Virus record (IMG/VR): IMGVR_UViG_3300042970_000016
DNA: 64,000 bases
Source: a virus
Reading direction: 5' to 3' (one strand)
Below, one piece after another: positions 1 to 64,000 of the stretch (position 1 is the first letter of the stretch; each line of letters begins with the position of its first letter). A program made the position numbers and the translations under genes. Under the pieces are notes generated by a model. It was not told the origin of the DNA. It ran no database searches and saw only the letters and a program-made list of their open reading frames with translations.

Positions 1-618
1 GACATAGATCTTTCCATCCCGACCTGCATACACATTTGCGGCAATCGATGCGGCAACCCAGGAAACGAAATCCCGCCATGTCTCAATGTCCGTCTCACTG
101 TAAAGGGAAAGCTCATCCGATCCGTTTGCCATTGCTGCAAACTCTTCACTGGTGGTGCCGAGGGTAAGCCCACAGGCAGTACAGGCCGTCAGCATCAGGT
201 TGTAAGCTGTTCCATTGATGGATGTGACGGAGCAGTTCTTATCCAGCTTTGCCATGTGATCGTAGGCCTTGATCACCACACCGGATGCCGTATGCTTCGC
301 GGAATCAATCGTAAATATGCCAAGCGGCACGTCCTCAAAGTTACCGTTTTCAAGCCGCATTCCGAAAACCGGCGCAATCTCCTGATCCTTCCAGCTGTAG
401 CGGGCAATACTCATGTTCATGAGCGTCACATCCAGTTCTCCGATATAGACCTGCCCGATCTGGACGGAAGAGTCATCCGAGCACTGGTTTGTGATGGAGA
501 AAGAGCCGGAGAGGATGTTGTCGTCTGTAAATGACACTCTCCCGACTTTTCCCGTCATACGGAATCGCTGGACCGGCTGCTTCATGGCGGTCTTATATGC
601 ATCACTTACGGCGTACAT
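1..618 (-). CDS. Tail/baseplate protein (Tal-like), partial; not in ORF track because it runs off the window
   Basis: ATG at 618 with AGGAGG RBS; open frame MYAVSDAYKTAMKQPVQRF... to position 1; position after TMP and small tail gene. Confidence 0.7.
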   Translation of the reverse strand, partial: MYAVSDAYKTAMKQPVQRFRMTGKVGRVSFTDDNILSGSFSITNQCSDDSSVQIGQVYIGELDVTLMNMSIARYSWKDQEIAPVFGMRLENGNFEDVPLGIFTIDSAKHTASGVVIKAYDHMAKLDKNCSVTSINGTAYNLMLTACTACGLTLGTTSEEFAAMANGSDELSLYSETDIETWRDFVSWVAASIAANVYAGRDGKIYV

Positions 619-633
619 GAAGCGCCTCCTTTC

Positions 634-1005
634 TCAGAACTCTTCCAGATCAAAGCTCACCGTGTAGAGCCCGTTCGTTCCCTTCGTCTTTTCCGAGTTC
701 TTCTCCGGGCCGGTCTTGAAGTTCCGGATCCGCATCGTACGGGTCTTATAATCCTGTGTCTTCAGGTCATAGAGCTTCACGGCAATACTGTCCCTGTCCC
801 GAAACGCGGCAAAGGTCGCTGCCCAGCGGCTAGAACACTGAAAAGAAGCAGAGACGGACAGCTTGTCATATCTTGTGACAATCACCTGATCCGTTCCTGC
901 TTCTGTCTGGTTGGTACTCTCGACGACGGAATAGCTCTCTTCCCAGCTTTCCGGTGTGAAGAGCTTTGTCTCGTCAAAGTAGATTGGATAATCGCTTAAC
1001 ATCAT
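634..1005 (-). CDS. Small distal tail protein (123 aa)
   Basis: Overlaps TMP stop; position in tail operon. Confidence 0.6.
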   Translation of the reverse strand: MMLSDYPIYFDETKLFTPESWEESYSVVESTNQTEAGTDQVIVTRYDKLSVSASFQCSSRWAATFAAFRDRDSIAVKLYDLKTQDYKTRTMRIRNFKTGPEKNSEKTKGTNGLYTVSFDLEEF

Positions 1006-3653
1006 CGCCCTCCTGACCGGTAGTTGCTCCGCTGGGTGGCGCGGACAACGATCTCATCAATTCGTTCCTGTCCGATGTAGACCGGGATAATGATGTCGCC
1101 ACCGCTGACTCCTGCGAGTGCACCCTGTACAATCTCCGCCAGCTTGTCCGTGCCGACCACAGCTTCCTGACCTGCCTCGCCACCGCCAAGGAGTCTCCCT
1201 CCCGCAGCACCAAAGATCGTCGGGCTGTTCAGGATGTAGGCATCATCCATGGCCTTTCGGTACCAGTCCACGGACAGGTGCGGAACCGATGGCGGGTCGA
1301 TGGATAGCTTGCCGCTGATGGAGAAGTGCGGGAGTTTGATCTTCGGAAGTTCCAGATGACATCCGGAGAAGAAAGAGGAAATCTTGTCGAGGCCTCCGCT
1401 CACGATGCTCTTGGCGTTATCAATCATCGAGGAGAACGCTCCCTTAATCTCGCCGAGCTTCCCCTGTGCAGAAGACAGGGCATCGCCGAGCTTCCCACCT
1501 GTAAGTTCATTGATCTTTGAGAATCCAGTCTCCCAGATTGACTTATAGGCATCGACCGCAGTTCCAATCACGCCCTTGATGCCGCCGCCGTGCTCATCCA
1601 CCGATGCCTGAATCGCGTCCCACGCGGTGCCGGTGTTGGTCCTGACCGTGTCCCATGCCGTACTGATGGTAGTCTTTACGGTATCAAAAGCAGTGCCAGC
1701 GGTTGTCTTGATGCCATCCCATGCACCGGAGAGCGTTGTGGTAATGCCGCTCCATGCGGTCGATGCGGTAGAGCTTATTGTGGTCCAGGTATTCCCAAGG
1801 AAATCAGAAATGCCGGTGAAGACCGTCGTTGCCGTCGTGCTGATTCCGCTCCACAGTCCGGAGAAGAAGCTGCTGATACCGTTCCAGACAGTCTCTGTCA
1901 CAGACTGAATGCCGCTCCATAGTCCGGAAAAGAAGTCCCCGAGTCCTGCACCGATACTTTGTACACCAGAGCAGACCGTAGACCATACACCACCGAACCA
2001 CTCAGAGATTTCTCCCCAGTGCTTTACGATCTCGATGACCGCAATCACAGCAGCCACCACAGCCGCGATGATCCCGATGATCGGAAGGATTGGAACGGAT
2101 ACAGCCGCGATGGCAGGTCCTACCGTTCCGGACAGGAACCCGACAAACGTGCCGAGGGTCGAGGTGATACCGCCAACTGCCGTGACCACCTTGCCGACAC
2201 CGACGACAACCGGCCCTACGGCAGCTGCAATGAGAGCTGCTTTAACGATAGCTTCCTGTATGCCGGGAGACAGCCCGTCCCACGCATCTTTCAGCGCCGT
2301 CACCACATCCTTGATCTGCGTCATGGCCTCGGTGATCATCGGTGCAGACGCATCCACGATTTCAGCTCCGAGGTCCTTCAGGTTGTTCATCACAACCGTC
2401 ATCTGGTCGAGCGGATCCAGTGTTTCATTGAAGGTGTTCTCCACCGACCCCGCGTAATCCCCGAGCGTGGTAGAGAGGTCGCTGAGCGAGAGCTTCCCGC
2501 TCTGTACCGCGTTGTAGATTGCGCCACCGGCACGGGAGCCGAACAGGTCATAAGCCGCCTGCAGCTTCTCGGTATCCGAGGCATTGCTGCCCATCGTCTT
2601 CGAGAAGTCCTTGAGCGCGTCACTGAGGGACTGGCCGTTCTTTGTGGCGACCTTCTGCGCCTTGGTAAGACCAGTGAGCATGGTCGAGGTATCAAGGCCT
2701 GACATCTCGACAGCTCCCATAAAGCCAGCCGCCTGCTCTGCAGTAAGCCCCATCGACTGGAACTGTGCCGCGTTCTTGGCAAGATCCTGCGAGAGTGTAT
2801 CCATCGAAACACCGGTTGCCTGCCCAACCTGATTCAGGGCATCGAGGAGGTTCCCGGCATCATCCGACGACTGACCGAATGCATTGAGGACTGAAGACAC
2901 GTTATCAACCGACGTAGATACATCGGTGCTGTTTATAGTGGCAAACTCCACGAACTTCGTGGAGAGGTCCTCCAGTGCATCCCCGGTAAGACCGAATCTC
3001 GTGTTCACTTCGCCGATGGCATCGCCTGCAGTCTGGAAATCCGTCGGAATGGTCTCCGCAATGGACTTGGCACGCTTCTGCATGTCTTCGAGCGCGGCAC
3101 CGCTTGCACCGGTTTTCTCGGTGACGGTATCGAGAGCCTCATCGACTTCCTTCCACGCAGCGACCGAAGCGGCACCAACCGCAGCGACTGGAACCGTGAT
3201 GCCCTTGGTAAGGCCTTCGCCGACATCGCTGATCTTGCCGCCGACCTCTTTCATCTTGTCACCGGCGACCTGAAGCTGCTGGCTGGCAACGGAGCCGAAC
3301 TTCTTATATTCGTCCTCGAGTCCTTCCAGCGACTGCTCTGTCGCCTCGATCTCCCGGGTCAGTGCTTCCTGCTGTTTCTGCGTCTCCTCGGTCTGAGGGC
3401 CGGCCTTCAGTTGTGCGAGGGCTTCCTTCTCCTCGGCGAGTTTCTTCTTGGTCGCGTCGATCGCGTCGGTGAGGTACTTCTGCTTCTGTGCCAGAAGATC
3501 CGCATTGCCCGGATCCATCTTCAGGAGTTTATTCACGTCCTTCAGATTACTCTGGGTGTCCCGGATCTCCTTGTTCACACCCTTTAGGGCATTGGAGAGC
3601 TTGGTCGTATCACCATCCAGCTCGATTGTGATTCCTTTGATGCGGTCTGCCAT
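1002..3653 (-). CDS. Tape measure protein (883 aa)
   Basis: MADRIKGITIELDGDT start, coiled-coil N-terminus, central hydrophobic segment, Trp-periodic repeats. Confidence 0.95.
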   Translation of the reverse strand: MADRIKGITIELDGDTTKLSNALKGVNKEIRDTQSNLKDVNKLLKMDPGNADLLAQKQKYLTDAIDATKKKLAEEKEALAQLKAGPQTEETQKQQEALTREIEATEQSLEGLEDEYKKFGSVASQQLQVAGDKMKEVGGKISDVGEGLTKGITVPVAAVGAASVAAWKEVDEALDTVTEKTGASGAALEDMQKRAKSIAETIPTDFQTAGDAIGEVNTRFGLTGDALEDLSTKFVEFATINSTDVSTSVDNVSSVLNAFGQSSDDAGNLLDALNQVGQATGVSMDTLSQDLAKNAAQFQSMGLTAEQAAGFMGAVEMSGLDTSTMLTGLTKAQKVATKNGQSLSDALKDFSKTMGSNASDTEKLQAAYDLFGSRAGGAIYNAVQSGKLSLSDLSTTLGDYAGSVENTFNETLDPLDQMTVVMNNLKDLGAEIVDASAPMITEAMTQIKDVVTALKDAWDGLSPGIQEAIVKAALIAAAVGPVVVGVGKVVTAVGGITSTLGTFVGFLSGTVGPAIAAVSVPILPIIGIIAAVVAAVIAVIEIVKHWGEISEWFGGVWSTVCSGVQSIGAGLGDFFSGLWSGIQSVTETVWNGISSFFSGLWSGISTTATTVFTGISDFLGNTWTTISSTASTAWSGITTTLSGAWDGIKTTAGTAFDTVKTTISTAWDTVRTNTGTAWDAIQASVDEHGGGIKGVIGTAVDAYKSIWETGFSKINELTGGKLGDALSSAQGKLGEIKGAFSSMIDNAKSIVSGGLDKISSFFSGCHLELPKIKLPHFSISGKLSIDPPSVPHLSVDWYRKAMDDAYILNSPTIFGAAGGRLLGGGEAGQEAVVGTDKLAEIVQGALAGVSGGDIIIPVYIGQERIDEIVVRATQRSNYRSGGR

Positions 3654-3743
3654 AGCTCTTCACCTCCCTGAAAAACGGCAAAAAGAAAACACCGACAGAT
3701 CTCTCTGCCGATGTCCTTTTATATTCTTGATCCCAAAATAAAC

Positions 3744-4172
3744 TTATTCGTGTTTCGCTTTAAGTTTACGATTTATCTGTTCCGCTTCTTTTTTATAATG
3801 CAATAAGATAACCTTCCGTATCAGAAATGCAACGGCAATTTCTCCGGCTACCGACAGAATAATCACAGGGGCCCCGCCACCTGACGGAATCCATCCGACT
3901 GAAAAAGCAACAACCAGCATTACCGCACATCCGATTCCCATATGGAAGACAATCTGAATCGGATAGGGAATATTCTCGTTTTCATAGATCAGCGAAGGAA
4001 TACCAAAACCAAGTCCTACAATCAAATCCCCAAAAAACATCTTTGTGTATTGATAGTTTTGAAAATCCAGACTTCCGCCATTTGCAATGTCAATAATCAT
4101 CATCACAATGCTGCTGATAATGACTGCCGCTCCAGTTCCGATAAAGCTACTCTTCAATACCTTTTTGACCAT
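3744..4172 (-). CDS. DUF3021-like membrane protein (LytTR regulatory system inhibitor)
   Basis: Several hydrophobic segments, basic C-terminal tail, directly downstream of a stand-alone LytTR gene. Confidence 0.75.
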   Translation of the reverse strand: MVKKVLKSSFIGTGAAVIISSIVMMIIDIANGGSLDFQNYQYTKMFFGDLIVGLGFGIPSLIYENENIPYPIQIVFHMGIGCAVMLVVAFSVGWIPSGGGAPVIILSVAGEIAVAFLIRKVILLHYKKEAEQINRKLKAKHE

Positions 4173-4185
4173 GGTGCACCTCCGT

Positions 4186-4620
4186 TCACATTCCTATGCT
4201 CTTTTTAAACTCCGATACGTAATGCCTTGAAACATATTCCTTGCCTCCACTTTTAAGATGCAGAAGCAGTATGCCTCCAAAATCTGTTTCCACGCTTTCA
4301 CATTCGGATATTTTCACAATGACTGACTTTGATATCTGCACGAACGTCCTACCAAGTATCTGCTTGACTTCATAAAGACGCTTTCCGCACGCATATCTCT
4401 TGTTTCGTGTGTACAGAAAAGTCCGGTCATTCTCAACCGCGGCTTTTATAATGTCTCCAATACCCAGCACATAACTTTTGTTATCTGAAGTACCGATCAA
4501 CGTATCAGAGTTTTCGCGGGCATAATCTGCAACCCTTTTGACTTCCTCCGTTATTTCGTGCGTATAAATAACCACGTGCGGCTTGGGACAATCCTGTATT
4601 TTTATTTCAACCTCCATCAA
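4186..4620 (-). CDS. Stand-alone LytTR DNA-binding regulator (144 aa)
   Basis: RLYEVKQILGRTFVQISKSVIV and EYVSRHYV LytTR motifs; no receiver domain. Confidence 0.88.
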   Translation of the reverse strand: MMEVEIKIQDCPKPHVVIYTHEITEEVKRVADYARENSDTLIGTSDNKSYVLGIGDIIKAAVENDRTFLYTRNKRYACGKRLYEVKQILGRTFVQISKSVIVKISECESVETDFGGILLLHLKSGGKEYVSRHYVSEFKKSIGM

Positions 4621-4659
4621 CTGCTCCTTCCGTTAGTTCTGCTTTCCTTGTTGATTACA

Positions 4660-4723
4660 GTCTAATGGATAACCGGATTCCTGTCCCATAAAATACGGTA
4701 AGTGGTATAAAAACACAGGTAAA
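4660..4723 (-). promoter_or_regulatory. Putative LytTR-dependent promoter
   Basis: Minus strand: TTTACCTGT-N12-CTTACCGTA imperfect direct repeats (4723-4694), poor -35, TAGACT -10 at 4665-4660. Confidence 0.5.
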
Positions 4724-4729
4724 ATACAT

Positions 4730-4924
4730 TTACCACTGGTCAAAATCAGCCTGAGTTGCTACTTCACAATAATCATCCTGGCATAAGTCATTACCGGATT
4801 CTATGATGCAGTCCATAATCTGGCCTTCTTCCATCTGGTCGAGTTCCTCAAGAGAGAAACCCAGCTGCTTTGCCCGAAGCAAGAACACGGCAGTATTTAC
4901 TTCACGTTCTGTCGGGCGGCTTCT
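4730..4924 (-). CDS. Tail assembly chaperone gpT-like extension (-1 frameshift product)
   Basis: -1 frame from A AAA AAA heptamer (4930-4924) reads RSRPTEREVNTAVFLLRAKQLG...ATQADFDQW*. Confidence 0.75.
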   Translation of the reverse strand, partial: RSRPTEREVNTAVFLLRAKQLGFSLEELDQMEEGQIMDCIIESGNDLCQDDYCEVATQADFDQW

Positions 4925-5271
4925 TTTTTTGGTTTTGATGTGGTCCTCCGCGATCCAAGGTAGAGCGTGACGAAATCCTGCATGTGCAGGAAGAGTTCTG
5001 CGCCATCAAACTGATCTGCCCAGTCAAGGAAGGCATCCACATTCAGATGGTTCATGTCCCGCTTCTCGGCTTGTGCGTTCATGATGAATGCCAGCTTGTC
5101 ACCGACCGTCATATCGGTCTGATCGTCCTCGCTGTTCTCCATCTTGTTTAAGAGGATCATGAGATCCTGATGGAACACCTGCTTGTAGCGGTATGCTGTG
5201 GTCCCCGTTGCGAGAAACGGGAACTTCTGCTCCGACCCGTCATTGAGCCGGAGCGAAATCTCCTGATACAT
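4897..5271 (-). CDS. Tail assembly chaperone gpG-like
   Basis: Between major tail protein and TMP; slippery sequence near 3' end. Confidence 0.8.
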   Translation of the reverse strand: MYQEISLRLNDGSEQKFPFLATGTTAYRYKQVFHQDLMILLNKMENSEDDQTDMTVGDKLAFIMNAQAEKRDMNHLNVDAFLDWADQFDGAELFLHMQDFVTLYLGSRRTTSKPKKEAARQNVK

Positions 5272-5286
5272 GTCGTTTCCTCCTTA

Positions 5287-6249
<963 letters not shown>

Positions 6250-6253
<4 letters not shown>

Positions 6254-6618
6254 TTCAGCTCCTTCTCAATCTCGTCGGACAGCTTGCCTGTGATATCTTC
6301 TTCGACCGGGGCAATGTGCGGAATGCCCTCGACCCGGCCACCACCACGCTTGGCATGGCCTTTCTCGAGGAGATGAGTCAGTCCATAGATCTTGTTATGG
6401 ACCACCACCTCGACACCGACTGCCGTCTCTTTCTGCACTGTGGACCGCCAGCCCTTGGCGTACTTGCCGGTACGCTTGGGTGACTTCTCCTTCAGCTCCT
6501 TCGCGGCTTCCTTCCCGGCGTCCTTGATTTCCTGCTTCACGACATCGTTCACGTCATCCACGTAGTCGGAGAGTGTTTTTTCAACCGTTGCAGCAAGATC
6601 GTCTGCTTTTATCTTCAT
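6250..6618 (-). CDS. HK97 gp10-like tail completion protein
   Basis: SPKRTGKYAKGW and HLLEKGH motifs. Confidence 0.85.
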
Positions 6619-6947
6619 CGCTTCACCTTCTCACATCGGAATTTCAGACTTCGGTGATGGAATCCCATCGGGTCTATCGCCGTCACGTTGTAGAGATCAT
6701 CGCCGTGTCGGATCCTGAGCTTCGTGGAGTCGAGCCCTTCGAGGCATTCCGCATACCGGACCGTGAAATCAAGTGCCTCCGTACTGTTCGTGGTTCCGGC
6801 TTCCTGTTTCTCTGAGCCGCCGCTTTGAACTGGCGTTGCCCAGCAGGTGAAAAAGTCCGTCCACGCATTGGTGTGGTTTCCGTACTTGTCCTTCACGATT
6901 TCATTTTTCTGAATCGTAATGCGAATGTTCATGCCAGCGATATTCAT
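6615..6947 (-). CDS. Head closure (head-tail adaptor) protein
   Basis: RITIQK...WTDFFTCWA; FTVRY; position. Confidence 0.85.
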   Translation of the reverse strand: MNIAGMNIRITIQKNEIVKDKYGNHTNAWTDFFTCWATPVQSGGSEKQEAGTTNSTEALDFTVRYAECLEGLDSTKLRIRHGDDLYNVTAIDPMGFHHRSLKFRCEKVKR

Positions 6948-7228
6948 CAGAATCCGGGACTCCTTTCTCCAAACAAAATGGCACGGAGGGTAAGAATCAA
7001 TGCGTGATGGTCCGCTTCCTCCCGGTGCTCGTTCAAGTAGGCGAGGGCGTAGAGAACAGCAGCCATGACGAGAGGGCTGTCACTGTCGTCGAGCGAGTCC
7101 TTCCTCAGCACATCAGCTACCAGACTTTCCGCGGCGGAGAGCTCGCTTTGTATGAGATCGTCCTCATCCGTATAGTCGATCCGGAGATATTTTCTGGCGT
7201 CCTCGAGCTTTACCATAAGCACCTCCAT
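6947..7228 (-). CDS. Head-tail connector protein (gp6-like)
   Basis: KKYLRID-type start (RKYLRIDYTDEDDLI), YEHRE-like LNEHRE motif. Confidence 0.85.
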   Translation of the reverse strand: MEVLMVKLEDARKYLRIDYTDEDDLIQSELSAAESLVADVLRKDSLDDSDSPLVMAAVLYALAYLNEHREEADHHALILTLRAILFGERSPGF

Positions 7229-7235
7229 AAGATAA

Positions 7236-7262
7236 AGGACCGGAGCGATTGACCCCGGTCCT
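7236..7262 (-). terminator. Hairpin after major capsid gene
   Basis: GGACCGG...CCGGTCC inverted repeat followed by T-run on the minus strand. Confidence 0.55.
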
Positions 7263-7286
7263 GTTACCAGTTAGTGAAGAAATCCG

Positions 7287-8483
7287 TCAGGCGGATGCTC
7301 CTGCCTTCAGGAGCTGCACAGCCTCCGGCAGGACGAGCTTGCCGTCGACACGCTCCTTGGCAACGTAGCCGATCATGCCATTCCCGGCAAAGAGCTCTCT
7401 CAGCTCCTGAACGGAACGAGTGCCGCGGTCACCGATGTTGTAGTAGGAGAAGTCACCGAATGCGATGGCAGGTTTTCCTGCTTCCAGAGCCGGAGCATAG
7501 GCGGAGGTCAGAACGGAGTATCCCAAGAGACGATCCGGCTCACCGGCAGTGTAGGAAGGCTGCCAGATGTACGCGCCGTTCGCATCCTTGAGCTTCCGAA
7601 GGACCGCGAGAGTGGAGTCGTTCAGAATGAACAGCGCATTCTTCCGGTACGGACGCTTGAGAGAATAGATGAGGGAGATCACATCATCGGCGGCAATCTT
7701 CGTGCCGGAGATGGTAACACCGGTCTGGCCACCGCCAGTCTCAGCGAAGATGCCAGTCGGCTTGCCCTTGCCGTCCCCATTCAGGAAAGCATCCTCCTCG
7801 GCATTGCCGATGGCCTTTCCGAAGGTATCAATGATGTAGTTTTCAAGATTGAAGGCGTTGTCGTAAAGCAGCTCCTCGGTGACCTTGATTGCTACATGCA
7901 GCTTATGGGCATCGAGAATCACCTGATCGAAGGTAGCATCACCGAAAGTGAGCTCCTGACCTTCCTCAATCCACGCCGCCGCAGGCTTGGTGGCTGCGAT
8001 GTTGATCTTATGCTCGCCAGAAGTGGTGATGGTGGTAGCGATGTTACGGAAGATGTTCTCCTCATCCAGCTTGTCGATGAGGCGGGAGTCCCATTCCTCC
8101 GGAACAAGGTAGCCGCCGTTCGCGTCATTGCCTTCTTCCAAAACATCGGAGACCTGATGGAATCCGGTGCGCATCGCTGCAATCATCGCCTTGGCGTATG
8201 CGTGGGATGCACGGCCTTTTCTTTCCGGATCATCCTTCACACCGGCTCCCGGCTTTCCGGTGAGGGGAGAAGCGGTCGGCTTACCCATCTGCTCATCGAT
8301 TGCCGCCTGCCGGTTCAGACGGTCGATCTCCCTGGTATAGTCGGTGATTTCCTTTTCCATACGGTCATAGGTCTCGCCGTCTTCCGCAGAGAGAAGTCCG
8401 TCGGTGTTTCTGTGAGAGTCGAGGAAGGCCTTTGCAGCTTCCCATGCCTTTGCTCTCTTGTTCATAAGTTCCTGTACTGTCAT
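7287..8483 (-). CDS. Major capsid protein, HK97 fold
   Basis: Coiled-coil delta domain, GGYLVPEEW, FGDFSYY, RVDGKLV motifs. Confidence 0.95.
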   Translation of the reverse strand: MTVQELMNKRAKAWEAAKAFLDSHRNTDGLLSAEDGETYDRMEKEITDYTREIDRLNRQAAIDEQMGKPTASPLTGKPGAGVKDDPERKGRASHAYAKAMIAAMRTGFHQVSDVLEEGNDANGGYLVPEEWDSRLIDKLDEENIFRNIATTITTSGEHKINIAATKPAAAWIEEGQELTFGDATFDQVILDAHKLHVAIKVTEELLYDNAFNLENYIIDTFGKAIGNAEEDAFLNGDGKGKPTGIFAETGGGQTGVTISGTKIAADDVISLIYSLKRPYRKNALFILNDSTLAVLRKLKDANGAYIWQPSYTAGEPDRLLGYSVLTSAYAPALEAGKPAIAFGDFSYYNIGDRGTRSVQELRELFAGNGMIGYVAKERVDGKLVLPEAVQLLKAGASA

Positions 8484-8496
8484 GATGTTATCCTCC

Positions 8497-9348
8497 TTAA
8501 ATGAACTGTTTCATGAGATCAAGTCTCTTTTCGAGATCATCGATCCTGTGTAAGTGAGTAGTATCCTGAGCCTTTGGAGCGGCAGGGTGGTTCCTTGCGT
8601 AGTCGCAGAGCTTTTTATTGATCGCTGCCGCAACCTGATAGCGTGAGAAAAGCATGCCGGAAGGCTTCTCCTCATTCTGTTTTGGTTCCTCGTCCGGTTT
8701 TTCATCGCCCTCGGATGTCTCTTCTTCCTCGGGCTCCGGATCGGGTACCGTTTTGGCATTGTAGAGTTCGTCGCGCTCGATCATGCCGTCTGCGAAATGA
8801 AGCTCGACTGCCTTTCCGGCATCCATCCAGGTCTCATCATCCATGAGCTTCGAGAGCTTGTTTCTCGAAAGACCGGTCTTTGCCTGATAGGCGTTGATGA
8901 TGGAATCTTTCACCTCGGAAAGCATGTCGATGGCTTTCTGCATTTCCGCGGAATCGCCCATTGCAACAGTGCTCGGGTTATGGATCATGATCATCGAGAC
9001 GGGAGAGACGAGAACTTCATCGCCTGCCATCGCAATGACGGAGGCCGCCGATGCGGCAAGGCCGTCCACCTTGACCGTGACCTTTCCCTTATAATCACGG
9101 AGCATGTTGTAGATCTGAGCTGCTGCAAAGCAGTCTCCTCCGGGGCTGTTTACCCAGACCGTGATGTCGCCGGTTCCGTTCAGAAGATCGGAACGAAAAA
9201 GAGCCGGGGTGACGTCATCGTCAAACCACGACTCTTCCGCGATTGTTCCGTTTAAGAACAAGGTTCTTGATTCAGTTGTTTCGTTTGGATTTTCCGGTAC
9301 GGGCGTTTTGTTTCTTACCCATTTCCAGAACTTCTTCTGTGGATTCAT
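8497..9348 (-). CDS. clpP: ClpP-like head maturation protease
   Basis: VWVNSPGGD, GLAASAAS, MIHNP motifs; start MNPQKKFW with AGGAGG RBS. Confidence 0.93.
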   Translation of the reverse strand: MNPQKKFWKWVRNKTPVPENPNETTESRTLFLNGTIAEESWFDDDVTPALFRSDLLNGTGDITVWVNSPGGDCFAAAQIYNMLRDYKGKVTVKVDGLAASAASVIAMAGDEVLVSPVSMIMIHNPSTVAMGDSAEMQKAIDMLSEVKDSIINAYQAKTGLSRNKLSKLMDDETWMDAGKAVELHFADGMIERDELYNAKTVPDPEPEEEETSEGDEKPDEEPKQNEEKPSGMLFSRYQVAAAINKKLCDYARNHPAAPKAQDTTHLHRIDDLEKRLDLMKQFI

Positions 9349-10609
9349 CTGAGTCCTCCTTATTTTCTGATTCTGTATTCTTCTCATACGCGGATCCTGC
9401 GTCAGCGAGTTTTACGACATTTCCGTTCAGGACGTGAAGGTTGCCGCCTTCCTCATCAGAAAGCAGGTCCATGTTTTCAAGCTCTCTCACATCATTGATG
9501 GAGTAGATGCCGTTCTGAATGCCGGTGGCGTAGCCGCTCATCCGGCTGCCGTAATCTCCTCGAAGCAGGCCGTCCACGTTGAAGCGGATGAAGTAGTTTT
9601 CCTTTTCCTGCGGAAGCAGGAGAGAGCGCTGCATCGACTGTTCCCAGCGGACGAGCCACGGCTCCAGCGTATAAGTGACAAATTCCAGTGACTGCTCCTC
9701 AATGTTTGAGAAGGTTGCATGCTCCAGATCACCGATGAGGTGGGGTGGAATCCGGAAGATCCTTGCGATCTCATCCAGCTGGAATTTCCGAGTCTCCAGA
9801 AACTGCGCCTGTTCGGGCGAGATGGAGATCGGGGTATAAGTCATGCCCTCCTCTAAGATCGCCACCTTGTTGGCCTTGTGGCTTCCTCCGAAGCCCGCTT
9901 CCCAAGAGGAGCGGATCTTCTCCGGATCCTTTACCGTCCCGGGCATGGAAAGCACGCCGGACGGATTCGCGCCGTTCTTAAAGAAGGACGCGCCGTATTC
10001 TTCGGTTGCCATTGCCATGCCGATGGAGTTCTTCGCCATCGCGATAGGGGAGTAACCGACAAGGCCGTCAAAGCCAAGACCGGGAACATGCAGCACTTCC
10101 TCCGGGGAGAGCCGGACCGTTCCGGTTTTCATCGTGGGAGCATCCGAGGTATTCATCTGGTACTCATAGTAGATGTGGCCGTTCTCATCACGGTCCACAC
10201 GCATCCGGTTTGCCATCAGAGGATACAGCCCTACAACTTCACCGCGTCCGTTCCTTATGATCTGTGCGTAAGCGTTGCCCCATAGGAGCAGATGCGTCAT
10301 CAAAGTTTCCCGGAATATATACGATGTCATTTCCGGATTCGGCTCATCATGCAAAAGCCGGTAAAGCGGATGATTCACAGCTTTCACCTTGCTGCCTTCC
10401 TCGGTGTATTCATAGAGGTGAAGCGGCAGGCTTGCGATGGCCTCCGAGAGAACACGGACGCAGGCATAGACCGCTGAGATCTGCATGGCAGATCGTTCCG
10501 TTACGGTATTGCCGGAAGTCGTGCCGCCGAAGTAGTAGCGGTAGCCGGACCCGTTCGTGGAGTCCTTCGGCTTATCTCTGGATTTGAACAGTTTTGAAAA
10601 GATGCTCAT
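9272..10609 (-). CDS. Portal protein, HK97 family
   Basis: AVYACVRVLSEAIASLPL, LLWGNAYA, IARIFRIPPHLIG motifs. Confidence 0.96.
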   Translation of the reverse strand: MSIFSKLFKSRDKPKDSTNGSGYRYYFGGTTSGNTVTERSAMQISAVYACVRVLSEAIASLPLHLYEYTEEGSKVKAVNHPLYRLLHDEPNPEMTSYIFRETLMTHLLLWGNAYAQIIRNGRGEVVGLYPLMANRMRVDRDENGHIYYEYQMNTSDAPTMKTGTVRLSPEEVLHVPGLGFDGLVGYSPIAMAKNSIGMAMATEEYGASFFKNGANPSGVLSMPGTVKDPEKIRSSWEAGFGGSHKANKVAILEEGMTYTPISISPEQAQFLETRKFQLDEIARIFRIPPHLIGDLEHATFSNIEEQSLEFVTYTLEPWLVRWEQSMQRSLLLPQEKENYFIRFNVDGLLRGDYGSRMSGYATGIQNGIYSINDVRELENMDLLSDEEGGNLHVLNGNVVKLADAGSAYEKNTESENKEDSDESTEEVLEMGKKQNARTGKSKRNN

Positions 10610-10707
10610 TCATACCTCCTGCAAAATGGCATAAGAAAAGCACCTGCCATATTTTTTATCAATGACAGATGCTTGTTTTACTGAAATCTTTCTAGCTGTA
10701 CGAGATC

Positions 10708-11097
10708 TTATAAAACGTACTGAGAAATCGTTGCACAGATTGCTTTAATATTTACCTGTGACTTGAAATCAAACTGAAGCTTTGCCCCATTGCTGAATGC
10801 TAGAATCAGCTCGCTATCAATATCAAGAACACCGGCGGTCTCTACTCCAAAATACTGTACTTTAGAATATGGATAGGAAAAATAAGAAACTTTCTTACCT
10901 GTAAGCCCCTGTACATTTACAGCAAGTACACGTTTGCTGGTGAAAATTACTTGATCACGTACTGTTTGAAATGCCTGTATGATTTCCTCGCCGGGAGTAA
11001 GGAACATATTTACTTCCGGGCGGATATTACCTACAGGTATTTCCTTCAGATTCATTAAATTTGCATCACCAACAATGCCTGTTGATACGGTTGCCAT
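10708..11097 (-). CDS. Bacterial PH-domain protein (bPH_1/YjqA-like), moron
   Basis: RDQVIFTSKRVLAVNVQGLTGKK and ETAGVLDIDSEL motifs; AT-rich. Confidence 0.85.
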   Translation of the reverse strand: MATVSTGIVGDANLMNLKEIPVGNIRPEVNMFLTPGEEIIQAFQTVRDQVIFTSKRVLAVNVQGLTGKKVSYFSYPYSKVQYFGVETAGVLDIDSELILAFSNGAKLQFDFKSQVNIKAICATISQYVL

Positions 11098-11155
11098 GAT
11101 TATCCCTCCTCATGTGGTAATTTATGATTTTTTATTTTACCACTTGTAAGGATTA

Positions 11156-12763
11156 TCAGATAAATAAGATGCCGCGGTCGTCGTAGACGGATTCGCCGCT
11201 GTCGTTGCCGCACCGGATTGCCCGGTCGAGGCCCATGATCATAGCGACCGCGCCATCGATCTTCTCTGTGGACTTTTCCTTGTCAGCCTTGATGTTTCCT
11301 GCCGGATCACGACGGATGAAGATGTTATCCATCATCCAGCGGAGTACCGGATGCCCGCCGTGGGCGATCCGCTTCTCAAGGACCAGATTCATGAGCTCCT
11401 TGGTAGGCGGAGACATATCTTTAAATCCCTGGCCGAAAGGAACAACGGTAAAGCCCATGCCCTCGAGGTTCTGTACCATCTGGACAGCTCCCCAGCGGTC
11501 AAAGGCGATCTCACGGATATTGAACCGGTTCCCGAGATTCTCGATGAACTTCTCGATAAATCCGTAATGAATGACATTGCCTTCGGTCGTTTCGAGATAG
11601 CCTTCCTTCTCCCAGAGGTCGTAAGGAACGTGATCACGCCTCACACGAAGATCAACGTTGTCCTCCGGAATCCAGAAGTAGGGGAGAACCACATATTTAT
11701 CCGTCTCATCCCTTGGCGGGAAGACGAGGACAAAGGCTGTGATATCCGTTGTGGACGAAAGGTCGAGACCGCCATAGCAGACACGGCCCTCCAGCTCATC
11801 CGGATCCACGGGAAAGGCACAGGCGTCCCATTTGTCCATCGGCATCCAGCGGACGGCCTGCTTTACCCATTGGTTCAGCCTTAGCTGCCGGAAGGCATTT
11901 TCCTCACCGGGGTTTTGCTTCGCGGAGTTGCAGGCAGCTTCGACTTTATCAATGCCTACAGTGATGCCAAGGGATGGGTTCGCTTTCTTCCAAACTTCCG
12001 GATCCGTCCAGTCATCGGATTCCTCTGCTCCGTAGATCACCGGGTAGAAGGTCGGGTCGATCTTCCTGCCCTCAATGATATCAAGTGCCTTCTGGTGGAC
12101 TTCGTAGCAGATGCTGTTCGTATCCGTTCCGGCAGTCGTAATGAGGAAGTAAAGCGGCTGGGTTCTGGCATCGCCAGACCCCTTCGTCATGACATCGTAT
12201 AACTTCCGGTTCGGCTGGGTGTGGAGCTCATCAAAGATCACGCCGGAAGTATTGAAGCCATGCTTGTTTGCCACATCCGCGGAGAGCACCTGATAGGTAC
12301 TGTTCGTCGGAAGGTAGATCAGCTTCTTCTGGGACTCTAAGATCTTCACTCGCTTGTCGAGGGCCGGGCAGAGCCGCACCATATCAACGGCCACGTCGTA
12401 CACGATCTTGGCCTGATTTCTGTCTGCGGCACAACCGTAGACTTCTGCACGCTCTTCCCCATCGCCGCAGGTGAGAAGCAGAGCGACCGCCGCGGCAAGC
12501 TCGGACTTTCCTTGTTTCTTCGGAATCTCGATGTAGGCTGTATTGAACTGGCGATAGCCGTTTGGCTTCAGAACACCAAAAAGATCTCGGATGATCTGCT
12601 CCTGCCAGTCAATCAGATCAAAGGGCTTCCGGTACCAGCTGCCTTTGGTATGCCGGAGACTTTCGATAAAGAGCACGGCATAATCTGCAGCCTCCTTGCT
12701 GTAGTGGGAGGTCTCCGCCATAAAGCGTGTCGGCTTGTAATTCTTCAGTTTTCGCATCGCCAT
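11156..12763 (-). CDS. terL: Terminase large subunit
   Basis: EIPKKQGKSE Walker A, IFDELH Walker B, GGLDLSSTTD, KIDGAVA nuclease motifs. Confidence 0.97.
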   Translation of the reverse strand: MAMRKLKNYKPTRFMAETSHYSKEAADYAVLFIESLRHTKGSWYRKPFDLIDWQEQIIRDLFGVLKPNGYRQFNTAYIEIPKKQGKSELAAAVALLLTCGDGEERAEVYGCAADRNQAKIVYDVAVDMVRLCPALDKRVKILESQKKLIYLPTNSTYQVLSADVANKHGFNTSGVIFDELHTQPNRKLYDVMTKGSGDARTQPLYFLITTAGTDTNSICYEVHQKALDIIEGRKIDPTFYPVIYGAEESDDWTDPEVWKKANPSLGITVGIDKVEAACNSAKQNPGEENAFRQLRLNQWVKQAVRWMPMDKWDACAFPVDPDELEGRVCYGGLDLSSTTDITAFVLVFPPRDETDKYVVLPYFWIPEDNVDLRVRRDHVPYDLWEKEGYLETTEGNVIHYGFIEKFIENLGNRFNIREIAFDRWGAVQMVQNLEGMGFTVVPFGQGFKDMSPPTKELMNLVLEKRIAHGGHPVLRWMMDNIFIRRDPAGNIKADKEKSTEKIDGAVAMIMGLDRAIRCGNDSGESVYDDRGILFI

Positions 12764-12879
12764 CAGGCGACCTCCTTTCCTTGCATCAAAAAAGGACCGC
12801 CGGAGCGATCCTTGTCACCATGTGGTGTATCTGTACGAGAGAAAGAGCCGTTCCTGGCTCCCTCCCGGATTTTCAATCT

Positions 12880-13107
12880 TTAGTTGAAGCTGTGCAGGAT
12901 GGCGGCAACCGCAAGCTGTGCGTTTTCCGTCTCCGGCTCGATGTCCCAGCCGCGATCGTATCTTGCAACCGGGTAGTCGCTCAGGCGAATCTCGAGCTTG
13001 CTCACCTTGCCGCCTTCGATGCCGTAGTCTTCGCTCGGCTCTCCGTATACCTTTGCGCAGTAGGTGAAAATCTGGTTTCCAATCTTAAGGCTTCCGTTTT
13101 TCCACAT
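12880..13107 (-). CDS. Conserved phage hypothetical protein (75 aa)
   Basis: MWKNGSLKIG start with GGAGG RBS and own promoter motif; YDRGWD motif. Confidence 0.7.
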   Translation of the reverse strand: MWKNGSLKIGNQIFTYCAKVYGEPSEDYGIEGGKVSKLEIRLSDYPVARYDRGWDIEPETENAQLAVAAILHSFN

Positions 13108-13151
13108 GGTCTTTGTCCTCCGTTTTCTTTGTGCGCCTTTTCCTTTGGCAT

Positions 13152-13185
13152 GTACATATATCACTCTGCGTCGGGATAATAGCAA
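13152..13185 (-). promoter_or_regulatory. Repeated promoter motif, copy 1
   Basis: TTGCTA-N17-GATATATGTAC; same spacing as copies at 13764, 15085 and 55759. Confidence 0.6.
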
Positions 13186-13283
13186 GGAGAACCGACGCAT
13201 ATATGTGACAAAGATCAGTGGGATAAATTGTGTGGATTTCTACGAGAAAGAAGCCCGTTTCCGGGCTCCCTTCCCGCCTGTTT

Positions 13284-13718
13284 TTAGTTCAGGCTTACCT
13301 TAAAGGCGTGTCCCTTTTCGTAGCCATTGCCGAAGAAGTCTTTCCGAAGGTTGACCTCGACCATCTCGCCGATCGTGCAGCCGGCTTCTTTGAAAAGCCA
13401 AAGCGTCTCGACTGCGTCGGTTGCCCGGCAGCTGTAGGTGAAGGCCTTGATGCCGTTCTCCCTCATGCAGGCGGTGAGGGCTTTAACATCCCGGTCCCAG
13501 ATGATGTCGTCGAAGTCGAGGATCTCGTTTTTGTTGTCTCTGGATTTCTCGTAGGCTCTCCAGACCTTGCAGGCGATGTCGCCCTTCTCATCGATCTGAT
13601 CCTCCGCTTCCTTGGCTGCCTCTCTTGCGGCGTCCCTGCCCTCGGCAGTGGTGGCTTTTGCATAAGATTTCTTTGCATCCTGCAGGCGATTGTAGGTTTC
13701 TTCAAAAATGTTCGTCAT
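13284..13718 (-). CDS. Conserved phage hypothetical protein (144 aa)
   Basis: MTNIFEE start with GGAGG RBS; coherent ORF. Confidence 0.7.
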   Translation of the reverse strand: MTNIFEETYNRLQDAKKSYAKATTAEGRDAAREAAKEAEDQIDEKGDIACKVWRAYEKSRDNKNEILDFDDIIWDRDVKALTACMRENGIKAFTYSCRATDAVETLWLFKEAGCTIGEMVEVNLRKDFFGNGYEKGHAFKVSLN

Positions 13719-13763
13719 GGCTTTGCCCTCCTTGCTTTGTGCTTGTTTGTTTTCCTTTGGCAT

Positions 13764-13797
13764 GTACATATATCACTCTGATGGCCTGTGATAGCAA
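13764..13797 (-). promoter_or_regulatory. Repeated promoter motif, copy 2
   Basis: TTGCTA-N17-GATATATGTAC; perfect palindrome TGCACAAGA-T-TCTTGTGCA upstream at 13817-13835. Confidence 0.6.
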
Positions 13798-13848
13798 GGA
13801 AATGTAGGCCATAATCTGCACAAGATTCTTGTGCAAAAACTGTGGATC

Positions 13849-14250
13849 TTAGACGTGCCCTGTCATGATAAAAGTCACGTAGGAGTCCCTGTGATCCTCG
13901 ATGAAAAGGACCAACTCGTAGTATTCATGGTCAAAAGCGATTCGCTGAACTGCCGGAACGAGGAGCATGTTGCTTTCACCGCTGTCCCGAACCTTCATCA
14001 GCTGATCCCGTACCGTCTGGGTGAACTCCGGAACCAGTGACCGGCAGCGGTCTGCACCGTAAGCCACACTCAGGCTGCTGTGATTGTCCCAATCAACTCC
14101 GATGCTGCCGACGTCATCCACGTAGCGGACGGTTCCATTGGTTCCGATCGGCGGTGCCTGTTTATCCCGCATCTCAAGGAGCTCCACCCGGGCTCCTGCC
14201 GGGTAGTGCTCACGAAGGTTTCGGATCTCTTCAACGCTTAGGTATCTCAT
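13849..14250 (-). CDS. DUF4314 + DUF5049-like fusion protein
   Basis: YPAGARVELLEM..DKQAPPIGTNGTV N-terminus; VRDSGESNM C-terminal domain. Confidence 0.7.
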   Translation of the reverse strand: MRYLSVEEIRNLREHYPAGARVELLEMRDKQAPPIGTNGTVRYVDDVGSIGVDWDNHSSLSVAYGADRCRSLVPEFTQTVRDQLMKVRDSGESNMLLVPAVQRIAFDHEYYELVLFIEDHRDSYVTFIMTGHV

Positions 14251-15059
14251 TCTGCAACCTCCTCGTTCTCTTTCGTCTCCTTCTTTGCCGGAGCGCCATT
14301 TCGGAAAGCAGCGCTTCCGGAGAGATTCTGAAGCAGGATCTTTCTTGCTGCCTTGTAGTCCGGTCCGATAAAACCGAGGCGGAGAAGGAAGCAGCGGAAG
14401 GCGTATTTCTCATTGTCTGTTCCCACAGGTCTTGCGCTTGCGTGCTTCAGATCCTTCGAGAGCTTGCAAAGCTTTGTGAGGAAGAGAAGGTACGCGTTTG
14501 TCTCCTCTGGCGAAAGTTCCCGATCGAACCATGGGAACTCGACCTTGTCCTCGGTAACGTTGATCCTCGTGTCGGTGATGCCGAGGGCCTTCTTGATGAG
14601 GCTATCTTTCGAGCTGATCAGGTTCGTAAGCGTTCCGATGTTTGCCGCGTCCAGAGGAAGGGAGATCGTAAGGCTTGTCGGTTCTTCCTCCGTGGTTTCT
14701 TCCGGAGCGCCTTCTGCAGGAACCACCTCGGTTTTTCCGATCGGCTCCTCCGTTTTTTCCGCAGGCTCTGTTGTTTCTTTTGCAGTCTCGGCTTCCTTCG
14801 CATCGGCGGTTTCTTCCGGCGCTTCTTCCTTCTCGGTTTCCAGCAGCTCGTAGCCCTCGTCCTTCAGCGCGGCAAGCAGGCTGCTTAAGTCTCTGCCGTC
14901 CGGGGCGGTGAGGGTGGCGTCTCGGTTTACCGTAAGGTCGCCGATCTGGAAGGCGTAGGTCGGGGTGAACTGGTAGAGGGCATTTTCCCCGGTGATCCTG
15001 CTGATCGCCTTTGCAAATGCCTTCTTGTTTTCCTTGATTACGTTGAATGTTAACTTCAT
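14247..15059 (-). CDS. Phage 'virulence-related' family protein with acidic linker
   Basis: NEKYAFRCFLLRLGFIG...RKILL.NLSGSAAF C-terminal motif. Confidence 0.75.
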   Translation of the reverse strand: MKLTFNVIKENKKAFAKAISRITGENALYQFTPTYAFQIGDLTVNRDATLTAPDGRDLSSLLAALKDEGYELLETEKEEAPEETADAKEAETAKETTEPAEKTEEPIGKTEVVPAEGAPEETTEEEPTSLTISLPLDAANIGTLTNLISSKDSLIKKALGITDTRINVTEDKVEFPWFDRELSPEETNAYLLFLTKLCKLSKDLKHASARPVGTDNEKYAFRCFLLRLGFIGPDYKAARKILLQNLSGSAAFRNGAPAKKETKENEEVAE

Positions 15060-15084
15060 GGTATGTACCTCCTTTGTTTTGGTA

Positions 15085-15118
15085 GTACATACATCGCTCT
15101 GTGCCCGGAAGATAGCAA
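15085..15118 (-). promoter_or_regulatory. Repeated promoter motif, copy 3
   Basis: TTGCTA-N17-GATGTATGTAC upstream of GGAGG RBS. Confidence 0.55.
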
Positions 15119-15169
15119 GAGAATCTAAACGAAATAACTACCAAAGAGAAGCCGAAGAAACGAAGCAGT

Positions 15170-16420
15170 TTATGTGGTTTCGACTTCCTTTACGAGGTCG
15201 GAGTAGGGGATCTTTGTATCACCACGTTCTACATACACACTATCTGCATCGCCGGTATCCTCCACGTAGCGGCGGAGAATGACCGAGGCGTATTTCGGAT
15301 CAAGCTCTGACATGTAGCAGATACGATTCATCTGTTCGCAGGCCATCATCGTGGAACCGGAGCCGCCGAAGGTATCCAGCACGATGGCGTTCTCCTGACT
15401 GGAGTTCTTGATCGGGTAGGAGAGCAGGTCCAGAGGCTTACTGGTCGGGTGGTCCTTGTTTCGCTTTGGCTTATTGAAGTTCCAGATAGTGGTTTCAGAT
15501 CGTCCTGCGTACCACGAATGTTTGCCGTTCTGCAGGAATCCGTAGAGGATCGGTTCATGCTGCCACTGATAGTCGGAGCGCCCGAGCACGAGGGAGTTCT
15601 TCACCCAGATACACACACCCGCCAGATGGAATCCGGCATCGATGAAGGCCTTCCGGAAGTTTAGCCCCTCGGTATCTGCATGGAAAACATAAGCCGCACC
15701 ACCCTTCTCAAGGTGAGCGGCCATGTTGGTAAAAGCAGAAAGCAGGAACTTGTAAAATTCATCGCCCTTTAAGCTGTCGTTTTCAATCGTAAGTCCGTCG
15801 GATGCTTTGAAAGAGACCCCGTAAGGCGGATCCGTCAGGATCAGGTTTGCGGTCTTGCCTCCCATCAGGCGCTCGACGTCTTCAGGAGAAGTAGCATCGC
15901 CGCAGAGCAGTCGGTGCTTTCCGACCGTCCAGAGATCACCTTTTTCGACGAAGGATGCCTTCTCAAGGGCAGCGGAGAGATCAAAATCATCATCTTGTGC
16001 GCCGCCATCGTCTGGGCCTGCCATCAGCTTTTCCAGATCCTTTTCGTCAAAGCCGAGGAGTGACAGATCAAAGGATTCATCTTTCAAATCGGACAGTTCC
16101 ACAGAGAGCATCTCTTCATCCCATCCTGCATTCAGAGCCAGCTGATTGTCGGCTAGGATATAGGCACGCTTCTGAGCGTCGGTCAGGTTTTCGGCAAAGA
16201 CGCAGGGGACGGTCTTGTAGCCTTCCTCCCGTGCGGCTTGCACACGTCCGTGGCCGACGAGGATGTTGTACTTGCTGTCGATCACGGCAGGGGAGACGAA
16301 ACCAAACTCCCGAAGCGACGCTCTCAGCTGCGCGATCTGTTCTTTACTGTGTGTCCGGGCATTCCGGGCGTAAGGCACCAGCTTGTCAATCGGTACCTGT
16401 TCCAATTTTACTGTATCCAT
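15170..16420 (-). CDS. ParB-N fused N6/N4 DNA methyltransferase (orphan phage methylase)
   Basis: PYARNARTHS ParB start, LTDPPY catalytic motif, DTFGGSGST SAM-binding motif. Confidence 0.93.
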   Translation of the reverse strand: MDTVKLEQVPIDKLVPYARNARTHSKEQIAQLRASLREFGFVSPAVIDSKYNILVGHGRVQAAREEGYKTVPCVFAENLTDAQKRAYILADNQLALNAGWDEEMLSVELSDLKDESFDLSLLGFDEKDLEKLMAGPDDGGAQDDDFDLSAALEKASFVEKGDLWTVGKHRLLCGDATSPEDVERLMGGKTANLILTDPPYGVSFKASDGLTIENDSLKGDEFYKFLLSAFTNMAAHLEKGGAAYVFHADTEGLNFRKAFIDAGFHLAGVCIWVKNSLVLGRSDYQWQHEPILYGFLQNGKHSWYAGRSETTIWNFNKPKRNKDHPTSKPLDLLSYPIKNSSQENAIVLDTFGGSGSTMMACEQMNRICYMSELDPKYASVILRRYVEDTGDADSVYVERGDTKIPYSDLVKEVETT

Positions 16421-17002
16421 TTATCGTCCTTTCCTTGAACGAAGGAGCTGCTCCATCGTGTCATTCGGATTCCCGTCCTCAAACTCCTCGGTGCAGTTCT
16501 GCTTCACAATGTCATAGATTTCCATCCAGATCAGATTGGCAGCTTTCTGAAACTGCGATGCCATCTGGACGAAAGGGGAGCTCACGACCCCGCCTGTCGT
16601 CGGATGCTTCCCGAGAAGCCCGTAGGTACTGATCGCGTCCTCACACTGAATGTAACGGGCGAAGTTCTGCGCGTAGGATTCAATGAGCCGCTTGTTTACA
16701 AGATTTTCGCAGTGGCGGCGCTTGAGCCAGAGCCAGGTCTCTTTGTAGATAGCGTCGGCCCCGAGCGGCTTGCCGTTTTTCTGTTTGGCGGAGAGGTATT
16801 CGTCCGGCTTTGGCATATCCGCGCCTTCGAGCACCGCTCCTTCCGGGAGATCCACTGCTTCAAGTTCATCCGGCTCCAGATCAGGAATGTCATTTCTCAT
16901 GACCTGCACCGGCTTTCCATTTGCTATTTTTTCCGCAGCAGGGGTGGGCTTGCCACCGGCTTTGATTCGCCTGCCGCCGCGGTACGTTCCGTCTTTTGCC
17001 AC
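16421..17002 (-). CDS. terS: Terminase small subunit, P27 family
   Basis: GTYRGGRRIKAG start; GLLGKHPTTG...SPFVQMA motif. Confidence 0.85.
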   Translation of the reverse strand: MAKDGTYRGGRRIKAGGKPTPAAEKIANGKPVQVMRNDIPDLEPDELEAVDLPEGAVLEGADMPKPDEYLSAKQKNGKPLGADAIYKETWLWLKRRHCENLVNKRLIESYAQNFARYIQCEDAISTYGLLGKHPTTGGVVSSPFVQMASQFQKAANLIWMEIYDIVKQNCTEEFEDGNPNDTMEQLLRSRKGR

Positions 17003-17110
17003 GGTTTACACTTCCTTTCTGTGCAGGCGGCGGGGTTAATCCCCTGTTTGAACCGGAAAAAACGCACGCGAGAGGGGGCGGCGGTTTCCTGACCTGTTGG
17101 TTTTAGGGAT

Positions 17111-17482
17111 TTATCCCGCCCCTCCCGGCTTTCGATCGCCTCGCTTCTCGTGAATTTTTTCATGACAGCTCCGGCATAAACTCTCGAGGTTACTCTCATC
17201 GTTCGTTCCTCCTTCCGAGATCGGGACGATGTGGTGGACTTCCTCGACCGGAACGAATCGTCCGTGCTTTAAGCACTCCTCGCAGAGCGGATGCTTGTGA
17301 ACGTATCTGGTCCGGATCTTTCGCCACTGGCTGCCGTACCGTTTGTGTCCGTTGTAGCCCCGGGTGAAGTCATCGTAGTGCTTCTCCATCAGCTTCTTAT
17401 GAGTGGGACAGTACTGCTCACCGTCCTCGCAGAGCTTATTGCATCCTGGATACCGGCAGGGACGTTTGGGCTTCCTTGGCAT
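17111..17482 (-). CDS. Packaging-associated HNH endonuclease
   Basis: HPLCEEC, EEVHHIVP, NLESLCRSCHEKIH motifs; upstream of terS. Confidence 0.93.
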   Translation of the reverse strand: MPRKPKRPCRYPGCNKLCEDGEQYCPTHKKLMEKHYDDFTRGYNGHKRYGSQWRKIRTRYVHKHPLCEECLKHGRFVPVEEVHHIVPISEGGTNDESNLESLCRSCHEKIHEKRGDRKPGGAG

Positions 17483-17505
17483 GCCTGCCGCCTCCTTCCT
17501 TGCAT

Positions 17506-17545
17506 AGCAAAAGCCCCGGAGGAACGGTGTCCTTCAGGGCTTTGT
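17506..17545. terminator. Hairpin between late activator and HNH gene
   Basis: AAAGCCC..GGAGG / CCTTC..GGGCTTT inverted repeat. Confidence 0.4.
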
Positions 17546-17642
17546 GAGTTTCATCTTGCTCGCTTTCGCTGATTCTATACTATCACATATGCGAGAGTCT
17601 CATTTTGTTGCAAAGTGTTGCAACCTGCGGTAAGTTCCGGAT

Positions 17643-18068
17643 TCAGATGACGATCGGGTCATCCGGGAGCGTGACATGCCTGAGCGCATTGCTGTGCCAG
17701 CGGTACACTGTTGTGCGGTCCGCATAGAGGCGGTCGCCGATCTGCTCCCAGGTATAGTTGTGCACGTACCGGTAGCGGAGGACGAGCTGTTCATTGGGAT
17801 CCTCGACCTTTGCGATGACAGTCCGGATCTGGTCCTTCAGATCCACGTAAAGATCGATCTCGTCGTCGATGCGGTGCTCGAGCTCGATGATCTTCTCGAT
17901 GGAGCGGACGAATGGAGCGTCACCGTCATGACTGGTCTGCACCCGTTCGCCAAGAGCAGGTGAGGAGACAGAAGAAGCCATGTGGCGGAGTCTTCCGACC
18001 TCCTCGATGTCGCTGTTGATTTTCTGGTCAAGCCGATAGGCCTGACGAATGTATTCCTTTGCGGTCAT
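17643..18068 (-). CDS. ArpU/RinA-like late transcription activator (DUF1492)
   Basis: MTAKEYIRQAYRLDQKINS start; C-terminal HTH LRYRY...TWEQIG...RWHSNAL. Confidence 0.85.
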   Translation of the reverse strand: MTAKEYIRQAYRLDQKINSDIEEVGRLRHMASSVSSPALGERVQTSHDGDAPFVRSIEKIIELEHRIDDEIDLYVDLKDQIRTVIAKVEDPNEQLVLRYRYVHNYTWEQIGDRLYADRTTVYRWHSNALRHVTLPDDPIVI

Positions 18069-18286
18069 GATATTCCAGCCTCCTCTTTGAGCTTGGTTAA
18101 TAGTTTCTCTCCGCTGATCGAGGTGAGCCCGGTAAACCACTGGGAGAAGAAGAACTTCTCTGTCTCCTCCTTCATGGCCTTGGCGTCCTTGTCATAAGGA
18201 TGGCGCTTGAGCCTTCTTACGGCAATCCTCCAGTCTCTTACAGCCTGAAGGATGATCGCGTTGGCAAGGCGTTCATATGGATCCAT
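18065..18286 (-). CDS. Conserved phage hypothetical protein (73 aa)
   Basis: MDPYERLANAIILQAVRD motif; GGAGG RBS. Confidence 0.7.
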   Translation of the reverse strand: MDPYERLANAIILQAVRDWRIAVRRLKRHPYDKDAKAMKEETEKFFFSQWFTGLTSISGEKLLTKLKEEAGIS

Positions 18287-18716
18287 CGGCACCTCCAGTC
18301 TCGACACAGTCCGTTGTGAAGGTACGAATCCGGATGCCGCGGTGAACGGCGTGGTTGTACTCACGGGTCATGCCATCGGAATATGGCGCATCGCCGAAGA
18401 CCCAGACCTCCTTGCAGTGGTTCTCGAGGATGATCCCGAACTGGAGCCCGATCTTCCGATCGATGGAACTCTTGTCATCAAGGATTCCAAGATACGCATA
18501 GAACAGGTGCGGTGCGATTGGGACACAGCCACGGGATACAGCAAAGCGGCAGTAGCGAAGGGCAGCGTCAGCGTTCTTTATGGTATCACCTGCATATCTG
18601 CTGCAGATATAGACGATTGGTCGATGCGGGATCTTCTCCGGACGGCTGAGGTGTTCCACAGCCTTGCCAGCAGTCGGATCGAAGTATCCTTCATGATTTC
18701 TGTACATCTCATTCAT
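18273..18716 (-). CDS. DUF4406-like (nucleoside deoxyribosyltransferase-fold) protein
   Basis: RNHEGYFDPTA start; VYICSRYAG, PIAPHL, EVWVFG motifs. Confidence 0.75.
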   Translation of the reverse strand: MNEMYRNHEGYFDPTAGKAVEHLSRPEKIPHRPIVYICSRYAGDTIKNADAALRYCRFAVSRGCVPIAPHLFYAYLGILDDKSSIDRKIGLQFGIILENHCKEVWVFGDAPYSDGMTREYNHAVHRGIRIRTFTTDCVETGGADGSI

Positions 18717-19122
18717 GGCGCACCTCCAGCTCTGTGATCTCAATCTCAATGCCGGTCGGTTCATCGGACCAGCGCTTCTCCACATGCTCCTGTACTACCT
18801 GAGCGTCATCGTTCCAGTAATCACAGCGGGTCATGCAGTCCTTCAGCATCTTCTCAAGGTTGTCGGTATCAGGACGAGTCACCCGCCACTCACCGTCTTT
18901 GTGGGACTTGCCCTTTGGGAAGCGCCACACGACATGGAGGGCAAGAGGACCGGTGAGCGGCTCCCATGGTGTGTGACTTTGAAGAAGGACCATCAGGGTC
19001 TTCTTGGCAGCTTTCAGCTTTGCAGGCTCATAGAACACTGGACGTCCATGAACCATCGCCACTTTCTTTTCCTGCGCCGTGGCGGTCGGCGGATTACATT
19101 TGATGAAGAATTTCATATTCAT
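18709..19122 (-). CDS. rusA: RusA family Holliday junction resolvase
   Basis: RPDTDNLEKMLKDCMT...WNDDAQV motif. Confidence 0.9.
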   Translation of the reverse strand: MNMKFFIKCNPPTATAQEKKVAMVHGRPVFYEPAKLKAAKKTLMVLLQSHTPWEPLTGPLALHVVWRFPKGKSHKDGEWRVTRPDTDNLEKMLKDCMTRCDYWNDDAQVVQEHVEKRWSDEPTGIEIEITELEVRHE

Positions 19123-19129
19123 TCCCTTT

Positions 19130-19320
19130 CTGGAATTTTCCGTTTCCGGATTCGGAATTCCATTTTGAGAAAAGCGCTACGTTCCTTGTTCCTCTTTGAG
19201 GAAGGGCTGGGCTTTAAGCCCTTCCTTAAAGGGAACGATCACGGAACGTAAATATCTTTTTATAAGGCCTATTTCCGTTCATGGAATGGAACGAAAATAT
19301 CCCGCTTTTCCGTCATCAGA
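19130..19320. repeat. GGAA/TTCC-rich intergenic region with hairpin, putative replication origin
   Basis: Dense GGAA(C)/(G)TTCC repeats; AGGAAGGGCT...AGCCCTTCCT inverted repeat; immediately downstream of the primase-helicase gene. Confidence 0.45.
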
Positions 19321-19332
19321 TAGTTGCTGGAT

Positions 19333-21339
19333 TTACTCTGATTTCTGATCGTCTGTGCGCCTCTGGACGATGCCTTGATGCACCCAGTACGAATCGGAGA
19401 GCTCTTTTAAGCGATCCCGCACGCACCTCTCGGTAAGACCCAGGTACTGTGCGATATCCTTCACCGTGACAGGATCACCCATGTTGCAGGCATCAAAAGC
19501 GGAGTCGATGGAAGTGCGCCGCTCATCTGCCGAGGTGTATTTCTTGCTCTTTGTAAGGTTTGCCTGCGGACTACCCTCGGCGAAAGCCTTCTCAAGTTCG
19601 CCCGTGGTGTCGATGCGGTGGATCGGGTATTCAAACCAGAAGTTGACCGGTCTGATGTTGGGAAACTCGCGGAGAGACGATTCCAGTCTCCATGCGGTCT
19701 CATTCCCGTCAGCCAGGTTGTTCTTCATGTCATCGGTGAGTTCGAGCTGGATCATGTCGAGCTGCGCGTCCGGGTCTCTTGCAAATACTCCGGAACCCGA
19801 TGCCCGGTCCATTGCCCGCTTGGCTCCCTGCAGGCCCTTGCTGTGGTGATGGCAGTAGATTGTGGCACAACCGGTCTCCTGACAGATCCGATCGAACTGG
19901 TTACAGAAGGCACCCATATCCGAGGCGTTGTTCTCGTCGCCGGTGATGATCTTGTAAATCGGGTCGATGATGATTGCGTCGAGGTTCTGATCGCGGACCC
20001 TGCGCAGCAGCTTTGGCACCAGCTGGTCAAGCGGGAGCGCGTGACCCCTCAGGTTCCAGACCACAATGTCGTCCGCGTGTTTCATCGGGATACCGAGTGC
20101 CTCGTAGATCTTGAGAAACCGGTTGATGGCGGATGAGGGATCAATCTCGAGGTTGACGTAGAGAACCCGGCCCTTCCTGCAGGAAAAACCGAGCCACTGG
20201 CGACCTTCCGCGATGGCGATGCAAAGTTCCATGAGAAGGAAACTCTTGCCTGCCTTGGACGAGCCGGAGATCAGCATCTTGTGACCGCAGCGGAGAATTC
20301 CCTGAATAAGCTCCTCCGGCAGAATCGGCGGATTGTCCTTGTAAGCGGACAGATCCACGAAGGAGGGAAGCTCGTCGTCGACACCCTCTGCAAAGTCGAG
20401 CCAGTCATTCCAGCTCTTCCTGCCGATATTCGTATCTACGAGGTACTGCCGGTTCCCGTTCCGGGTGACACCGGGCATGCGGGAGAGACGGGACGGATTG
20501 CGGTTCTGCTTGTCGATTGGGATGCCGTGTTTATCAAGAAAGTCGTAGAGAAACTCCACGCGCTTCCTGTACTCGTCCGCGTCCTTCGCATCGATGTGGA
20601 CGATGGCGTGCAGGCTCTTGCCGCCGGAGTGAACGAGTGCTGCAATTGGCAGTTCCATCTTGCGAAAGAGCGCGTTCTGATCCGCGATTGGAAGCGTGTC
20701 CGACTCGATGAGAGCGTACTGGAACCGGGTGACATTTTCGTTTTTGACGCCGGTTCCATCGACGGGGTTAAAACGAATCCAGGCACCGGCTTCCGGTTTC
20801 CAGTCACCTACCACCGCTCCGATATCGTCAGGGTGCTTTTTGAGAGCCGCGATGAGCTCATCCCTTGTCCTGTCGTAGACACCCTTTGACGGCACCCACT
20901 TGCCTTCCTCGTTCTGCCAGACGTCGTTTGTGACATAGGCCACATGATCGTCCGGCTCGAATAAGAGCTCGAGATAGGTGATGAGATCCTGTACGGGATT
21001 CCAGGTTTCCTGCGGGAAGCCGGTAAAGCTGTCTCCGTCGTAGGAGATCGCATCGTCCCAGTTCATACAGCCTGCTTCCCCGGTATAGGGAGCCCAGCCG
21101 CGGTCCTTTGCCATCTGGATGATGGTGCCAGCTTTGACCGGCTTCTCATTTCCGTGGAAACCGGCCCACTTCTTTTCACACTCGCCGGGGTGATACCGGG
21201 AGTCATTCTGGCTCCAGTCATCCCAGACCGAGCAGGGATAGCCTTCCTCCTTTAAGGCCATGCCGACCGCGATCCAATCGGCACGGGAAAGTTCAGCTAC
21301 ATTGATTGCCGAAAGGGCAGAGAGAATATTGTTGTCCAT
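19333..21339 (-). CDS. Primase (PriCT-2) / RepA-type AAA helicase fusion
   Basis: WIAVGMALK PriCT-2 motif, SGGKSLH, GSSKAGKS Walker A, IIIDPIYK Walker B. Confidence 0.9.
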   Translation of the reverse strand: MDNNILSALSAINVAELSRADWIAVGMALKEEGYPCSVWDDWSQNDSRYHPGECEKKWAGFHGNEKPVKAGTIIQMAKDRGWAPYTGEAGCMNWDDAISYDGDSFTGFPQETWNPVQDLITYLELLFEPDDHVAYVTNDVWQNEEGKWVPSKGVYDRTRDELIAALKKHPDDIGAVVGDWKPEAGAWIRFNPVDGTGVKNENVTRFQYALIESDTLPIADQNALFRKMELPIAALVHSGGKSLHAIVHIDAKDADEYRKRVEFLYDFLDKHGIPIDKQNRNPSRLSRMPGVTRNGNRQYLVDTNIGRKSWNDWLDFAEGVDDELPSFVDLSAYKDNPPILPEELIQGILRCGHKMLISGSSKAGKSFLLMELCIAIAEGRQWLGFSCRKGRVLYVNLEIDPSSAINRFLKIYEALGIPMKHADDIVVWNLRGHALPLDQLVPKLLRRVRDQNLDAIIIDPIYKIITGDENNASDMGAFCNQFDRICQETGCATIYCHHHSKGLQGAKRAMDRASGSGVFARDPDAQLDMIQLELTDDMKNNLADGNETAWRLESSLREFPNIRPVNFWFEYPIHRIDTTGELEKAFAEGSPQANLTKSKKYTSADERRTSIDSAFDACNMGDPVTVKDIAQYLGLTERCVRDRLKELSDSYWVHQGIVQRRTDDQKSE

Positions 21340-21351
21340 TGAAACCTCCTG

Positions 21352-22932
21352 TCAGGGTACGTATACGGCAGGTGTCATTCCGTGAGGAACGCACCAGTGA
21401 TGATTTGCGAGAATCGAGATGAGCTTGCTGGCATCCTCGAAGCGCCAGGTTCCGACCTGCCGAAAGCCGTATTTCTCGAGGCAGCGGATCTGCTTGGGCG
21501 TCGCAAGACCCTCCTGCTGACGGCGCATCAGCTTGTCGATCAGCATGGACGCCATTCCGGCATTGGTGACGGAGTCCGCATAGATGCCGCGATGTTCGAG
21601 AAATTCGAGCTGCTTCTGCGAGGGCGGTGCCATCTCCCATGCAAAGGTCGGTGTGTAGTTCGCAAGGTCCTCTGCTGCGATGGAGAGTGCGTATTGGAGC
21701 GGATCGACGAGCTTGCGTTTCCTTGTCCGCATAGCGGCGAGCTGTTTGGCAAGAGCGCTCTCACGCTCTGCAAGGACATCCCGCTCCGCCGATTCCTCGG
21801 TTTCCATGAGATCGTAGATGCCGTCATCCTTGGCGAGCTTCTCGTCCATCTTCTTCGCAATCTCCGTGTCCTTGCTGACAAGCGAAGACGGCCTGCAGAG
21901 ATCGTGTTTCTCGGACAGCCAGAGGAAGTCGAGGAGGAGCAGGTGATCCTTCCCGGGGGAAAGCCGCATGCCGCGGCCTACCATCTGCTGATACAGGCTC
22001 CGGATCCTTGTGGGGCGGAGTACGACCACGCAGTCGATAGAAGGACAATCCCAGCCCTCGGTGAGCAGCATGGAGTTGCACAGGACGTCGTACCTGCCAT
22101 TCTCAAAATCGGAGAGGACCTCCTCACGGTCGTCGCTGTTGCCGTTCACCTCGCAAGCCCTGAGTCCTGCCTTATTCAGCATCTGGCAGAACTTCTGGCT
22201 GATGGCGATAAGAGGAAGAAACACGACGGTCTTCCTGCCCTTACAGTAGTGGACCATCTCCTCAGCGATCTTTCCAAGATACGGCTCCAGCGCATTGCCG
22301 ATATCTCCGACGGCATAGTCGCCGTTTGAGATTCCGACATTCTCAAGGCTCATCTGCAGCGGAATCATCTGCGCCCGGATCGGGACGAGATATCCATCCC
22401 GAATGGCCTGGCTCATGCTGTATTCATAGGCTTCAGAGTCGAAGTACTGACCGAGCGTCTTCTTGTCGCCCCGGTCCGGCGTCGCCGTCACTCCGAGAAC
22501 ATTGGCACCTGAAAAATGAGAGAGAACCCTCTGATAGCTGTCAGAGAGGCAATGATGTGCCTCATCGACAACCACGGTCTTGAAGTAATCTGCGGGGAAC
22601 TTTGCGAGGCGCTTTTCCTGCGAGAGGGACTGCACAGATCCGACGGTGACAGGAACATCACTTCCGAGAGACGAACTCTCTGCCTTCTCCAGGACAGAAT
22701 CAATGCCGCAGGCATCGTGAAGCTTGTCTGCCGCCTGCTGGAGCAGCTCACCGCGATGGGCCATGACAAGGGCACGGCTGCCATCCTTGATTTCGTGCTC
22801 AATAACAGATGCGAAGGCGATCGTCTTTCCGCAGCCGGTAGGCAGCACCAGAAGGGTTTTCTGGTGCCCGGCCTGCCACTCGGAAAGCACTGCGTCCCTC
22901 GCCTCAATCTGATAAGGACGAAGGGTATACAT
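21352..22932 (-). CDS. DEAD/DEAH-box SF2 helicase
   Basis: LPTGCGKT, VVDEAHH, TATPDR, QMVGRGMR motifs. Confidence 0.93.
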   Translation of the reverse strand: MYTLRPYQIEARDAVLSEWQAGHQKTLLVLPTGCGKTIAFASVIEHEIKDGSRALVMAHRGELLQQAADKLHDACGIDSVLEKAESSSLGSDVPVTVGSVQSLSQEKRLAKFPADYFKTVVVDEAHHCLSDSYQRVLSHFSGANVLGVTATPDRGDKKTLGQYFDSEAYEYSMSQAIRDGYLVPIRAQMIPLQMSLENVGISNGDYAVGDIGNALEPYLGKIAEEMVHYCKGRKTVVFLPLIAISQKFCQMLNKAGLRACEVNGNSDDREEVLSDFENGRYDVLCNSMLLTEGWDCPSIDCVVVLRPTRIRSLYQQMVGRGMRLSPGKDHLLLLDFLWLSEKHDLCRPSSLVSKDTEIAKKMDEKLAKDDGIYDLMETEESAERDVLAERESALAKQLAAMRTRKRKLVDPLQYALSIAAEDLANYTPTFAWEMAPPSQKQLEFLEHRGIYADSVTNAGMASMLIDKLMRRQQEGLATPKQIRCLEKYGFRQVGTWRFEDASKLISILANHHWCVPHGMTPAVYVP

Positions 22933-22946
22933 GGAACACTCCTTTC

Positions 22947-23459
22947 TTAGTTGAACGGAAGCTCTGCGTCTTCCGGAATTTCCATGAACTGGTCGTCCTC
23001 ATCCGGCGGCATCAGAGATTCGTCATAGTCGAGGAACCGTTCGACCTCGTTTTTCTGGTGCTCCTTGCCATCGTTCTTGCCGACGAAGGTAGCGGGCTTG
23101 AAGTGTGCCCTGCCGCGGGAGCCCTGGACCTTGCTCCAATCCATCTGGAGACGCTCACCATGCTTCTTCTGACCGATGCACCGGAAGAAACTGGAGATCT
23201 TCCACTCGAGCGACCGGTACAGGATGATGTCGGTGTGAGCGATGGCGATACCGTCATCGGTCTTCACCTGCAGGGTGAGGTTTGCCTTGTTGCACGGCGG
23301 GATCTTCTGGCTTCCGGGATATCTCCCTCGCTCGAAACCGGTGACCTTGAAGACATAGTCGCCTTCGGGAAGAATCACGAACTGCTGGCCATCGTTCTCG
23401 ATGGAGTCGCCCCAGTCCATGATTCCGGTTGACGGGTTATTGCTGTTGTAGTCTGCCAT
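22947..23459 (-). CDS. DUF669-like single-strand DNA-binding protein
   Basis: Follows AAA_24 gene; acidic tail ending ELPFN. Confidence 0.7.
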   Translation of the reverse strand: MADYNSNNPSTGIMDWGDSIENDGQQFVILPEGDYVFKVTGFERGRYPGSQKIPPCNKANLTLQVKTDDGIAIAHTDIILYRSLEWKISSFFRCIGQKKHGERLQMDWSKVQGSRGRAHFKPATFVGKNDGKEHQKNEVERFLDYDESLMPPDEDDQFMEIPEDAELPFN

Positions 23460-23470
23460 AATGGGCCTCC

Positions 23471-24439
23471 TTACCTGTTGTTCCCGGTGCTCTCACCGGG
23501 GTGCTTGATTGCTGCCTTGATCTGGGACCAGTACTTCAGAACCCAGGCATTGATGAACTTCTCCGTGTACTGCGATACCGGCGTAGCTTCCGGGTAGTGA
23601 CCTTTGCCTGCCACGAACTTCCGGAGTTCCTCTTCCGTGATGCCGTCCTGCGTAAGAAGAGCCTTAACCTTGGAATAGGGTGTTTCTGTTGCAGGTGTCG
23701 AATTCTCAGACGCTGCCTTTGTGGGAGCAGCATCAAAGATCGGCGCGAGATACTTGAAATCCATGTCGAGTTTGTCCGGAAGACCGTGACGGTTCTTCGC
23801 ATCCCAGCAGGGGTGATGGCTGGTGTACATGACACGCTTCCCGCCCTGAACCTTTGCGGTGTTGTTTTCGCTGTTCACCACGAAGGTCTCGTAGTTGCAG
23901 AACAGCAGCAGGTCGCACCATTCCTTGAGGAGCGGAGCCGACTGCCGGGTGAGTTTCATTTCCCAGCGGTCGTAAGCACCCATCTCGTCCGGCTGTTCGA
24001 ACTTGCGCATTTTGGCATGTGCGGTCACGACGACGTTCTTGCCGGATGCGATGACAGAATCGAGAGCAGAGAGAAGTCGGGCGAACTCCTCGCCGATGTA
24101 CGTGTAGCCCTTGCCGTAACCGAAAGCTTCGATCGAGGGCTGGTTGTATTTCTTCAGGATGTGATCGATTGCCATCTGCTCTGCCCAGTCAGCCGTATCG
24201 AGAACGAGGCTCTTGCAGATATCCGGTGTGGCTGCGACCTCCTTGATGACCGAAATCAGATCCTCCCAGTTTTCCGGTTTCTGGATCCTGCGGACATCTA
24301 GGTGGGCACTGCCGCCCTCGGTGTCGATAAACAGGGGATCCGGCATCTTTGAGGCAAGAGTCGTCTTGCCGATGCCCTCCGGGCCGTAGATCACGACCTT
24401 CTGTGGTCGCGCCACGATACCACGTGAAATGTTGAGCAT
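23471..24439 (-). CDS. AAA_24 ATPase (Sak4-like single-strand annealing protein)
   Basis: YGPEGIGKTT, IDTEGGS, LVLDTADW motifs. Confidence 0.88.
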   Translation of the reverse strand: MLNISRGIVARPQKVVIYGPEGIGKTTLASKMPDPLFIDTEGGSAHLDVRRIQKPENWEDLISVIKEVAATPDICKSLVLDTADWAEQMAIDHILKKYNQPSIEAFGYGKGYTYIGEEFARLLSALDSVIASGKNVVVTAHAKMRKFEQPDEMGAYDRWEMKLTRQSAPLLKEWCDLLLFCNYETFVVNSENNTAKVQGGKRVMYTSHHPCWDAKNRHGLPDKLDMDFKYLAPIFDAAPTKAASENSTPATETPYSKVKALLTQDGITEEELRKFVAGKGHYPEATPVSQYTEKFINAWVLKYWSQIKAAIKHPGESTGNNR

Positions 24440-24452
24440 GATAAAAACCTCC

Positions 24453-24968
24453 TTATCTGAGACTTGTGCTGTAATCGTTGATGACGCTGACACCCGGCAC
24501 CTTCTCGCCGGAGCCTATGAGCTTCTTGACTTCCGCCTTGGCGACCTCTGGTTCCGGGACCCGGTAGCAATCCGTGAACTTGTGGCGCCTCAGCCACCGG
24601 ACTGCCTTCGCGGAATCGGTGACTTCCACATGGGAGGTCTTCCGATAGGAGAAGGTCGCAATCTCGAGATCGGTCTTCTCCCCGGCACACTCGCGGTCGA
24701 GCACATGCATCAGCTGGTCCTCCTTCTTGGAAAGCCGTGTACGTCTTGCCTTGAGCCTATCCTCCTCGGCCTTAAGGGCTGCCTCTTCGGAGCGGAGATT
24801 GAGGACGAGCTTTGCCAGCCAGACGAGAATGGATTTCTTCTGCATCTGGAGCTTGTTGATCTCGTCGAAGAGGTCCTCTGCGCTTCCGAGGATCTCTCCG
24901 GTTTCCGGATCAAACTCGATTGCATCGGTGAGACGCAGGATTTCGGCATTGATTTCATACAGTTTCAT
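24453..24968 (-). CDS. Siphovirus Gp157 family protein
   Basis: MKLYEIN start, coiled coil, typical position before Sak4. Confidence 0.85.
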   Translation of the reverse strand: MKLYEINAEILRLTDAIEFDPETGEILGSAEDLFDEINKLQMQKKSILVWLAKLVLNLRSEEAALKAEEDRLKARRTRLSKKEDQLMHVLDRECAGEKTDLEIATFSYRKTSHVEVTDSAKAVRWLRRHKFTDCYRVPEPEVAKAEVKKLIGSGEKVPGVSVINDYSTSLR

Positions 24969-25155
24969 CAAGCGGATCCTCCATTTCTTCGATGTCAACG
25001 GACTCTACCGAGTCGCCAGGGACGATGATCGTAAGCTTCTGCCGACGTCCGAGAAGCAGGCGCAGCAGCTTTTCCCGGATTGTGACCTTGCGGACGTTTA
25101 CGATCCCGCCGTCTCTTGGGTGTTTGGAATAGGTAATGAATACGTTGTGATTCAT
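24955..25155 (-). CDS. Small conserved phage protein (66 aa)
   Basis: AAGGAG RBS; VTIREKLLRLLLG...IIVPGDSV motif. Confidence 0.65.
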   Translation of the reverse strand: MNHNVFITYSKHPRDGGIVNVRKVTIREKLLRLLLGRRQKLTIIVPGDSVESVDIEEMEDPLDETV

Positions 25156-25241
25156 CTGATCTCCTTTCTGAAAGGAATCCCTGTCCTTTCACTGTTAAAC
25201 AGAAAAGGGGTGGGGATATTGAGGGGGACCTTTGAAAAAAA

Positions 25242-25637
25242 TCAGCAGAAGTTTTTCATGATCTTTCTGGCCTGATTGATCGACTCTTTTACCGTGTTGA
25301 AGGCAGCGCCTTCTTCCCGGGCGATGGCGGCGATGGATTTGCCAGATGCCAGCTTTAAGAGGCGGCGACGCTGTGTTTCTGTCAGAGTCCTGAGCCCGCG
25401 GGACAGGCTCTCGCCCTCGCATTTTCGAAGATAGATAGTCTCCGGGTTGCTTCCGTTGTCGCAAAAGTTCTGACTTTCATAGGAATCCGGATCATCAATG
25501 GAGAAAGCTGCGTGATAGCGTTCTCGTTCATTGCCTGCATGCTCCTTCTTCCGGGAATCGACGATAAACGTTCCGTATTCATCCTCCATTGCGACATCCT
25601 TCTTGGTGCCATCTGCAAATTTGTAACTGATACGCAT
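25242..25637 (-). CDS. Sigma-70 region 4 HTH regulator (131 aa)
   Basis: LRTLTETQRR...IAAIAREEGAAFNTVKESI region-4 HTH. Confidence 0.8.
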   Translation of the reverse strand: MRISYKFADGTKKDVAMEDEYGTFIVDSRKKEHAGNERERYHAAFSIDDPDSYESQNFCDNGSNPETIYLRKCEGESLSRGLRTLTETQRRRLLKLASGKSIAAIAREEGAAFNTVKESINQARKIMKNFC

Positions 25638-25640
25638 AAA

Positions 25641-25677
25641 GAAACCTCCATTTCGTGTGGTTTGAAACGGAGGCTTC
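25641..25677 (-). promoter_or_regulatory. RBS-sequestering hairpin of the sigma-like gene
   Basis: GAAGCCTCCGTTTC-N9-GAAATGGAGGTTTC pairs the GGAGG Shine-Dalgarno. Confidence 0.6.
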
Positions 25678-25900
25678 TAAGCGCAGCAAAGCACAGAAAA
25701 AAGGACATGGGCTGCCTGTCAAAAACGATTCCGTTTCGATAGCAGCCCAGTCCTTCCGGTGGCCTGGGCTTTCTTATTTAGTTGCGTTCAACACAGGTCC
25801 CGGAAACTCTGCAGTAGTGATCTGTGTCCGTTGGCCGTAAAAAGAGGGAAACGATAACTTTTTAAGATCAATCGAGATATTCACTTTCGCGAACATTAAA

Positions 25901-25929
25901 TTGACGATAGCGGTTATTCATGTTAAACT
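25901..25929 (+). promoter_or_regulatory. SigA-type promoter for the cargo operon
   Basis: TTGACG-N17-TAAACT with extended TG. Confidence 0.6.
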
Positions 25930-26013
25930 CTTTTCATAGCCGTTATTTTAGGAAAGTGATCGACTTCCTTATGCATTCAGTGTAGATGGCGGAGCGTGGA
26001 AAGTCGTTACCGA

Positions 26014-26045
26014 GAAGTTGCCATGAAGTTGCCATGAAATTACCC
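26014..26045. repeat. 11-bp tandem repeat, putative operator
   Basis: GAAGTTGCCAT x2 followed by degenerate GAAATTACCC. Confidence 0.6.
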
Positions 26046-26071
26046 GGCAAAGAACGGGGGTTCGTCTGCGT

Positions 26072-27262
26072 ATGAACGACTACAATATTTCTTTCTTGAT
26101 ACAGGAGCTGATAAAAGGCGCGGCCTTCACGCAGATTGCAGCTGGAGAGCTGTTGTTGAACATGGTTGCTCAGCATCCGAATGTGAATGTTGATGTCAAT
26201 AAGAAGATGATCAGCCGTCTGGCGAATAGACAGGATGAGGTTCAGTCAGCGATACAGAGCGCTGCGGGGAGTCAGGCGATATTGGGTTACGCTGAGAACT
26301 ATGTAAAAGAAAAGATCATCCCTGTTCTTTCGTTGATTGCGCAGACGCAGATCGCGTCGGATATTCTGGCGCAGATGAAGAGAGATACATCTGTGCCGGA
26401 TAAGATTATTTCCAACTGTGAGATGCAGTATCAGAACACGGATTATGTGGGATTCTTCAGGGACGCGATTCTCTTTGCGCTGGGCAGGGGACATAACACC
26501 TTGCCGGAAGCGAAGGTAAAGAGTGATGATTTCTACTATTTGACGGAAGCCGACAGTAGATGTCCTCACTGCGGAAACAGACTCTGGAAAAAGGTAAATG
26601 GTAAAGTGCGGAACCAATACCGTATCATCCACATTTATCCGGAGGATCTGGAGAAAGACCAAGAAGCAGAATTTGTGAAGATCAAGCCACGACCGATACA
26701 GTTGGATGTCCCGGAGAACAAGATTGCGCTCTGTCAGGATTGCGCGGAGGAATACCTGATGGATCCGACTGCAGAGGAGTACCAGAGTCTGCTTGAGAAA
26801 AAGCAGGAGATCTCCCGCCACACAAAGGAGCGAGAGATCTCTTCTAAATCAAATCTTGAGGACGAAATTGTAGATGTGATCAAAGCGATCGCACAGCCAG
26901 ATGCTGGAAAAGGAATGCCACCATTTGCCCAGGTTCTTTCTCTTGATGAGAAGTTCAAGCCGGAATTTTCCACCTTGAAGCGAACCGTGACGGGATGGGT
27001 GAACGACTTCTACCCTTTTGTGGAAAAGCAGTTCTCGATCAATGACACCAACTCTGCGAATACATCGGACCTGATCCGTGCTGAAGTGAACACCATCTAC
27101 CTTCAATACAAGAAGCTCGGTATGAATCAACAGGAAATCTGCGATTCCATTGCGAACTGGATGCTGAACAAAAATGGACTCGACACCCAGTACAAAACAG
27201 CATGCTACATTGTGGTGGCATTCTTCATACAGAACTGCGCCATCTTTGAAGCGGCCTCATGA
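26072..27262 (+). CDS. lmuA: Lamassu/ABC-3C effector: N-terminal helical domain + HNH-like domain + C-terminal domain
   Basis: CPHC...IIHIYP...NKIALCQDC; ends IVVAFFIQNCAIFE as in ABC-3C CTDs; first gene of three-gene cluster. Confidence 0.75.
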   Translation: MNDYNISFLIQELIKGAAFTQIAAGELLLNMVAQHPNVNVDVNKKMISRLANRQDEVQSAIQSAAGSQAILGYAENYVKEKIIPVLSLIAQTQIASDILAQMKRDTSVPDKIISNCEMQYQNTDYVGFFRDAILFALGRGHNTLPEAKVKSDDFYYLTEADSRCPHCGNRLWKKVNGKVRNQYRIIHIYPEDLEKDQEAEFVKIKPRPIQLDVPENKIALCQDCAEEYLMDPTAEEYQSLLEKKQEISRHTKEREISSKSNLEDEIVDVIKAIAQPDAGKGMPPFAQVLSLDEKFKPEFSTLKRTVTGWVNDFYPFVEKQFSINDTNSANTSDLIRAEVNTIYLQYKKLGMNQQEICDSIANWMLNKNGLDTQYKTACYIVVAFFIQNCAIFEAAS

Positions 27263-27278
27263 AAGGGAATGTAACGAT

Positions 27279-27518
27279 ATGCGCATGCCAAGCAGGGTAA
27301 CCCCCTATAAGAAGAGCACCCTTGCAGAGTTCCCTATTATTCTGCGGGAGCTGAAAACCGTGGATCTGACGCCAGTTGAGCTGTACGAGAAGGTAAAGAA
27401 AAAAGTGCCGTTTGAGGATTTCGTTGAGGCGCTCGACTGCCTGTACATTCTTGACCGCATAGAACTATTAGAAGACGTGGAGGTTCTGCATTATGTTGAC
27501 AGAGTTAAGGTGCAGTAA
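27279..27518 (+). CDS. lmuC: ABC-3C middle component (79 aa)
   Basis: MRMPSRVTPYKKS...ALDCLYILDRIE; lies between effector and ATPase. Confidence 0.75.
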   Translation: MRMPSRVTPYKKSTLAEFPIILRELKTVDLTPVELYEKVKKKVPFEDFVEALDCLYILDRIELLEDVEVLHYVDRVKVQ

Positions 27519-29148
27519 GTTCCGCCCGGGAATCCAGAAGATCACCTTTCGCGAAGGATTGAATACGGTGCTCGGTACTGAAGAGGGTACCAACTCCGCA
27601 GGAAAGTCTACGTTTCTGCTTATTCTTGACTTTGTCTTCGGAGGGAGTGACTACTCGCAGAAACTGAAGAAGTTGAAAGAAGCTTGGAAGTATCTCGAAG
27701 ATCAGACCATAGAATTTGCCTTTGAGTTTGGCGGTGAGAAGTACTACTTTTCAAGGTCCGTGAAAGAGCCCTCGATTGTGACGACATGTGATTCAGATTA
27801 TCAGCCGCTGGAAGACGGCAAGATGACATTGGAAAACTATCAGAAATTCCTTGCAAAGAAATATGGTCTCACCGAGTATGGGCTCACATTCAGGAATGCT
27901 GTAGGTCGCTTCATCCGTGTGGATCATCGGGATACGATGAACGAGGAGAAGCCATTCAAAGAAGCGGCGAGTGAAAAGGATGAGGATGCGATCACCGGGA
28001 TCATCAAGCTGTATGGTCAGTACGAGGCGGTCGAGATACAGCAGAAAACGACCAAAGATGCCAAGGAAAGGGCAAAGACCTATAGCAGTGCGGTGAATTT
28101 CAACTACATCAAAAGTCCCGGATCCCTGAGCGAGTATAAGGAGAACGCAGCCAGAATTGATATCCTCGCTGTAGAAACCGAGGAGCTGGCAAAAAAGAGC
28201 AGTGAAGGTTTGCTGGATCTAAAATCGGAGCAGTCAGATCGGCTGAGAGAGATCCAGACGGAACTATCGGATTTCCGAAGACAGCGAGTGCAGCTCACAG
28301 CAAGGCTGGAGTCCATAAAACGAAGCCAGGACGAAATCAAGAAGTCATTTCCAAAGGATTACAGTGATTTGCAGGAGTTCTTTCCAGATGTCAACGTGGA
28401 ACGGCTCAAGACAGTTGATGAATTTCATCGAAGCCTGATGAAGATTCTACGGAAACAGCTGAAAGACAGCGCTGATGATCTAGAGGCAATGATTGCACTG
28501 GCCGATGAAAAGATCAAACAGCTTGAAGAGGAGAAAAAGAGGATCTCGAGAATTCCTAATGTGGCGCAGGAAGTACTGGACCGGTATTCCAAGCTCAAAG
28601 GGGAAATGCAGATGCTGCAGCAGGCAAATGCTTCCTACGACGAGAAGGACAGAGTCAAGCAGGAAAGCAAGAAGCAGCAGGAATCACTGGACAGTCTTGT
28701 CGTTCATACCATGAACGGTATTCTGAAACCGATCAATGATTCCATGAGAGAGATGCATCAGGATCTGTTCGGAATGAATATTGTGCCACCATCAATTTCC
28801 GTGCAGAGCGCAAGCTCTTATACGTTGAATCACGGCGGCGACAATGGTTTGAGTTCCCGATATGAGGGGTTGCTGTTCTTCGACCTGGCAGTCTTTCAGA
28901 CAGGGAAGATTCCTTTTCTGATCCACGACTCAAACTTCTATCCAACCATCAACGATGATGTCGTGGAGAAGCTGATCAGAATTTATCAAGATGCCGCGAA
29001 GGGCAGACAAATCTTTATTGCATTTGATAAGACAGCAACTCCTGCTGCCATGGAGATTCTCAAGAGCACAGAGGTGCTCCATCTCGGAAGAGGCGGGGAA
29101 TCCCTCTATGGCAGAAAGTTCAACGAAACGAAGTCAGAAAGTTTGTAA
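27493..29148 (+). CDS. lmuB: SMC-like ABC ATPase (DUF2326)
   Basis: NSAGKST Walker A, long coiled coil, FLIHDS Walker B, QIFIAFDK. Confidence 0.8.
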   Translation: MLTELRCSKFRPGIQKITFREGLNTVLGTEEGTNSAGKSTFLLILDFVFGGSDYSQKLKKLKEAWKYLEDQTIEFAFEFGGEKYYFSRSVKEPSIVTTCDSDYQPLEDGKMTLENYQKFLAKKYGLTEYGLTFRNAVGRFIRVDHRDTMNEEKPFKEAASEKDEDAITGIIKLYGQYEAVEIQQKTTKDAKERAKTYSSAVNFNYIKSPGSLSEYKENAARIDILAVETEELAKKSSEGLLDLKSEQSDRLREIQTELSDFRRQRVQLTARLESIKRSQDEIKKSFPKDYSDLQEFFPDVNVERLKTVDEFHRSLMKILRKQLKDSADDLEAMIALADEKIKQLEEEKKRISRIPNVAQEVLDRYSKLKGEMQMLQQANASYDEKDRVKQESKKQQESLDSLVVHTMNGILKPINDSMREMHQDLFGMNIVPPSISVQSASSYTLNHGGDNGLSSRYEGLLFFDLAVFQTGKIPFLIHDSNFYPTINDDVVEKLIRIYQDAAKGRQIFIAFDKTATPAAMEILKSTEVLHLGRGGESLYGRKFNETKSESL

Positions 29149-29167
29149 AGATCGAGGAACATGCAGA

Positions 29168-29413
29168 ATGCACATTTCATATAAGAAGTTGTGGAAACTG
29201 TTGATCGACAGAGATATGAACAAGCAAGATCTCAGGAAGCTTTGTGGCTTGAGCTCTGCTTCAATTGCAAAGCTGGGCAAGGGCGAGAATATCACAACGG
29301 ATGTTTTGGTCAGGATTTGTGAGGGACTACATTGCGAGCTCGAGGACATCATGGAGCTCGAAGAAGATGAGATCAAAGCAACAGATACGCAATCAACTGT
29401 AGATGAGGGATGA
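29168..29413 (+). CDS. Cro/C1-type HTH regulator
   Basis: ISYKKLWKLLIDRDMNKQDL...IAKLGKGENITTDVLVRIC. Confidence 0.9.
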   Translation: MHISYKKLWKLLIDRDMNKQDLRKLCGLSSASIAKLGKGENITTDVLVRICEGLHCELEDIMELEEDEIKATDTQSTVDEG

Positions 29414-29422
29414 CAATAAGAC

Positions 29423-32400
29423 ATGAGTAAATTGGAAGACATCACTGCAGGATGTACAGTGAAAGGCATTATAGGCGATGAACCAGTTACGGTCGTTGCC
29501 GAGCAGTGGTATGGGAATAATGTCAAAGAAATCACATACAAAGATTCGAAAGGCGTGCCTGGAACGCAATTACTGCTCCGTGAAAATGAAGCAACATTGG
29601 AAGTGCTGTCTGGACATCTTCCGTGGAGTTTTGATGCAGATCCAAATCAGATGAAACTGGCATCTGAGGCTTACAGGATCAGTCTTGCACACCTCTTTGA
29701 TCCCTATCTTGCTGTGCACACATCTTCAATCGAGCCGCTGCCGCATCAGATCTCTGCAGTTTATCAGGAGATGCTGCCAAGAGTGCCACTGCGGTATGTT
29801 CTTGCAGATGACCCAGGAGCCGGCAAGACGATTATGACGGGCCTGTATATCAAGGAACTGATTGCACGAGGAGATCTGAAGCGTTGCCTCATTGTTTCTC
29901 CAGGCAGCCTTGTAGAGCAGTGGCAGGATGAGCTGTACTCGAAGTTTAATCTGAAATTTGAGATTCTCACCAATGATCGCATGGAGTCTGCTGTCAGCGG
30001 CAATATCTTCAATGAGGTCGATCATTGCATCTGCAGGATGGATAAGCTCGCCAGAAGTGATGATCTGCAGAACAAACTGAAGGTGACGGAATGGGATCTT
30101 ATAGTGGTCGATGAGGCACACAAGATGTCGGCTACGGTCTGGGGCGGAGAAGTCAAATATACCCGGAGATTTCAGTTGGGAAGACTGCTTTCCAATATCA
30201 CGCGCAATTATCTCCTGCTGACCGCGACACCTCACAATGGCAAGGAAGAAGATTTTGAGCTGTTCCTTTCTCTGGTGGATCCGGATCGATTTGAGGGCGT
30301 ACACCATTCCTCACACAAGTCTGTCGATGTCAGCGATGTGATGAGACGACTGGTTAAGGAAGAACTTCTGAAATTTGACGGTACTCCTCTGTTTCCGGAG
30401 CGCCGTGCCCACACAGTCAATTATGATCTGTCACCGATGGAATCGAAGCTCTATCAAGCCGTAACAGAATATGTGCGTGAGGAGTTTAACCGGGCGGATA
30501 AACTGAACAATGATCGCAAGGCGACCGTTGGTTTTGCTTTGACGATCCTGCAGCGAAGGCTTGCATCATCTCCAGAAGCAATCTACCAGTCTCTGAGACG
30601 AAGGCGTGAACGTTTGGAACACAGACTTGCCGAAGAGAAACTTGGCAAGAGGGCCAGCGAATACAAAGATCCCGACTGGGACGAAGATATGGACGAGGAC
30701 GATCTGTCCGCCGATGAGCAGGAACAGGTCGAAGATCGGGTTGTAGATCATGCTTCCGCTGCTGCGACGATTGCTGAACTCGAAGCAGAGATCAAGACAT
30801 TAAAGAAACTCGAGAAGATGGCAAATGATGTCCGCGTCAGTGGCGTCGATCGTAAGTGGGACGAGCTCTCGAAACTGCTTCAGGATAATTCCTTCATGTA
30901 TGGCAAGGATGGTCAAAGGGAGAAACTTATCATCTTTACAGAGCAGAAGGATACGCTGAACTATCTGGCAGAAAAGATCAGATCTCTTCTTGGCAACGAT
31001 GAAGCGGTGGTAACGATTCACGGCGGCATGATGCGTTCCGAGAGAAAGAAGGTCGAGGAGCTTTTCAAACAGGACAAGGCAGTCAGAATCCTGATTGCGA
31101 CAGATGCAGCAGGCGAAGGCATCAACCTGCAGAGAGCTCATTTGATGATCAACTATGACCTCCCGTGGAACCCGAATCGATTGGAACAACGCTTTGGCCG
31201 TATCCATAGAATCGGGCAGACCGAGGTCTGCCATCTCTGGAACCTCGTGGCTAACGAGACACGGGAAGGATATGTGTATCAGAGGCTTCTTGCAAAGCTC
31301 GAGGAAGAGAGGCAGGCACTTGGAGGCAAGGTCTTCGATATCTTAGGGAAGCTCACATTTAATAACAAATCTCTTCGGGATCTGATGGTGGAAGCCATCC
31401 GCTATGGCAATGACCCGGCGGTTAGAGCAAAGCTGAATCAAGTCGTGGATAAGTCCATGGATCCAGAAGTTTTCCGTCGCATGATCAAGGAGAATGCGCT
31501 GACAAATGATGTGATGGACGTCCACACAGTCAATCTCATCAAGGAAGATATGGAGAGGATGGAAGCACATAAGCTTCAGCCTTACTTTATTGAATCGTTC
31601 TTCCTCGAGGCATTCCAGAACCTTGGCGGTCGCATTCAGAAGAGGGAAAAAGGTAGGTATGAGATCACTTCAGTACCTTATTCTGTTAGGAACCGAGATG
31701 CGCAGATTGGAACTGGAGAACCAGTATTGAAGAGATACGAGAGAGTCTGCTTTGATAAACAGTACTGCTTTTTGGCGGGAAAACCGCAGGCTGATCTGCT
31801 TTGCCCTGGGCATCCTCTCCTGGAAGCTGTCATTGATATCGTAAAGGAGAAGAACATCGATGTCATGAAACGCGGCGCGGTCTTTGTAGATGACAACGAT
31901 TACAGCACTGATGCAAGACTGCTGTTTTACATCGAGGATGCTATCCAGGATGGGATCACTAATAAAGATGGTTCCCGCAGGATCATTTCGAAGAATATCC
32001 ACTTCGTAGAGCTCAGGGAAGACGGTACTGCTTCCAATGCAGGCTATGCACCGTATCTGGATTACAGAGCTGTGGATGAGGAAGAATATGCAGCAGTTCA
32101 AGAATGGATGGGGACGCAGAAATGGCTTAGTCAAGGAGTGGAAAATCAAGCAAAACAGTATGCGATCGAGAACCTGATACCACGACATTTCGCGGAAGTA
32201 AAAAAGCAGAAAGATGAACGGCTTAACAAGACAGAGAAAGCTGTGAAGGAAAGGTTAACAGCAGAGATCCAGTATTGGGATTTTCGTGCCGGAGAACTTG
32301 AAGAAAAAGAAAAAGCAGGTAAGGCGACCAATGCGAAGGTGAATTCAAAGCTTGCCAGGAGAAGAGCAGACGACTTGACCAGCAGATTAGTAAGTAGGCA

Positions 32401-32935
32401 GGCGGAAATTGAAAAAGAGCGGAAAATTTCTCCGCTGCCTCCTGTCATTACTGGCGGGGCGCTTGTTATTCCGAAGGGACTGTTGCATCAGTTGCTGCAC
32501 AAGCCGATGCCAGATACCTTCGGCGGCGAAGACAAGCAGAGCATGGAATATGCTGCGATGAATGCAGTAATGCATATTGAATCTGAGATGGGATTTAAAC
32601 CAACGGATGTAAGTGCGGAAAAGTGTGGATACGATGTCGAGTCCTATATTCCGGAAGGCATGAGAAAAAGGGCAACTGCATATGCACTCAGATTCATTGA
32701 AGTAAAAGGAAGAAAGAAAGGCGCAACATCAGTGACGGTCAGCAGAAATGAAGTATTGACAGCGCTGAACCGTCCGGAAGAATTCATACTGGCGATTGTT
32801 GAAGTAGATGGAGATAAGACGCACACCATCTATTTGAAACATCCGTTTAAAAACGCATTGGATAACACTGCTGCAAGCTGCAATTATGAAATTCAAGATT
32901 TGATAAAGGAATCGGAAGTCCTGTATCAGAAGTGA
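29423..32935 (+). CDS. SNF2 helicase with C-terminal DUF3883 (PD-(D/E)xK) nuclease domain
   Basis: LADDPGAGKT, VVDEAHK, LTATPH, QRFGRIHRIGQ; C-terminal GYDVES...FIEVKG. Confidence 0.92.
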   Translation: MSKLEDITAGCTVKGIIGDEPVTVVAEQWYGNNVKEITYKDSKGVPGTQLLLRENEATLEVLSGHLPWSFDADPNQMKLASEAYRISLAHLFDPYLAVHTSSIEPLPHQISAVYQEMLPRVPLRYVLADDPGAGKTIMTGLYIKELIARGDLKRCLIVSPGSLVEQWQDELYSKFNLKFEILTNDRMESAVSGNIFNEVDHCICRMDKLARSDDLQNKLKVTEWDLIVVDEAHKMSATVWGGEVKYTRRFQLGRLLSNITRNYLLLTATPHNGKEEDFELFLSLVDPDRFEGVHHSSHKSVDVSDVMRRLVKEELLKFDGTPLFPERRAHTVNYDLSPMESKLYQAVTEYVREEFNRADKLNNDRKATVGFALTILQRRLASSPEAIYQSLRRRRERLEHRLAEEKLGKRASEYKDPDWDEDMDEDDLSADEQEQVEDRVVDHASAAATIAELEAEIKTLKKLEKMANDVRVSGVDRKWDELSKLLQDNSFMYGKDGQREKLIIFTEQKDTLNYLAEKIRSLLGNDEAVVTIHGGMMRSERKKVEELFKQDKAVRILIATDAAGEGINLQRAHLMINYDLPWNPNRLEQRFGRIHRIGQTEVCHLWNLVANETREGYVYQRLLAKLEEERQALGGKVFDILGKLTFNNKSLRDLMVEAIRYGNDPAVRAKLNQVVDKSMDPEVFRRMIKENALTNDVMDVHTVNLIKEDMERMEAHKLQPYFIESFFLEAFQNLGGRIQKREKGRYEITSVPYSVRNRDAQIGTGEPVLKRYERVCFDKQYCFLAGKPQADLLCPGHPLLEAVIDIVKEKNIDVMKRGAVFVDDNDYSTDARLLFYIEDAIQDGITNKDGSRRIISKNIHFVELREDGTASNAGYAPYLDYRAVDEEEYAAVQEWMGTQKWLSQGVENQAKQYAIENLIPRHFAEVKKQKDERLNKTEKAVKERLTAEIQYWDFRAGELEEKEKAGKATNAKVNSKLARRRADDLTSRLVSRQAEIEKERKISPLPPVITGGALVIPKGLLHQLLHKPMPDTFGGEDKQSMEYAAMNAVMHIESEMGFKPTDVSAEKCGYDVESYIPEGMRKRATAYALRFIEVKGRKKGATSVTVSRNEVLTALNRPEEFILAIVEVDGDKTHTIYLKHPFKNALDNTAASCNYEIQDLIKESEVLYQK

Positions 32936-32942
32936 GGGAGAT

Positions 32943-35738
32943 ATGGCTGTCAAGAAACTGATAGAGGTGGCACTGCCACTGGATAAAATTAATGAAGCCT
33001 CTGCTAGGGAAAAATCAATTCGCCACGGGCATCCGTCAACACTTCATCTCTGGTGGGCTAGACGACCTCTTGCAGCTGCTCGTGCGGTGATATTTGCATC
33101 TATTATTGATGACCCTTCTTCACATCCTGAAAAATTTCCTACTGAAGTGGAGCAGGCGAGAGAAAGAGATAGACTATTTTCTATCATTAATGAACTTGTG
33201 TTATGGGAGAATACGTCAAATGACGAAATGCTGGATAAGGCAAGAAAAGAGATATTAAAAGCGACCAATAATAATCCGCCTGCATTGTTAGATCCATTTG
33301 CAGGCGGAGGTACTATTCCAATGGAGGCTCAGAGGTTAGGACTTGCAGCATATGCCCACGATCTAAATCCAGTTGCTGTAATGATCAATAAAGCGTCCAT
33401 TGAGATTCCGCCCAAGTTTAATAATTTAAAACCCGTAAATCCAGAATCTAATCGCATGCATTTATCTAACAATGGGTGGCATGGCTTATCAGGAATGATA
33501 GATGATGTCATTTATTACGGAAAATGGATCAAAGAAAAAGCCTTTAGTGAAATTGGATATATGTATCCTCAAATTAAAGTGCCAGAGGGACAGGGAGGTG
33601 GAAAGACTAATGCTGTTGCATGGATTTGGACAAGAACAGTAAAATGCCCTAATCCTGCATGTGGATGTGAAATGCCTTTAGCAAATAGTTTTATATTATC
33701 GAAAAAGAAGGGAAATGAGGCGTATGTCGACCCTGTTTTTGATTATAGTAGCAAAAAAATAAGTTATAAAGTTAGAATGGGAGGATCAAAGCCAAAGATT
33801 GAGCCGAAACTTGGTAGAGGGGCAAATTTTAGATGCATAATGTGTGGTGAAACTGCTACACCAGATTATATTAAAAATGAAGCTTCATCCGGAAGAATGG
33901 GATCTGTTCTTATTGGAGTAATAGGCGAAGGAAAAAAGGGCAGGGTTTTTGTGACTCCTGACGAAGAGCAAATATCAGCTGCGAATGTTGCAAAGCCAGA
34001 TCAATTTCCGACTGGAAAGTTGAGTGATGATCGAAGAGCTCTTTGGACTCCTATTTACGGATTAGATACATTTGACAAATTGTTTTCTAATCGGCAATTA
34101 ACCACTATGACAGTTTTGAGCCGACTAGTGAGCGATGTAATACCGGTAATAGAAAAAGATGCTATTGCTGCAGGAATGAGGGACGATCATATATCCCTTA
34201 ATAAAGGAGGAACTGGCGCTAAGGCATATAGTGAGGCAATAGCGGTGTATCTTTCGTTCGCTGTGGATAGAGAAGCTAATTACTGCTCGACGCAAAATGG
34301 TTGGAGTGGGGATTTCATCATTCAAGTTTTCGGAAGACAAGGAATTCCTATGGTCTGGGACTATGCAGAAAGTAATCCCTTTTCAAACTCCACAGGTAAT
34401 TTTGAAGGGGCAATAAAATGGGTTGCTGATGCAATGACTTCATTACCAGCTAATATCCCGGGGGTGGCAGAACAACATGACGCTCAGACCGATTGCGGTT
34501 TAAGAAATGTTATTGTTTCTACTGATCCACCTTATTATGACAATATTGGATATGCAGATTTATCTGATTATTTTTATATATGGATGAGATGCTCGTTAAA
34601 AGCGATTTATCCACAATTGTTTTCGACGATGTTGGTTCCAAAGGCGGAAGAACTGGTAGCCGTTCCTTATAGGTTCAATGGAAATAGTGAAGCTGCAAAG
34701 GAATTCTTTGAAGATGGGATGTTGGCTACATGCAAACAAATTTATAATTATGCAGATGAAAGTTATCCAATAACTATTTACTATGCTTACAAGCAAAATA
34801 ACAGTAAAGAAAATGGTGCTGAATCAAAGAAAACTTCTGATGGTTGGGAGACCATGCTAACTTCAATCATCAAAGCGAATCTAATGATTACAGGTACATG
34901 GCCTATTCATACCGAAAGGGAGACCGGACTGAAAGCACATGTAAATGCATTAGCATCTTCTATTGTACTAGTTTGCCGTAAACGGCCTGAAAAAGCACCC
35001 GTAACAACGCGACGTAATCTGATTACTGAGCTTCGAAAAGAACTCCGCCCCGAATTAAAAAGGCTTCAGGATAGTAATATTGCTCCTGTCGACCTTGCGC
35101 AGGCTGCCATTGGACCTGGTATGAGCGTATTCAGCAAGTATAGTCAAGTCTTAGAGGCAGATGGTACACCGATGACAGTTCGCAGTGCGCAGCAGATTAT
35201 CAATGAAGAGGTTGATGCATATTTCAACGAACGTGTCGGCAACATGGACTCTGAGAGTCGTTTCTGTGTGGATCTCTATACGCAATTCGCATATAACGAT
35301 GTCAAATATGGCGAGGCCGAGGTACTTGCAAATGCGAAGGGTGTTTCCATTGCCACCATGGCCTCCCATGGAGCCCTATACGCGAAAGCCGGCATTGTTC
35401 ATCTGGTAGAACGCAAAGATCTTCCTACAAATGTCAGCAACACAGAATCCAACGTTTGGCTTCTAACTCAGCAGTTAACGTACACTATGGAGAAGACAGG
35501 TATAGATGGTTGTGCAAAGATAGTTGCTTCGATGTTTGGAGGAAATGCTGAAAATGCAAAGGATATGGCTTATCGGCTTTATACCATTGCAGAGAAGAAG
35601 AAGTGGACCAATGAGGCCTATGCTTATAATGCTTTAGTTGTTGCTTGGCCTGACATTCAGATGAAGGCTGCTGATATACAGAAAGAAACACCACAGCAGA
35701 TGAGCATATTCGACTACATGGATTCTAATGACCAGTAA
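32943..35738 (+). CDS. DUF1156 adenine DNA methyltransferase (931 aa)
   Basis: GHPSTLHLWWARRPL, DPFAGGG motif I, TDPPYYDN catalytic motif, Zn ribbons. Confidence 0.92.
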   Translation: MAVKKLIEVALPLDKINEASAREKSIRHGHPSTLHLWWARRPLAAARAVIFASIIDDPSSHPEKFPTEVEQARERDRLFSIINELVLWENTSNDEMLDKARKEILKATNNNPPALLDPFAGGGTIPMEAQRLGLAAYAHDLNPVAVMINKASIEIPPKFNNLKPVNPESNRMHLSNNGWHGLSGMIDDVIYYGKWIKEKAFSEIGYMYPQIKVPEGQGGGKTNAVAWIWTRTVKCPNPACGCEMPLANSFILSKKKGNEAYVDPVFDYSSKKISYKVRMGGSKPKIEPKLGRGANFRCIMCGETATPDYIKNEASSGRMGSVLIGVIGEGKKGRVFVTPDEEQISAANVAKPDQFPTGKLSDDRRALWTPIYGLDTFDKLFSNRQLTTMTVLSRLVSDVIPVIEKDAIAAGMRDDHISLNKGGTGAKAYSEAIAVYLSFAVDREANYCSTQNGWSGDFIIQVFGRQGIPMVWDYAESNPFSNSTGNFEGAIKWVADAMTSLPANIPGVAEQHDAQTDCGLRNVIVSTDPPYYDNIGYADLSDYFYIWMRCSLKAIYPQLFSTMLVPKAEELVAVPYRFNGNSEAAKEFFEDGMLATCKQIYNYADESYPITIYYAYKQNNSKENGAESKKTSDGWETMLTSIIKANLMITGTWPIHTERETGLKAHVNALASSIVLVCRKRPEKAPVTTRRNLITELRKELRPELKRLQDSNIAPVDLAQAAIGPGMSVFSKYSQVLEADGTPMTVRSAQQIINEEVDAYFNERVGNMDSESRFCVDLYTQFAYNDVKYGEAEVLANAKGVSIATMASHGALYAKAGIVHLVERKDLPTNVSNTESNVWLLTQQLTYTMEKTGIDGCAKIVASMFGGNAENAKDMAYRLYTIAEKKKWTNEAYAYNALVVAWPDIQMKAADIQKETPQQMSIFDYMDSNDQ

Positions 35739-35768
35739 GCTGCTTGAAAGGAGAAGCATAACCGATTA

Positions 35769-37904
35769 ATGAAAAAAACAATAGAGACGATGCTTCCCCT
35801 GAGCAAAGTCAATGAACTTACAGTCAGTGAAAAAGTAAGGAAAGGGCATCCTGGGAAACTTCATCCATGGTGGAATCGAGGACCGATTGATTCTTCTATC
35901 GAGATTCTGAAGGCTTTAATAACGGCTGATAATAACGCTAGCTCTGATTCATCAGAACGTCTAGGTAGCAATTTTATTATCAGCGATCCATTTTCCGGTT
36001 TTGGCGGGTTTGCACTGGCTTCTCAGAGATTGGGACTTCAATGTAAGGCCAGTGATCTGAATTCTGTAGCGGTGCTTCTATCGAAGGCAGTGACAGAAAT
36101 TCCAGCAAGATTTACTGGAAATCATCCTGTCAGTCCGAAGGCTGAGAGTAAATTGTATTTCAAAACTGAGGGACTTGCAGAGGATGTTCTTTGTTATGGA
36201 GAAGACTTAAAAGGGAAGGCACAGGAGAAGCTTTCTACAGCATATCCGGATGAAGAATCAAATGCATTTGCATGGGTGTGGGTGCGCACGATTAAGTGCC
36301 CCAATCCTGCATGTGGGTGTGATATACCTGCAGGTACGAGCTTCATCTTATCGAAGACCAAAGGTCATGAATACTGGGCGGAACCGGTGGTAGATGGAAA
36401 GAAGGTTTATTTTAGGGTCCACCAAGGTATCTGCCCAGAAGAGAAAGAAACAAATCGATTCGGGAAAGCAGGAGCTAAGTTTCGCTGCCCGGTCTGCGGG
36501 CAGATCACGCGGGAAGCAGAGGTAAAAAAAGAGGGGAAGCTTGGTCTACAGTTGATGGCCGTCTGCCTTTCAACGAAGGAAGGAAAGATATTTGTTGAGC
36601 CCGACGAAGTGCAGATCAAGGCTGCAGATACGGTAGCAGTTGATGGTGTGCCGATCGGTTCTCTGCCGAAGAATTCCAGATGGTTCAGCCCGAGGCTCTA
36701 CGGCATGACAGAATACACGGATCTGTACACGCCAAGGCAGATGCTACTCATGACAACACTATGTGATCTAGTGGATGCTGAGATTGCTGAAGCAACTAAT
36801 GATGCACTTCAGGCAGGTATGGCGGACGATGGGATTCCGCTTCAGGACGGCGGAACCGGAGCACTCGCATATGGCCAAGCTGTCGGTGTGTATCTTTCTC
36901 TGGCCATCAGTGGGCATGCAGACTTTCAGTCTTCTCTTTGTTCTTGGGATAACAGGCATGGGAATATCAGGGCGGCATTTATGATGCAGGCTCTTCCCAT
37001 GACCTGGGTATTTGGAGAGACAAATCCATTCGCATCAGCAACTGGCAACATCAGTTCTCAGATCAGGAATGCAGCAGAAGTTCTGTCTCATATGGATCCG
37101 GTTGCGGGTACAGAGGTTACACAAGAGAATGCCATGACAGCATCCTATCCGGACCACGCTGTCATGTTTACGGAGCTACCGTATTATGACAATGTAGGAT
37201 ATGCGGACCTTTCGGATTACTTCTACATTTGGTTGAGACGATGTTTGAAGAATGTTTATCCTATGCTGTTTGATAAAGTGGTCACTTCTAAGGAGGAGCT
37301 CTGCTCGATCCCGGAGCACTACGGTGGAGATCAGGCGAAAGCTATTGCAGGATATCGGAAAGGGTTGGAGGAACTGTTCCGTAACTTCTATCGACAATGT
37401 AACAGTGATGATCCTTCTTTGGTTTTCTTCCTGTTCGGTGAAGAAGATAAAGCGAAAATTGCAATGGATCACGAAGAGAGTATGTCTGCATTTGAGCATT
37501 TGATCTTCAGTATTACACAGGCAAGATTTGCAGTAACAGCTATATGGCCGCTGCGGGCAGAGCTATTGGAGAATGCAAAGACACCGGTTCGTGTGGCAGT
37601 GGTTTTCCGCAGACAATATGGCAAGGAAGGAACGACCAAGCGCGGATTGATCAATTCCCTGAAACGGGAAATGCCTGCGGAAATGGACAAACTCACTGCT
37701 GCAGGAATTGCCAAAGAGGATCTGATGATTGCAGGCCTTGGCAAGGGGATGCAGATCTTCTCGAAATACAGTCAGGTAATCAATGCAGATGGATCAAAGC
37801 CGGAGATACACGATGTACTTCAGCTCATTCACCACGAGGTCATGGAATATATCAGCCTGCACGAAACAGAGCAGGTGAGGGAGGACAGCAATGAAGAATG
37901 TTGA
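35769..37904 (+). CDS. Second DUF1156 paralogue with altered catalytic motif (711 aa)
   Basis: GHPGKLHPWWNRGP, DPFSGFG, TELPYYDNVGYADLSDYFYIW; collinear with the upstream paralogue. Confidence 0.85.
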   Translation: MKKTIETMLPLSKVNELTVSEKVRKGHPGKLHPWWNRGPIDSSIEILKALITADNNASSDSSERLGSNFIISDPFSGFGGFALASQRLGLQCKASDLNSVAVLLSKAVTEIPARFTGNHPVSPKAESKLYFKTEGLAEDVLCYGEDLKGKAQEKLSTAYPDEESNAFAWVWVRTIKCPNPACGCDIPAGTSFILSKTKGHEYWAEPVVDGKKVYFRVHQGICPEEKETNRFGKAGAKFRCPVCGQITREAEVKKEGKLGLQLMAVCLSTKEGKIFVEPDEVQIKAADTVAVDGVPIGSLPKNSRWFSPRLYGMTEYTDLYTPRQMLLMTTLCDLVDAEIAEATNDALQAGMADDGIPLQDGGTGALAYGQAVGVYLSLAISGHADFQSSLCSWDNRHGNIRAAFMMQALPMTWVFGETNPFASATGNISSQIRNAAEVLSHMDPVAGTEVTQENAMTASYPDHAVMFTELPYYDNVGYADLSDYFYIWLRRCLKNVYPMLFDKVVTSKEELCSIPEHYGGDQAKAIAGYRKGLEELFRNFYRQCNSDDPSLVFFLFGEEDKAKIAMDHEESMSAFEHLIFSITQARFAVTAIWPLRAELLENAKTPVRVAVVFRRQYGKEGTTKRGLINSLKREMPAEMDKLTAAGIAKEDLMIAGLGKGMQIFSKYSQVINADGSKPEIHDVLQLIHHEVMEYISLHETEQVREDSNEEC

Positions 37905-40900
37905 TCTTATTCAGAAGGGGTTTCAGATTCTACTTCCGAAACTGGAGAATTATATCTGTCAGGAAATGAGGGGACAGTATGGCGACGAGTGGTGGGAAGA
38001 GGCACGCAGCTCGCTGAGTGATCAGTATGGTCTGCCCGATGATGGCACGGACGAAAAACTTATGTCAAGCCTTGATGTGGCGAACTGTCTGCGGCTGATT
38101 GACCGCCAGTGGAGGAGTGTATTCAGCCTTAAGATGACCAAGAGCCACAGAAACTGGGCTTCGGAACTGATGGAGGCTAGAAACAGGGTATCGCATATCG
38201 GAAGCGAAGACCTTGATCAGCAGTACACAGAGCGCACACTTGATACCATGGCGCTTCTGTGTGAATCCATCGATGCGGAAGCAACGAGCCAGATCCGCAC
38301 CATGTACCGGCAATTGCGGTATGACTCTGTACAGGAAGCAGCTGTAGACAAGAAGAAGGTAAAGGCGGCTGTGCTCACTTCAAAAGTGGGGCAGAGCCTC
38401 CCAAGCTGGCGGGACGTGATCAAGCCGCATACCGATGTCGCAGAGGGAAGATACAAGGCGGCAGAGTTCGCCGCTGACCTGGCACAGGTTGCCCGTGGAG
38501 AAGGAGCATATGAATACCGCGATCCTGTTGAATTCTTCCATCGCACCTATGTGACGGAAGGTATGTCCGGATTGCTGCTGGAGGCATTGCGCCGTGTGAC
38601 CGGACAAGGAGGAGAGCCGGTTATTCAGCTGAAGACTGCCTTCGGTGGGGGCAAGACGCACAGCATGCTGGCTCTTTACCATATGCTCCATGGCAATGCG
38701 ACAATCGATGAAATTCCAGATCTGAAGCCGATTCTGGAAAGGACAGGTCTTCAGGAGTTGCCGAAGGTTAATATTGCGGTCCTTGTTGGAACCGCAATGG
38801 ATCCGACGAAGAAGAAGAATCCTGCTAATTTCCCGGGATATACGGTCAGCACGATCTGGGGGGAAATGGCGTATCAGCTTGTTACGGCAGCTGGTAAGCC
38901 TGATCTGTATGCCAAATATATCAGGGATTCTGACCGTAAGGGGGTCTCGCCGGGATCAGAGAATCTCAAAAACTTCTTCAACGAATGTGGTCCGTGCCTT
39001 GTACTCATGGACGAGCTTGTCGCCTATGCAAGGAAACTGTATGGAAAGACGGATCTTCCTGCCGGTACCTATGAGAACTTCATTACGTTTGTTCAGGAGA
39101 TCACCGAAGCCGCAAGGGCCAGCGAGAACAGCCTGGTTGTAGCTTCTATCCCGGAATCCGACATTGAGATTGGTGGAGAGGCCGGCAGAGGCGTTCTTGA
39201 GACCATCGAGCATACCTTTGGCCGTATGGAATCCATCTGGAAGCCGGTTGCAGCCAATGAGGGATTTGAGGTTGTACGCAGACGTCTCTTCGAAGACTGT
39301 AAGGACGTGGTGGCCAGAGATGAGGTCTGTGAAGCTTTCAGTGCCATGTATCAGGAAAACGAAGAAGATTTCTCGATTGAAGCGAAGGAAGTGGACTACA
39401 AGCAGAAGCTGATCTCCTGCTATCCGATCCATCCGGAAGTTTTCGAGAGACTGTATGGTGACTGGGCGACACTGGAACATTTCCAGAGAACCAGAGGCGT
39501 ACTGCGACTGATGGCTGCAGTCATTCATGAGCTGTGGATGGCAGATGATGAGAGCGCCATGATTATGCCGGGGTCGCTTCCACTCGATATGCCAAACGTA
39601 CGCGATGAGCTGGTCCGTTATCTTCCTGATACATGGAACAGTATCATCGACCGTGAAGTTGACGGTAAGGATTCAATACCCTATCAGAAAGACCAAGCTA
39701 ATATCCGGTACGGCCAGCATCTTTCCTGTAGAAGAGTTGCACGCACGATTATGCTTGGCAGTGCGCCCAGTACATCAGCTCTCCGAGATCAGGGCCTGCG
39801 TGGTCTTGAGATTTCCAGAATCATGCTGGGAACCGTTCAGCCGGGTGAGAGCGTCGCCAACTTCAAGGACGCATTAAATACATTACATGGCTCCCTGTCC
39901 TATCTCTACAACAGCAGCAATGGTGCAAGGTACTGGTATGACACCAAGCCGACACTCCGGAAAACTGCGGAGGACCGCGCCACGCAGTTCTCGCAGGCCG
40001 ATGTAGAGATGGAGATTGAGAGCAGATTGAAGAAGATCCGCAGAGAGGCTCCTTTCTCAGGTGTGCATATCTGCCCTGCTACGTCAAATGATGTTCCGGA
40101 TGATCAGGCGGCAAGGCTTGTTATTTTGCGGCCTTGTGATTTCTATATCCGTAGAAAAGATGACTGTGCGGCCATGACAGCGGCAAAAGACATCCTCGAT
40201 AACAGAGGAACGTCACCGCGTCTCTACCGGAATATGCTTGCTTTCATGGCAGCAGATGGGGATAAGCTTGGAGCTCTTGAGCAGGAAGTGAAGCGCTTTA
40301 AGGCGTGGTCTTCTATTCTGTCTGATAAGGACGAGCTGAATCTAGACGGAAACCAGGTAAGGGAGACAGAGAGTAATCTGAATCGTAGCAACACCACGGT
40401 AGAAGCTCGCTTAAAGGAGGCTTATTGCTGGCTTCTCGTTCCCAGTATCGACAGGGATGAGGATGTAAAGAAGATCATTTGGGACATCAACGATGTCGGC
40501 GGTGGAACAGACAGCATTGTCAGTAAAGCTGCTAGAAAGATGGAACAGTCCGACCAGATCATCACAAGATGGGCACCTGTCATGTTGCAGATGGAGCTGG
40601 ATCAGTTGCTTTGGAAGGATTCTGATCACATCCAGGTTAATCAGCTCTGGAACTACCTTTGCACGTACTGCTATCTCTCCAAACTCGCGAGCAAATCCGT
40701 ATTGGAGGAGACGATTTCACAGGGAGTAGCATCTGATCAGTATTTTGCAATTGCGGCAGCATATGACAGCGACAATCATCGGTACAGAGATCTGAAATAT
40801 GGTCAGACTGTCTTTGCAATTAACCCCACCGATCTTCTGGTAAAGATGGATGTTGCAAAAAAGCAGAAAGAGGAAGAGAGAAAAGCTGCTGAGGAAGAGG

Positions 40901-41307
40901 AACGTCGCAGACGCGAGGCACAGGGCGGCAATAATGGTGGTTCTGGCACATCGCAAGGCTTTAATAATGGAAGCGGCATCACAAGTGGAGGAACACCGTT
41001 AGAAGGAAATTATACTGGCTATGGTAATGGAAAAAATGGCGGTGGCAGTACCACTGAAGTGCATGAAAAGGCCCAAAATACGCATTTCTATATGTCTGTA
41101 AAGCTGGATAATACTCGAATCAATCGCGACGTGAATACTTACGTGCAAGAGATACTTCAGCATCTGATGAATGTGGATGATGCAAATGTCGATATCAGAT
41201 TGGAAGTGCAGGTGGACGCATCGAAAGGAATTCCTTCTTCAACCATCAGAACTGTTTCGGAAAACTGCAAGACATTAAAGGTCGATGACTTTGGATTTAA
41301 CGATTAA
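37891..41307 (+). CDS. Swt1-like HEPN + DUF499 AAA+ ATPase (1138 aa)
   Basis: N-terminal ARNRVSH (Rx4H); LPSWRDVIKPH.DV, FAADL, TAFGGGKTHS Walker A, LMDELV Walker B. Confidence 0.9.
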   Translation: MKNVDLIQKGFQILLPKLENYICQEMRGQYGDEWWEEARSSLSDQYGLPDDGTDEKLMSSLDVANCLRLIDRQWRSVFSLKMTKSHRNWASELMEARNRVSHIGSEDLDQQYTERTLDTMALLCESIDAEATSQIRTMYRQLRYDSVQEAAVDKKKVKAAVLTSKVGQSLPSWRDVIKPHTDVAEGRYKAAEFAADLAQVARGEGAYEYRDPVEFFHRTYVTEGMSGLLLEALRRVTGQGGEPVIQLKTAFGGGKTHSMLALYHMLHGNATIDEIPDLKPILERTGLQELPKVNIAVLVGTAMDPTKKKNPANFPGYTVSTIWGEMAYQLVTAAGKPDLYAKYIRDSDRKGVSPGSENLKNFFNECGPCLVLMDELVAYARKLYGKTDLPAGTYENFITFVQEITEAARASENSLVVASIPESDIEIGGEAGRGVLETIEHTFGRMESIWKPVAANEGFEVVRRRLFEDCKDVVARDEVCEAFSAMYQENEEDFSIEAKEVDYKQKLISCYPIHPEVFERLYGDWATLEHFQRTRGVLRLMAAVIHELWMADDESAMIMPGSLPLDMPNVRDELVRYLPDTWNSIIDREVDGKDSIPYQKDQANIRYGQHLSCRRVARTIMLGSAPSTSALRDQGLRGLEISRIMLGTVQPGESVANFKDALNTLHGSLSYLYNSSNGARYWYDTKPTLRKTAEDRATQFSQADVEMEIESRLKKIRREAPFSGVHICPATSNDVPDDQAARLVILRPCDFYIRRKDDCAAMTAAKDILDNRGTSPRLYRNMLAFMAADGDKLGALEQEVKRFKAWSSILSDKDELNLDGNQVRETESNLNRSNTTVEARLKEAYCWLLVPSIDRDEDVKKIIWDINDVGGGTDSIVSKAARKMEQSDQIITRWAPVMLQMELDQLLWKDSDHIQVNQLWNYLCTYCYLSKLASKSVLEETISQGVASDQYFAIAAAYDSDNHRYRDLKYGQTVFAINPTDLLVKMDVAKKQKEEERKAAEEEERRRREAQGGNNGGSGTSQGFNNGSGITSGGTPLEGNYTGYGNGKNGGGSTTEVHEKAQNTHFYMSVKLDNTRINRDVNTYVQEILQHLMNVDDANVDIRLEVQVDASKGIPSSTIRTVSENCKTLKVDDFGFND

Positions 41308-41340
41308 AGTTGTTGCCGCCTTATAGTAGGGGAAGAATAA

Positions 41341-43005
41341 ATGCCAGAGCGAATTTCAGAGCGACATTCTTTGAACGACACGTATATCCAGAGAATATTT
41401 CAAATTTCTGGTCTCCTTAAGATAGATCATAACAAGTATGGGACTGCGAAATATAACGCAAGCCTTATATATAATTGGCTGCGGGGTAAGTTTCAGAGTC
41501 TTCGACTGCCAGATAAAATGCGAACCGTTTCACGTGATAGAGCAGGTCAATCTGTTGACGTAATCTATGACTACCAAAAGCAGTATTTCTGCATGCTTGC
41601 ACAGCATCCAGATCAAGAAGTCCCTGGAAGAATGTGGTCCATAGAGGCCGAAATCATCGTACAAGATGAGAATGTTCGAATGGGAGCTAAGTTATCATAT
41701 TCAACACCTGTGGGATCGCAAGCATCGACGCCGAATTTTAGTATACCGAGATTTGTACGTGATATTGCTTATAAAAACGGAATATTTGATGGCTGGAGAC
41801 TTGAAAGGCAAGCAACCTATATTCAATCATCTGATGATTTGCAACGTATGATTGAATTATTAACAATGCGAGACAGACTTTGCCCAGTTATCGTAATTGC
41901 AGAGTGTGAAGAGAACGCACAAAATCCGTTTAAGTCAGGGTATCTTGTTGATCCGGATAAGCTGGCCAATAGTGTTTATTTAACCGCACATGTTATTGCC
42001 TTACCCGTGAAGTTCCAGGATGAATTTAGAAACGAAGTGGGAGAAAATTTAAAAGTATATGACGGTGCCGTACGGACATATTATCCCAACCTGAGTTTAG
42101 AAGATGATGACTATAAACGCCATCCGTTTTCAGCGCCGTCTGCTATTCTTGCAGCCAGTTATAGTGACGATGATGGAACAGATCATATAATGGGCGAAGC
42201 ATATCAATTTATGCTGGCCGATCGAATTCAGCAGTACAATAGTATGGCGAGAATTAAATGGTCTGAACTTGGACATAAATTTTATTATCAGGCGAATCGG
42301 GAACTACTGAAGGAAAGAATATCAAGCGCCGGAGATATTGATAAATTAAAGGAAGAGATCGCAAATCAGGAAAAACAATATGAAACTGAAATAAAATCTG
42401 CTGAAGATGCTGCTTATTCTGCAATGGAAGATACGGAAAAATATAAGGATCAGTTGGCAGAGGCAAGGGATACCATCCACCGATTGAACACAAGACTTGA
42501 GACTCTTCAGTATCAGCTGGAGAAATCTCAAGGGCAAGGCGCTATTGAAATACCAATTCCTGATACGTATGAAGAATTGCCTAAATGGGTTGACACATAT
42601 TTTCCTGGACGAATGGTGTTAAATTCAAGGGCATATAGATCACTTAAGGACGCGGAGTTCGAAGATGTTCATCTTGTATATCAGTCATTGAAATTGCTAG
42701 GAGATGAATATTGCAGAATGAGAGCCGGAACATTAACTCGAAATCAATTTGATGAAAAATGCCAAGAGTTAGGAGTTACGGAAAGCGGGTGCATTGCAGA
42801 TAGTAGAGCAGGAGAATTGGGAGATATTTACTTTATTCCTGACTACCATGGTCGTAGAGTCAAGATAGATCGGCATATAAAAAATGGAAGCGCTGCAACG
42901 AGAGACCCCAAGCGATGTATGAGGATTTACTTTTTCTGGGATGATGATATGCAGCAAGTAGTGATTTGCTATCTTCCGCAGCATCAGCAAATTAGGACTA
43001 GCTAA
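41341..43005 (+). CDS. Uncharacterised 554 aa protein, coiled coil plus possible RelE-like C-terminal domain
   Basis: Long AT-rich ORF with RBS; ends HIKNG...RDPKRCMRIYFFWDDDMQQVVICYLPQH. Confidence 0.7.
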   Translation: MPERISERHSLNDTYIQRIFQISGLLKIDHNKYGTAKYNASLIYNWLRGKFQSLRLPDKMRTVSRDRAGQSVDVIYDYQKQYFCMLAQHPDQEVPGRMWSIEAEIIVQDENVRMGAKLSYSTPVGSQASTPNFSIPRFVRDIAYKNGIFDGWRLERQATYIQSSDDLQRMIELLTMRDRLCPVIVIAECEENAQNPFKSGYLVDPDKLANSVYLTAHVIALPVKFQDEFRNEVGENLKVYDGAVRTYYPNLSLEDDDYKRHPFSAPSAILAASYSDDDGTDHIMGEAYQFMLADRIQQYNSMARIKWSELGHKFYYQANRELLKERISSAGDIDKLKEEIANQEKQYETEIKSAEDAAYSAMEDTEKYKDQLAEARDTIHRLNTRLETLQYQLEKSQGQGAIEIPIPDTYEELPKWVDTYFPGRMVLNSRAYRSLKDAEFEDVHLVYQSLKLLGDEYCRMRAGTLTRNQFDEKCQELGVTESGCIADSRAGELGDIYFIPDYHGRRVKIDRHIKNGSAATRDPKRCMRIYFFWDDDMQQVVICYLPQHQQIRTS

Positions 43006-43033
43006 TCGGAAAGATGAAGCATCAGGGAAAATT

Positions 43034-44014
43034 ATGGAAGATAATCAAGAAAAAGAGGCAGCACTTCAAGAGGCCGAAAGCAAGACGATATACGAACAGC
43101 AACGTCTAGATTATTATTTGAGTCTTCGATATGACTTCCAAGGTAGGAGTGTTAACCAATGGCTTCATAAGCTTTATGACGATGAGAGGTCAGTTTATAA
43201 ACCACTTAAAAGCCCATCATGGAACCAAGTTAGAAGGGAAGCGGGGATAAGCCTTTGGGAAAATATTGTGGCTAATTTTTCTACTTCAAAAAAGAAAGAA
43301 GTTGAAGACAAAAAGGAATTAACTCGCAGTCATCTTCAGGAGGAAATCGATAAAGAAAATGAACGCAGAAAAAATAAATGTGAAGAATCCGATGCCTTGC
43401 TAAGAGACAAAATTAGTAATATTTTTGGCCATATAAATTCCAATCACAGAAAAGAAGTTGAACAATATTTTTCATATGTTCTATATTCTGATAATTTAAT
43501 CTTCGATGGAACACAGTTTGATATAGATTTCCATCTGGCATATGATGAGAGCAAAAAATGTCTTGTTGCTGATTACAAATTGCCGATGATGAGTCAAATT
43601 CCACAGACTAAGAAATGGACTGTTAATAAAAATAATGAGATAAAAGAGCAATTAATGAATAAATCGGACTACATCTCTATGTATGAAAGAATAATATTTG
43701 ACGTATCACTTAGAGCTGTAGGTGTTCTTTTTGAATCTGATAGTAATAATTTACTTACAAGCATTGTATTCAATGGATCATGTGTGTTTAACGAATGGCA
43801 GAAAATGCCCACGATATTGCTGTCATTTGCCATTCAAAAAAACCAGTATTCTTATGACCGAGTCCGCAGAATGGATTTTGTGAGCAAAAGAGAAATAGCC
43901 AAACTGTCAGAAGTGGCTTATTTGGATGATATTCATTCTGATAAACCACCTGCAGATCTTTGGGAAACCCCTCCGAGTAAAATAGTTACACCGATTAGGT
44001 CGAGTCAATTTTGA
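43034..44014 (+). CDS. Uncharacterised 326 aa protein resembling the N-terminal part of long Mrr-family proteins
   Basis: LVADYKLP, LRAVGVLFESD, SIVFNG segments; no PD-(D/E)xK motif seen. Confidence 0.5.
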   Translation: MEDNQEKEAALQEAESKTIYEQQRLDYYLSLRYDFQGRSVNQWLHKLYDDERSVYKPLKSPSWNQVRREAGISLWENIVANFSTSKKKEVEDKKELTRSHLQEEIDKENERRKNKCEESDALLRDKISNIFGHINSNHRKEVEQYFSYVLYSDNLIFDGTQFDIDFHLAYDESKKCLVADYKLPMMSQIPQTKKWTVNKNNEIKEQLMNKSDYISMYERIIFDVSLRAVGVLFESDSNNLLTSIVFNGSCVFNEWQKMPTILLSFAIQKNQYSYDRVRRMDFVSKREIAKLSEVAYLDDIHSDKPPADLWETPPSKIVTPIRSSQF

Positions 44015-44264
44015 GCCTTATTAAGTGTCGTGCTAATTATGCCGCATGGCAATACAACTATCGCGGGCTGTGATTGCAAACATTTTAACGAAGCCAAACC
44101 TTTTAATGATTCAGAACTGAGCTCGAATTGAAGGGTGCAAAGCTGGTCGTATTGGGTTGCTCATAGTGCTCCTTGACGGAGTCTGAAGCCGCTGTAAGCC
44201 GGTGCCGGTGTGCGGGAAAAGTCCTATTTCAAGCTGTTTTGCACACTATTGCCTTGGTATCAAA

Positions 44265-44423
44265 GACGATCAGAAGATAGATATTCTTGGTAGGACCTAT
44301 GAATACTGTATTGCTCAGTTTGCAGCCAAGGAAGGCAAGGGTGGCGGAGAATTCTATACGCCTTCAAGTGTCTTGAATACGCTTGTTGCTGTACTTAAAC
44401 CGTATTCAAATTGCCGAGTGTAT
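44265..44423 (+). pseudogene. hsdM: Internal fragment of type I R-M methyltransferase
   Basis: DILGRTYEYCIAQFAAKEGKGGGEFYTPSSV...LKPYSNCRVY; homology stops just before the DPxCGSG motif; no 5' part. Confidence 0.88.
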
Positions 44424-44541
44424 GAAAACAAGACGCAAAATTGGATACAATTCAACGATTGCTCTCTCAGGGGTGTCGCTTGAGATTTAGGGGTGTCGGT
44501 TTTTACGTCATGGTTCATCGTTTGTGAGGAAGTAAAGAAAA

Positions 44542-45405
44542 ATGCGATTTGATTACATACCAAAAACAAGATCCTTAGCTGAGCGTAATTTCGGCTATGT
44601 AAGAGATTTCGATGGCTTTTATAGATTTATCGATGAGTACAATATTGTTGGATTAAATCCGTCCGCGAAGGCAGAAATGCTCAGTGCATCATATTTTTTG
44701 AGACTGCTTATGGATGGTTCATCTGCACGAGCGCATGTTGAGAGAGGTAACTGGGGGAAGAATGACGAATACTCCCAAGAGTTATATGACTTTGCTTCGT
44801 TGTTTGATCATGGGGATTTTTGGCAGCTTAAAGATGGTAGTGTAATCTTTACATCAATGCCATATACTCGTTCTGAAGAGGGAACCATCTTATCTTTTGA
44901 GTCCTTGGTAGAGGCGCTTTGTAAGTTGGAGCCATCATTTACCGAACCACAAGCGTTAAAGCTGGAGTTTCTTGACGATCAATACCGATATCGCCCAAAT
45001 GGAGATTTCTTCATTATGATCTACTATGATTCTGGATTGGAGCAGTTTGATCCGTCCATGTCAGAGCAGGAAATAAGAGATAGGGCTATAGAACATTCGT
45101 CTCGCAGAAATTTCAATCGCTATAATAGAAGAACGGTTACATATGTTCGTGACAAATACGTGAGCGAATATGCAAAAATTCGAGCACGTGGCATATGCCA
45201 GCTTTGTGGAGAACCAGCGCCGTTCTTAGATAAAAATGGTAGACCTTACTTGGAAACACATCACATCATATGGCTTGCAGACGGAGGCGATGATTCCATA
45301 GAGAATACAGTCGCTCTTTGTCCGAACTGTCACAGGAAAATGCATATATTGAACTTGGATGAAGATGTGGAGAAATTACTTAGAATTGCACAGGAAAATG
45401 TGTAA
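44542..45405 (+). CDS. HNH endonuclease, McrA-like C-terminal domain
   Basis: CQLC...YLETHHIIWLADGGDDSIENTVALCPNCHRKMH. Confidence 0.88.
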   Translation: MRFDYIPKTRSLAERNFGYVRDFDGFYRFIDEYNIVGLNPSAKAEMLSASYFLRLLMDGSSARAHVERGNWGKNDEYSQELYDFASLFDHGDFWQLKDGSVIFTSMPYTRSEEGTILSFESLVEALCKLEPSFTEPQALKLEFLDDQYRYRPNGDFFIMIYYDSGLEQFDPSMSEQEIRDRAIEHSSRRNFNRYNRRTVTYVRDKYVSEYAKIRARGICQLCGEPAPFLDKNGRPYLETHHIIWLADGGDDSIENTVALCPNCHRKMHILNLDEDVEKLLRIAQENV

Positions 45406-45486
45406 AAACCTTGTGTTCATTGTAGAGCACGTAAAATGAATGCAGTGGGGTGACTTTGATATAGAGAATCTTATGGAGGACAAATT

Positions 45487-45711
45487 ATGGAAAAGAAGAA
45501 GAAAAACAAATCAAAAATCGTCGGGTATGTTGTGGGCAGTGTTGTATTATGTGCAGCAACGGCAATAGCAGTTCCGTTGGTATTGCCAAAGGTTTCTGGA
45601 AAAATTAATAAAACTATGACTAAAAAAAGAAATGCGGACCATGATGATGACGATTGGGGACCTGTAATCGAGAAGAAGAATACTGAAAAGGAAGATGCCG
45701 ATGAAAATTGA
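45487..45711 (+). CDS. Small single-pass membrane protein (74 aa)
   Basis: GGAGG RBS; one hydrophobic helix flanked by basic residues; overlaps GTPase start. Confidence 0.75.
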   Translation: MEKKKKNKSKIVGYVVGSVVLCAATAIAVPLVLPKVSGKINKTMTKKRNADHDDDDWGPVIEKKNTEKEDADEN

Positions 45712-46018
45712 TACAGACCAGATGGCTCAACAATGTATTGATGCCATCAATGATAAAATCAAGAACCTGAAAACCTTGAACATTATTGTAATTGGAAAAT
45801 CCGGAGTTGGAAAGAGTACCCTAATCAACAGCCTTTTCAGAGGAAACTTCGTACAAACCGGATTAGGAAGACCGGTAACCTCTGAAATAAGAAAAATTGT
45901 AAAAAAGGATAATAAAAGCGAGCATCAGGTGTCCAGAGAAACTGGTGTTCCACAGCGGACCATTCACGACCGAAAGATAAAAATCTTGGCGAAATTAAAA
46001 AGACTCATGAATGAATGA
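45695..46018 (+). CDS. Chimeric ORF: GTPase N-terminus (72 aa) fused to sigma region-4 C-terminus (35 aa)
   Basis: GKSGVGKS P-loop and PVT, then abrupt switch at GAT 45908-45910 to NKSEHQVSRETGVPQRTIHDRKIKIL (HTH). Confidence 0.85.
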   Translation: MPMKIDTDQMAQQCIDAINDKIKNLKTLNIIVIGKSGVGKSTLINSLFRGNFVQTGLGRPVTSEIRKIVKKDNKSEHQVSRETGVPQRTIHDRKIKILAKLKRLMNE

Positions 46019-46026
46019 AGCTCTCG

Positions 46027-46059
46027 GCTCCCCCTCGCTGCATAAAGGCGAGGGGGAGC
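46027..46059 (+). terminator. Perfect 12-bp stem hairpin after sigma C-terminal fragment
   Basis: GCTCCCCCTCGC-N9-GCGAGGGGGAGC. Confidence 0.6.
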
Positions 46060-46277
46060 TATCCTTTGGAGATGATAGTAAAATAGGGACAATTAGTATT
46101 GTTCGTATGGTAATGTAGAACATGGCGAGTGCGGCACAACTCCGAGGAACACCTGAACATGACGTGGGGTCAAAACGTTTGCTGGTTTGATTGGGAAATG
46201 ATTTTTTCAATAAGGAAAAAGTAATTATTTTTTTATGCTCACCATCTAAGATAACCCTATCGAATTAGCATTTTAAA

Positions 46278-48002
46278 GGTCGGTTGAAATTCATACTTCC
46301 AGTTTGAAGCGGTAACTTCCATCTTTTGGAACATTTGCAGACCAAAGTCCAATTTCAGGAGGTCATCCTCTGTACAAATTCGCGCGGTTGGCCTATAAAT
46401 GGCTAATAGAAGCATCTGCTTCTGTAAATAAGCACATCAAAACCGGAGGTCGAACTTAAAGCCGAAATTTCGGTAATCGTAAGTTCCACCCCTGAAGGGA
46501 AACATGGGATGGCCCCCTTGGAGACCAGATACTCCGGCTTTACGTGTTTTATTTACTGAGGAGACTCGGCCTCAGAATGATTTCGTCGGCGGAAATCTTT
46601 TGAAGGCCGAGCTTTTTTAGTATCGCTTCACCGTATTCAAATGCAAACACTTCATATGGGCTCTTATTGCCGAGCGTGCCGCGCCCATAGGAATTGATAT
46701 GGCACATCATCAGCAGGATCTGCTCCTGCGAATACAGGGATATGTCCGTGTGTTTTGGAATAATGCGGCGGATCATTTCATGCCGCACTTCGCAGCTTCC
46801 CTTCTGGTAAGGAGCGCTTGCGTCGCAGTAAAAAACATGCGTGCGCTGATTACCGTTCGCGTCGAACTCGATCTTCTTTGGGTCAGAGAATTCGCTTCCG
46901 TTGTCCGCAAGACAGACGGGGAAGAGCCTCTTAAAGTCGACGGGACCGAGTTCAAAATAGAGTTTTGCAAAGATGTCGGTGACGGACTGGGAATCGTTTG
47001 CCTGACGCCAGTAAGCGAGCTGAAGGCCGGTGTGAACGAACGTAATCGTAAGCAGGACGGCGCCTCCCCGGATCCCCTCGACGGAGTCGAGTTCGACCAA
47101 AGGCGTATCCGGATGCCCTTTCATAAATACGATGAAGTCTTCCCGTTTACGTCCCTCCCGGCACTTCGGATCGATCTTAATGGTGTCCGGTTTCTTCCTG
47201 CGCGGGCTCATGCGGACCACCCGGGGCATGTCAATATTTCTTGCACTGAACAGACCATCCGATACGTAGGAATAAAGGGTACGTTCGCTCACCATGAGCT
47301 CTGCACGGTGATTTTCATAAATATGATGCAGCGATTGTCCTTTCAGCAGAAGCGGAGAAATGATACTGTCCAGCCGTTTGATCTCCAGCTCTGAAACGGC
47401 AATTCCCTCGCGAGACTCCTTCATAACCGTGGAGTATTCATCCTGAGCCTTGCCGGCATCATAAACCCGTTTTTCAAGCGTGCAGGAGCTCCGGTCGGGG
47501 CATCCGTTGCAGACATACGGCGGCTTGAGAAGCTTCCGGCAGGTCTCCTTTTTATAGAGTACGCATTCCGAAGTGCATCGTCCGCAGCCGGAGCAGCGGC
47601 GGGCACGGTCAGGGGAATATCTGCACTTACTGCAGGCGTCGAGTATGGAACAGGATTTACGCAGAGCACAGTCATTGAAAGCCCGCCCGTAGGCGCCGTC
47701 CTTCCGGAAGATAAGGTGAGCGCGCACTTCCTTGGAGATGGTGGTGCAGTCCTTGCCTGTCTCACTGGCGATCGTCTTAAATGAGTCGCGCCTGTCGAGG
47801 GCAGACTCGATGGAAACGCGGTCTTCACGTGTTAACTTTTTGTATTTTGCCATTTGGAACTCCCTTCCGCCGGGGTATCAGGGATGGGAGCCATAGACTG
47901 ATTGTAAGTCATTTTTCGGAAGGATTAACATCCAGTTTGGATTCGGAAGAATTAACTTCCACTTTTTCTCCGCTTGGGTGGAAGTATGAATTTCAATTCA
48001 CG
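46278..48002 (-). mobile_element. IS30-family insertion sequence, 1725 bp
   Basis: 23-bp imperfect terminal IRs sharing TTGAAATTCATACTTCC; flanked by TTAGCATTTTAAA at 46265-46277 and 48003-48015. Confidence 0.88.
46549..47853 (-). CDS. IS30-family transposase with Cys-rich insertion
   Basis: LTREDRVSIE...TISKEVR HTH; ELDSV, ADNGSEF, PYQKGSCE DDE motifs. Confidence 0.92.
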   Translation of the reverse strand: MAKYKKLTREDRVSIESALDRRDSFKTIASETGKDCTTISKEVRAHLIFRKDGAYGRAFNDCALRKSCSILDACSKCRYSPDRARRCSGCGRCTSECVLYKKETCRKLLKPPYVCNGCPDRSSCTLEKRVYDAGKAQDEYSTVMKESREGIAVSELEIKRLDSIISPLLLKGQSLHHIYENHRAELMVSERTLYSYVSDGLFSARNIDMPRVVRMSPRRKKPDTIKIDPKCREGRKREDFIVFMKGHPDTPLVELDSVEGIRGGAVLLTITFVHTGLQLAYWRQANDSQSVTDIFAKLYFELGPVDFKRLFPVCLADNGSEFSDPKKIEFDANGNQRTHVFYCDASAPYQKGSCEVRHEMIRRIIPKHTDISLYSQEQILLMMCHINSYGRGTLGNKSPYEVFAFEYGEAILKKLGLQKISADEIILRPSLLSK

Positions 48003-48038
48003 TTAGCATTTTAAAACATGCCCTATCAGATTTTCGTC

Positions 48039-48088
48039 TTGACAACCGTTCGATTTTGAACTATAATTTTACGTGTTCAAAATCGAAC
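48039..48088 (+). promoter_or_regulatory. Consensus SigA promoter with two MarR-type operators
   Basis: TTGACA-N17-TATAAT; GTTCGATTTTGAAC (48048-48061) and its reverse complement (48075-48088). Confidence 0.85.
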
Positions 48089-48113
48089 ACTAAGGTGCGT
48101 GAGGTAATTACAT

Positions 48114-48566
48114 ATGAAAAACAATTTTTGGAACATGCTCAAAGAAGTTGAAAGCGCCTATAATTTTCACCGCAGAAAAGTTATGAACAAATATTCTCTC
48201 TCGGCAATAGAAGTAGATGTTATGTTATTCCTTGCGAACAACGGCGGCCTTAATACGGCTGCCGATATTGTATCTGTACGAAAAATATCCAAATCTCACG
48301 TCTCACTGGCGACAGACGAGCTTTATAAAAAAGGGTACATTTGCAAAAAAGTAGACTCGGCGAATAGAAAGCGGATTTGTTTGTTTATTACTCCAAAGGC
48401 CGATGAGATAGTCCGTTATGGGCAAGAACAACAGGAAGAATTCATGAAAAAGATCGGTGACGGGTTTTCGGAAGATGAGAAAAGGCAGTTCTTCGACTCT
48501 TTTGATCGAATCATTGACAATGTCCGCCGCTTCTACAACGTGAAACCGAAAGAATCAACGGACTGA
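48114..48566 (+). CDS. MarR family transcriptional regulator
   Basis: ISKSHVSLATDELYKKGYI...DSANRKRICLFITPKA winged HTH. Confidence 0.9.
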   Translation: MKNNFWNMLKEVESAYNFHRRKVMNKYSLSAIEVDVMLFLANNGGLNTAADIVSVRKISKSHVSLATDELYKKGYICKKVDSANRKRICLFITPKADEIVRYGQEQQEEFMKKIGDGFSEDEKRQFFDSFDRIIDNVRRFYNVKPKESTD

Positions 48567-48595
48567 TGGAAAGACAAAAGAAACGGAGGACAATT

Positions 48596-49981
48596 ATGGA
48601 AAAGGCACATAATGAAGATAAGAGTTTCCTCGGTACAGAACCAATCAGGCCGCTTATGTTTCGCCTTTCTGTACCAGCAATTCTTGCCCAACTGATCAAT
48701 GTTCTATACAACATTGTGGATCGTATCTACATCGGCCATATGCCAGAGGTTGGCGGGTTGGCGCTTACCGGTCTGGGCGTGTGCACACCGCTCATTATCA
48801 TCGTGTCGGCTTTCGCCATGCTGGTTGCGATGGGAGGAGCGCCCAATGCTTCCATTGAGATGGGCAAAAAAAACGACGAGGGAGCCGAGCACATTATGGG
48901 CAGCTGCGTTGCCTTGCAGCTTGTAATCTCCGCTGTGCTTACCGCAGCCCTGCTAATTTGGAACCGACCCTTGCTTTTAATGTTTGGGGCCAGTGAAAAC
49001 ACCATCGGCTATGCATCCCAGTACATGAACATCTATGCGATTGGTACCGTCTTTGTACAATTAACCTTGGGCATGAATGCATTTATCACGGCGCAGGGTT
49101 ATGCAAAAGTAAGCATGTACACGGTTTTGATCGGGGCAATCTGTAATATTATCCTTGACCCAATCATGATCTTCGGCATGAACATGGGGGTGCGCGGAGC
49201 AGCTCTGGCGACAATCATATCTCAAGGAATCAGTTGCGTGTGGGTAATTCATTTTCTCACTTCCCCAAAAAGCAGCATCAAGCTCCGGATGAAAAATATC
49301 AGATTTGACAATGTCCTTCTGTCCTGCGTAGCACTGGGTGCAGCTCCGTTTATAATGCAGGCAAGCGAAAGCATCATTTCTATCTGCTTCAATTCCTCCT
49401 TGCTGAAATATGGCGGAGATATTGCCGTGGGTGCCATGACGATTCTGAGCACTGTGATGCAGTTTGCCATGCTGCCGATGCAGGGTTTTGCGCAAGGTGC
49501 TCAGCCGATCTTCAGCTACAACTTTGGTGCTCACAATTCAGCTCGTGTCAAGCAGACCTTTCGACTGCTTTTGATCTGTTGCTGTACCTATTCCGTATTG
49601 CTGTGGGTTGCCGTGCAGATATTTCCGCAGGTTTTTGCCTCATTATTTACAAATGATACCGCAATGGTGGCGTATACTAAAAGTGCATTACGTATCTACG
49701 CCGGTGCCATGTTTATTATGGGCGTTCAGATAGCCTGCCAGATGACCTTTATCTCCCTCGGGAATGCCAAGGCTTCAATTTTCGTAGCAGTATTCCGAAA
49801 ATTTATCATGTTGGTCCCACTCATCTATCTTCTCCCCATGCTGCTACCTGATAAGACAGTAGCCGTGTATCTTGCCGAACCGATTTCAGATACTGCTGCG
49901 GTGATCTGTACTGGTATTGTGTTTGCGAAAGAATTCAGAAAAGCGATAAAAAAGTTGGATGAAGGCCCGCACGACAATTGA
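48596..49981 (+). CDS. MATE family efflux transporter
   Basis: LSVPAILAQLINVLYNIVDRIYIGH, NIILDPIMIFG motifs; about 12 TM segments; GGAGG RBS before 48596. Confidence 0.95.
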   Translation: MEKAHNEDKSFLGTEPIRPLMFRLSVPAILAQLINVLYNIVDRIYIGHMPEVGGLALTGLGVCTPLIIIVSAFAMLVAMGGAPNASIEMGKKNDEGAEHIMGSCVALQLVISAVLTAALLIWNRPLLLMFGASENTIGYASQYMNIYAIGTVFVQLTLGMNAFITAQGYAKVSMYTVLIGAICNIILDPIMIFGMNMGVRGAALATIISQGISCVWVIHFLTSPKSSIKLRMKNIRFDNVLLSCVALGAAPFIMQASESIISICFNSSLLKYGGDIAVGAMTILSTVMQFAMLPMQGFAQGAQPIFSYNFGAHNSARVKQTFRLLLICCCTYSVLLWVAVQIFPQVFASLFTNDTAMVAYTKSALRIYAGAMFIMGVQIACQMTFISLGNAKASIFVAVFRKFIMLVPLIYLLPMLLPDKTVAVYLAEPISDTAAVICTGIVFAKEFRKAIKKLDEGPHDN

Positions 49982-49989
49982 GATGAATC

Positions 49990-50109
49990 ATGCCGACCTT
50001 CAATACTGAAAAAGGAACTGGACTTGGGCTGATCATTGCCAAGGGAGATATACAGCTATTAGATGGTGTTTTTTCACGCGGCGCAATTCGTTTGTTTCGA
50101 TCAAATTAA
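49990..50109 (+). pseudogene. Histidine kinase ATPase-domain remnant
   Basis: FNTEKGTGLGLIIAK G2-box in an isolated 39-codon frame. Confidence 0.5.
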
Positions 50110-50564
50110 AAAAAGCGCTACAAAAAAGCGTGAGTTTGGCGGGTCTATCTTCATGCCTGAATAAGCAATACCGTAACCCTTCAAGCTCACCAGTCTGGAG
50201 GGTTTCTATGTCTGCTCAATTTACCATGAATTTCAGGCGACCGCTATTAAGTAGCGGTCGAGCGTGATGCAACGGATCACAATCCGCTACACACCGCTTT
50301 TCTAACCGATAGCTCGTCAAAAAAACCTGTGCTTTTCAAGGAAACAGCGCGGGCAGCAGCACGAACCATCAGAGCAGATAAAATATGAAATAATTTACAG
50401 GAGCATACCTGTGGGCAACCGTGCTCACAAGTACGTTCCTGTTTTTTTGCTTGCAGTTATATCATGCTGCCGAGTTCCGTCGCTTATTTTTCATTTTCAG
50501 ATTTCAACAATCACGAGATGGATGACAGACACTATGGCAAAATATCAGAAAATAACGGATTATC

Positions 50565-50660
50565 AAATACGCCAATAGCAAACCTGACTAAAGTCAGGGA
50601 CGCAAAGCCACAGGATCTAAGGTGCTGGTTAAAGCGCTATGACAGCCTGGCTGCCGTTTG
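50565..50660 (+). ncRNA. Cyclic di-GMP-I (GEMM) riboswitch aptamer
   Basis: GCAAACC-TGACTAAAGTCA-GGGACGCAAAGCC..GGATCTAA...TGACAGCCTGGCTGCCG matches the class I architecture. Confidence 0.85.
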
Positions 50661-50670
50661 TCGCAAATAT

Positions 50671-50706
50671 AAAACCTGCCTTTCCATGGACAGGTTTTGT
50701 TTTTTT
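50671..50706 (+). terminator. Intrinsic terminator / riboswitch expression platform
   Basis: AAAACCTG-N12-CAGGTTTT followed by a T-run, 10 nt after the aptamer. Confidence 0.75.
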
Positions 50707-50859
50707 ACGATTTTAAGTGCCCTTCTTTGATACTGTGGTCTCTTGCCGCCTTTTGCTTGCGGCTATGAGGGGAGCTTCACATATGCAAAGATACACTCAT
50801 AAGGTACGGAGGTTGAAATAAAGGTTTCTTCCGTATAGCACATCAACTATATGGATATA

Positions 50860-50904
50860 AAAAAAAGGCAGCAGTTTGCAACGTGCAAACTGCTGCCTTT
50901 TTTT
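50860..50904. terminator. Perfect 21-bp stem bidirectional terminator
   Basis: AAAAAAAGGCAGCAGTTTGCA-ACG-TGCAAACTGCTGCCTTTTTTT. Confidence 0.85.
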
Positions 50905-51059
50905 GTTCGACTTTTTTCTTATCCTTTCGATCGGATTGTATCTTTTTTGCACTCTGTGGGTTTTTGATCAGAACGCTGAAAAAACATTTGCGCTGCAGAT
51001 CTCCGCCGCTTGTTCTTCATTTCCAGATTTCAACAATCACGAAATGGAGGACAAGCCCT

Positions 51060-52331
51060 ATGGCGAAGTACCAGAAAAAGACGAATTACCGGGAGAAGTA
51101 TCCCGGTGTGAGCAAAGAAATCATTGAGGTTTTAGAAAAGAGCGACCGTCAGATGGAATACCTGCAGTATGACATCAAAGCCGAGCGATGCCGAATCGAT
51201 TCCACCAGCGGAACTGTTACATATCCCCCCAGCCGAGAAGACTCATACGAACGGCTTCTGGAGGGAAACAAGCAGTTTCCCTCCGATGACGAAGATGTGG
51301 ACGATGCCGCGATTAAGGCCGTGATGATCGAAAAAATGCTAACCTGCCTCAAGCGTCTCAGCCCGGAAAAACAGAAGTTGATTACCGCTCTGTTTTTTGA
51401 TTATCCACTGGCCATCTATGACACACCTGGATTTGAGCTATCTGCGGGGCAGCAAAATAAGGTTAAGGAACAGGTGTTGGATTTGATTCGCAAGGGATAT
51501 GCTTCTAAGGATGTCAATGATGCGATACACTGTATCTGGTATTGTGTAAATGTTGGCGGAAATAGAACATTTGATAGTTCTGAACTTAATTGGCTACGCG
51601 ATTTCACAAAGGAAAACAGGGATACTCAAGTTCCGGTTATTGTTGTATTAACTCAAGCTGTACCGAAAAGTAAAGCTGCGGAAATGAAGGATTTAGTAGA
51701 AAAGGAGAATCTTGACATTGTTAAGGTGGTTCCGGTTCTCGCACAAGACATGGATTTTGATGGAGAGTACGTCGCGCATTCTTATGGACTTGACCGCCTA
51801 ATTGATATAATGGCAGAAGTTCTACCTGATGAATTGCAGAATACCTTACAGAATGTTCAAAAAGCTTCTCTGGATTCAAAAGTCAGGCAATCACAGGCGA
51901 TAGTTGCAGCTACTGTTGCAGGTTCGTTCGGGGAGGGTTTTGTTCCCGTCCCTTTTTCCGACGCGGTGATGCTGGTACCAACGCAAGTGGGAATGATCGC
52001 CGGGATCACGGTGGTTTTTGGAATGGACATAAGTAAGAGCTTTTTAACTTCATTTGTGTCTGCAACTATTGGAAGCGCAGGAGCCACTGTGCTGGGAAAA
52101 ACGATAGTTGCAGGCTTATTGAAATTGATACCTGGCGTTGGAACTATAGCTGGCGGATTGATTTCGGGAACTACAGCTGGTCTTCTTACAACCGCGTTAG
52201 GAGCTGCTTATATTGAGATCATGAAAATGGTTTTCACAGGTGAGATACAGAAAGAAGATCTGCAATCGAAAGATGTTCAAGAGACAATGAAAACTTTATT
52301 TAGGACTGAGCTGCAGAAGAAACGCAATTAA
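51060..52331 (+). CDS. Chimeric ORF: sigma-like N-terminus (114 aa) fused to GTPase G3-onward + DUF697-like C-terminus
   Basis: MAKYQKKTNYREKYPG start with GGAGG RBS; switches at GAT 51399-51401 to YPLAIYDTPG; C-terminal hydrophobic helices. Confidence 0.85.
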   Translation: MAKYQKKTNYREKYPGVSKEIIEVLEKSDRQMEYLQYDIKAERCRIDSTSGTVTYPPSREDSYERLLEGNKQFPSDDEDVDDAAIKAVMIEKMLTCLKRLSPEKQKLITALFFDYPLAIYDTPGFELSAGQQNKVKEQVLDLIRKGYASKDVNDAIHCIWYCVNVGGNRTFDSSELNWLRDFTKENRDTQVPVIVVLTQAVPKSKAAEMKDLVEKENLDIVKVVPVLAQDMDFDGEYVAHSYGLDRLIDIMAEVLPDELQNTLQNVQKASLDSKVRQSQAIVAATVAGSFGEGFVPVPFSDAVMLVPTQVGMIAGITVVFGMDISKSFLTSFVSATIGSAGATVLGKTIVAGLLKLIPGVGTIAGGLISGTTAGLLTTALGAAYIEIMKMVFTGEIQKEDLQSKDVQETMKTLFRTELQKKRN

Positions 52332-52336
52332 TGAGA

Positions 52337-52381
52337 AACAGCCCGACCGCCAGCATTGTTTACTGGTAGTCAGGCTGTTTT
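52337..52381. terminator. Bidirectional terminator between convergent genes
   Basis: AAACAGCC.GAC.GCCAG / CTGGT.GTC.GGCTGTTT inverted repeat. Confidence 0.7.
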
Positions 52382-52388
52382 CTTATGC

Positions 52389-53966
52389 CTAGATTTCCTG
52401 TCCGTTGCGGAATGTTACCCGGATGTCGTCTTTACTGTGGATGGTGAGGTGATCGACAAGGCTGGAGAAGGCATCGGCGGTGAATTCCGTCAGGGAGTCC
52501 GGTGTTTTCTCAAAGGCCTTCAGGAAATCCTCGACCGCAGCTTTCCGTGACTGGGTATTCTGAATCTGGTCGCTAATCTCATCGACTCGCGCCTTGAGTT
52601 TTTCGTAGCGGTCGGTGAGGTCGTCATAGCGCTTCTGATAGTCGGTCTGGTTGAGAGCGATGCGGGCGTTTTCGGCAATGTTCTGCTGAATGGCATCCGA
52701 AATGACCTGCGCTTCTTCGATGAGGCGGTTACGTTCTGTCTCGAGCTCATCCGTTTTGAAGAGGAGTCCGAGCATCTCATTTCCGTTGGCGATGACCTCG
52801 GCCTTTGTCTCGAGCAGCTTGTTTGCCGCCGACAGGAATGCTGCTTTGATGTCATCGTCCGTCAGGGCTGGTGTAGAGCACTTCTCGCCGCCATCGTATT
52901 TGTGATTACAGCGCCAGATGGTTTTCTTGTACTTGTCGGTTGAGTGCCAGACCTTGGAGCCGTAGAAGGAGCCGCACTGCCCGCAGCGGATTTTGCTGGA
53001 GAAGACGTGTACGCCGCTGTGGTACATGATGCCGTTGCCGCGCTTCTTCATCTCGCGCTGGACCAGGTCGAAGGTCTCCGGTGCGATGATCGCCTCATGG
53101 TCGCCTTCCACGTAGTATTGCGGAATCTCGCCCTCGTTGACCTTAGTCTTCTTGGTGAGATAGTCGACCGTATAGGATTTCTGCAGCAGCGCATCACCTT
53201 TGTACTTCTCGTTGCTGAGGATGGACTTGACGGTACTGATGCTCCAGTGATCCTTGCCGCCGGGTGTCTTGATGCCGTCACTGGTGAGCTGCTTGGCGAT
53301 GCCGTTGTAGGTCAGGCCCTGCAGGAAGAGCCGGTAGATGCGGCGGACGGTTTCTGCCTCCTCTGGGTTGACGATGAGCTCGCCATTCGGACCGCGGTCA
53401 TAGCCAAGGAACCGGTGAAACGGAACCGTCACCTTGCCGTCTGCAAACCGCTTACGCTGTCCCCAGGTGCAGTTTTCGGAAATGCTCCGGGATTCCTCCT
53501 GAGCAAGGCTCGACATGATGGTGATCAGCAATTCTCCTTTGCCGTCGAAGGTCCAGATGTTCTCTTTTTCAAAGTAGCATTCGACGCCGTTCTCCTTGAG
53601 CTTTCGGATGGTTGTCAGGCTGTCGACGGTGTTCCGGGCGAATCGGCTGACGCTCTTCGTGACGATGAGATCGATCTTCCCGGCAAGCGCGTCCTCGATC
53701 ATGTTCTGGAATCCAATTCTCTTCTTGATGCCGGTTCCGCTGATTCCCTCGTCCGTGTAGACATTCACGAACTCCCAGTCATCGCGGCCTTTGATGTAAT
53801 TGGTGTAGTAATCGATCTGCGCCTCGTAGCTCGTGAACTGGTCGTCATGGTCTGTTGAGACCCGCGCGTATCCGGCTACCCTGCGTTTCTTCTTCTCTGT
53901 GATAGGAGTGGAGGAAAAGCGCGTCCGGGACGCCGGTATGGTGGTTACCTTCTTTTGTTGCTCCAA
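52389..53966 (-). CDS. Large serine recombinase (525 aa)
   Basis: VAGYARVSTD, TKSVSRFARNT, recombinase domain, CGQCG Zn ribbon, coiled coil. Confidence 0.95.
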   Translation of the reverse strand: MEQQKKVTTIPASRTRFSSTPITEKKKRRVAGYARVSTDHDDQFTSYEAQIDYYTNYIKGRDDWEFVNVYTDEGISGTGIKKRIGFQNMIEDALAGKIDLIVTKSVSRFARNTVDSLTTIRKLKENGVECYFEKENIWTFDGKGELLITIMSSLAQEESRSISENCTWGQRKRFADGKVTVPFHRFLGYDRGPNGELIVNPEEAETVRRIYRLFLQGLTYNGIAKQLTSDGIKTPGGKDHWSISTVKSILSNEKYKGDALLQKSYTVDYLTKKTKVNEGEIPQYYVEGDHEAIIAPETFDLVQREMKKRGNGIMYHSGVHVFSSKIRCGQCGSFYGSKVWHSTDKYKKTIWRCNHKYDGGEKCSTPALTDDDIKAAFLSAANKLLETKAEVIANGNEMLGLLFKTDELETERNRLIEEAQVISDAIQQNIAENARIALNQTDYQKRYDDLTDRYEKLKARVDEISDQIQNTQSRKAAVEDFLKAFEKTPDSLTEFTADAFSSLVDHLTIHSKDDIRVTFRNGQEI

Positions 53967-55738
53967 TGTTTCTCACTCCTTATTCTCTTCATGTTTTCGC
54001 TGATTTTCTGTCTGCGCTCCGGCGTGAAGCTGTCCCTGATGGCCTCAGTCTGTTTTTCCCGGCGCTCGTCTGTCCACGGGACGCCTTCCTTCGCGTATTC
54101 ATAGTCTCGTTCGGCTGCGCTGCCGTCGGTGAAGTGGAAGGTCAGGTGTGTCAGGTTCCGGACGCTGATGTGGTCTATCCGTTCGAGGAAGACCTGCTCG
54201 TCGAATTCATCAAGCCCGAGGACCTCGTTAATGATTTCCTTCAGGTGATCCTCGCGCAGGCTTTTGCCGGGATGGTTTTTCTTGTCAGCGCACTTCCAGT
54301 AGGCGTTCTGGTGGCCGTCGGCCATGACGCATGTCTGCTTGCGGTAGTTGCAGCCGCATTCCTCGCAGCGGATCTTCGTGGTGAAGCAGGTGATATCGTC
54401 ACGGGTGACCGGGTGCCGTCTGCGGTACTGAGATGCACGCTTCCGATTCTCCTCAGTCCACGACTCCTTTTTCGCATTCCGGCACCAGTGGTGTTCAAGC
54501 GTGGTGCCGTCCGTGAATTCGAAGATCATCGTCCCGGACTCAGGAACCGTAATCCGTTCGACACGCTCAGAGAAGATGTCCTCGTCAAATTCCGGGATGC
54601 CGAGCACCTTGGCGCATTCCTCTTTGAGGACGCTTTCGCGGATCGTTCCGCTGCTGCAGGACGAGCAGTTTGTTTTCTTGTGTGAGGTGCAGGCCCAGAA
54701 GGTGTATTTCTCTCCGAGCCTGCTCATCTTTGCTCGGTTCCTCCGTGTGGAGCGGACGAAACTTCTGCCGCATTGTCCGCATTTGATTTTCGTGGAGAAG
54801 CAGTTCAGGGTGAGCGCCTTGTTGCCAAAGCAGCCAAGCTCCCTGCGCCGCGCCATCTCGGTCTGCACGTAGTCGAATGTTTCCTTGCTGATGATGGCCG
54901 GATGCGTGTTCTCCACATAGTATTGCGGCAGCTCGCCGCGGTTCTTCTTGACCTTCTTCGTGATCGGGTCAACGGTGTATTCCTTCTGGTAGAGCATGTT
55001 GCCCGTGTAGGTAACGTTCGTGAGGATCACCTTCAGATTGGAATCCACCCACGGCGCTCCGGCACGCGTCTTGATGCCTTCGGCGGCGAATTCCTTCTCG
55101 GTTTCCTGCCGGGATTTCCCGTCAAGGAAGTTCTGGTAGATGCGGCGTACGATGGCGGCCTCCTCCGGGACGATGACCATCTCGTCACCTTCCCAGCGGT
55201 ACCCGTAGACGTTCATGTGACCGTTTGCATAAGGCAGTCCGGCCTGCATCCTTTTGCGGATTCCCCACTTCACATTGTTGGAGATGCTTTCGGTTTCAGA
55301 CTGTGCGAACGAGGCGAGCAAGGTGAGCATGACCTCGCCGTCACCGGAAAGCGAGTTTATGTGCTCCTTTTCGAACCGCACCTCAATGCCCAGCTCCTTG
55401 AGATGCCGGACGGTCTCCAGCAGGTCGACCGTGTTCCGCGCGAACCTGCTGATGCTCTTGGTGAGGATGATGTCTATCTTCCCGGCTTCGCAGTCAGCGA
55501 GCATACGCTGGAACTCAGGCCGTTTCATGGTGCTTGTACCGGTGATGCCTTCGTCCGCGTAGACACCTGCATACTGCCATTCCGGATTCTTCTGGATCAG
55601 CTCCGAGTAGTAGCTGACCTGTGCGGAGAGGGAATGGTGCAGGCGCTCGGTCTCCATCGACACACGCGCGTATGCCGCCACCTTCTTCCGCTGTGGTAGA
55701 GCCTTGATTTTAGGCTCAATTTTCGTGATTTTCGGCAT
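53945..55738 (-). CDS. Large serine recombinase with repeated Zn-ribbon C-terminus (597 aa)
   Basis: VAAYARVSME, TKSISRFARNT; CGQCG and CEECG ribbons; start MPKITKI with AGGAG RBS. Confidence 0.95.
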   Translation of the reverse strand: MPKITKIEPKIKALPQRKKVAAYARVSMETERLHHSLSAQVSYYSELIQKNPEWQYAGVYADEGITGTSTMKRPEFQRMLADCEAGKIDIILTKSISRFARNTVDLLETVRHLKELGIEVRFEKEHINSLSGDGEVMLTLLASFAQSETESISNNVKWGIRKRMQAGLPYANGHMNVYGYRWEGDEMVIVPEEAAIVRRIYQNFLDGKSRQETEKEFAAEGIKTRAGAPWVDSNLKVILTNVTYTGNMLYQKEYTVDPITKKVKKNRGELPQYYVENTHPAIISKETFDYVQTEMARRRELGCFGNKALTLNCFSTKIKCGQCGRSFVRSTRRNRAKMSRLGEKYTFWACTSHKKTNCSSCSSGTIRESVLKEECAKVLGIPEFDEDIFSERVERITVPESGTMIFEFTDGTTLEHHWCRNAKKESWTEENRKRASQYRRRHPVTRDDITCFTTKIRCEECGCNYRKQTCVMADGHQNAYWKCADKKNHPGKSLREDHLKEIINEVLGLDEFDEQVFLERIDHISVRNLTHLTFHFTDGSAAERDYEYAKEGVPWTDERREKQTEAIRDSFTPERRQKISENMKRIRSEKHWSNKRR

Positions 55739-55758
55739 TGTATCACTCCTTTCGTCTT

Positions 55759-55792
55759 GTCTATCTATCACTCTGTTTCAGACACATAGCAA
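55759..55792 (-). promoter_or_regulatory. Repeated promoter motif, copy 4
   Basis: TTGCTA-N17-GATAGATAGAC, same spacing as the three copies in prophage A. Confidence 0.55.
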
Positions 55793-55795
55793 GCG

Positions 55796-55960
55796 TTACG
55801 GGGATAATAATGTGCCGATTATCGGGCTGTATTTCTCCTTCATTTTGGTGTCTATGACCGCGTATTCATCCTCGGTGATAAGGCCCTGATCCAGCATCCT
55901 TTTGAACATTTCCATGCTCGCCTGGTAAAGTTTCTCCCGCTCGAACTGCTCATCACTCAT
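55796..55960 (-). CDS. SHOCT-like small protein (54 aa)
   Basis: MLDQGLITEDEY motif; usual position before recombinase pair. Confidence 0.75.
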   Translation of the reverse strand: MSDEQFEREKLYQASMEMFKRMLDQGLITEDEYAVIDTKMKEKYSPIIGTLLSP

Positions 55961-56375
55961 GGCCGTCACCGCCTTTGAAACGGTCTGCGATATAGCAGGC
56001 GTGCGAGCAGTACTTACGGTGCCGGTTTCCATAGGCCGAGAACCGTTTTCCGCAGTGGGCGCAGTTGAATGTGTAGACGGCTTTCCGGTTGATCTGTTCC
56101 GGGTGGGCGTTCCACCAGCTGAGTCGGCAGGCGTCCGAGCAGAACCGGACTTCCTTTCGACCGGGAATTTGTTTTATTGGCTTTCCGCAGTACTGGCAGT
56201 AGGAGCCATCCGGCGTATTCTCGTCGCCTGTGTCGGCAATCTTTCCGGTGAGGTTGTTCCTGCGGCAAAAGGCTGATACCTGATTCTTCGTGAGTCCCAG
56301 CGCATTGGCAATCGCAGCGTACCCGTGGCCGTCACCGCGCAGCTTGCGGATCTGCTGCTTCTGTTCTTTATTCAT
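55953..56375 (-). CDS. HTH + Cys-rich Zn-binding protein
   Basis: GYAAIANALGLTKNQVSAFCRR HTH; CxxC...FCSxxC repeated twice. Confidence 0.75.
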   Translation of the reverse strand: MNKEQKQQIRKLRGDGHGYAAIANALGLTKNQVSAFCRRNNLTGKIADTGDENTPDGSYCQYCGKPIKQIPGRKEVRFCSDACRLSWWNAHPEQINRKAVYTFNCAHCGKRFSAYGNRHRKYCSHACYIADRFKGGDGHE

Positions 56376-56445
56376 GAGAAAACCTCCAGTCACTTTCCAC
56401 TGGAGGCTGGAGGCCTGTTTTGACGAAGCAGAAACGAAAAAAGGC

Positions 56446-56482
56446 CCACCGACAATTCCGATAAGGAATAGCCAGTGGGCCT
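56446..56482 (-). terminator. Terminator after endolysin
   Basis: AGGCCCAC...GTGGGCCT stem with T-run on the minus strand. Confidence 0.6.
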
Positions 56483-56496
56483 GAGATGTGATGCAG

Positions 56497-57447
56497 CTAT
56501 TTCACGCGAATCCGCCATCCGACCTGGATGAGATTCACGTTCTTGATGAGCGTACTGTTCAACTTCTGGATTGCGGATACGGTCGTGCCGTACTTCTTGG
56601 CGATGCCGGAAAGTGTGTCTCCGCGCTGAACCGTGTAGTAGGTGGCGGCCGATTTCTTCTGGGAAGCGCCGAGTTTCTCGTTGACCTTTGCCTGCACGGC
56701 GTTGTAGTCAAACCCAGCGGCCGTCAGACGGTTCTTGCGGTCGGAGCCGTTGCCCCATTTCCCGGCAATGACCTCTGAAGCAATCTCGTCAACGGACTTC
56801 TTCACGGTTGTCGTGCTGGTGGATGCAGCGCCTTTGCCGTAGCCGTTGAATCCGCCGTTTCTGATCGTGGTTGGAAAGTCGATGTAGGAGTAGTCCATGT
56901 CGACGTTCCCGCCGATGCCGCTGACCTTGCCTTTGGACGAATACTGCCAGACGCCGTAAGCGCCGGAGTACGAGCATTTGCCCGACCACTGCGCCACCCA
57001 GACGGTGAAGCGCTTCTTTACGGCATCCGATACCACAGAGTTCAGGCTGGAAAGTGAAGTATAAAAGCCTGCGTAGTAGCCATGATTCTCCAGCTCGGTG
57101 CAGAACGCCGTGATGAGCGATGAGCAGAAATCCTTCCCGCGCGAAAGCTGGGACTTCTCCTCGATGTCGAAGTAGACCGGGTAATCAAGCTGCTTGCCTG
57201 AGAGCACCTTGGCGCAGGACTGCGCTTCCTGCTTCGCACCGTCAGCGGATGTGGCGTATGAATACCAGTATGCGCCGATGTGGAGCCCGGCTGCTTTTGC
57301 TTTCCGGTAGTTCTCATCGAACCATTTGTCCTTGTTCCCGTTGCCGTATCCGGCGCGGATAATCACAAAATTGATGCCTGACACTTTGACCTTGCCAAAG
57401 TCGATGTTTCCCTGCCAGACCGATACGTCTATTCCCTTGATAGCCAT
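56497..57447 (-). CDS. Endolysin: GH25 muramidase + CW_7 + LysM
   Basis: [21 protein letters not shown]; [15 protein letters not shown]; [17 protein letters not shown]. Confidence 0.95.
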
Positions 57448-57449
57448 AA

Positions 57450-57863
57450 TTACTGTTCCTCCTTGTCGTTTCTGTCGTGAAGCTGTTCAAGCACATCCTT
57501 GAGCTTGCCGGGAATCGGAAGTCCGAGATGTGCGGCGTTCTCAGTGAGAGAAAGACCTTCATTCGAAATGTAGAAGAATATGATTGCGGTTCTCAGCACG
57601 CCCTCATGTCCGAGCACGTGGATGTCGAGGATGTTGGCGATGCCGACCAGAATGAAGATCAAGACTTTCCTGCAGATTCCTTTGAATCCAACTGCAGACG
57701 AGAGCTTCTTGTCCGCGATGGCGCAGAGTACGCCGGTAATGTAGTCGCAGACCACGAAGATGATCAGCGCGATAAGAAGCCCGTCGCATCCTCCGAGAAA
57801 GTAGCCGAGCCATCCTCCGATGGCCGCGAAAATGAGCTGTATGGTGTTCCAGAATTCCTTCAT
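57450..57863 (-). CDS. Holin (phage holin family 4)
   Basis: [14 protein letters not shown]...DYITG...[12 protein letters not shown]. Confidence 0.93.
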
Positions 57864-57950
57864 CAAAATGTCCCTCCTTTGATTTTGAGCAAAATGAAAG
57901 GCCGCCAGTGGTACGCTGACAGCCTTGAAAAAACTCTGTGATTTATGAAG

Positions 57951-60431
57951 TTATGAGGTGTCGGTCTGTTTCGGCAATGCCTCCCAGAGCCTTAAATCCT
58001 CCTGCCCGAGCGACCAGATCGCGATGCCGCGAAGTCCCCAGTGGTACGCCGCCTGATTCGCCCAGTAGACGAGCGAATCCACGTCCTGATAGTAGAGAAT
58101 GGAAAATCCGTCCGCGTCTCCGAGGAAAAGCCGCGAGATCCAGATGTCGATGTCCTTCGGCGTGATCGTCACCGTGTAGTCCTTCCCGCATTCGAGGTCG
58201 AGCTGTGCTGAGTGGTAGAATTCGTAGTCCATTGAGATGGATTCGCTTCTTGTAGTGGATTCCTCAACATCCGAGGTGAGCGTGAACACCTGGAATTCGT
58301 CGTCCCATGTGCAGTTGCTCCGGCTGATGCGTCCGTACTGGGTGACGCTGCCGTCTGGGAAGGTCACGTCGAAGCGTTCGTATGGCTCGTACGTCCACGC
58401 GTCGCCCATGCGGAGCAGTTCGCAGATCGTCCTCTGGTCAGACTGGTATCCGGCGGTTCCTCCTGAGAATCCGCTGACCGTTGCGGTGAACCGCAGCGTA
58501 TTTGACGCGCCGGAATAGACGCGCACGGTGCTGCCTCTGATCCGCATCTCGATGGTGTAGGTTGTCGGATCAGTTCGCAGGTCTGACGATGGTGTTTGCT
58601 GGATCGACTGCGAGTAGCTGCCGAGCTTGGTGCTTCCGTTCCACAGCTCTACGGCCTGACTGTTGTAGTTCAGGCAGCAGAAAAGACTGCCGCAGAAGAT
58701 ACCAGCCTTGCCAGTGCTTCCTGCCGGGAACGCCAATCTCGCCCGCAGGTGGATGTCCTTAAATCCGTCATAGTTCCACGCAAACTGTCCGCTGCCGTCA
58801 AGCTGGGAATAGACGCGGCTCTCGGAATATTCATCCGATCGCCAGACCTTCCATGAACCGCTGATAATATTCCAATAAGCGGTGTCGAGAATACCGTAGT
58901 CCTCGAAATCCTCATACCAGATGAGTGCCGAGTCCGGTTTCCTTCGGAGGACCTCAGTCGTCAGCTTGAAGCCCTTGTCCGGCTGACATTCGTTGCCGTC
59001 CACATCGATGAAATGCCGTGGAGACAGCGTAAATGACGCGCTTCCTGCGGTCGGCTTCTCCGAAAAATCAGAGCAGACACGAAAGCCGTAGAACTGCACG
59101 CCCTTGACGTCAACCGACACCGTGATGGTATGCGTTCCGCCTGACAGACTGATGCTGTCCGCGAGTGAAGCCCAGAAGGTGCTTCTCCAGTATGGCCACC
59201 AGAGCCGCGACTCGGTGAAATGCTTCTGGCTGCCATCAATCGACACGTATATCCCGTTCTTGTCCCAGAAGGGATAGCAGAGCCGGACGACGATGTCATA
59301 CGTTCCGGCGCTTGAAACGGAGAAGGTGTATGTCGCTTCTCCCGCGTCGCCCATGACGGCGATGCCGTTCTCTGATGAGACTATGCCGGTATAGCTGTCC
59401 GGCGTTCCGTCATGATCCACGTAGATGGTTCCGAACGAGGTCTTCTGCGTTTTGCTGTAGGCGGTGAGGTACCTGCGCCGGTTGTAGGTTCCGGTCATCA
59501 GCGGGTAATCATAGCTCGAAGCATCCTGACCTTCCGCAAAATCGTAGACCTGAGGGAAGGCGTACGGTACCTTGTTGTAGTCGTCCCAGTACGCGAGAAT
59601 CGGAATGAACGGCTGCGGCGGCTTGTCGTCCGTGAAGTTGTACTTGCCGGTCATCCAGTTCTTCGCCGCATAGTAGGTGTTGGAGACGCCCCGGTAGGTT
59701 TCGCCGAGGTTCTCCGGCGTGTCGTAGATCTGCCAGTTCCATCCGTAGGCGGGAAGCCCCATGAACACTTTGGCCGGTGTTATGACGCGGGAGGCGTAGT
59801 CGTAGATTCCGTCCAGCCAGTCCTTCGGGGACACGGGTCCGGGAGCGGAGCCTGCCCACGCCATGCCGTAGCTCATGATGGCCGCTGTATCACAGTACGC
59901 GTTCAGGTCTGCGTATACGCACCAGTTCTCGCCGCCGACCGAGCCATTGATGGAATCCATGCCGGGCAGGCAGATGTTGACCTTCTTCGTGCCGTCGTAG
60001 GCTTTGACCGTGTTCCAGATGTTGCGGAACATCGCCGTCGATTTGGCGTGCGTGGAGTAATCGCCGCCGCGCTCGAGGTCGATGTCGACTCCCGCGCACC
60101 ACGGATACTTCTCCATGATCCGCACGAGCTCGGTGAGGAACTTGTCCTGCGCACCGTCGGTGTTCTCGCGAAGGGCTGTGAACACGCTCGAGGTTCCGTC
60201 GTTGCGGACGGTCAGCAGCCACGTGATGCGCGGATACTTGTTGATGTACGTCAGCATGTCGGATATGGCTACACCGCTCTCGGTAATCGTCCCTGTAGCG
60301 TCCACCTTAAAAGAAAAGAGACCTACCTGCGAGAGGCGGTCTCCGTAATTCTTAAGAGCAGTGTACATCCGGGCGTTTCCCATGAACGTCCAGACCATGC
60401 ATTTGCGGCCTTTTAAGATATCCAGACTCAT
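57951..60431 (-). CDS. Glycoside hydrolase family 18 protein with large internal insertion (826 aa)
   Basis: AGVDIDLE (DxDxE), IMSYG, FMGLPAYG, terminal GLRGIAIWSLGQED. Confidence 0.88.
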   Translation of the reverse strand: MSLDILKGRKCMVWTFMGNARMYTALKNYGDRLSQVGLFSFKVDATGTITESGVAISDMLTYINKYPRITWLLTVRNDGTSSVFTALRENTDGAQDKFLTELVRIMEKYPWCAGVDIDLERGGDYSTHAKSTAMFRNIWNTVKAYDGTKKVNICLPGMDSINGSVGGENWCVYADLNAYCDTAAIMSYGMAWAGSAPGPVSPKDWLDGIYDYASRVITPAKVFMGLPAYGWNWQIYDTPENLGETYRGVSNTYYAAKNWMTGKYNFTDDKPPQPFIPILAYWDDYNKVPYAFPQVYDFAEGQDASSYDYPLMTGTYNRRRYLTAYSKTQKTSFGTIYVDHDGTPDSYTGIVSSENGIAVMGDAGEATYTFSVSSAGTYDIVVRLCYPFWDKNGIYVSIDGSQKHFTESRLWWPYWRSTFWASLADSISLSGGTHTITVSVDVKGVQFYGFRVCSDFSEKPTAGSASFTLSPRHFIDVDGNECQPDKGFKLTTEVLRRKPDSALIWYEDFEDYGILDTAYWNIISGSWKVWRSDEYSESRVYSQLDGSGQFAWNYDGFKDIHLRARLAFPAGSTGKAGIFCGSLFCCLNYNSQAVELWNGSTKLGSYSQSIQQTPSSDLRTDPTTYTIEMRIRGSTVRVYSGASNTLRFTATVSGFSGGTAGYQSDQRTICELLRMGDAWTYEPYERFDVTFPDGSVTQYGRISRSNCTWDDEFQVFTLTSDVEESTTRSESISMDYEFYHSAQLDLECGKDYTVTITPKDIDIWISRLFLGDADGFSILYYQDVDSLVYWANQAAYHWGLRGIAIWSLGQEDLRLWEALPKQTDTS

Positions 60432-61015
60432 ATCACATCACCGTCCTCCATCTCCTGAAACTCCACATACAGCCTCGCCGATTTCTTCTCCTCGACTGCA
60501 ACAGGATGCTTGCTATCTCCGGCTGCGGAGTACTGGAAGAACCCGTCCTTCGAGGTTGCCGAGCCATTCTTTAAGCACTGCCGGGTTGATGCGAGAAGGG
60601 ATAATTCATCACCGGCATTTGCAGCATCCGTGAACGTCGCCTTATGCGCTCCTGCACCGAGGGCAAGGGAAACGCTTCCGGATTTCATGTTCTGATTCGG
60701 ATAGATTTTCCAGTCAAGTCCGGTCGAGGTCTTGCCGAGATTAAAAATAATGCAGGTGGCGCTCCCTCTGACGATGCCGTTGTAGAAGCGTTTCCCGGAG
60801 ACCGCGTATTCGTCCCCGGTCGCGTATGTCTTCTGGAGCGTTTCGGTGTTGGGGACGTATCCGGAGAGGCGGTCTCCTTCCTGCAGCATGAGGTCTGTAA
60901 ACCAGACCGTTCCCGTGCAGTCCTTCACCTGCGGTTTCAGGGTTACGCTGACGATGCGTTTCTTTTCCTTTTTCCGGATGGTTTCCGTGAACCTTGTGAA
61001 TACCGGCATGATCAC
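60428..61015 (-). CDS. Tail-associated hypothetical protein
   Basis: Coupled ORF; FTDLMLQEG beta-sandwich-like motif. Confidence 0.65.
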   Translation of the reverse strand: MIMPVFTRFTETIRKKEKKRIVSVTLKPQVKDCTGTVWFTDLMLQEGDRLSGYVPNTETLQKTYATGDEYAVSGKRFYNGIVRGSATCIIFNLGKTSTGLDWKIYPNQNMKSGSVSLALGAGAHKATFTDAANAGDELSLLASTRQCLKNGSATSKDGFFQYSAAGDSKHPVAVEEKKSARLYVEFQEMEDGDVI

Positions 61016-61206
61016 TCACCGTCCTCGGTCCACTTGATCTCACTGACGTGCCCGACCCAGCCGGTCGCGATGGAGCCGCCCTGAAGGAGCATGTCGGTGA
61101 TGTTGATGGTCCCGGTGCAGTCGGTCACGCAGACGCGGACCCGTATCTTGCCGACATGTCCGTTCTGCGGGGAGACCGCCTGCGCCACATGTGAAAACGA
61201 AGCCAT
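61012..61206 (-). CDS. Small tail-associated protein (64 aa)
   Basis: AGGAGG RBS; ITDMLLQGGSIATGW motif. Confidence 0.7.
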   Translation of the reverse strand: MASFSHVAQAVSPQNGHVGKIRVRVCVTDCTGTINITDMLLQGGSIATGWVGHVSEIKWTEDGE

Positions 61207-61219
61207 ATGGGTTCCTCCT

Positions 61220-62593
61220 TTACATCAGGTCGATGAACCGTGTCTCCGTCGTCCCGTCCTCGTATTCGAAGGTGACCTCCACGCCGACCTGCCCATTGTC
61301 GCCCATCGTGAGGTCGTCCGACGCGATCTGGCAGGAGAAGGTGTAGCTGTCCCGGTTTGCCGGGGTCACGGTCTGCGTCAGGCTTTTCGTGGTGACGAGG
61401 GCTCCTTCGCATTTGAAGGATGCGGTTCCGGAGACGCCGTTTTCCGTATCCACCTCGAATCCGGAATTCTCCCAGTAATTTAAGCCGGAATCCGCTCTGG
61501 AATTTTTCAGATGGTTGAACGGTACAAGGTCCTTCATTTCCTGGCTGTCCACGAGGTCAGCGCCGGAGAGCATATCCGCGGCGGCATCCCACTGTGAGGA
61601 GGAGTCGCCGAGCTCCCGGAGGGTGGTCGACAGTTCGAGGACGGTGTTCCACGGTTCGCGGAGGTTGTACTCCCGGCGCACGATCCTTGTCTTGATGGAA
61701 AGGTCCAGCTCGTCGTCCTTCACGGTCACGATGTCGCCGAGCTTCCACGTCTCGTGCCCGTAGCCGGTGAGGACGGAGAGGTCCATCGCGTTCAGGACAT
61801 AGGAGACGCGCGGGCTGGCGTAGTCGGCGAGGCGCATGCTGGCGTACTCCAGCATCTGGTACGGGTTCGTGAAGTTCGAGCAGTCGAGCGTGGATATGCG
61901 GGTCTCGTCCGTGTACGTGGTGTCCTCGACGTACTCCTTGCCGTCGTTGATGGACGCGAAGGTCATGCCGTCCTTGCCGTAGGCGTAGAGCCGTGTGATG
62001 AGGCTCTGCGTGTCGATGACGCGCTTGATGGACTTCATGTTCTTCCTGTAGCAGAAGAGCGCGCCGGAGTCCGTGCCGCTGAAGGCCAGAAGGCTCACGG
62101 TCCTGTTCCTGTTGTCGAAGATGAGGTCGCCTCCGTGGAGGTCCTGCACCTTCCTCAGGATCGCGAGGGCGTTTTTCTCCGTGGATGTCCAGGTGCGTTT
62201 CGTGCGGACGTTGACGGTTCCGAGCGTCCAGCCGGTGTCCTTAAGCGCGTAGGCCATCGGGACGTCCGCTGTGTCCGCGTTGAAGGTCTGCTCCGTTTTC
62301 TTCACGGAGAACCCGAGGTCGTAGAACGCGGCCTCGGCGTACACGGAGGTGATGGCGGTGCCCTGCTCGCTCTTCTCGTCCGTGATCGTGCGGATGCGGT
62401 AGGTGTCGCCGCCGACGGAGACCTGTTTCTCGTTTTCGAGATACTGTCGCTTGACGTCGCGGAACGGGAGGTTGAATTCGAGCGTGTCGATGCCGTTGAT
62501 CTCGCCGGTGACGATGATGTCGTAGGCGTTTTCGAGCACGGCCTCCGTGTTGTCGTCGCTGTCAAGGACGACGAGGTTTGTCTGGTCTGCCAT
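61220..62593 (-). CDS. Tail-associated lysin / tail spike (Tal, prophage endopeptidase family)
   Basis: GEINGIDTLEF, ITRLYAYGKDG, LGDIVTVKDDEL motifs. Confidence 0.85.
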   Translation of the reverse strand: MADQTNLVVLDSDDNTEAVLENAYDIIVTGEINGIDTLEFNLPFRDVKRQYLENEKQVSVGGDTYRIRTITDEKSEQGTAITSVYAEAAFYDLGFSVKKTEQTFNADTADVPMAYALKDTGWTLGTVNVRTKRTWTSTEKNALAILRKVQDLHGGDLIFDNRNRTVSLLAFSGTDSGALFCYRKNMKSIKRVIDTQSLITRLYAYGKDGMTFASINDGKEYVEDTTYTDETRISTLDCSNFTNPYQMLEYASMRLADYASPRVSYVLNAMDLSVLTGYGHETWKLGDIVTVKDDELDLSIKTRIVRREYNLREPWNTVLELSTTLRELGDSSSQWDAAADMLSGADLVDSQEMKDLVPFNHLKNSRADSGLNYWENSGFEVDTENGVSGTASFKCEGALVTTKSLTQTVTPANRDSYTFSCQIASDDLTMGDNGQVGVEVTFEYEDGTTETRFIDLM

Positions 62594-62599
62594 TTTGCG

Positions 62600-64000
62600 T
62601 CACCTCCATCTGCTTCGTGCGTTGATGACGAGTTTTCTGAACGCTGATTCCCCAGGCACGGAGAGGCTGATGCTTCTGAGGGTCGGCGTCGTGGATGTGT
62701 CGGTCGTCGTGAGCGTGAGCCGGAAGCGGATGTATTGTCCCGCCGCGGACTTGACGCTTCCGTCATCCCCGGGCGTCGCCCAGTCGCTCCAGGTCGCAAG
62801 GTCGTCCGATGTCGAGGTCTCGACGCCGATCCCGGTCCCGTCCGGCAGGTCCGCGTCCACGGAGGCAAGGCAGGTGCCTTCGATCCCGTAGGCGATGGCC
62901 GCGGTGGTGAGCGTCCCGGACGATGGGTATGCGCCGCTCGTGGCTTTCAGGGTCACGGCGTTTTCCGTCGTGAGCCCGTCCACGCCGGCGTCGGAGTCGG
63001 CGGCGTTCGCGGACAGGGATTCCCTGAACCACAGGGAGATGTCGTCCGCGGTGAGGTCGGAGTCGCAGTCGAGGAACCAGTCGTCGAAGTTTCCCGCGTA
63101 CCAGTAGGAGTCGGCGTGCATGCCCCAGACGAGGTCCGCCGTGCAGGACGCGTTGAGCGTCCCGGTGAAGCCGAGGACGTCGGACTGCCAGACCGCGCCG
63201 GTGCTCCGGCTGCCGAGGATGTACTGTGCGGTCTTGGCAACCGGCTTGATGAGGCAGGCGATGAAATACCAGGCGGCGTTCTCCAGCGTGAAGGACGGCG
63301 TCACGGACTTGTCGAGGATCAGCGTGCCGGTCGAATCGTAGAGCATGATCCTCGGTTTCCCGGACAGGAGCGACAGGTAGAGGATCGGCTGGCCCGGGCC
63401 GTAGCGCGTGTTGAAAAGCGGGCAGAACGTGTTTCCGACCGAGTAGGTGGTCGGCATGAACCATCCGCCGACGGCGATCGTCTCGCCGAACGTCTGGAAG
63501 ATCGTGCCGTCGTTCGTGACCTTGAGGTAGGTCTTCTCGGTCGGCGGGTCGTTGATGTTCATCCGGAAGGATCGTCCGAGATGCCCGGTCGGAAGGCTTG
63601 CGGTCGTTCCGCTCCAGCCGCTGATCACCGCGCTCCGGCTTTTGCCGGAGGAGTCCGCAAGGCTCGTATTCGAGTCCGGTTCGGATTCGTTGAACCGCCA
63701 CAGGCCGTCTGCTCCCCATGAGGATGGCACCTGTCCGGTGAACGCGTCCTGCGTGTTCATCTGCTTCACGACCTTCGTCGTGCTGCTGTCCGCATCGACC
63801 GCGAGCGTGTTCTCCCCGGTCTGTAGCTTCGGGAAGTCCAGGCTGTCGATGAGCGGCAGGCCGTTCCGGAGCGTGTTCCCGTCTGTGTCCGTGACCTTTG
63901 CCGTCATGAGCGAGGAGTCGATCACGAGGATCTCGTCCTTCGCGAGCCTTCCGCTTATTTCGAGCGCCTTGCCGTTTGTGGTGATGATAGCCTTTTTGTC
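62600..64000 (-). CDS. Distal tail (Dit) protein with LamG/ConA-like insertion, partial
   Basis: Frame is open to the window edge (ORF-track start is an internal GTG); LWRFNE and YAGNFDDW LamG motifs; ends INARSRWR. Confidence 0.75.
   Translation of the reverse strand, partial: DKKAIITTNGKALEISGRLAKDEILVIDSSLMTAKVTDTDGNTLRNGLPLIDSLDFPKLQTGENTLAVDADSSTTKVVKQMNTQDAFTGQVPSSWGADGLWRFNESEPDSNTSLADSSGKSRSAVISGWSGTTASLPTGHLGRSFRMNINDPPTEKTYLKVTNDGTIFQTFGETIAVGGWFMPTTYSVGNTFCPLFNTRYGPGQPILYLSLLSGKPRIMLYDSTGTLILDKSVTPSFTLENAAWYFIACLIKPVAKTAQYILGSRSTGAVWQSDVLGFTGTLNASCTADLVWGMHADSYWYAGNFDDWFLDCDSDLTADDISLWFRESLSANAADSDAGVDGLTTENAVTLKATSGAYPSSGTLTTAAIAYGIEGTCLASVDADLPDGTGIGVETSTSDDLATWSDWATPGDDGSVKSAAGQYIRFRLTLTTTDTSTTPTLRSISLSVPGESAFRKLVINARSRWR

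What the first reader, a model, noticed from the sequence alone, without database searches (positions are those of the whole stretch)
29168..44014. Helicase-methylase-ATPase defence operon with a second, apparently catalytically dead DUF1156 subunit
Seen: a tightly coupled operon HTH, SNF2-DUF3883, DUF1156, DUF1156*, HEPN-DUF499, 554 aa, 326 aa. The paralogue is full-frame and strongly diverged. It keeps the SAM motif (DPFSGFG), both Zn ribbons and YYDN.[12 protein letters not shown], but DPPY has become ELPY, and it lacks an N-terminal helical insert and the C-terminal part. Known: DUF499/DUF1156/SNF2 restriction-like systems (Gao et al. 2020) have one methylase plus DUF3780; no DUF3780-sized gene is seen here. 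Inference: a heterodimeric active/inactive methylase or second specificity subunit that reads DNA without marking it, which would be an undescribed subtype.
Basis: partly seen in the sequence, partly recalled or inferred. Interest (0 to 1): 0.82.

Follow-up and report, generated by a model that had tools for sequence, protein, structure and literature searches.

The report
Two-methylase Hma defence operon, second copy altered
A known anti-phage gene cluster (Hma) here carries a second, shorter copy of its DNA-methylase gene with a changed catalytic motif; this copy is an old, conserved and selected gene family found next to a normal copy in every case examined, so it is an undescribed subtype whose extra subunit probably no longer writes the mark.

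Summary
Window 29168-44014 encodes HTH, HmaA (SNF2+NOV_C), HmaB (931 aa, DPPY), a 711-aa HmaB paralogue (ELPY), HEPN-HmaC, HEC-07 and a 326-aa protein.

The paralogue is not strain-specific:
- There are over 120 clusters at 44-55% identity, and ELPY is kept in 123 of 128.
- In all 17 contexts read it follows a ~920-aa DPPY HmaB and, wherever the DNA continued, precedes HmaC.
- It forms one clade with sister short copies (EPPY, TLPY, EVPY, DLPY).
- dN/dS is 0.16-0.19.
- The AlphaFold2 model is confident (pLDDT 94) and has a methyltransferase fold.
- SAM-binding motifs I and II are invariant.

The long copy carries a hypervariable, cassette-swapped DNA-recognition insert (TRD). The short copy does not. 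This argues against a "second specificity subunit".

Best reading (about 0.5): a constant, SAM-binding, probably non-methylating partner subunit. An active methylase with altered chemistry is not excluded (about 0.27).

None of the Hma papers I read describes the layout, and one survey excluded loci with duplicated hma genes. Earlier notes of this scan recorded other multi-HmaB loci on other DNA.

Verdict: new variant of a known kind.

The parts
29168..29413 (+). Small Cro/C1-type HTH regulator (81 aa from the ATG at 29168)
   Evidence: Pfam HTH_26, 5e-17. The ATG at 29168 lies after the stop of the upstream DUF2326 gene. A 64%-identical HTH precedes HmaA in L001.
29423..32935 (+). HmaA: SNF2 helicase with a C-terminal NOV_C/DUF3883 PD-(D/E)XK nuclease
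   Evidence: PADLOC HmaA 1666 bits, full length. Pfam SNF2-rel_dom, Helicase_C and NOV_C.
32943..35738 (+). HmaB1: canonical 931-aa DUF1156 N6-adenine methyltransferase. Motif I DPFAGGG; motif IV DPPY at residues 528-531 (nt 34524-34535)
   Evidence: PADLOC HmaB 1085 bits, translation. Its clade has the hypervariable recognition insert around residues 268-384.
35769..37904 (+). HmaB2: 711-aa short paralogue. Motif I DPFSGFG (residues 73-79, nt 35985-36005); motif IV ELPY (residues 469-472, nt 37173-37184). It lacks the last two C-terminal HTH-like units and part of the DUF1156 N-terminal helices.
   Evidence: PADLOC HmaB 517 bits, translation, 34% identity to HmaB1. ELPY is kept in 123/128 homologues. 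dN/dS 0.16-0.19. AF2 pLDDT 94. Best fold matches are Trm14/Trm11/TrmN, Z 17-18.
37891..41307 (+). HmaC: HEPN_Swt1 RNase domain fused to the DUF499 STAND/AAA+ ATPase. It overlaps HmaB2 by 14 nt.
   Evidence: PADLOC HmaC 1052 bits. Pfam HEPN_Swt1 3.5e-28 and DUF499 3.7e-32.
41341..43005 (+). HEC-07 homologue (AdoMetDC-like, thioredoxin-like and RelE-like RNase domains). An accessory defence candidate, not an Hma core gene.
   Evidence: PADLOC HEC-07 325 bits. Description in bioRxiv 10.1101/2024.01.29.577857.
43034..44014 (+). 326-aa protein of unknown family, probably a further accessory gene
   Evidence: No Pfam, PADLOC or NCBIfam hit. The Atlas model resembles Mrr_cat/NA-iREase1-bearing proteins, TM 0.77 by query. 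It was not seen downstream of HmaC in the other loci read.

Best explanation
The locus is an Hma (helicase-methylase-ATPase; 'Type-1 BREX-related') restriction-like defence operon of a conserved two-methylase subtype.

HmaB1 (931 aa, DPPY) is the working N6-adenine methyltransferase and carries the diversifying DNA-recognition insert. It marks self DNA and sets the specificity of the system.

HmaB2 (711 aa, ELPY) descends from one old duplication of HmaB. It has kept the methyltransferase fold, the Zn ribbon and the SAM-binding motifs. It has changed the catalytic tetrapeptide, lost the last two C-terminal HTH-like units, and does not diversify its recognition insert.

It most likely acts as a constant, SAM-binding but non-methylating (or barely methylating) structural or regulatory subunit that works with HmaB1, HmaC and HmaA. 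It is probably not a second writer or a second sequence reader.

Shown: the conservation, synteny, selection, fold and motif pattern, and the asymmetry of the recognition insert between the two copies.

Inferred: loss of catalysis, SAM binding, and physical association with the other Hma proteins.
For: Family assignment:
- PADLOC HmaA, HmaB and HmaC score 1666, 1085 and 1052 bits.

Recurrence:
- More than 120 clusters (at 90% identity) of 700-750-aa homologues at 44-55% identity.
- About 11 full-length clusters at 50% identity among 1.84 billion representatives.
- The identical protein occurs on 13 metagenome contigs.

Motifs:
- ELPY in 123/128 homologues, the rest being EIPY, EPPY or ELPF.
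- D73, F75, G77, G79, D96, N98, P471, Y472 and the four Zn cysteines are invariant in the clade.
- Only 7 positions are fixed differently between the short and long clades, and two of them are motif IV itself.

Synteny:
- In all 17 contexts the order is long DPPY HmaB, then 0-2 embedded genes, then the short HmaB. HmaC follows wherever the DNA continued.

Phylogeny:
- The short copies form one clade (SH-aLRT 100), and one clade with the sister short copies (96/99). The partners of the ELPY copies form one clade (99-100).

Selection:
- dN/dS is 0.16 and 0.19 for the two unsaturated pairs, against 0.05 for HmaA and 0.08-0.11 for HmaC.

Structure:
- pLDDT 94, pTM 0.93, with ELPY directly after strand beta-4.
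- Best fold matches are Trm14, Trm11 and TrmN, Z 17-18.

Specificity asymmetry:
- Across six loci the long copy's residues 268-384 are 36-43% identical, against about 70% elsewhere. The short copy's equivalent region is 42-58% identical, against about 45% elsewhere.
- L002 and L017 share 96-97% identical short copy and HmaC. Their long copy is 90-100% identical at both ends and 40-55% identical in the middle.

Presence in RNA libraries:
- Contigs at 99% or higher identity in metatranscriptome libraries of three studies cover the operon. One of them spans the HmaB1/HmaB2 junction.

Precedent:
- METTL14 (EPPL) is an inactive partner of METTL3 (DPPW) (PMC5023411).
Against: - Nothing here measures methylation, SAM binding or protein contacts.
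- The SAM motifs are as well conserved as in active copies. Well-known dead partners such as METTL14 have lost donor binding, so retained SAM motifs fit an active enzyme at least as well.
- A Pro-to-Leu change at the second position is compatible with catalysis in KsgA/DIMT1 (NLPY). The stacking Tyr is kept.
- E is invariant within the ELPY clade, which suggests it has a role.
- The recognition-insert comparison rests on six loci and one swapped pair.
- The RNA-library contigs do not prove transcription, because such libraries can contain DNA.
- The trees were built with the quick method, and the short clade sits on a long branch.
Confidence: 0.5

Rival explanations
1. HmaB2 is an active methyltransferase with non-canonical motif IV (E-L-P-Y). 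It writes a second mark: the opposite strand of an asymmetric site, a fixed second site, or a different atom or substrate. The operon would then be a two-writer system.
For: - Motifs I and II, and the P-Y of motif IV, are invariant.
- The fold is intact at pLDDT 94.
- Purifying selection is present.
- N-L-P-Y is catalytic in DIMT1/KsgA.
- Tandem pairs of intact DPPY HmaBs exist (L020; earlier scan notes). Multi-writer Hma loci are therefore real.
Against: - D is invariant at this position in all 55 long HmaBs aligned. It is E, T or D across the wider short clade, so the catalytic-position constraint looks relaxed or changed.
- I know of no amino-methyltransferase with E at this position that is active (own knowledge).
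- The recognition insert does not diversify as that of a specificity-bearing writer does.
- The short copy has lost two of the three C-terminal HTH-like units that all BR methyltransferases are said to carry (PMC12839542).
Confidence: 0.27
2. HmaB2 is a sensor or decoy. As a SAM-binding pseudo-methyltransferase it would report SAM depletion (phage SAM lyases) or capture phage anti-methylase or anti-restriction proteins, and pass the signal to the HEPN RNase or the helicase-nuclease. This is a special case of the non-catalytic reading.
For: - SAM motifs are kept while the catalytic motif is changed.
- HmaB2 is the fastest-evolving of the four core proteins: window versus L001 identities are 85, 67, 54 and 75% for HmaA, HmaB1, HmaB2 and HmaC.
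- Every tandem locus with a complete HmaC has the HEPN domain.
Against: - HEPN-HmaC is equally common in single-HmaB systems (1370 of 2446 taxa in PMC12839542; HmaC lengths). There is therefore no specific link.
- There is no direct evidence of any kind.
- dN/dS below 0.2 shows no sign of an arms race at the whole-gene level.
Confidence: 0.1
3. HmaB2 is a decaying duplicate without function.
For: - It evolves about twice as fast as HmaB1.
- It has lost terminal segments.
- Orphan degenerate copies exist elsewhere (P0236, P0253).
Against: - The frame is open in all 17 contexts.
- dN/dS is 0.16-0.19.
- About 90 positions are invariant across sequences that are 45-55% identical.
- Position and motif are conserved.
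- In L003 it is the long copy that is frameshifted, while the short copy is intact.
Confidence: 0.02

Closest known systems
Hma system (HmaA-HmaB-HmaC; Payne et al. 2021, PMC8565338), also called the Type-1 DUF499-centred BREX-related (BR) system (Rakesh & Krishnan 2026, PMC12839542)
   Same: All three core genes are present at full length, on one strand and in the canonical order. The helicase carries the NOV_C nuclease and HmaC carries HEPN, both common Type-1 features. HmaA of a Halomonas system defends against T4 (PMC11232893).
   Different: A second, short HmaB with changed motif IV sits between HmaB and HmaC. The published descriptions give one methyltransferase. [quoted passage not shown]
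RL system of Gao et al. 2020, also called the Type-2 BR system (DUF499, DUF1156, DUF3780, PLD-helicase)
   Same: Homologous DUF1156 methyltransferase and DUF499 ATPase.
   Different: There is no DUF3780 and no PLD/HKD helicase. NCBIfam 'antiphage' DUF1156 and DUF499 models score 125 and 189 bits against cut-offs of 1000 and 1200. PADLOC DUF1156_MTase scores 98 bits against 1085 for HmaB.
METTL3-METTL14 m6A writer (active DPPW subunit plus inactive EPPL paralogue; PMC5023411)
   Same: Paralogous methyltransferase pair in which one copy keeps D-P-P-aromatic and the other has E in the first position.
   Different: METTL14 has lost donor binding and the aromatic residue. HmaB2 keeps motifs I and II and the Tyr. 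No heterodimer is shown here. The families, substrates and kingdoms are unrelated.
Type III R-M Mod dimer (EcoP15I), in which one protomer reads the site and the other methylates
   Same: Idea of two methyltransferase protomers with divided labour inside a helicase-linked restriction complex.
   Different: In EcoP15I the protomers are identical. Here the variable recognition insert sits in the copy with the intact catalytic motif, so a 'reader = non-catalytic copy' division is not supported.
Other multi-HmaB Hma loci noted earlier in this scan (e1-2391722, e1-2307458, e1-2307459) and L020 here
   Same: More than one HmaB gene in one Hma locus. One earlier case has an altered motif (DPPN).
   Different: Those are described as full-length copies with different recognition modules, that is, extra specificities. 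The clade here is a distinct, short, monophyletic lineage with a constant insert and a fixed ELPY.

Membership tests
Hma / Type-1 BR system | SNF2 helicase with C-terminal NOV_C (PD-(D/E)XK) nuclease (HmaA) | tested here: met
   PADLOC HmaA 1666 bits over residues 1-1165. Pfam SNF2-rel_dom, Helicase_C and NOV_C.
Hma / Type-1 BR system | DUF1156 N6-adenine methyltransferase (HmaB) with motif I and DPPY | tested here: met
   PADLOC HmaB 1085 bits. DPFAGGG and DPPY are present in the translation.
Hma / Type-1 BR system | DUF499 ATPase (HmaC), often fused to HEPN | tested here: met
   PADLOC HmaC 1052 bits. Pfam HEPN_Swt1 and DUF499.
Hma / Type-1 BR system | Anti-phage activity | not testable with these tools
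   Only HmaA of a Halomonas system has been tested, against T4 (PMC11232893).
RL (Gao 2020) / Type-2 BR system | Stand-alone DUF3780 gene and PLD-type helicase | tested here: not met
   No such Pfam or PADLOC hits in 26-46 kb. The NCBIfam antiphage DUF1156 and DUF499 models score far below their cut-offs.
Type-3 BR system | Stand-alone PglZ plus inactive STAND, and a helicase without nuclease | tested here: not met
   No PglZ hit, and HmaA carries NOV_C. Definition from PMC12839542.
Active amino-methyltransferase (for HmaB2) | Motif I (D/E)xFxGxG and the motif II acidic residue for SAM | tested here: met
   DPFSGFG. D73, F75, G77, G79 and D96 are invariant in the clade.
Active amino-methyltransferase (for HmaB2) | Motif IV (D/N/S)-P-P-(Y/F/W/H) | tested here: not met
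   ELPY in 123/128. The sister short copies have EPPY, TLPY, EVPY and DLPY. The Pro-to-Leu change alone is tolerated in KsgA/DIMT1.
Active amino-methyltransferase (for HmaB2) | Methyl transfer to DNA | not testable with these tools
   Needs a methylome or an enzyme assay.
Pseudo-enzyme partner of the METTL14 kind (for HmaB2) | Degenerate catalytic motif in a conserved, selected paralogue that always accompanies an active copy | tested here: met
Pseudo-enzyme partner of the METTL14 kind (for HmaB2) | Physical complex with the active paralogue | not tested
   931 + 711 residues exceed the 1000-residue limit of complex prediction. No defensible domain cut was available.

The most novel reading that the evidence does not exclude
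HmaB2 defines a pseudo-methyltransferase subunit class in BREX-related immunity. It would be a SAM-binding, non-writing paralogue that is required to license or restrain the HmaB1/HmaC/HmaA machine. For example, it could couple SAM availability or the state of HmaB1 to nuclease or HEPN activation. That would be a bacterial counterpart of the METTL3/METTL14 arrangement. A short, motif-IV-degenerate copy of independent origin (L031, DLTF) would then hint at convergence.
Probability: 0.2. Interest if true: 0.8.

Novelty: new variant of a known kind. Interest (0 to 1): 0.58.

Why it matters
Hma / Type-1 BR is one of the most widespread restriction-like defence systems: it is reported in 26 phyla (PMC8565338) and, as Type-1 BR, in 2446 taxa (PMC12839542). 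Its mechanism is essentially unknown, and the role of HmaB has not been demonstrated.

This subtype offers a natural separation-of-function experiment. One paralogue carries the variable recognition insert and the canonical catalytic motif. The other keeps SAM motifs but has a fixed, altered catalytic motif and a constant insert. It could show what the methylase does in the complex besides writing the mark.

The work also points to a gap in the one survey whose methods I read. Its curation removed loci with duplicated core genes, so the variant was excluded there.

Tried and rejected
- **Decaying duplicate.** Rejected on dN/dS, the invariant positions and the conserved synteny.
- **Strain-unique.** Rejected.
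- **Second specificity subunit.** Disfavoured by the asymmetry of the recognition insert.
- **Membership in the RL/DUF3780 system.** Rejected.
- **Sequence search of solved structures.** No hit for the long copy; one marginal TGS1 match (E 0.0095) for the short-clade profile.
- **Foldseek against PDB.** No significant hit. VIA-align was needed to recover the Trm14/Trm11 fold.
- **Own-genome search.** Not possible, because no genome is held for this window.
- **IMG/VR viral contigs and the phage collection.** No ELPY-type copy found. The plasmid collection holds only long-type relatives at about 35% identity.
- **Complex prediction.** Not run. The two full chains exceed 1000 residues, and cutting the split Rossmann fold would have made the result meaningless.
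- **Origin of the duplication.** A tree test of whether the short clade arose inside the partner clade gave 'not shown, not rejected' (support 26).
- **Circularity of the window.** I tested whether the window is one circular phage by comparing the ORFs at the two window ends. They are unrelated, and the question is left open.
Full report
**1. Observation**

The + strand of 29168-44014 holds seven closely packed genes. The gaps between them are 9, 7, 30, -14, 33 and 28 nt.

Pfam, PADLOC and NCBIfam identify them as:
- a Cro/C1-type HTH (81 aa from the ATG at 29168)
- HmaA (PADLOC 1666 bits; SNF2-related, Helicase_C and NOV_C/DUF3883 domains)
- a 931-aa DUF1156 protein (HmaB, 1085 bits)
- a 711-aa protein that also matches HmaB (517 bits), but only the first half of the DUF1156 profile
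- HEPN_Swt1 fused to HmaC/DUF499 (1052 bits)
- a 554-aa HEC-07 homologue (325 bits)
- a 326-aa protein without family

The translations show DPFAGGG and DPPY in the long copy, and DPFSGFG and ELPY in the short one. The following block, YYDN(I/V)[12 protein letters not shown], is nearly identical in the two.

The two copies are 34% identical over 764 columns. The short copy lacks about 45 residues of N-terminal helices and the last ~165 residues.

**2. What the system is**

The scores place it in Hma (Payne et al. 2021, PMC8565338). Rakesh & Krishnan (2026, PMC12839542) renamed this the Type-1 DUF499-centred BREX-related system.

It is not the DUF3780/PLD-helicase system of Gao et al.:
- Neither of those genes is present.
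- The NCBIfam 'antiphage' DUF1156 and DUF499 models score an order of magnitude under their cut-offs.

The absence of DUF3780 is therefore expected and is not a peculiarity.

HEC-07 is one of the 'Hma-embedded candidate' defence genes (bioRxiv 10.1101/2024.01.29.577857). Here it lies after hmaC rather than between hma genes.

**3. The short paralogue is a conserved gene family**

A search of 5.8 billion proteins returned only 700-751-aa proteins at 44-55% identity among its 120 best hits, apart from the window's own cluster. An exhaustive HMMER scan of 1.84 billion representatives found about eleven full-length 50%-identity clusters of this type. These clusters stand clear of the long HmaBs in score, at 535 bits or more against 464 or less.

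In an alignment of 205 HmaB sequences the motif-IV column reads ELPY in 123 and DPPY in 77. Stragglers are EIPY, EPPY, ELPF and DLTF.

Within the clade about 90 positions are invariant. They include:
- D73, F75, G77 and G79 (motif I)
- D96 and N98 (motif II)
- E469, P471 and Y472 (motif IV)
- the four Zn cysteines

The identical protein occurs on 13 contigs from several metagenomes.

**4. Synteny**

The genome collection holds one genome per species. Seven loci there carry an ELPY copy: L001-L005, L017 and L064. All are from Bacillota (Lachnospiraceae, Acidaminococcaceae). The remaining loci of the 80 retrieved have a single DPPY HmaB, apart from two exceptional loci, L020 and L031 (see section 5 and the items noticed in passing).

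Ten further metagenomic contexts were read. In all 17 contexts the short gene follows a ~920-930-aa DPPY HmaB, either directly or after one or two embedded genes. Wherever the DNA continued, it precedes HEPN-HmaC.

Four of these contexts carry more distant short copies (745-773 aa) with EPPY, TLPY, EVPY or DLPY.

**5. Phylogeny**

- The ELPY copies form one clade (SH-aLRT 100).
- Together with the four sister short copies they again form one clade (96, or 99 with P0253).
- The long partners of the ELPY copies form one clade (99-100), nested among ordinary HmaBs.
- A single duplication in the ancestor of the partner clade is neither shown nor rejected.
- A short DLTF copy in a deltaproteobacterial MAG (L031) and an orphan copy (P0236) group with deltaproteobacterial long copies instead. 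These are independent degenerations.

Caveats: the quick tree method was used, and the short clade sits on a long branch.

**6. Selection and tempo**

For the two pairs with unsaturated dS, dN/dS of the short gene is 0.16 and 0.19. HmaA gives 0.05 and HmaC 0.08-0.11.

The short copy is the fastest-evolving core protein. Between the window and L001 the identities are 85% (HmaA), 67% (HmaB1), 54% (HmaB2) and 75% (HmaC). It is nevertheless clearly under purifying selection.

**7. Where the two paralogues differ**

Only seven aligned positions are fixed (85% or more) to different residues in the short and long clades. They are I125L, E128A, D528E, P529L, R577H, F589Y and C678F. Two of them are motif IV itself, and E128 sits just after motif I.

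The long clade has 100% D and 100% P at the first two motif-IV positions. The wider short clade has E, T or D, and L, V, I, F or P.

**8. Specificity**

Across six loci, residues 268-384 of the long copy are 36-43% identical, against about 70% elsewhere. This region is the Zn-ribbon/TRD insert after strand 2. In the short copy the equivalent segment is 42-58% identical, against about 45% elsewhere.

L002 and L017 are the clearest case. Their short copies and HmaC are 96-97% identical (dS 0.14). Their long copies are 90-100% identical at both ends and only 40-55% identical in the middle. This is a recognition-cassette swap. The short copy shows no such cassette.

The diversifying specificity therefore resides in the catalytically canonical copy. 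This argues against HmaB2 as a second sequence reader. It also argues against an EcoP15I-like split in which the non-catalytic protomer reads the site.

**9. Structure**

AlphaFold2 with a 99-sequence alignment gives pLDDT 94.1 and pTM 0.93. ELPY lies directly after strand 464-469.

Foldseek found nothing significant. VIA-align gave Trm14, Trm11 and TrmN at Z 17-18. This is the same fold family that the Halomonas study reported for HmaB. The fold is intact.

**10. Is it dead?**

This is unproven.

For inactivity:
- The otherwise invariant catalytic Asp is replaced.
- That position varies (E, T, D) across the wider short clade.
- METTL14 (EPPL) is an inactive partner of METTL3.

Against inactivity:
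- The SAM motifs are fully conserved, whereas METTL14 lost donor binding.
- The stacking Tyr is kept.
- DIMT1/KsgA use N-L-P-Y catalytically.

I therefore rate a non-methylating, SAM-binding constant subunit at about 0.5. An active writer with altered chemistry rates about 0.27. A sensor or decoy version rates about 0.1, and decay about 0.02.

**11. RNA libraries**

Contigs at 99% or higher identity from metatranscriptome libraries of three studies (bovine gut, mixed culture) lie across the operon, including the short gene. One 151-nt contig spans the HmaB1/HmaB2 junction. Such libraries can contain DNA, so this is presence and not proof of transcription.

**12. Novelty**

The main texts of the four Hma/BR papers I read do not describe two methylases or an altered-motif copy. 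The Hma-embedding survey explicitly kept only loci where each hma gene occurred once.

Earlier notes of this scan record other multi-HmaB loci on other DNA. These were full-length copies with different recognition modules, and one DPPN copy. I confirmed here only that tandem intact copies exist (L020).

The short ELPY lineage is a distinct, coherent subtype. I class it as a new variant of a known kind.

**13. Context**

The island (about 26-46 kb, GC 0.38-0.49 against 0.52-0.58 in the flanks) is flanked on both sides by phage genes:
- terminase, portal, ClpP-like protease, capsid and tape measure at 1-13 kb
- a ParB-methylase at 15170-16420
- primase, helicase and AAA_24 at 19-25 kb
- two large serine recombinases at 52-56 kb
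- tail endopeptidase at 61-63 kb

TerL is 86-87% identical to that of gut Acutalibacteraceae/Oscillospiraceae phages. Those phages lack any HmaB. The operon thus appears to be cargo of, or inserted beside, a temperate phage of an Oscillospirales host. I could not settle whether this is one element or two.

Noticed in passing
L002:375-3185 versus L017:5658-8441: Two Lachnospiraceae MAG operons share 96-97% identical short HmaB and HmaC (dS 0.14). Their long HmaB is 90-100% identical at both ends and only 40-55% identical in the middle (dS 1.2 overall). This looks like a recognition-domain cassette exchange inside the active methylase.
   Followed up: partly
L031:2449-4782 (deltaproteobacterial MAG): An independently derived short HmaB (777 aa, motif IV DLTF, long branch) sits between HmaA and HmaC, with a DPPY HmaB further downstream. 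It groups with deltaproteobacterial long copies and not with the ELPY clade. This may be convergent evolution of a degenerate short copy.
   Followed up: partly
L020:2-5241: Two DPPY HmaB genes stand in tandem before HmaC. One is 930 aa and full length; the other is cut by the contig end. This is a two-writer layout, different from the window's.
   Followed up: no
L003:5642-8423 (Acidaminococcus massiliensis): The long DPPY HmaB is split into 622-aa and 349-aa ORFs by a frameshift, while the short ELPY copy and HmaC are intact. It could be a sequencing error or a phase-off state.
   Followed up: no
window 26072-29148: A separate two-gene candidate defence pair lies upstream. The first gene has an ABC-3C C-terminal domain 11 (PADLOC PDC-M68A). 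The second is a DUF2326/LmuB-like SMC-type ATPase (PDC-M68B, 62 bits). A DUF2326 homologue plus an HTH also precede HmaA in L001.
   Followed up: partly
window 43034-44014: The 326-aa protein has no sequence family. The Atlas model of it resembles proteins carrying Mrr_cat and NA-iREase1 domains (TM 0.77 by query).
   Followed up: partly
window 44202-46018: Gene remnants and a nuclease lie here: a 93-aa N6_Mtase fragment (44202-44483), an HNH protein resembling Type IV methyl-directed enzymes (44542-45405), and a 107-aa GTPase P-loop fragment (45695-46018). They look like debris of earlier defence genes at the island's edge.
   Followed up: no
window 1-25000 and 52389-64000: Phage genes flank the island on both sides: tape measure, capsid, ClpP-like protease, portal, TerL, ParB-N6/N4 methylase, primase/helicase, two large serine recombinases and tail endopeptidase. 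TerL is 86-87% identical to human-gut Acutalibacteraceae/Oscillospiraceae 'NatCom' phages of 47-58 kb, which have no HmaB. Whether this is one circularly permuted element or two prophages is unresolved.
   Followed up: partly
L094:5240-8573: In this MAG the HEPN domain (296 aa) and the DUF499 ATPase (809 aa) are separate adjacent genes rather than a fusion. An AAA_21 ATPase plus a 175-aa gene are embedded between the long and short HmaB.
   Followed up: no
window 35690-35840: A 151-nt contig from a bovine-gut metatranscriptome library spans the HmaB1 stop, the 30-nt spacer and the HmaB2 start. This is compatible with co-transcription but is not proof of it.
   Followed up: partly
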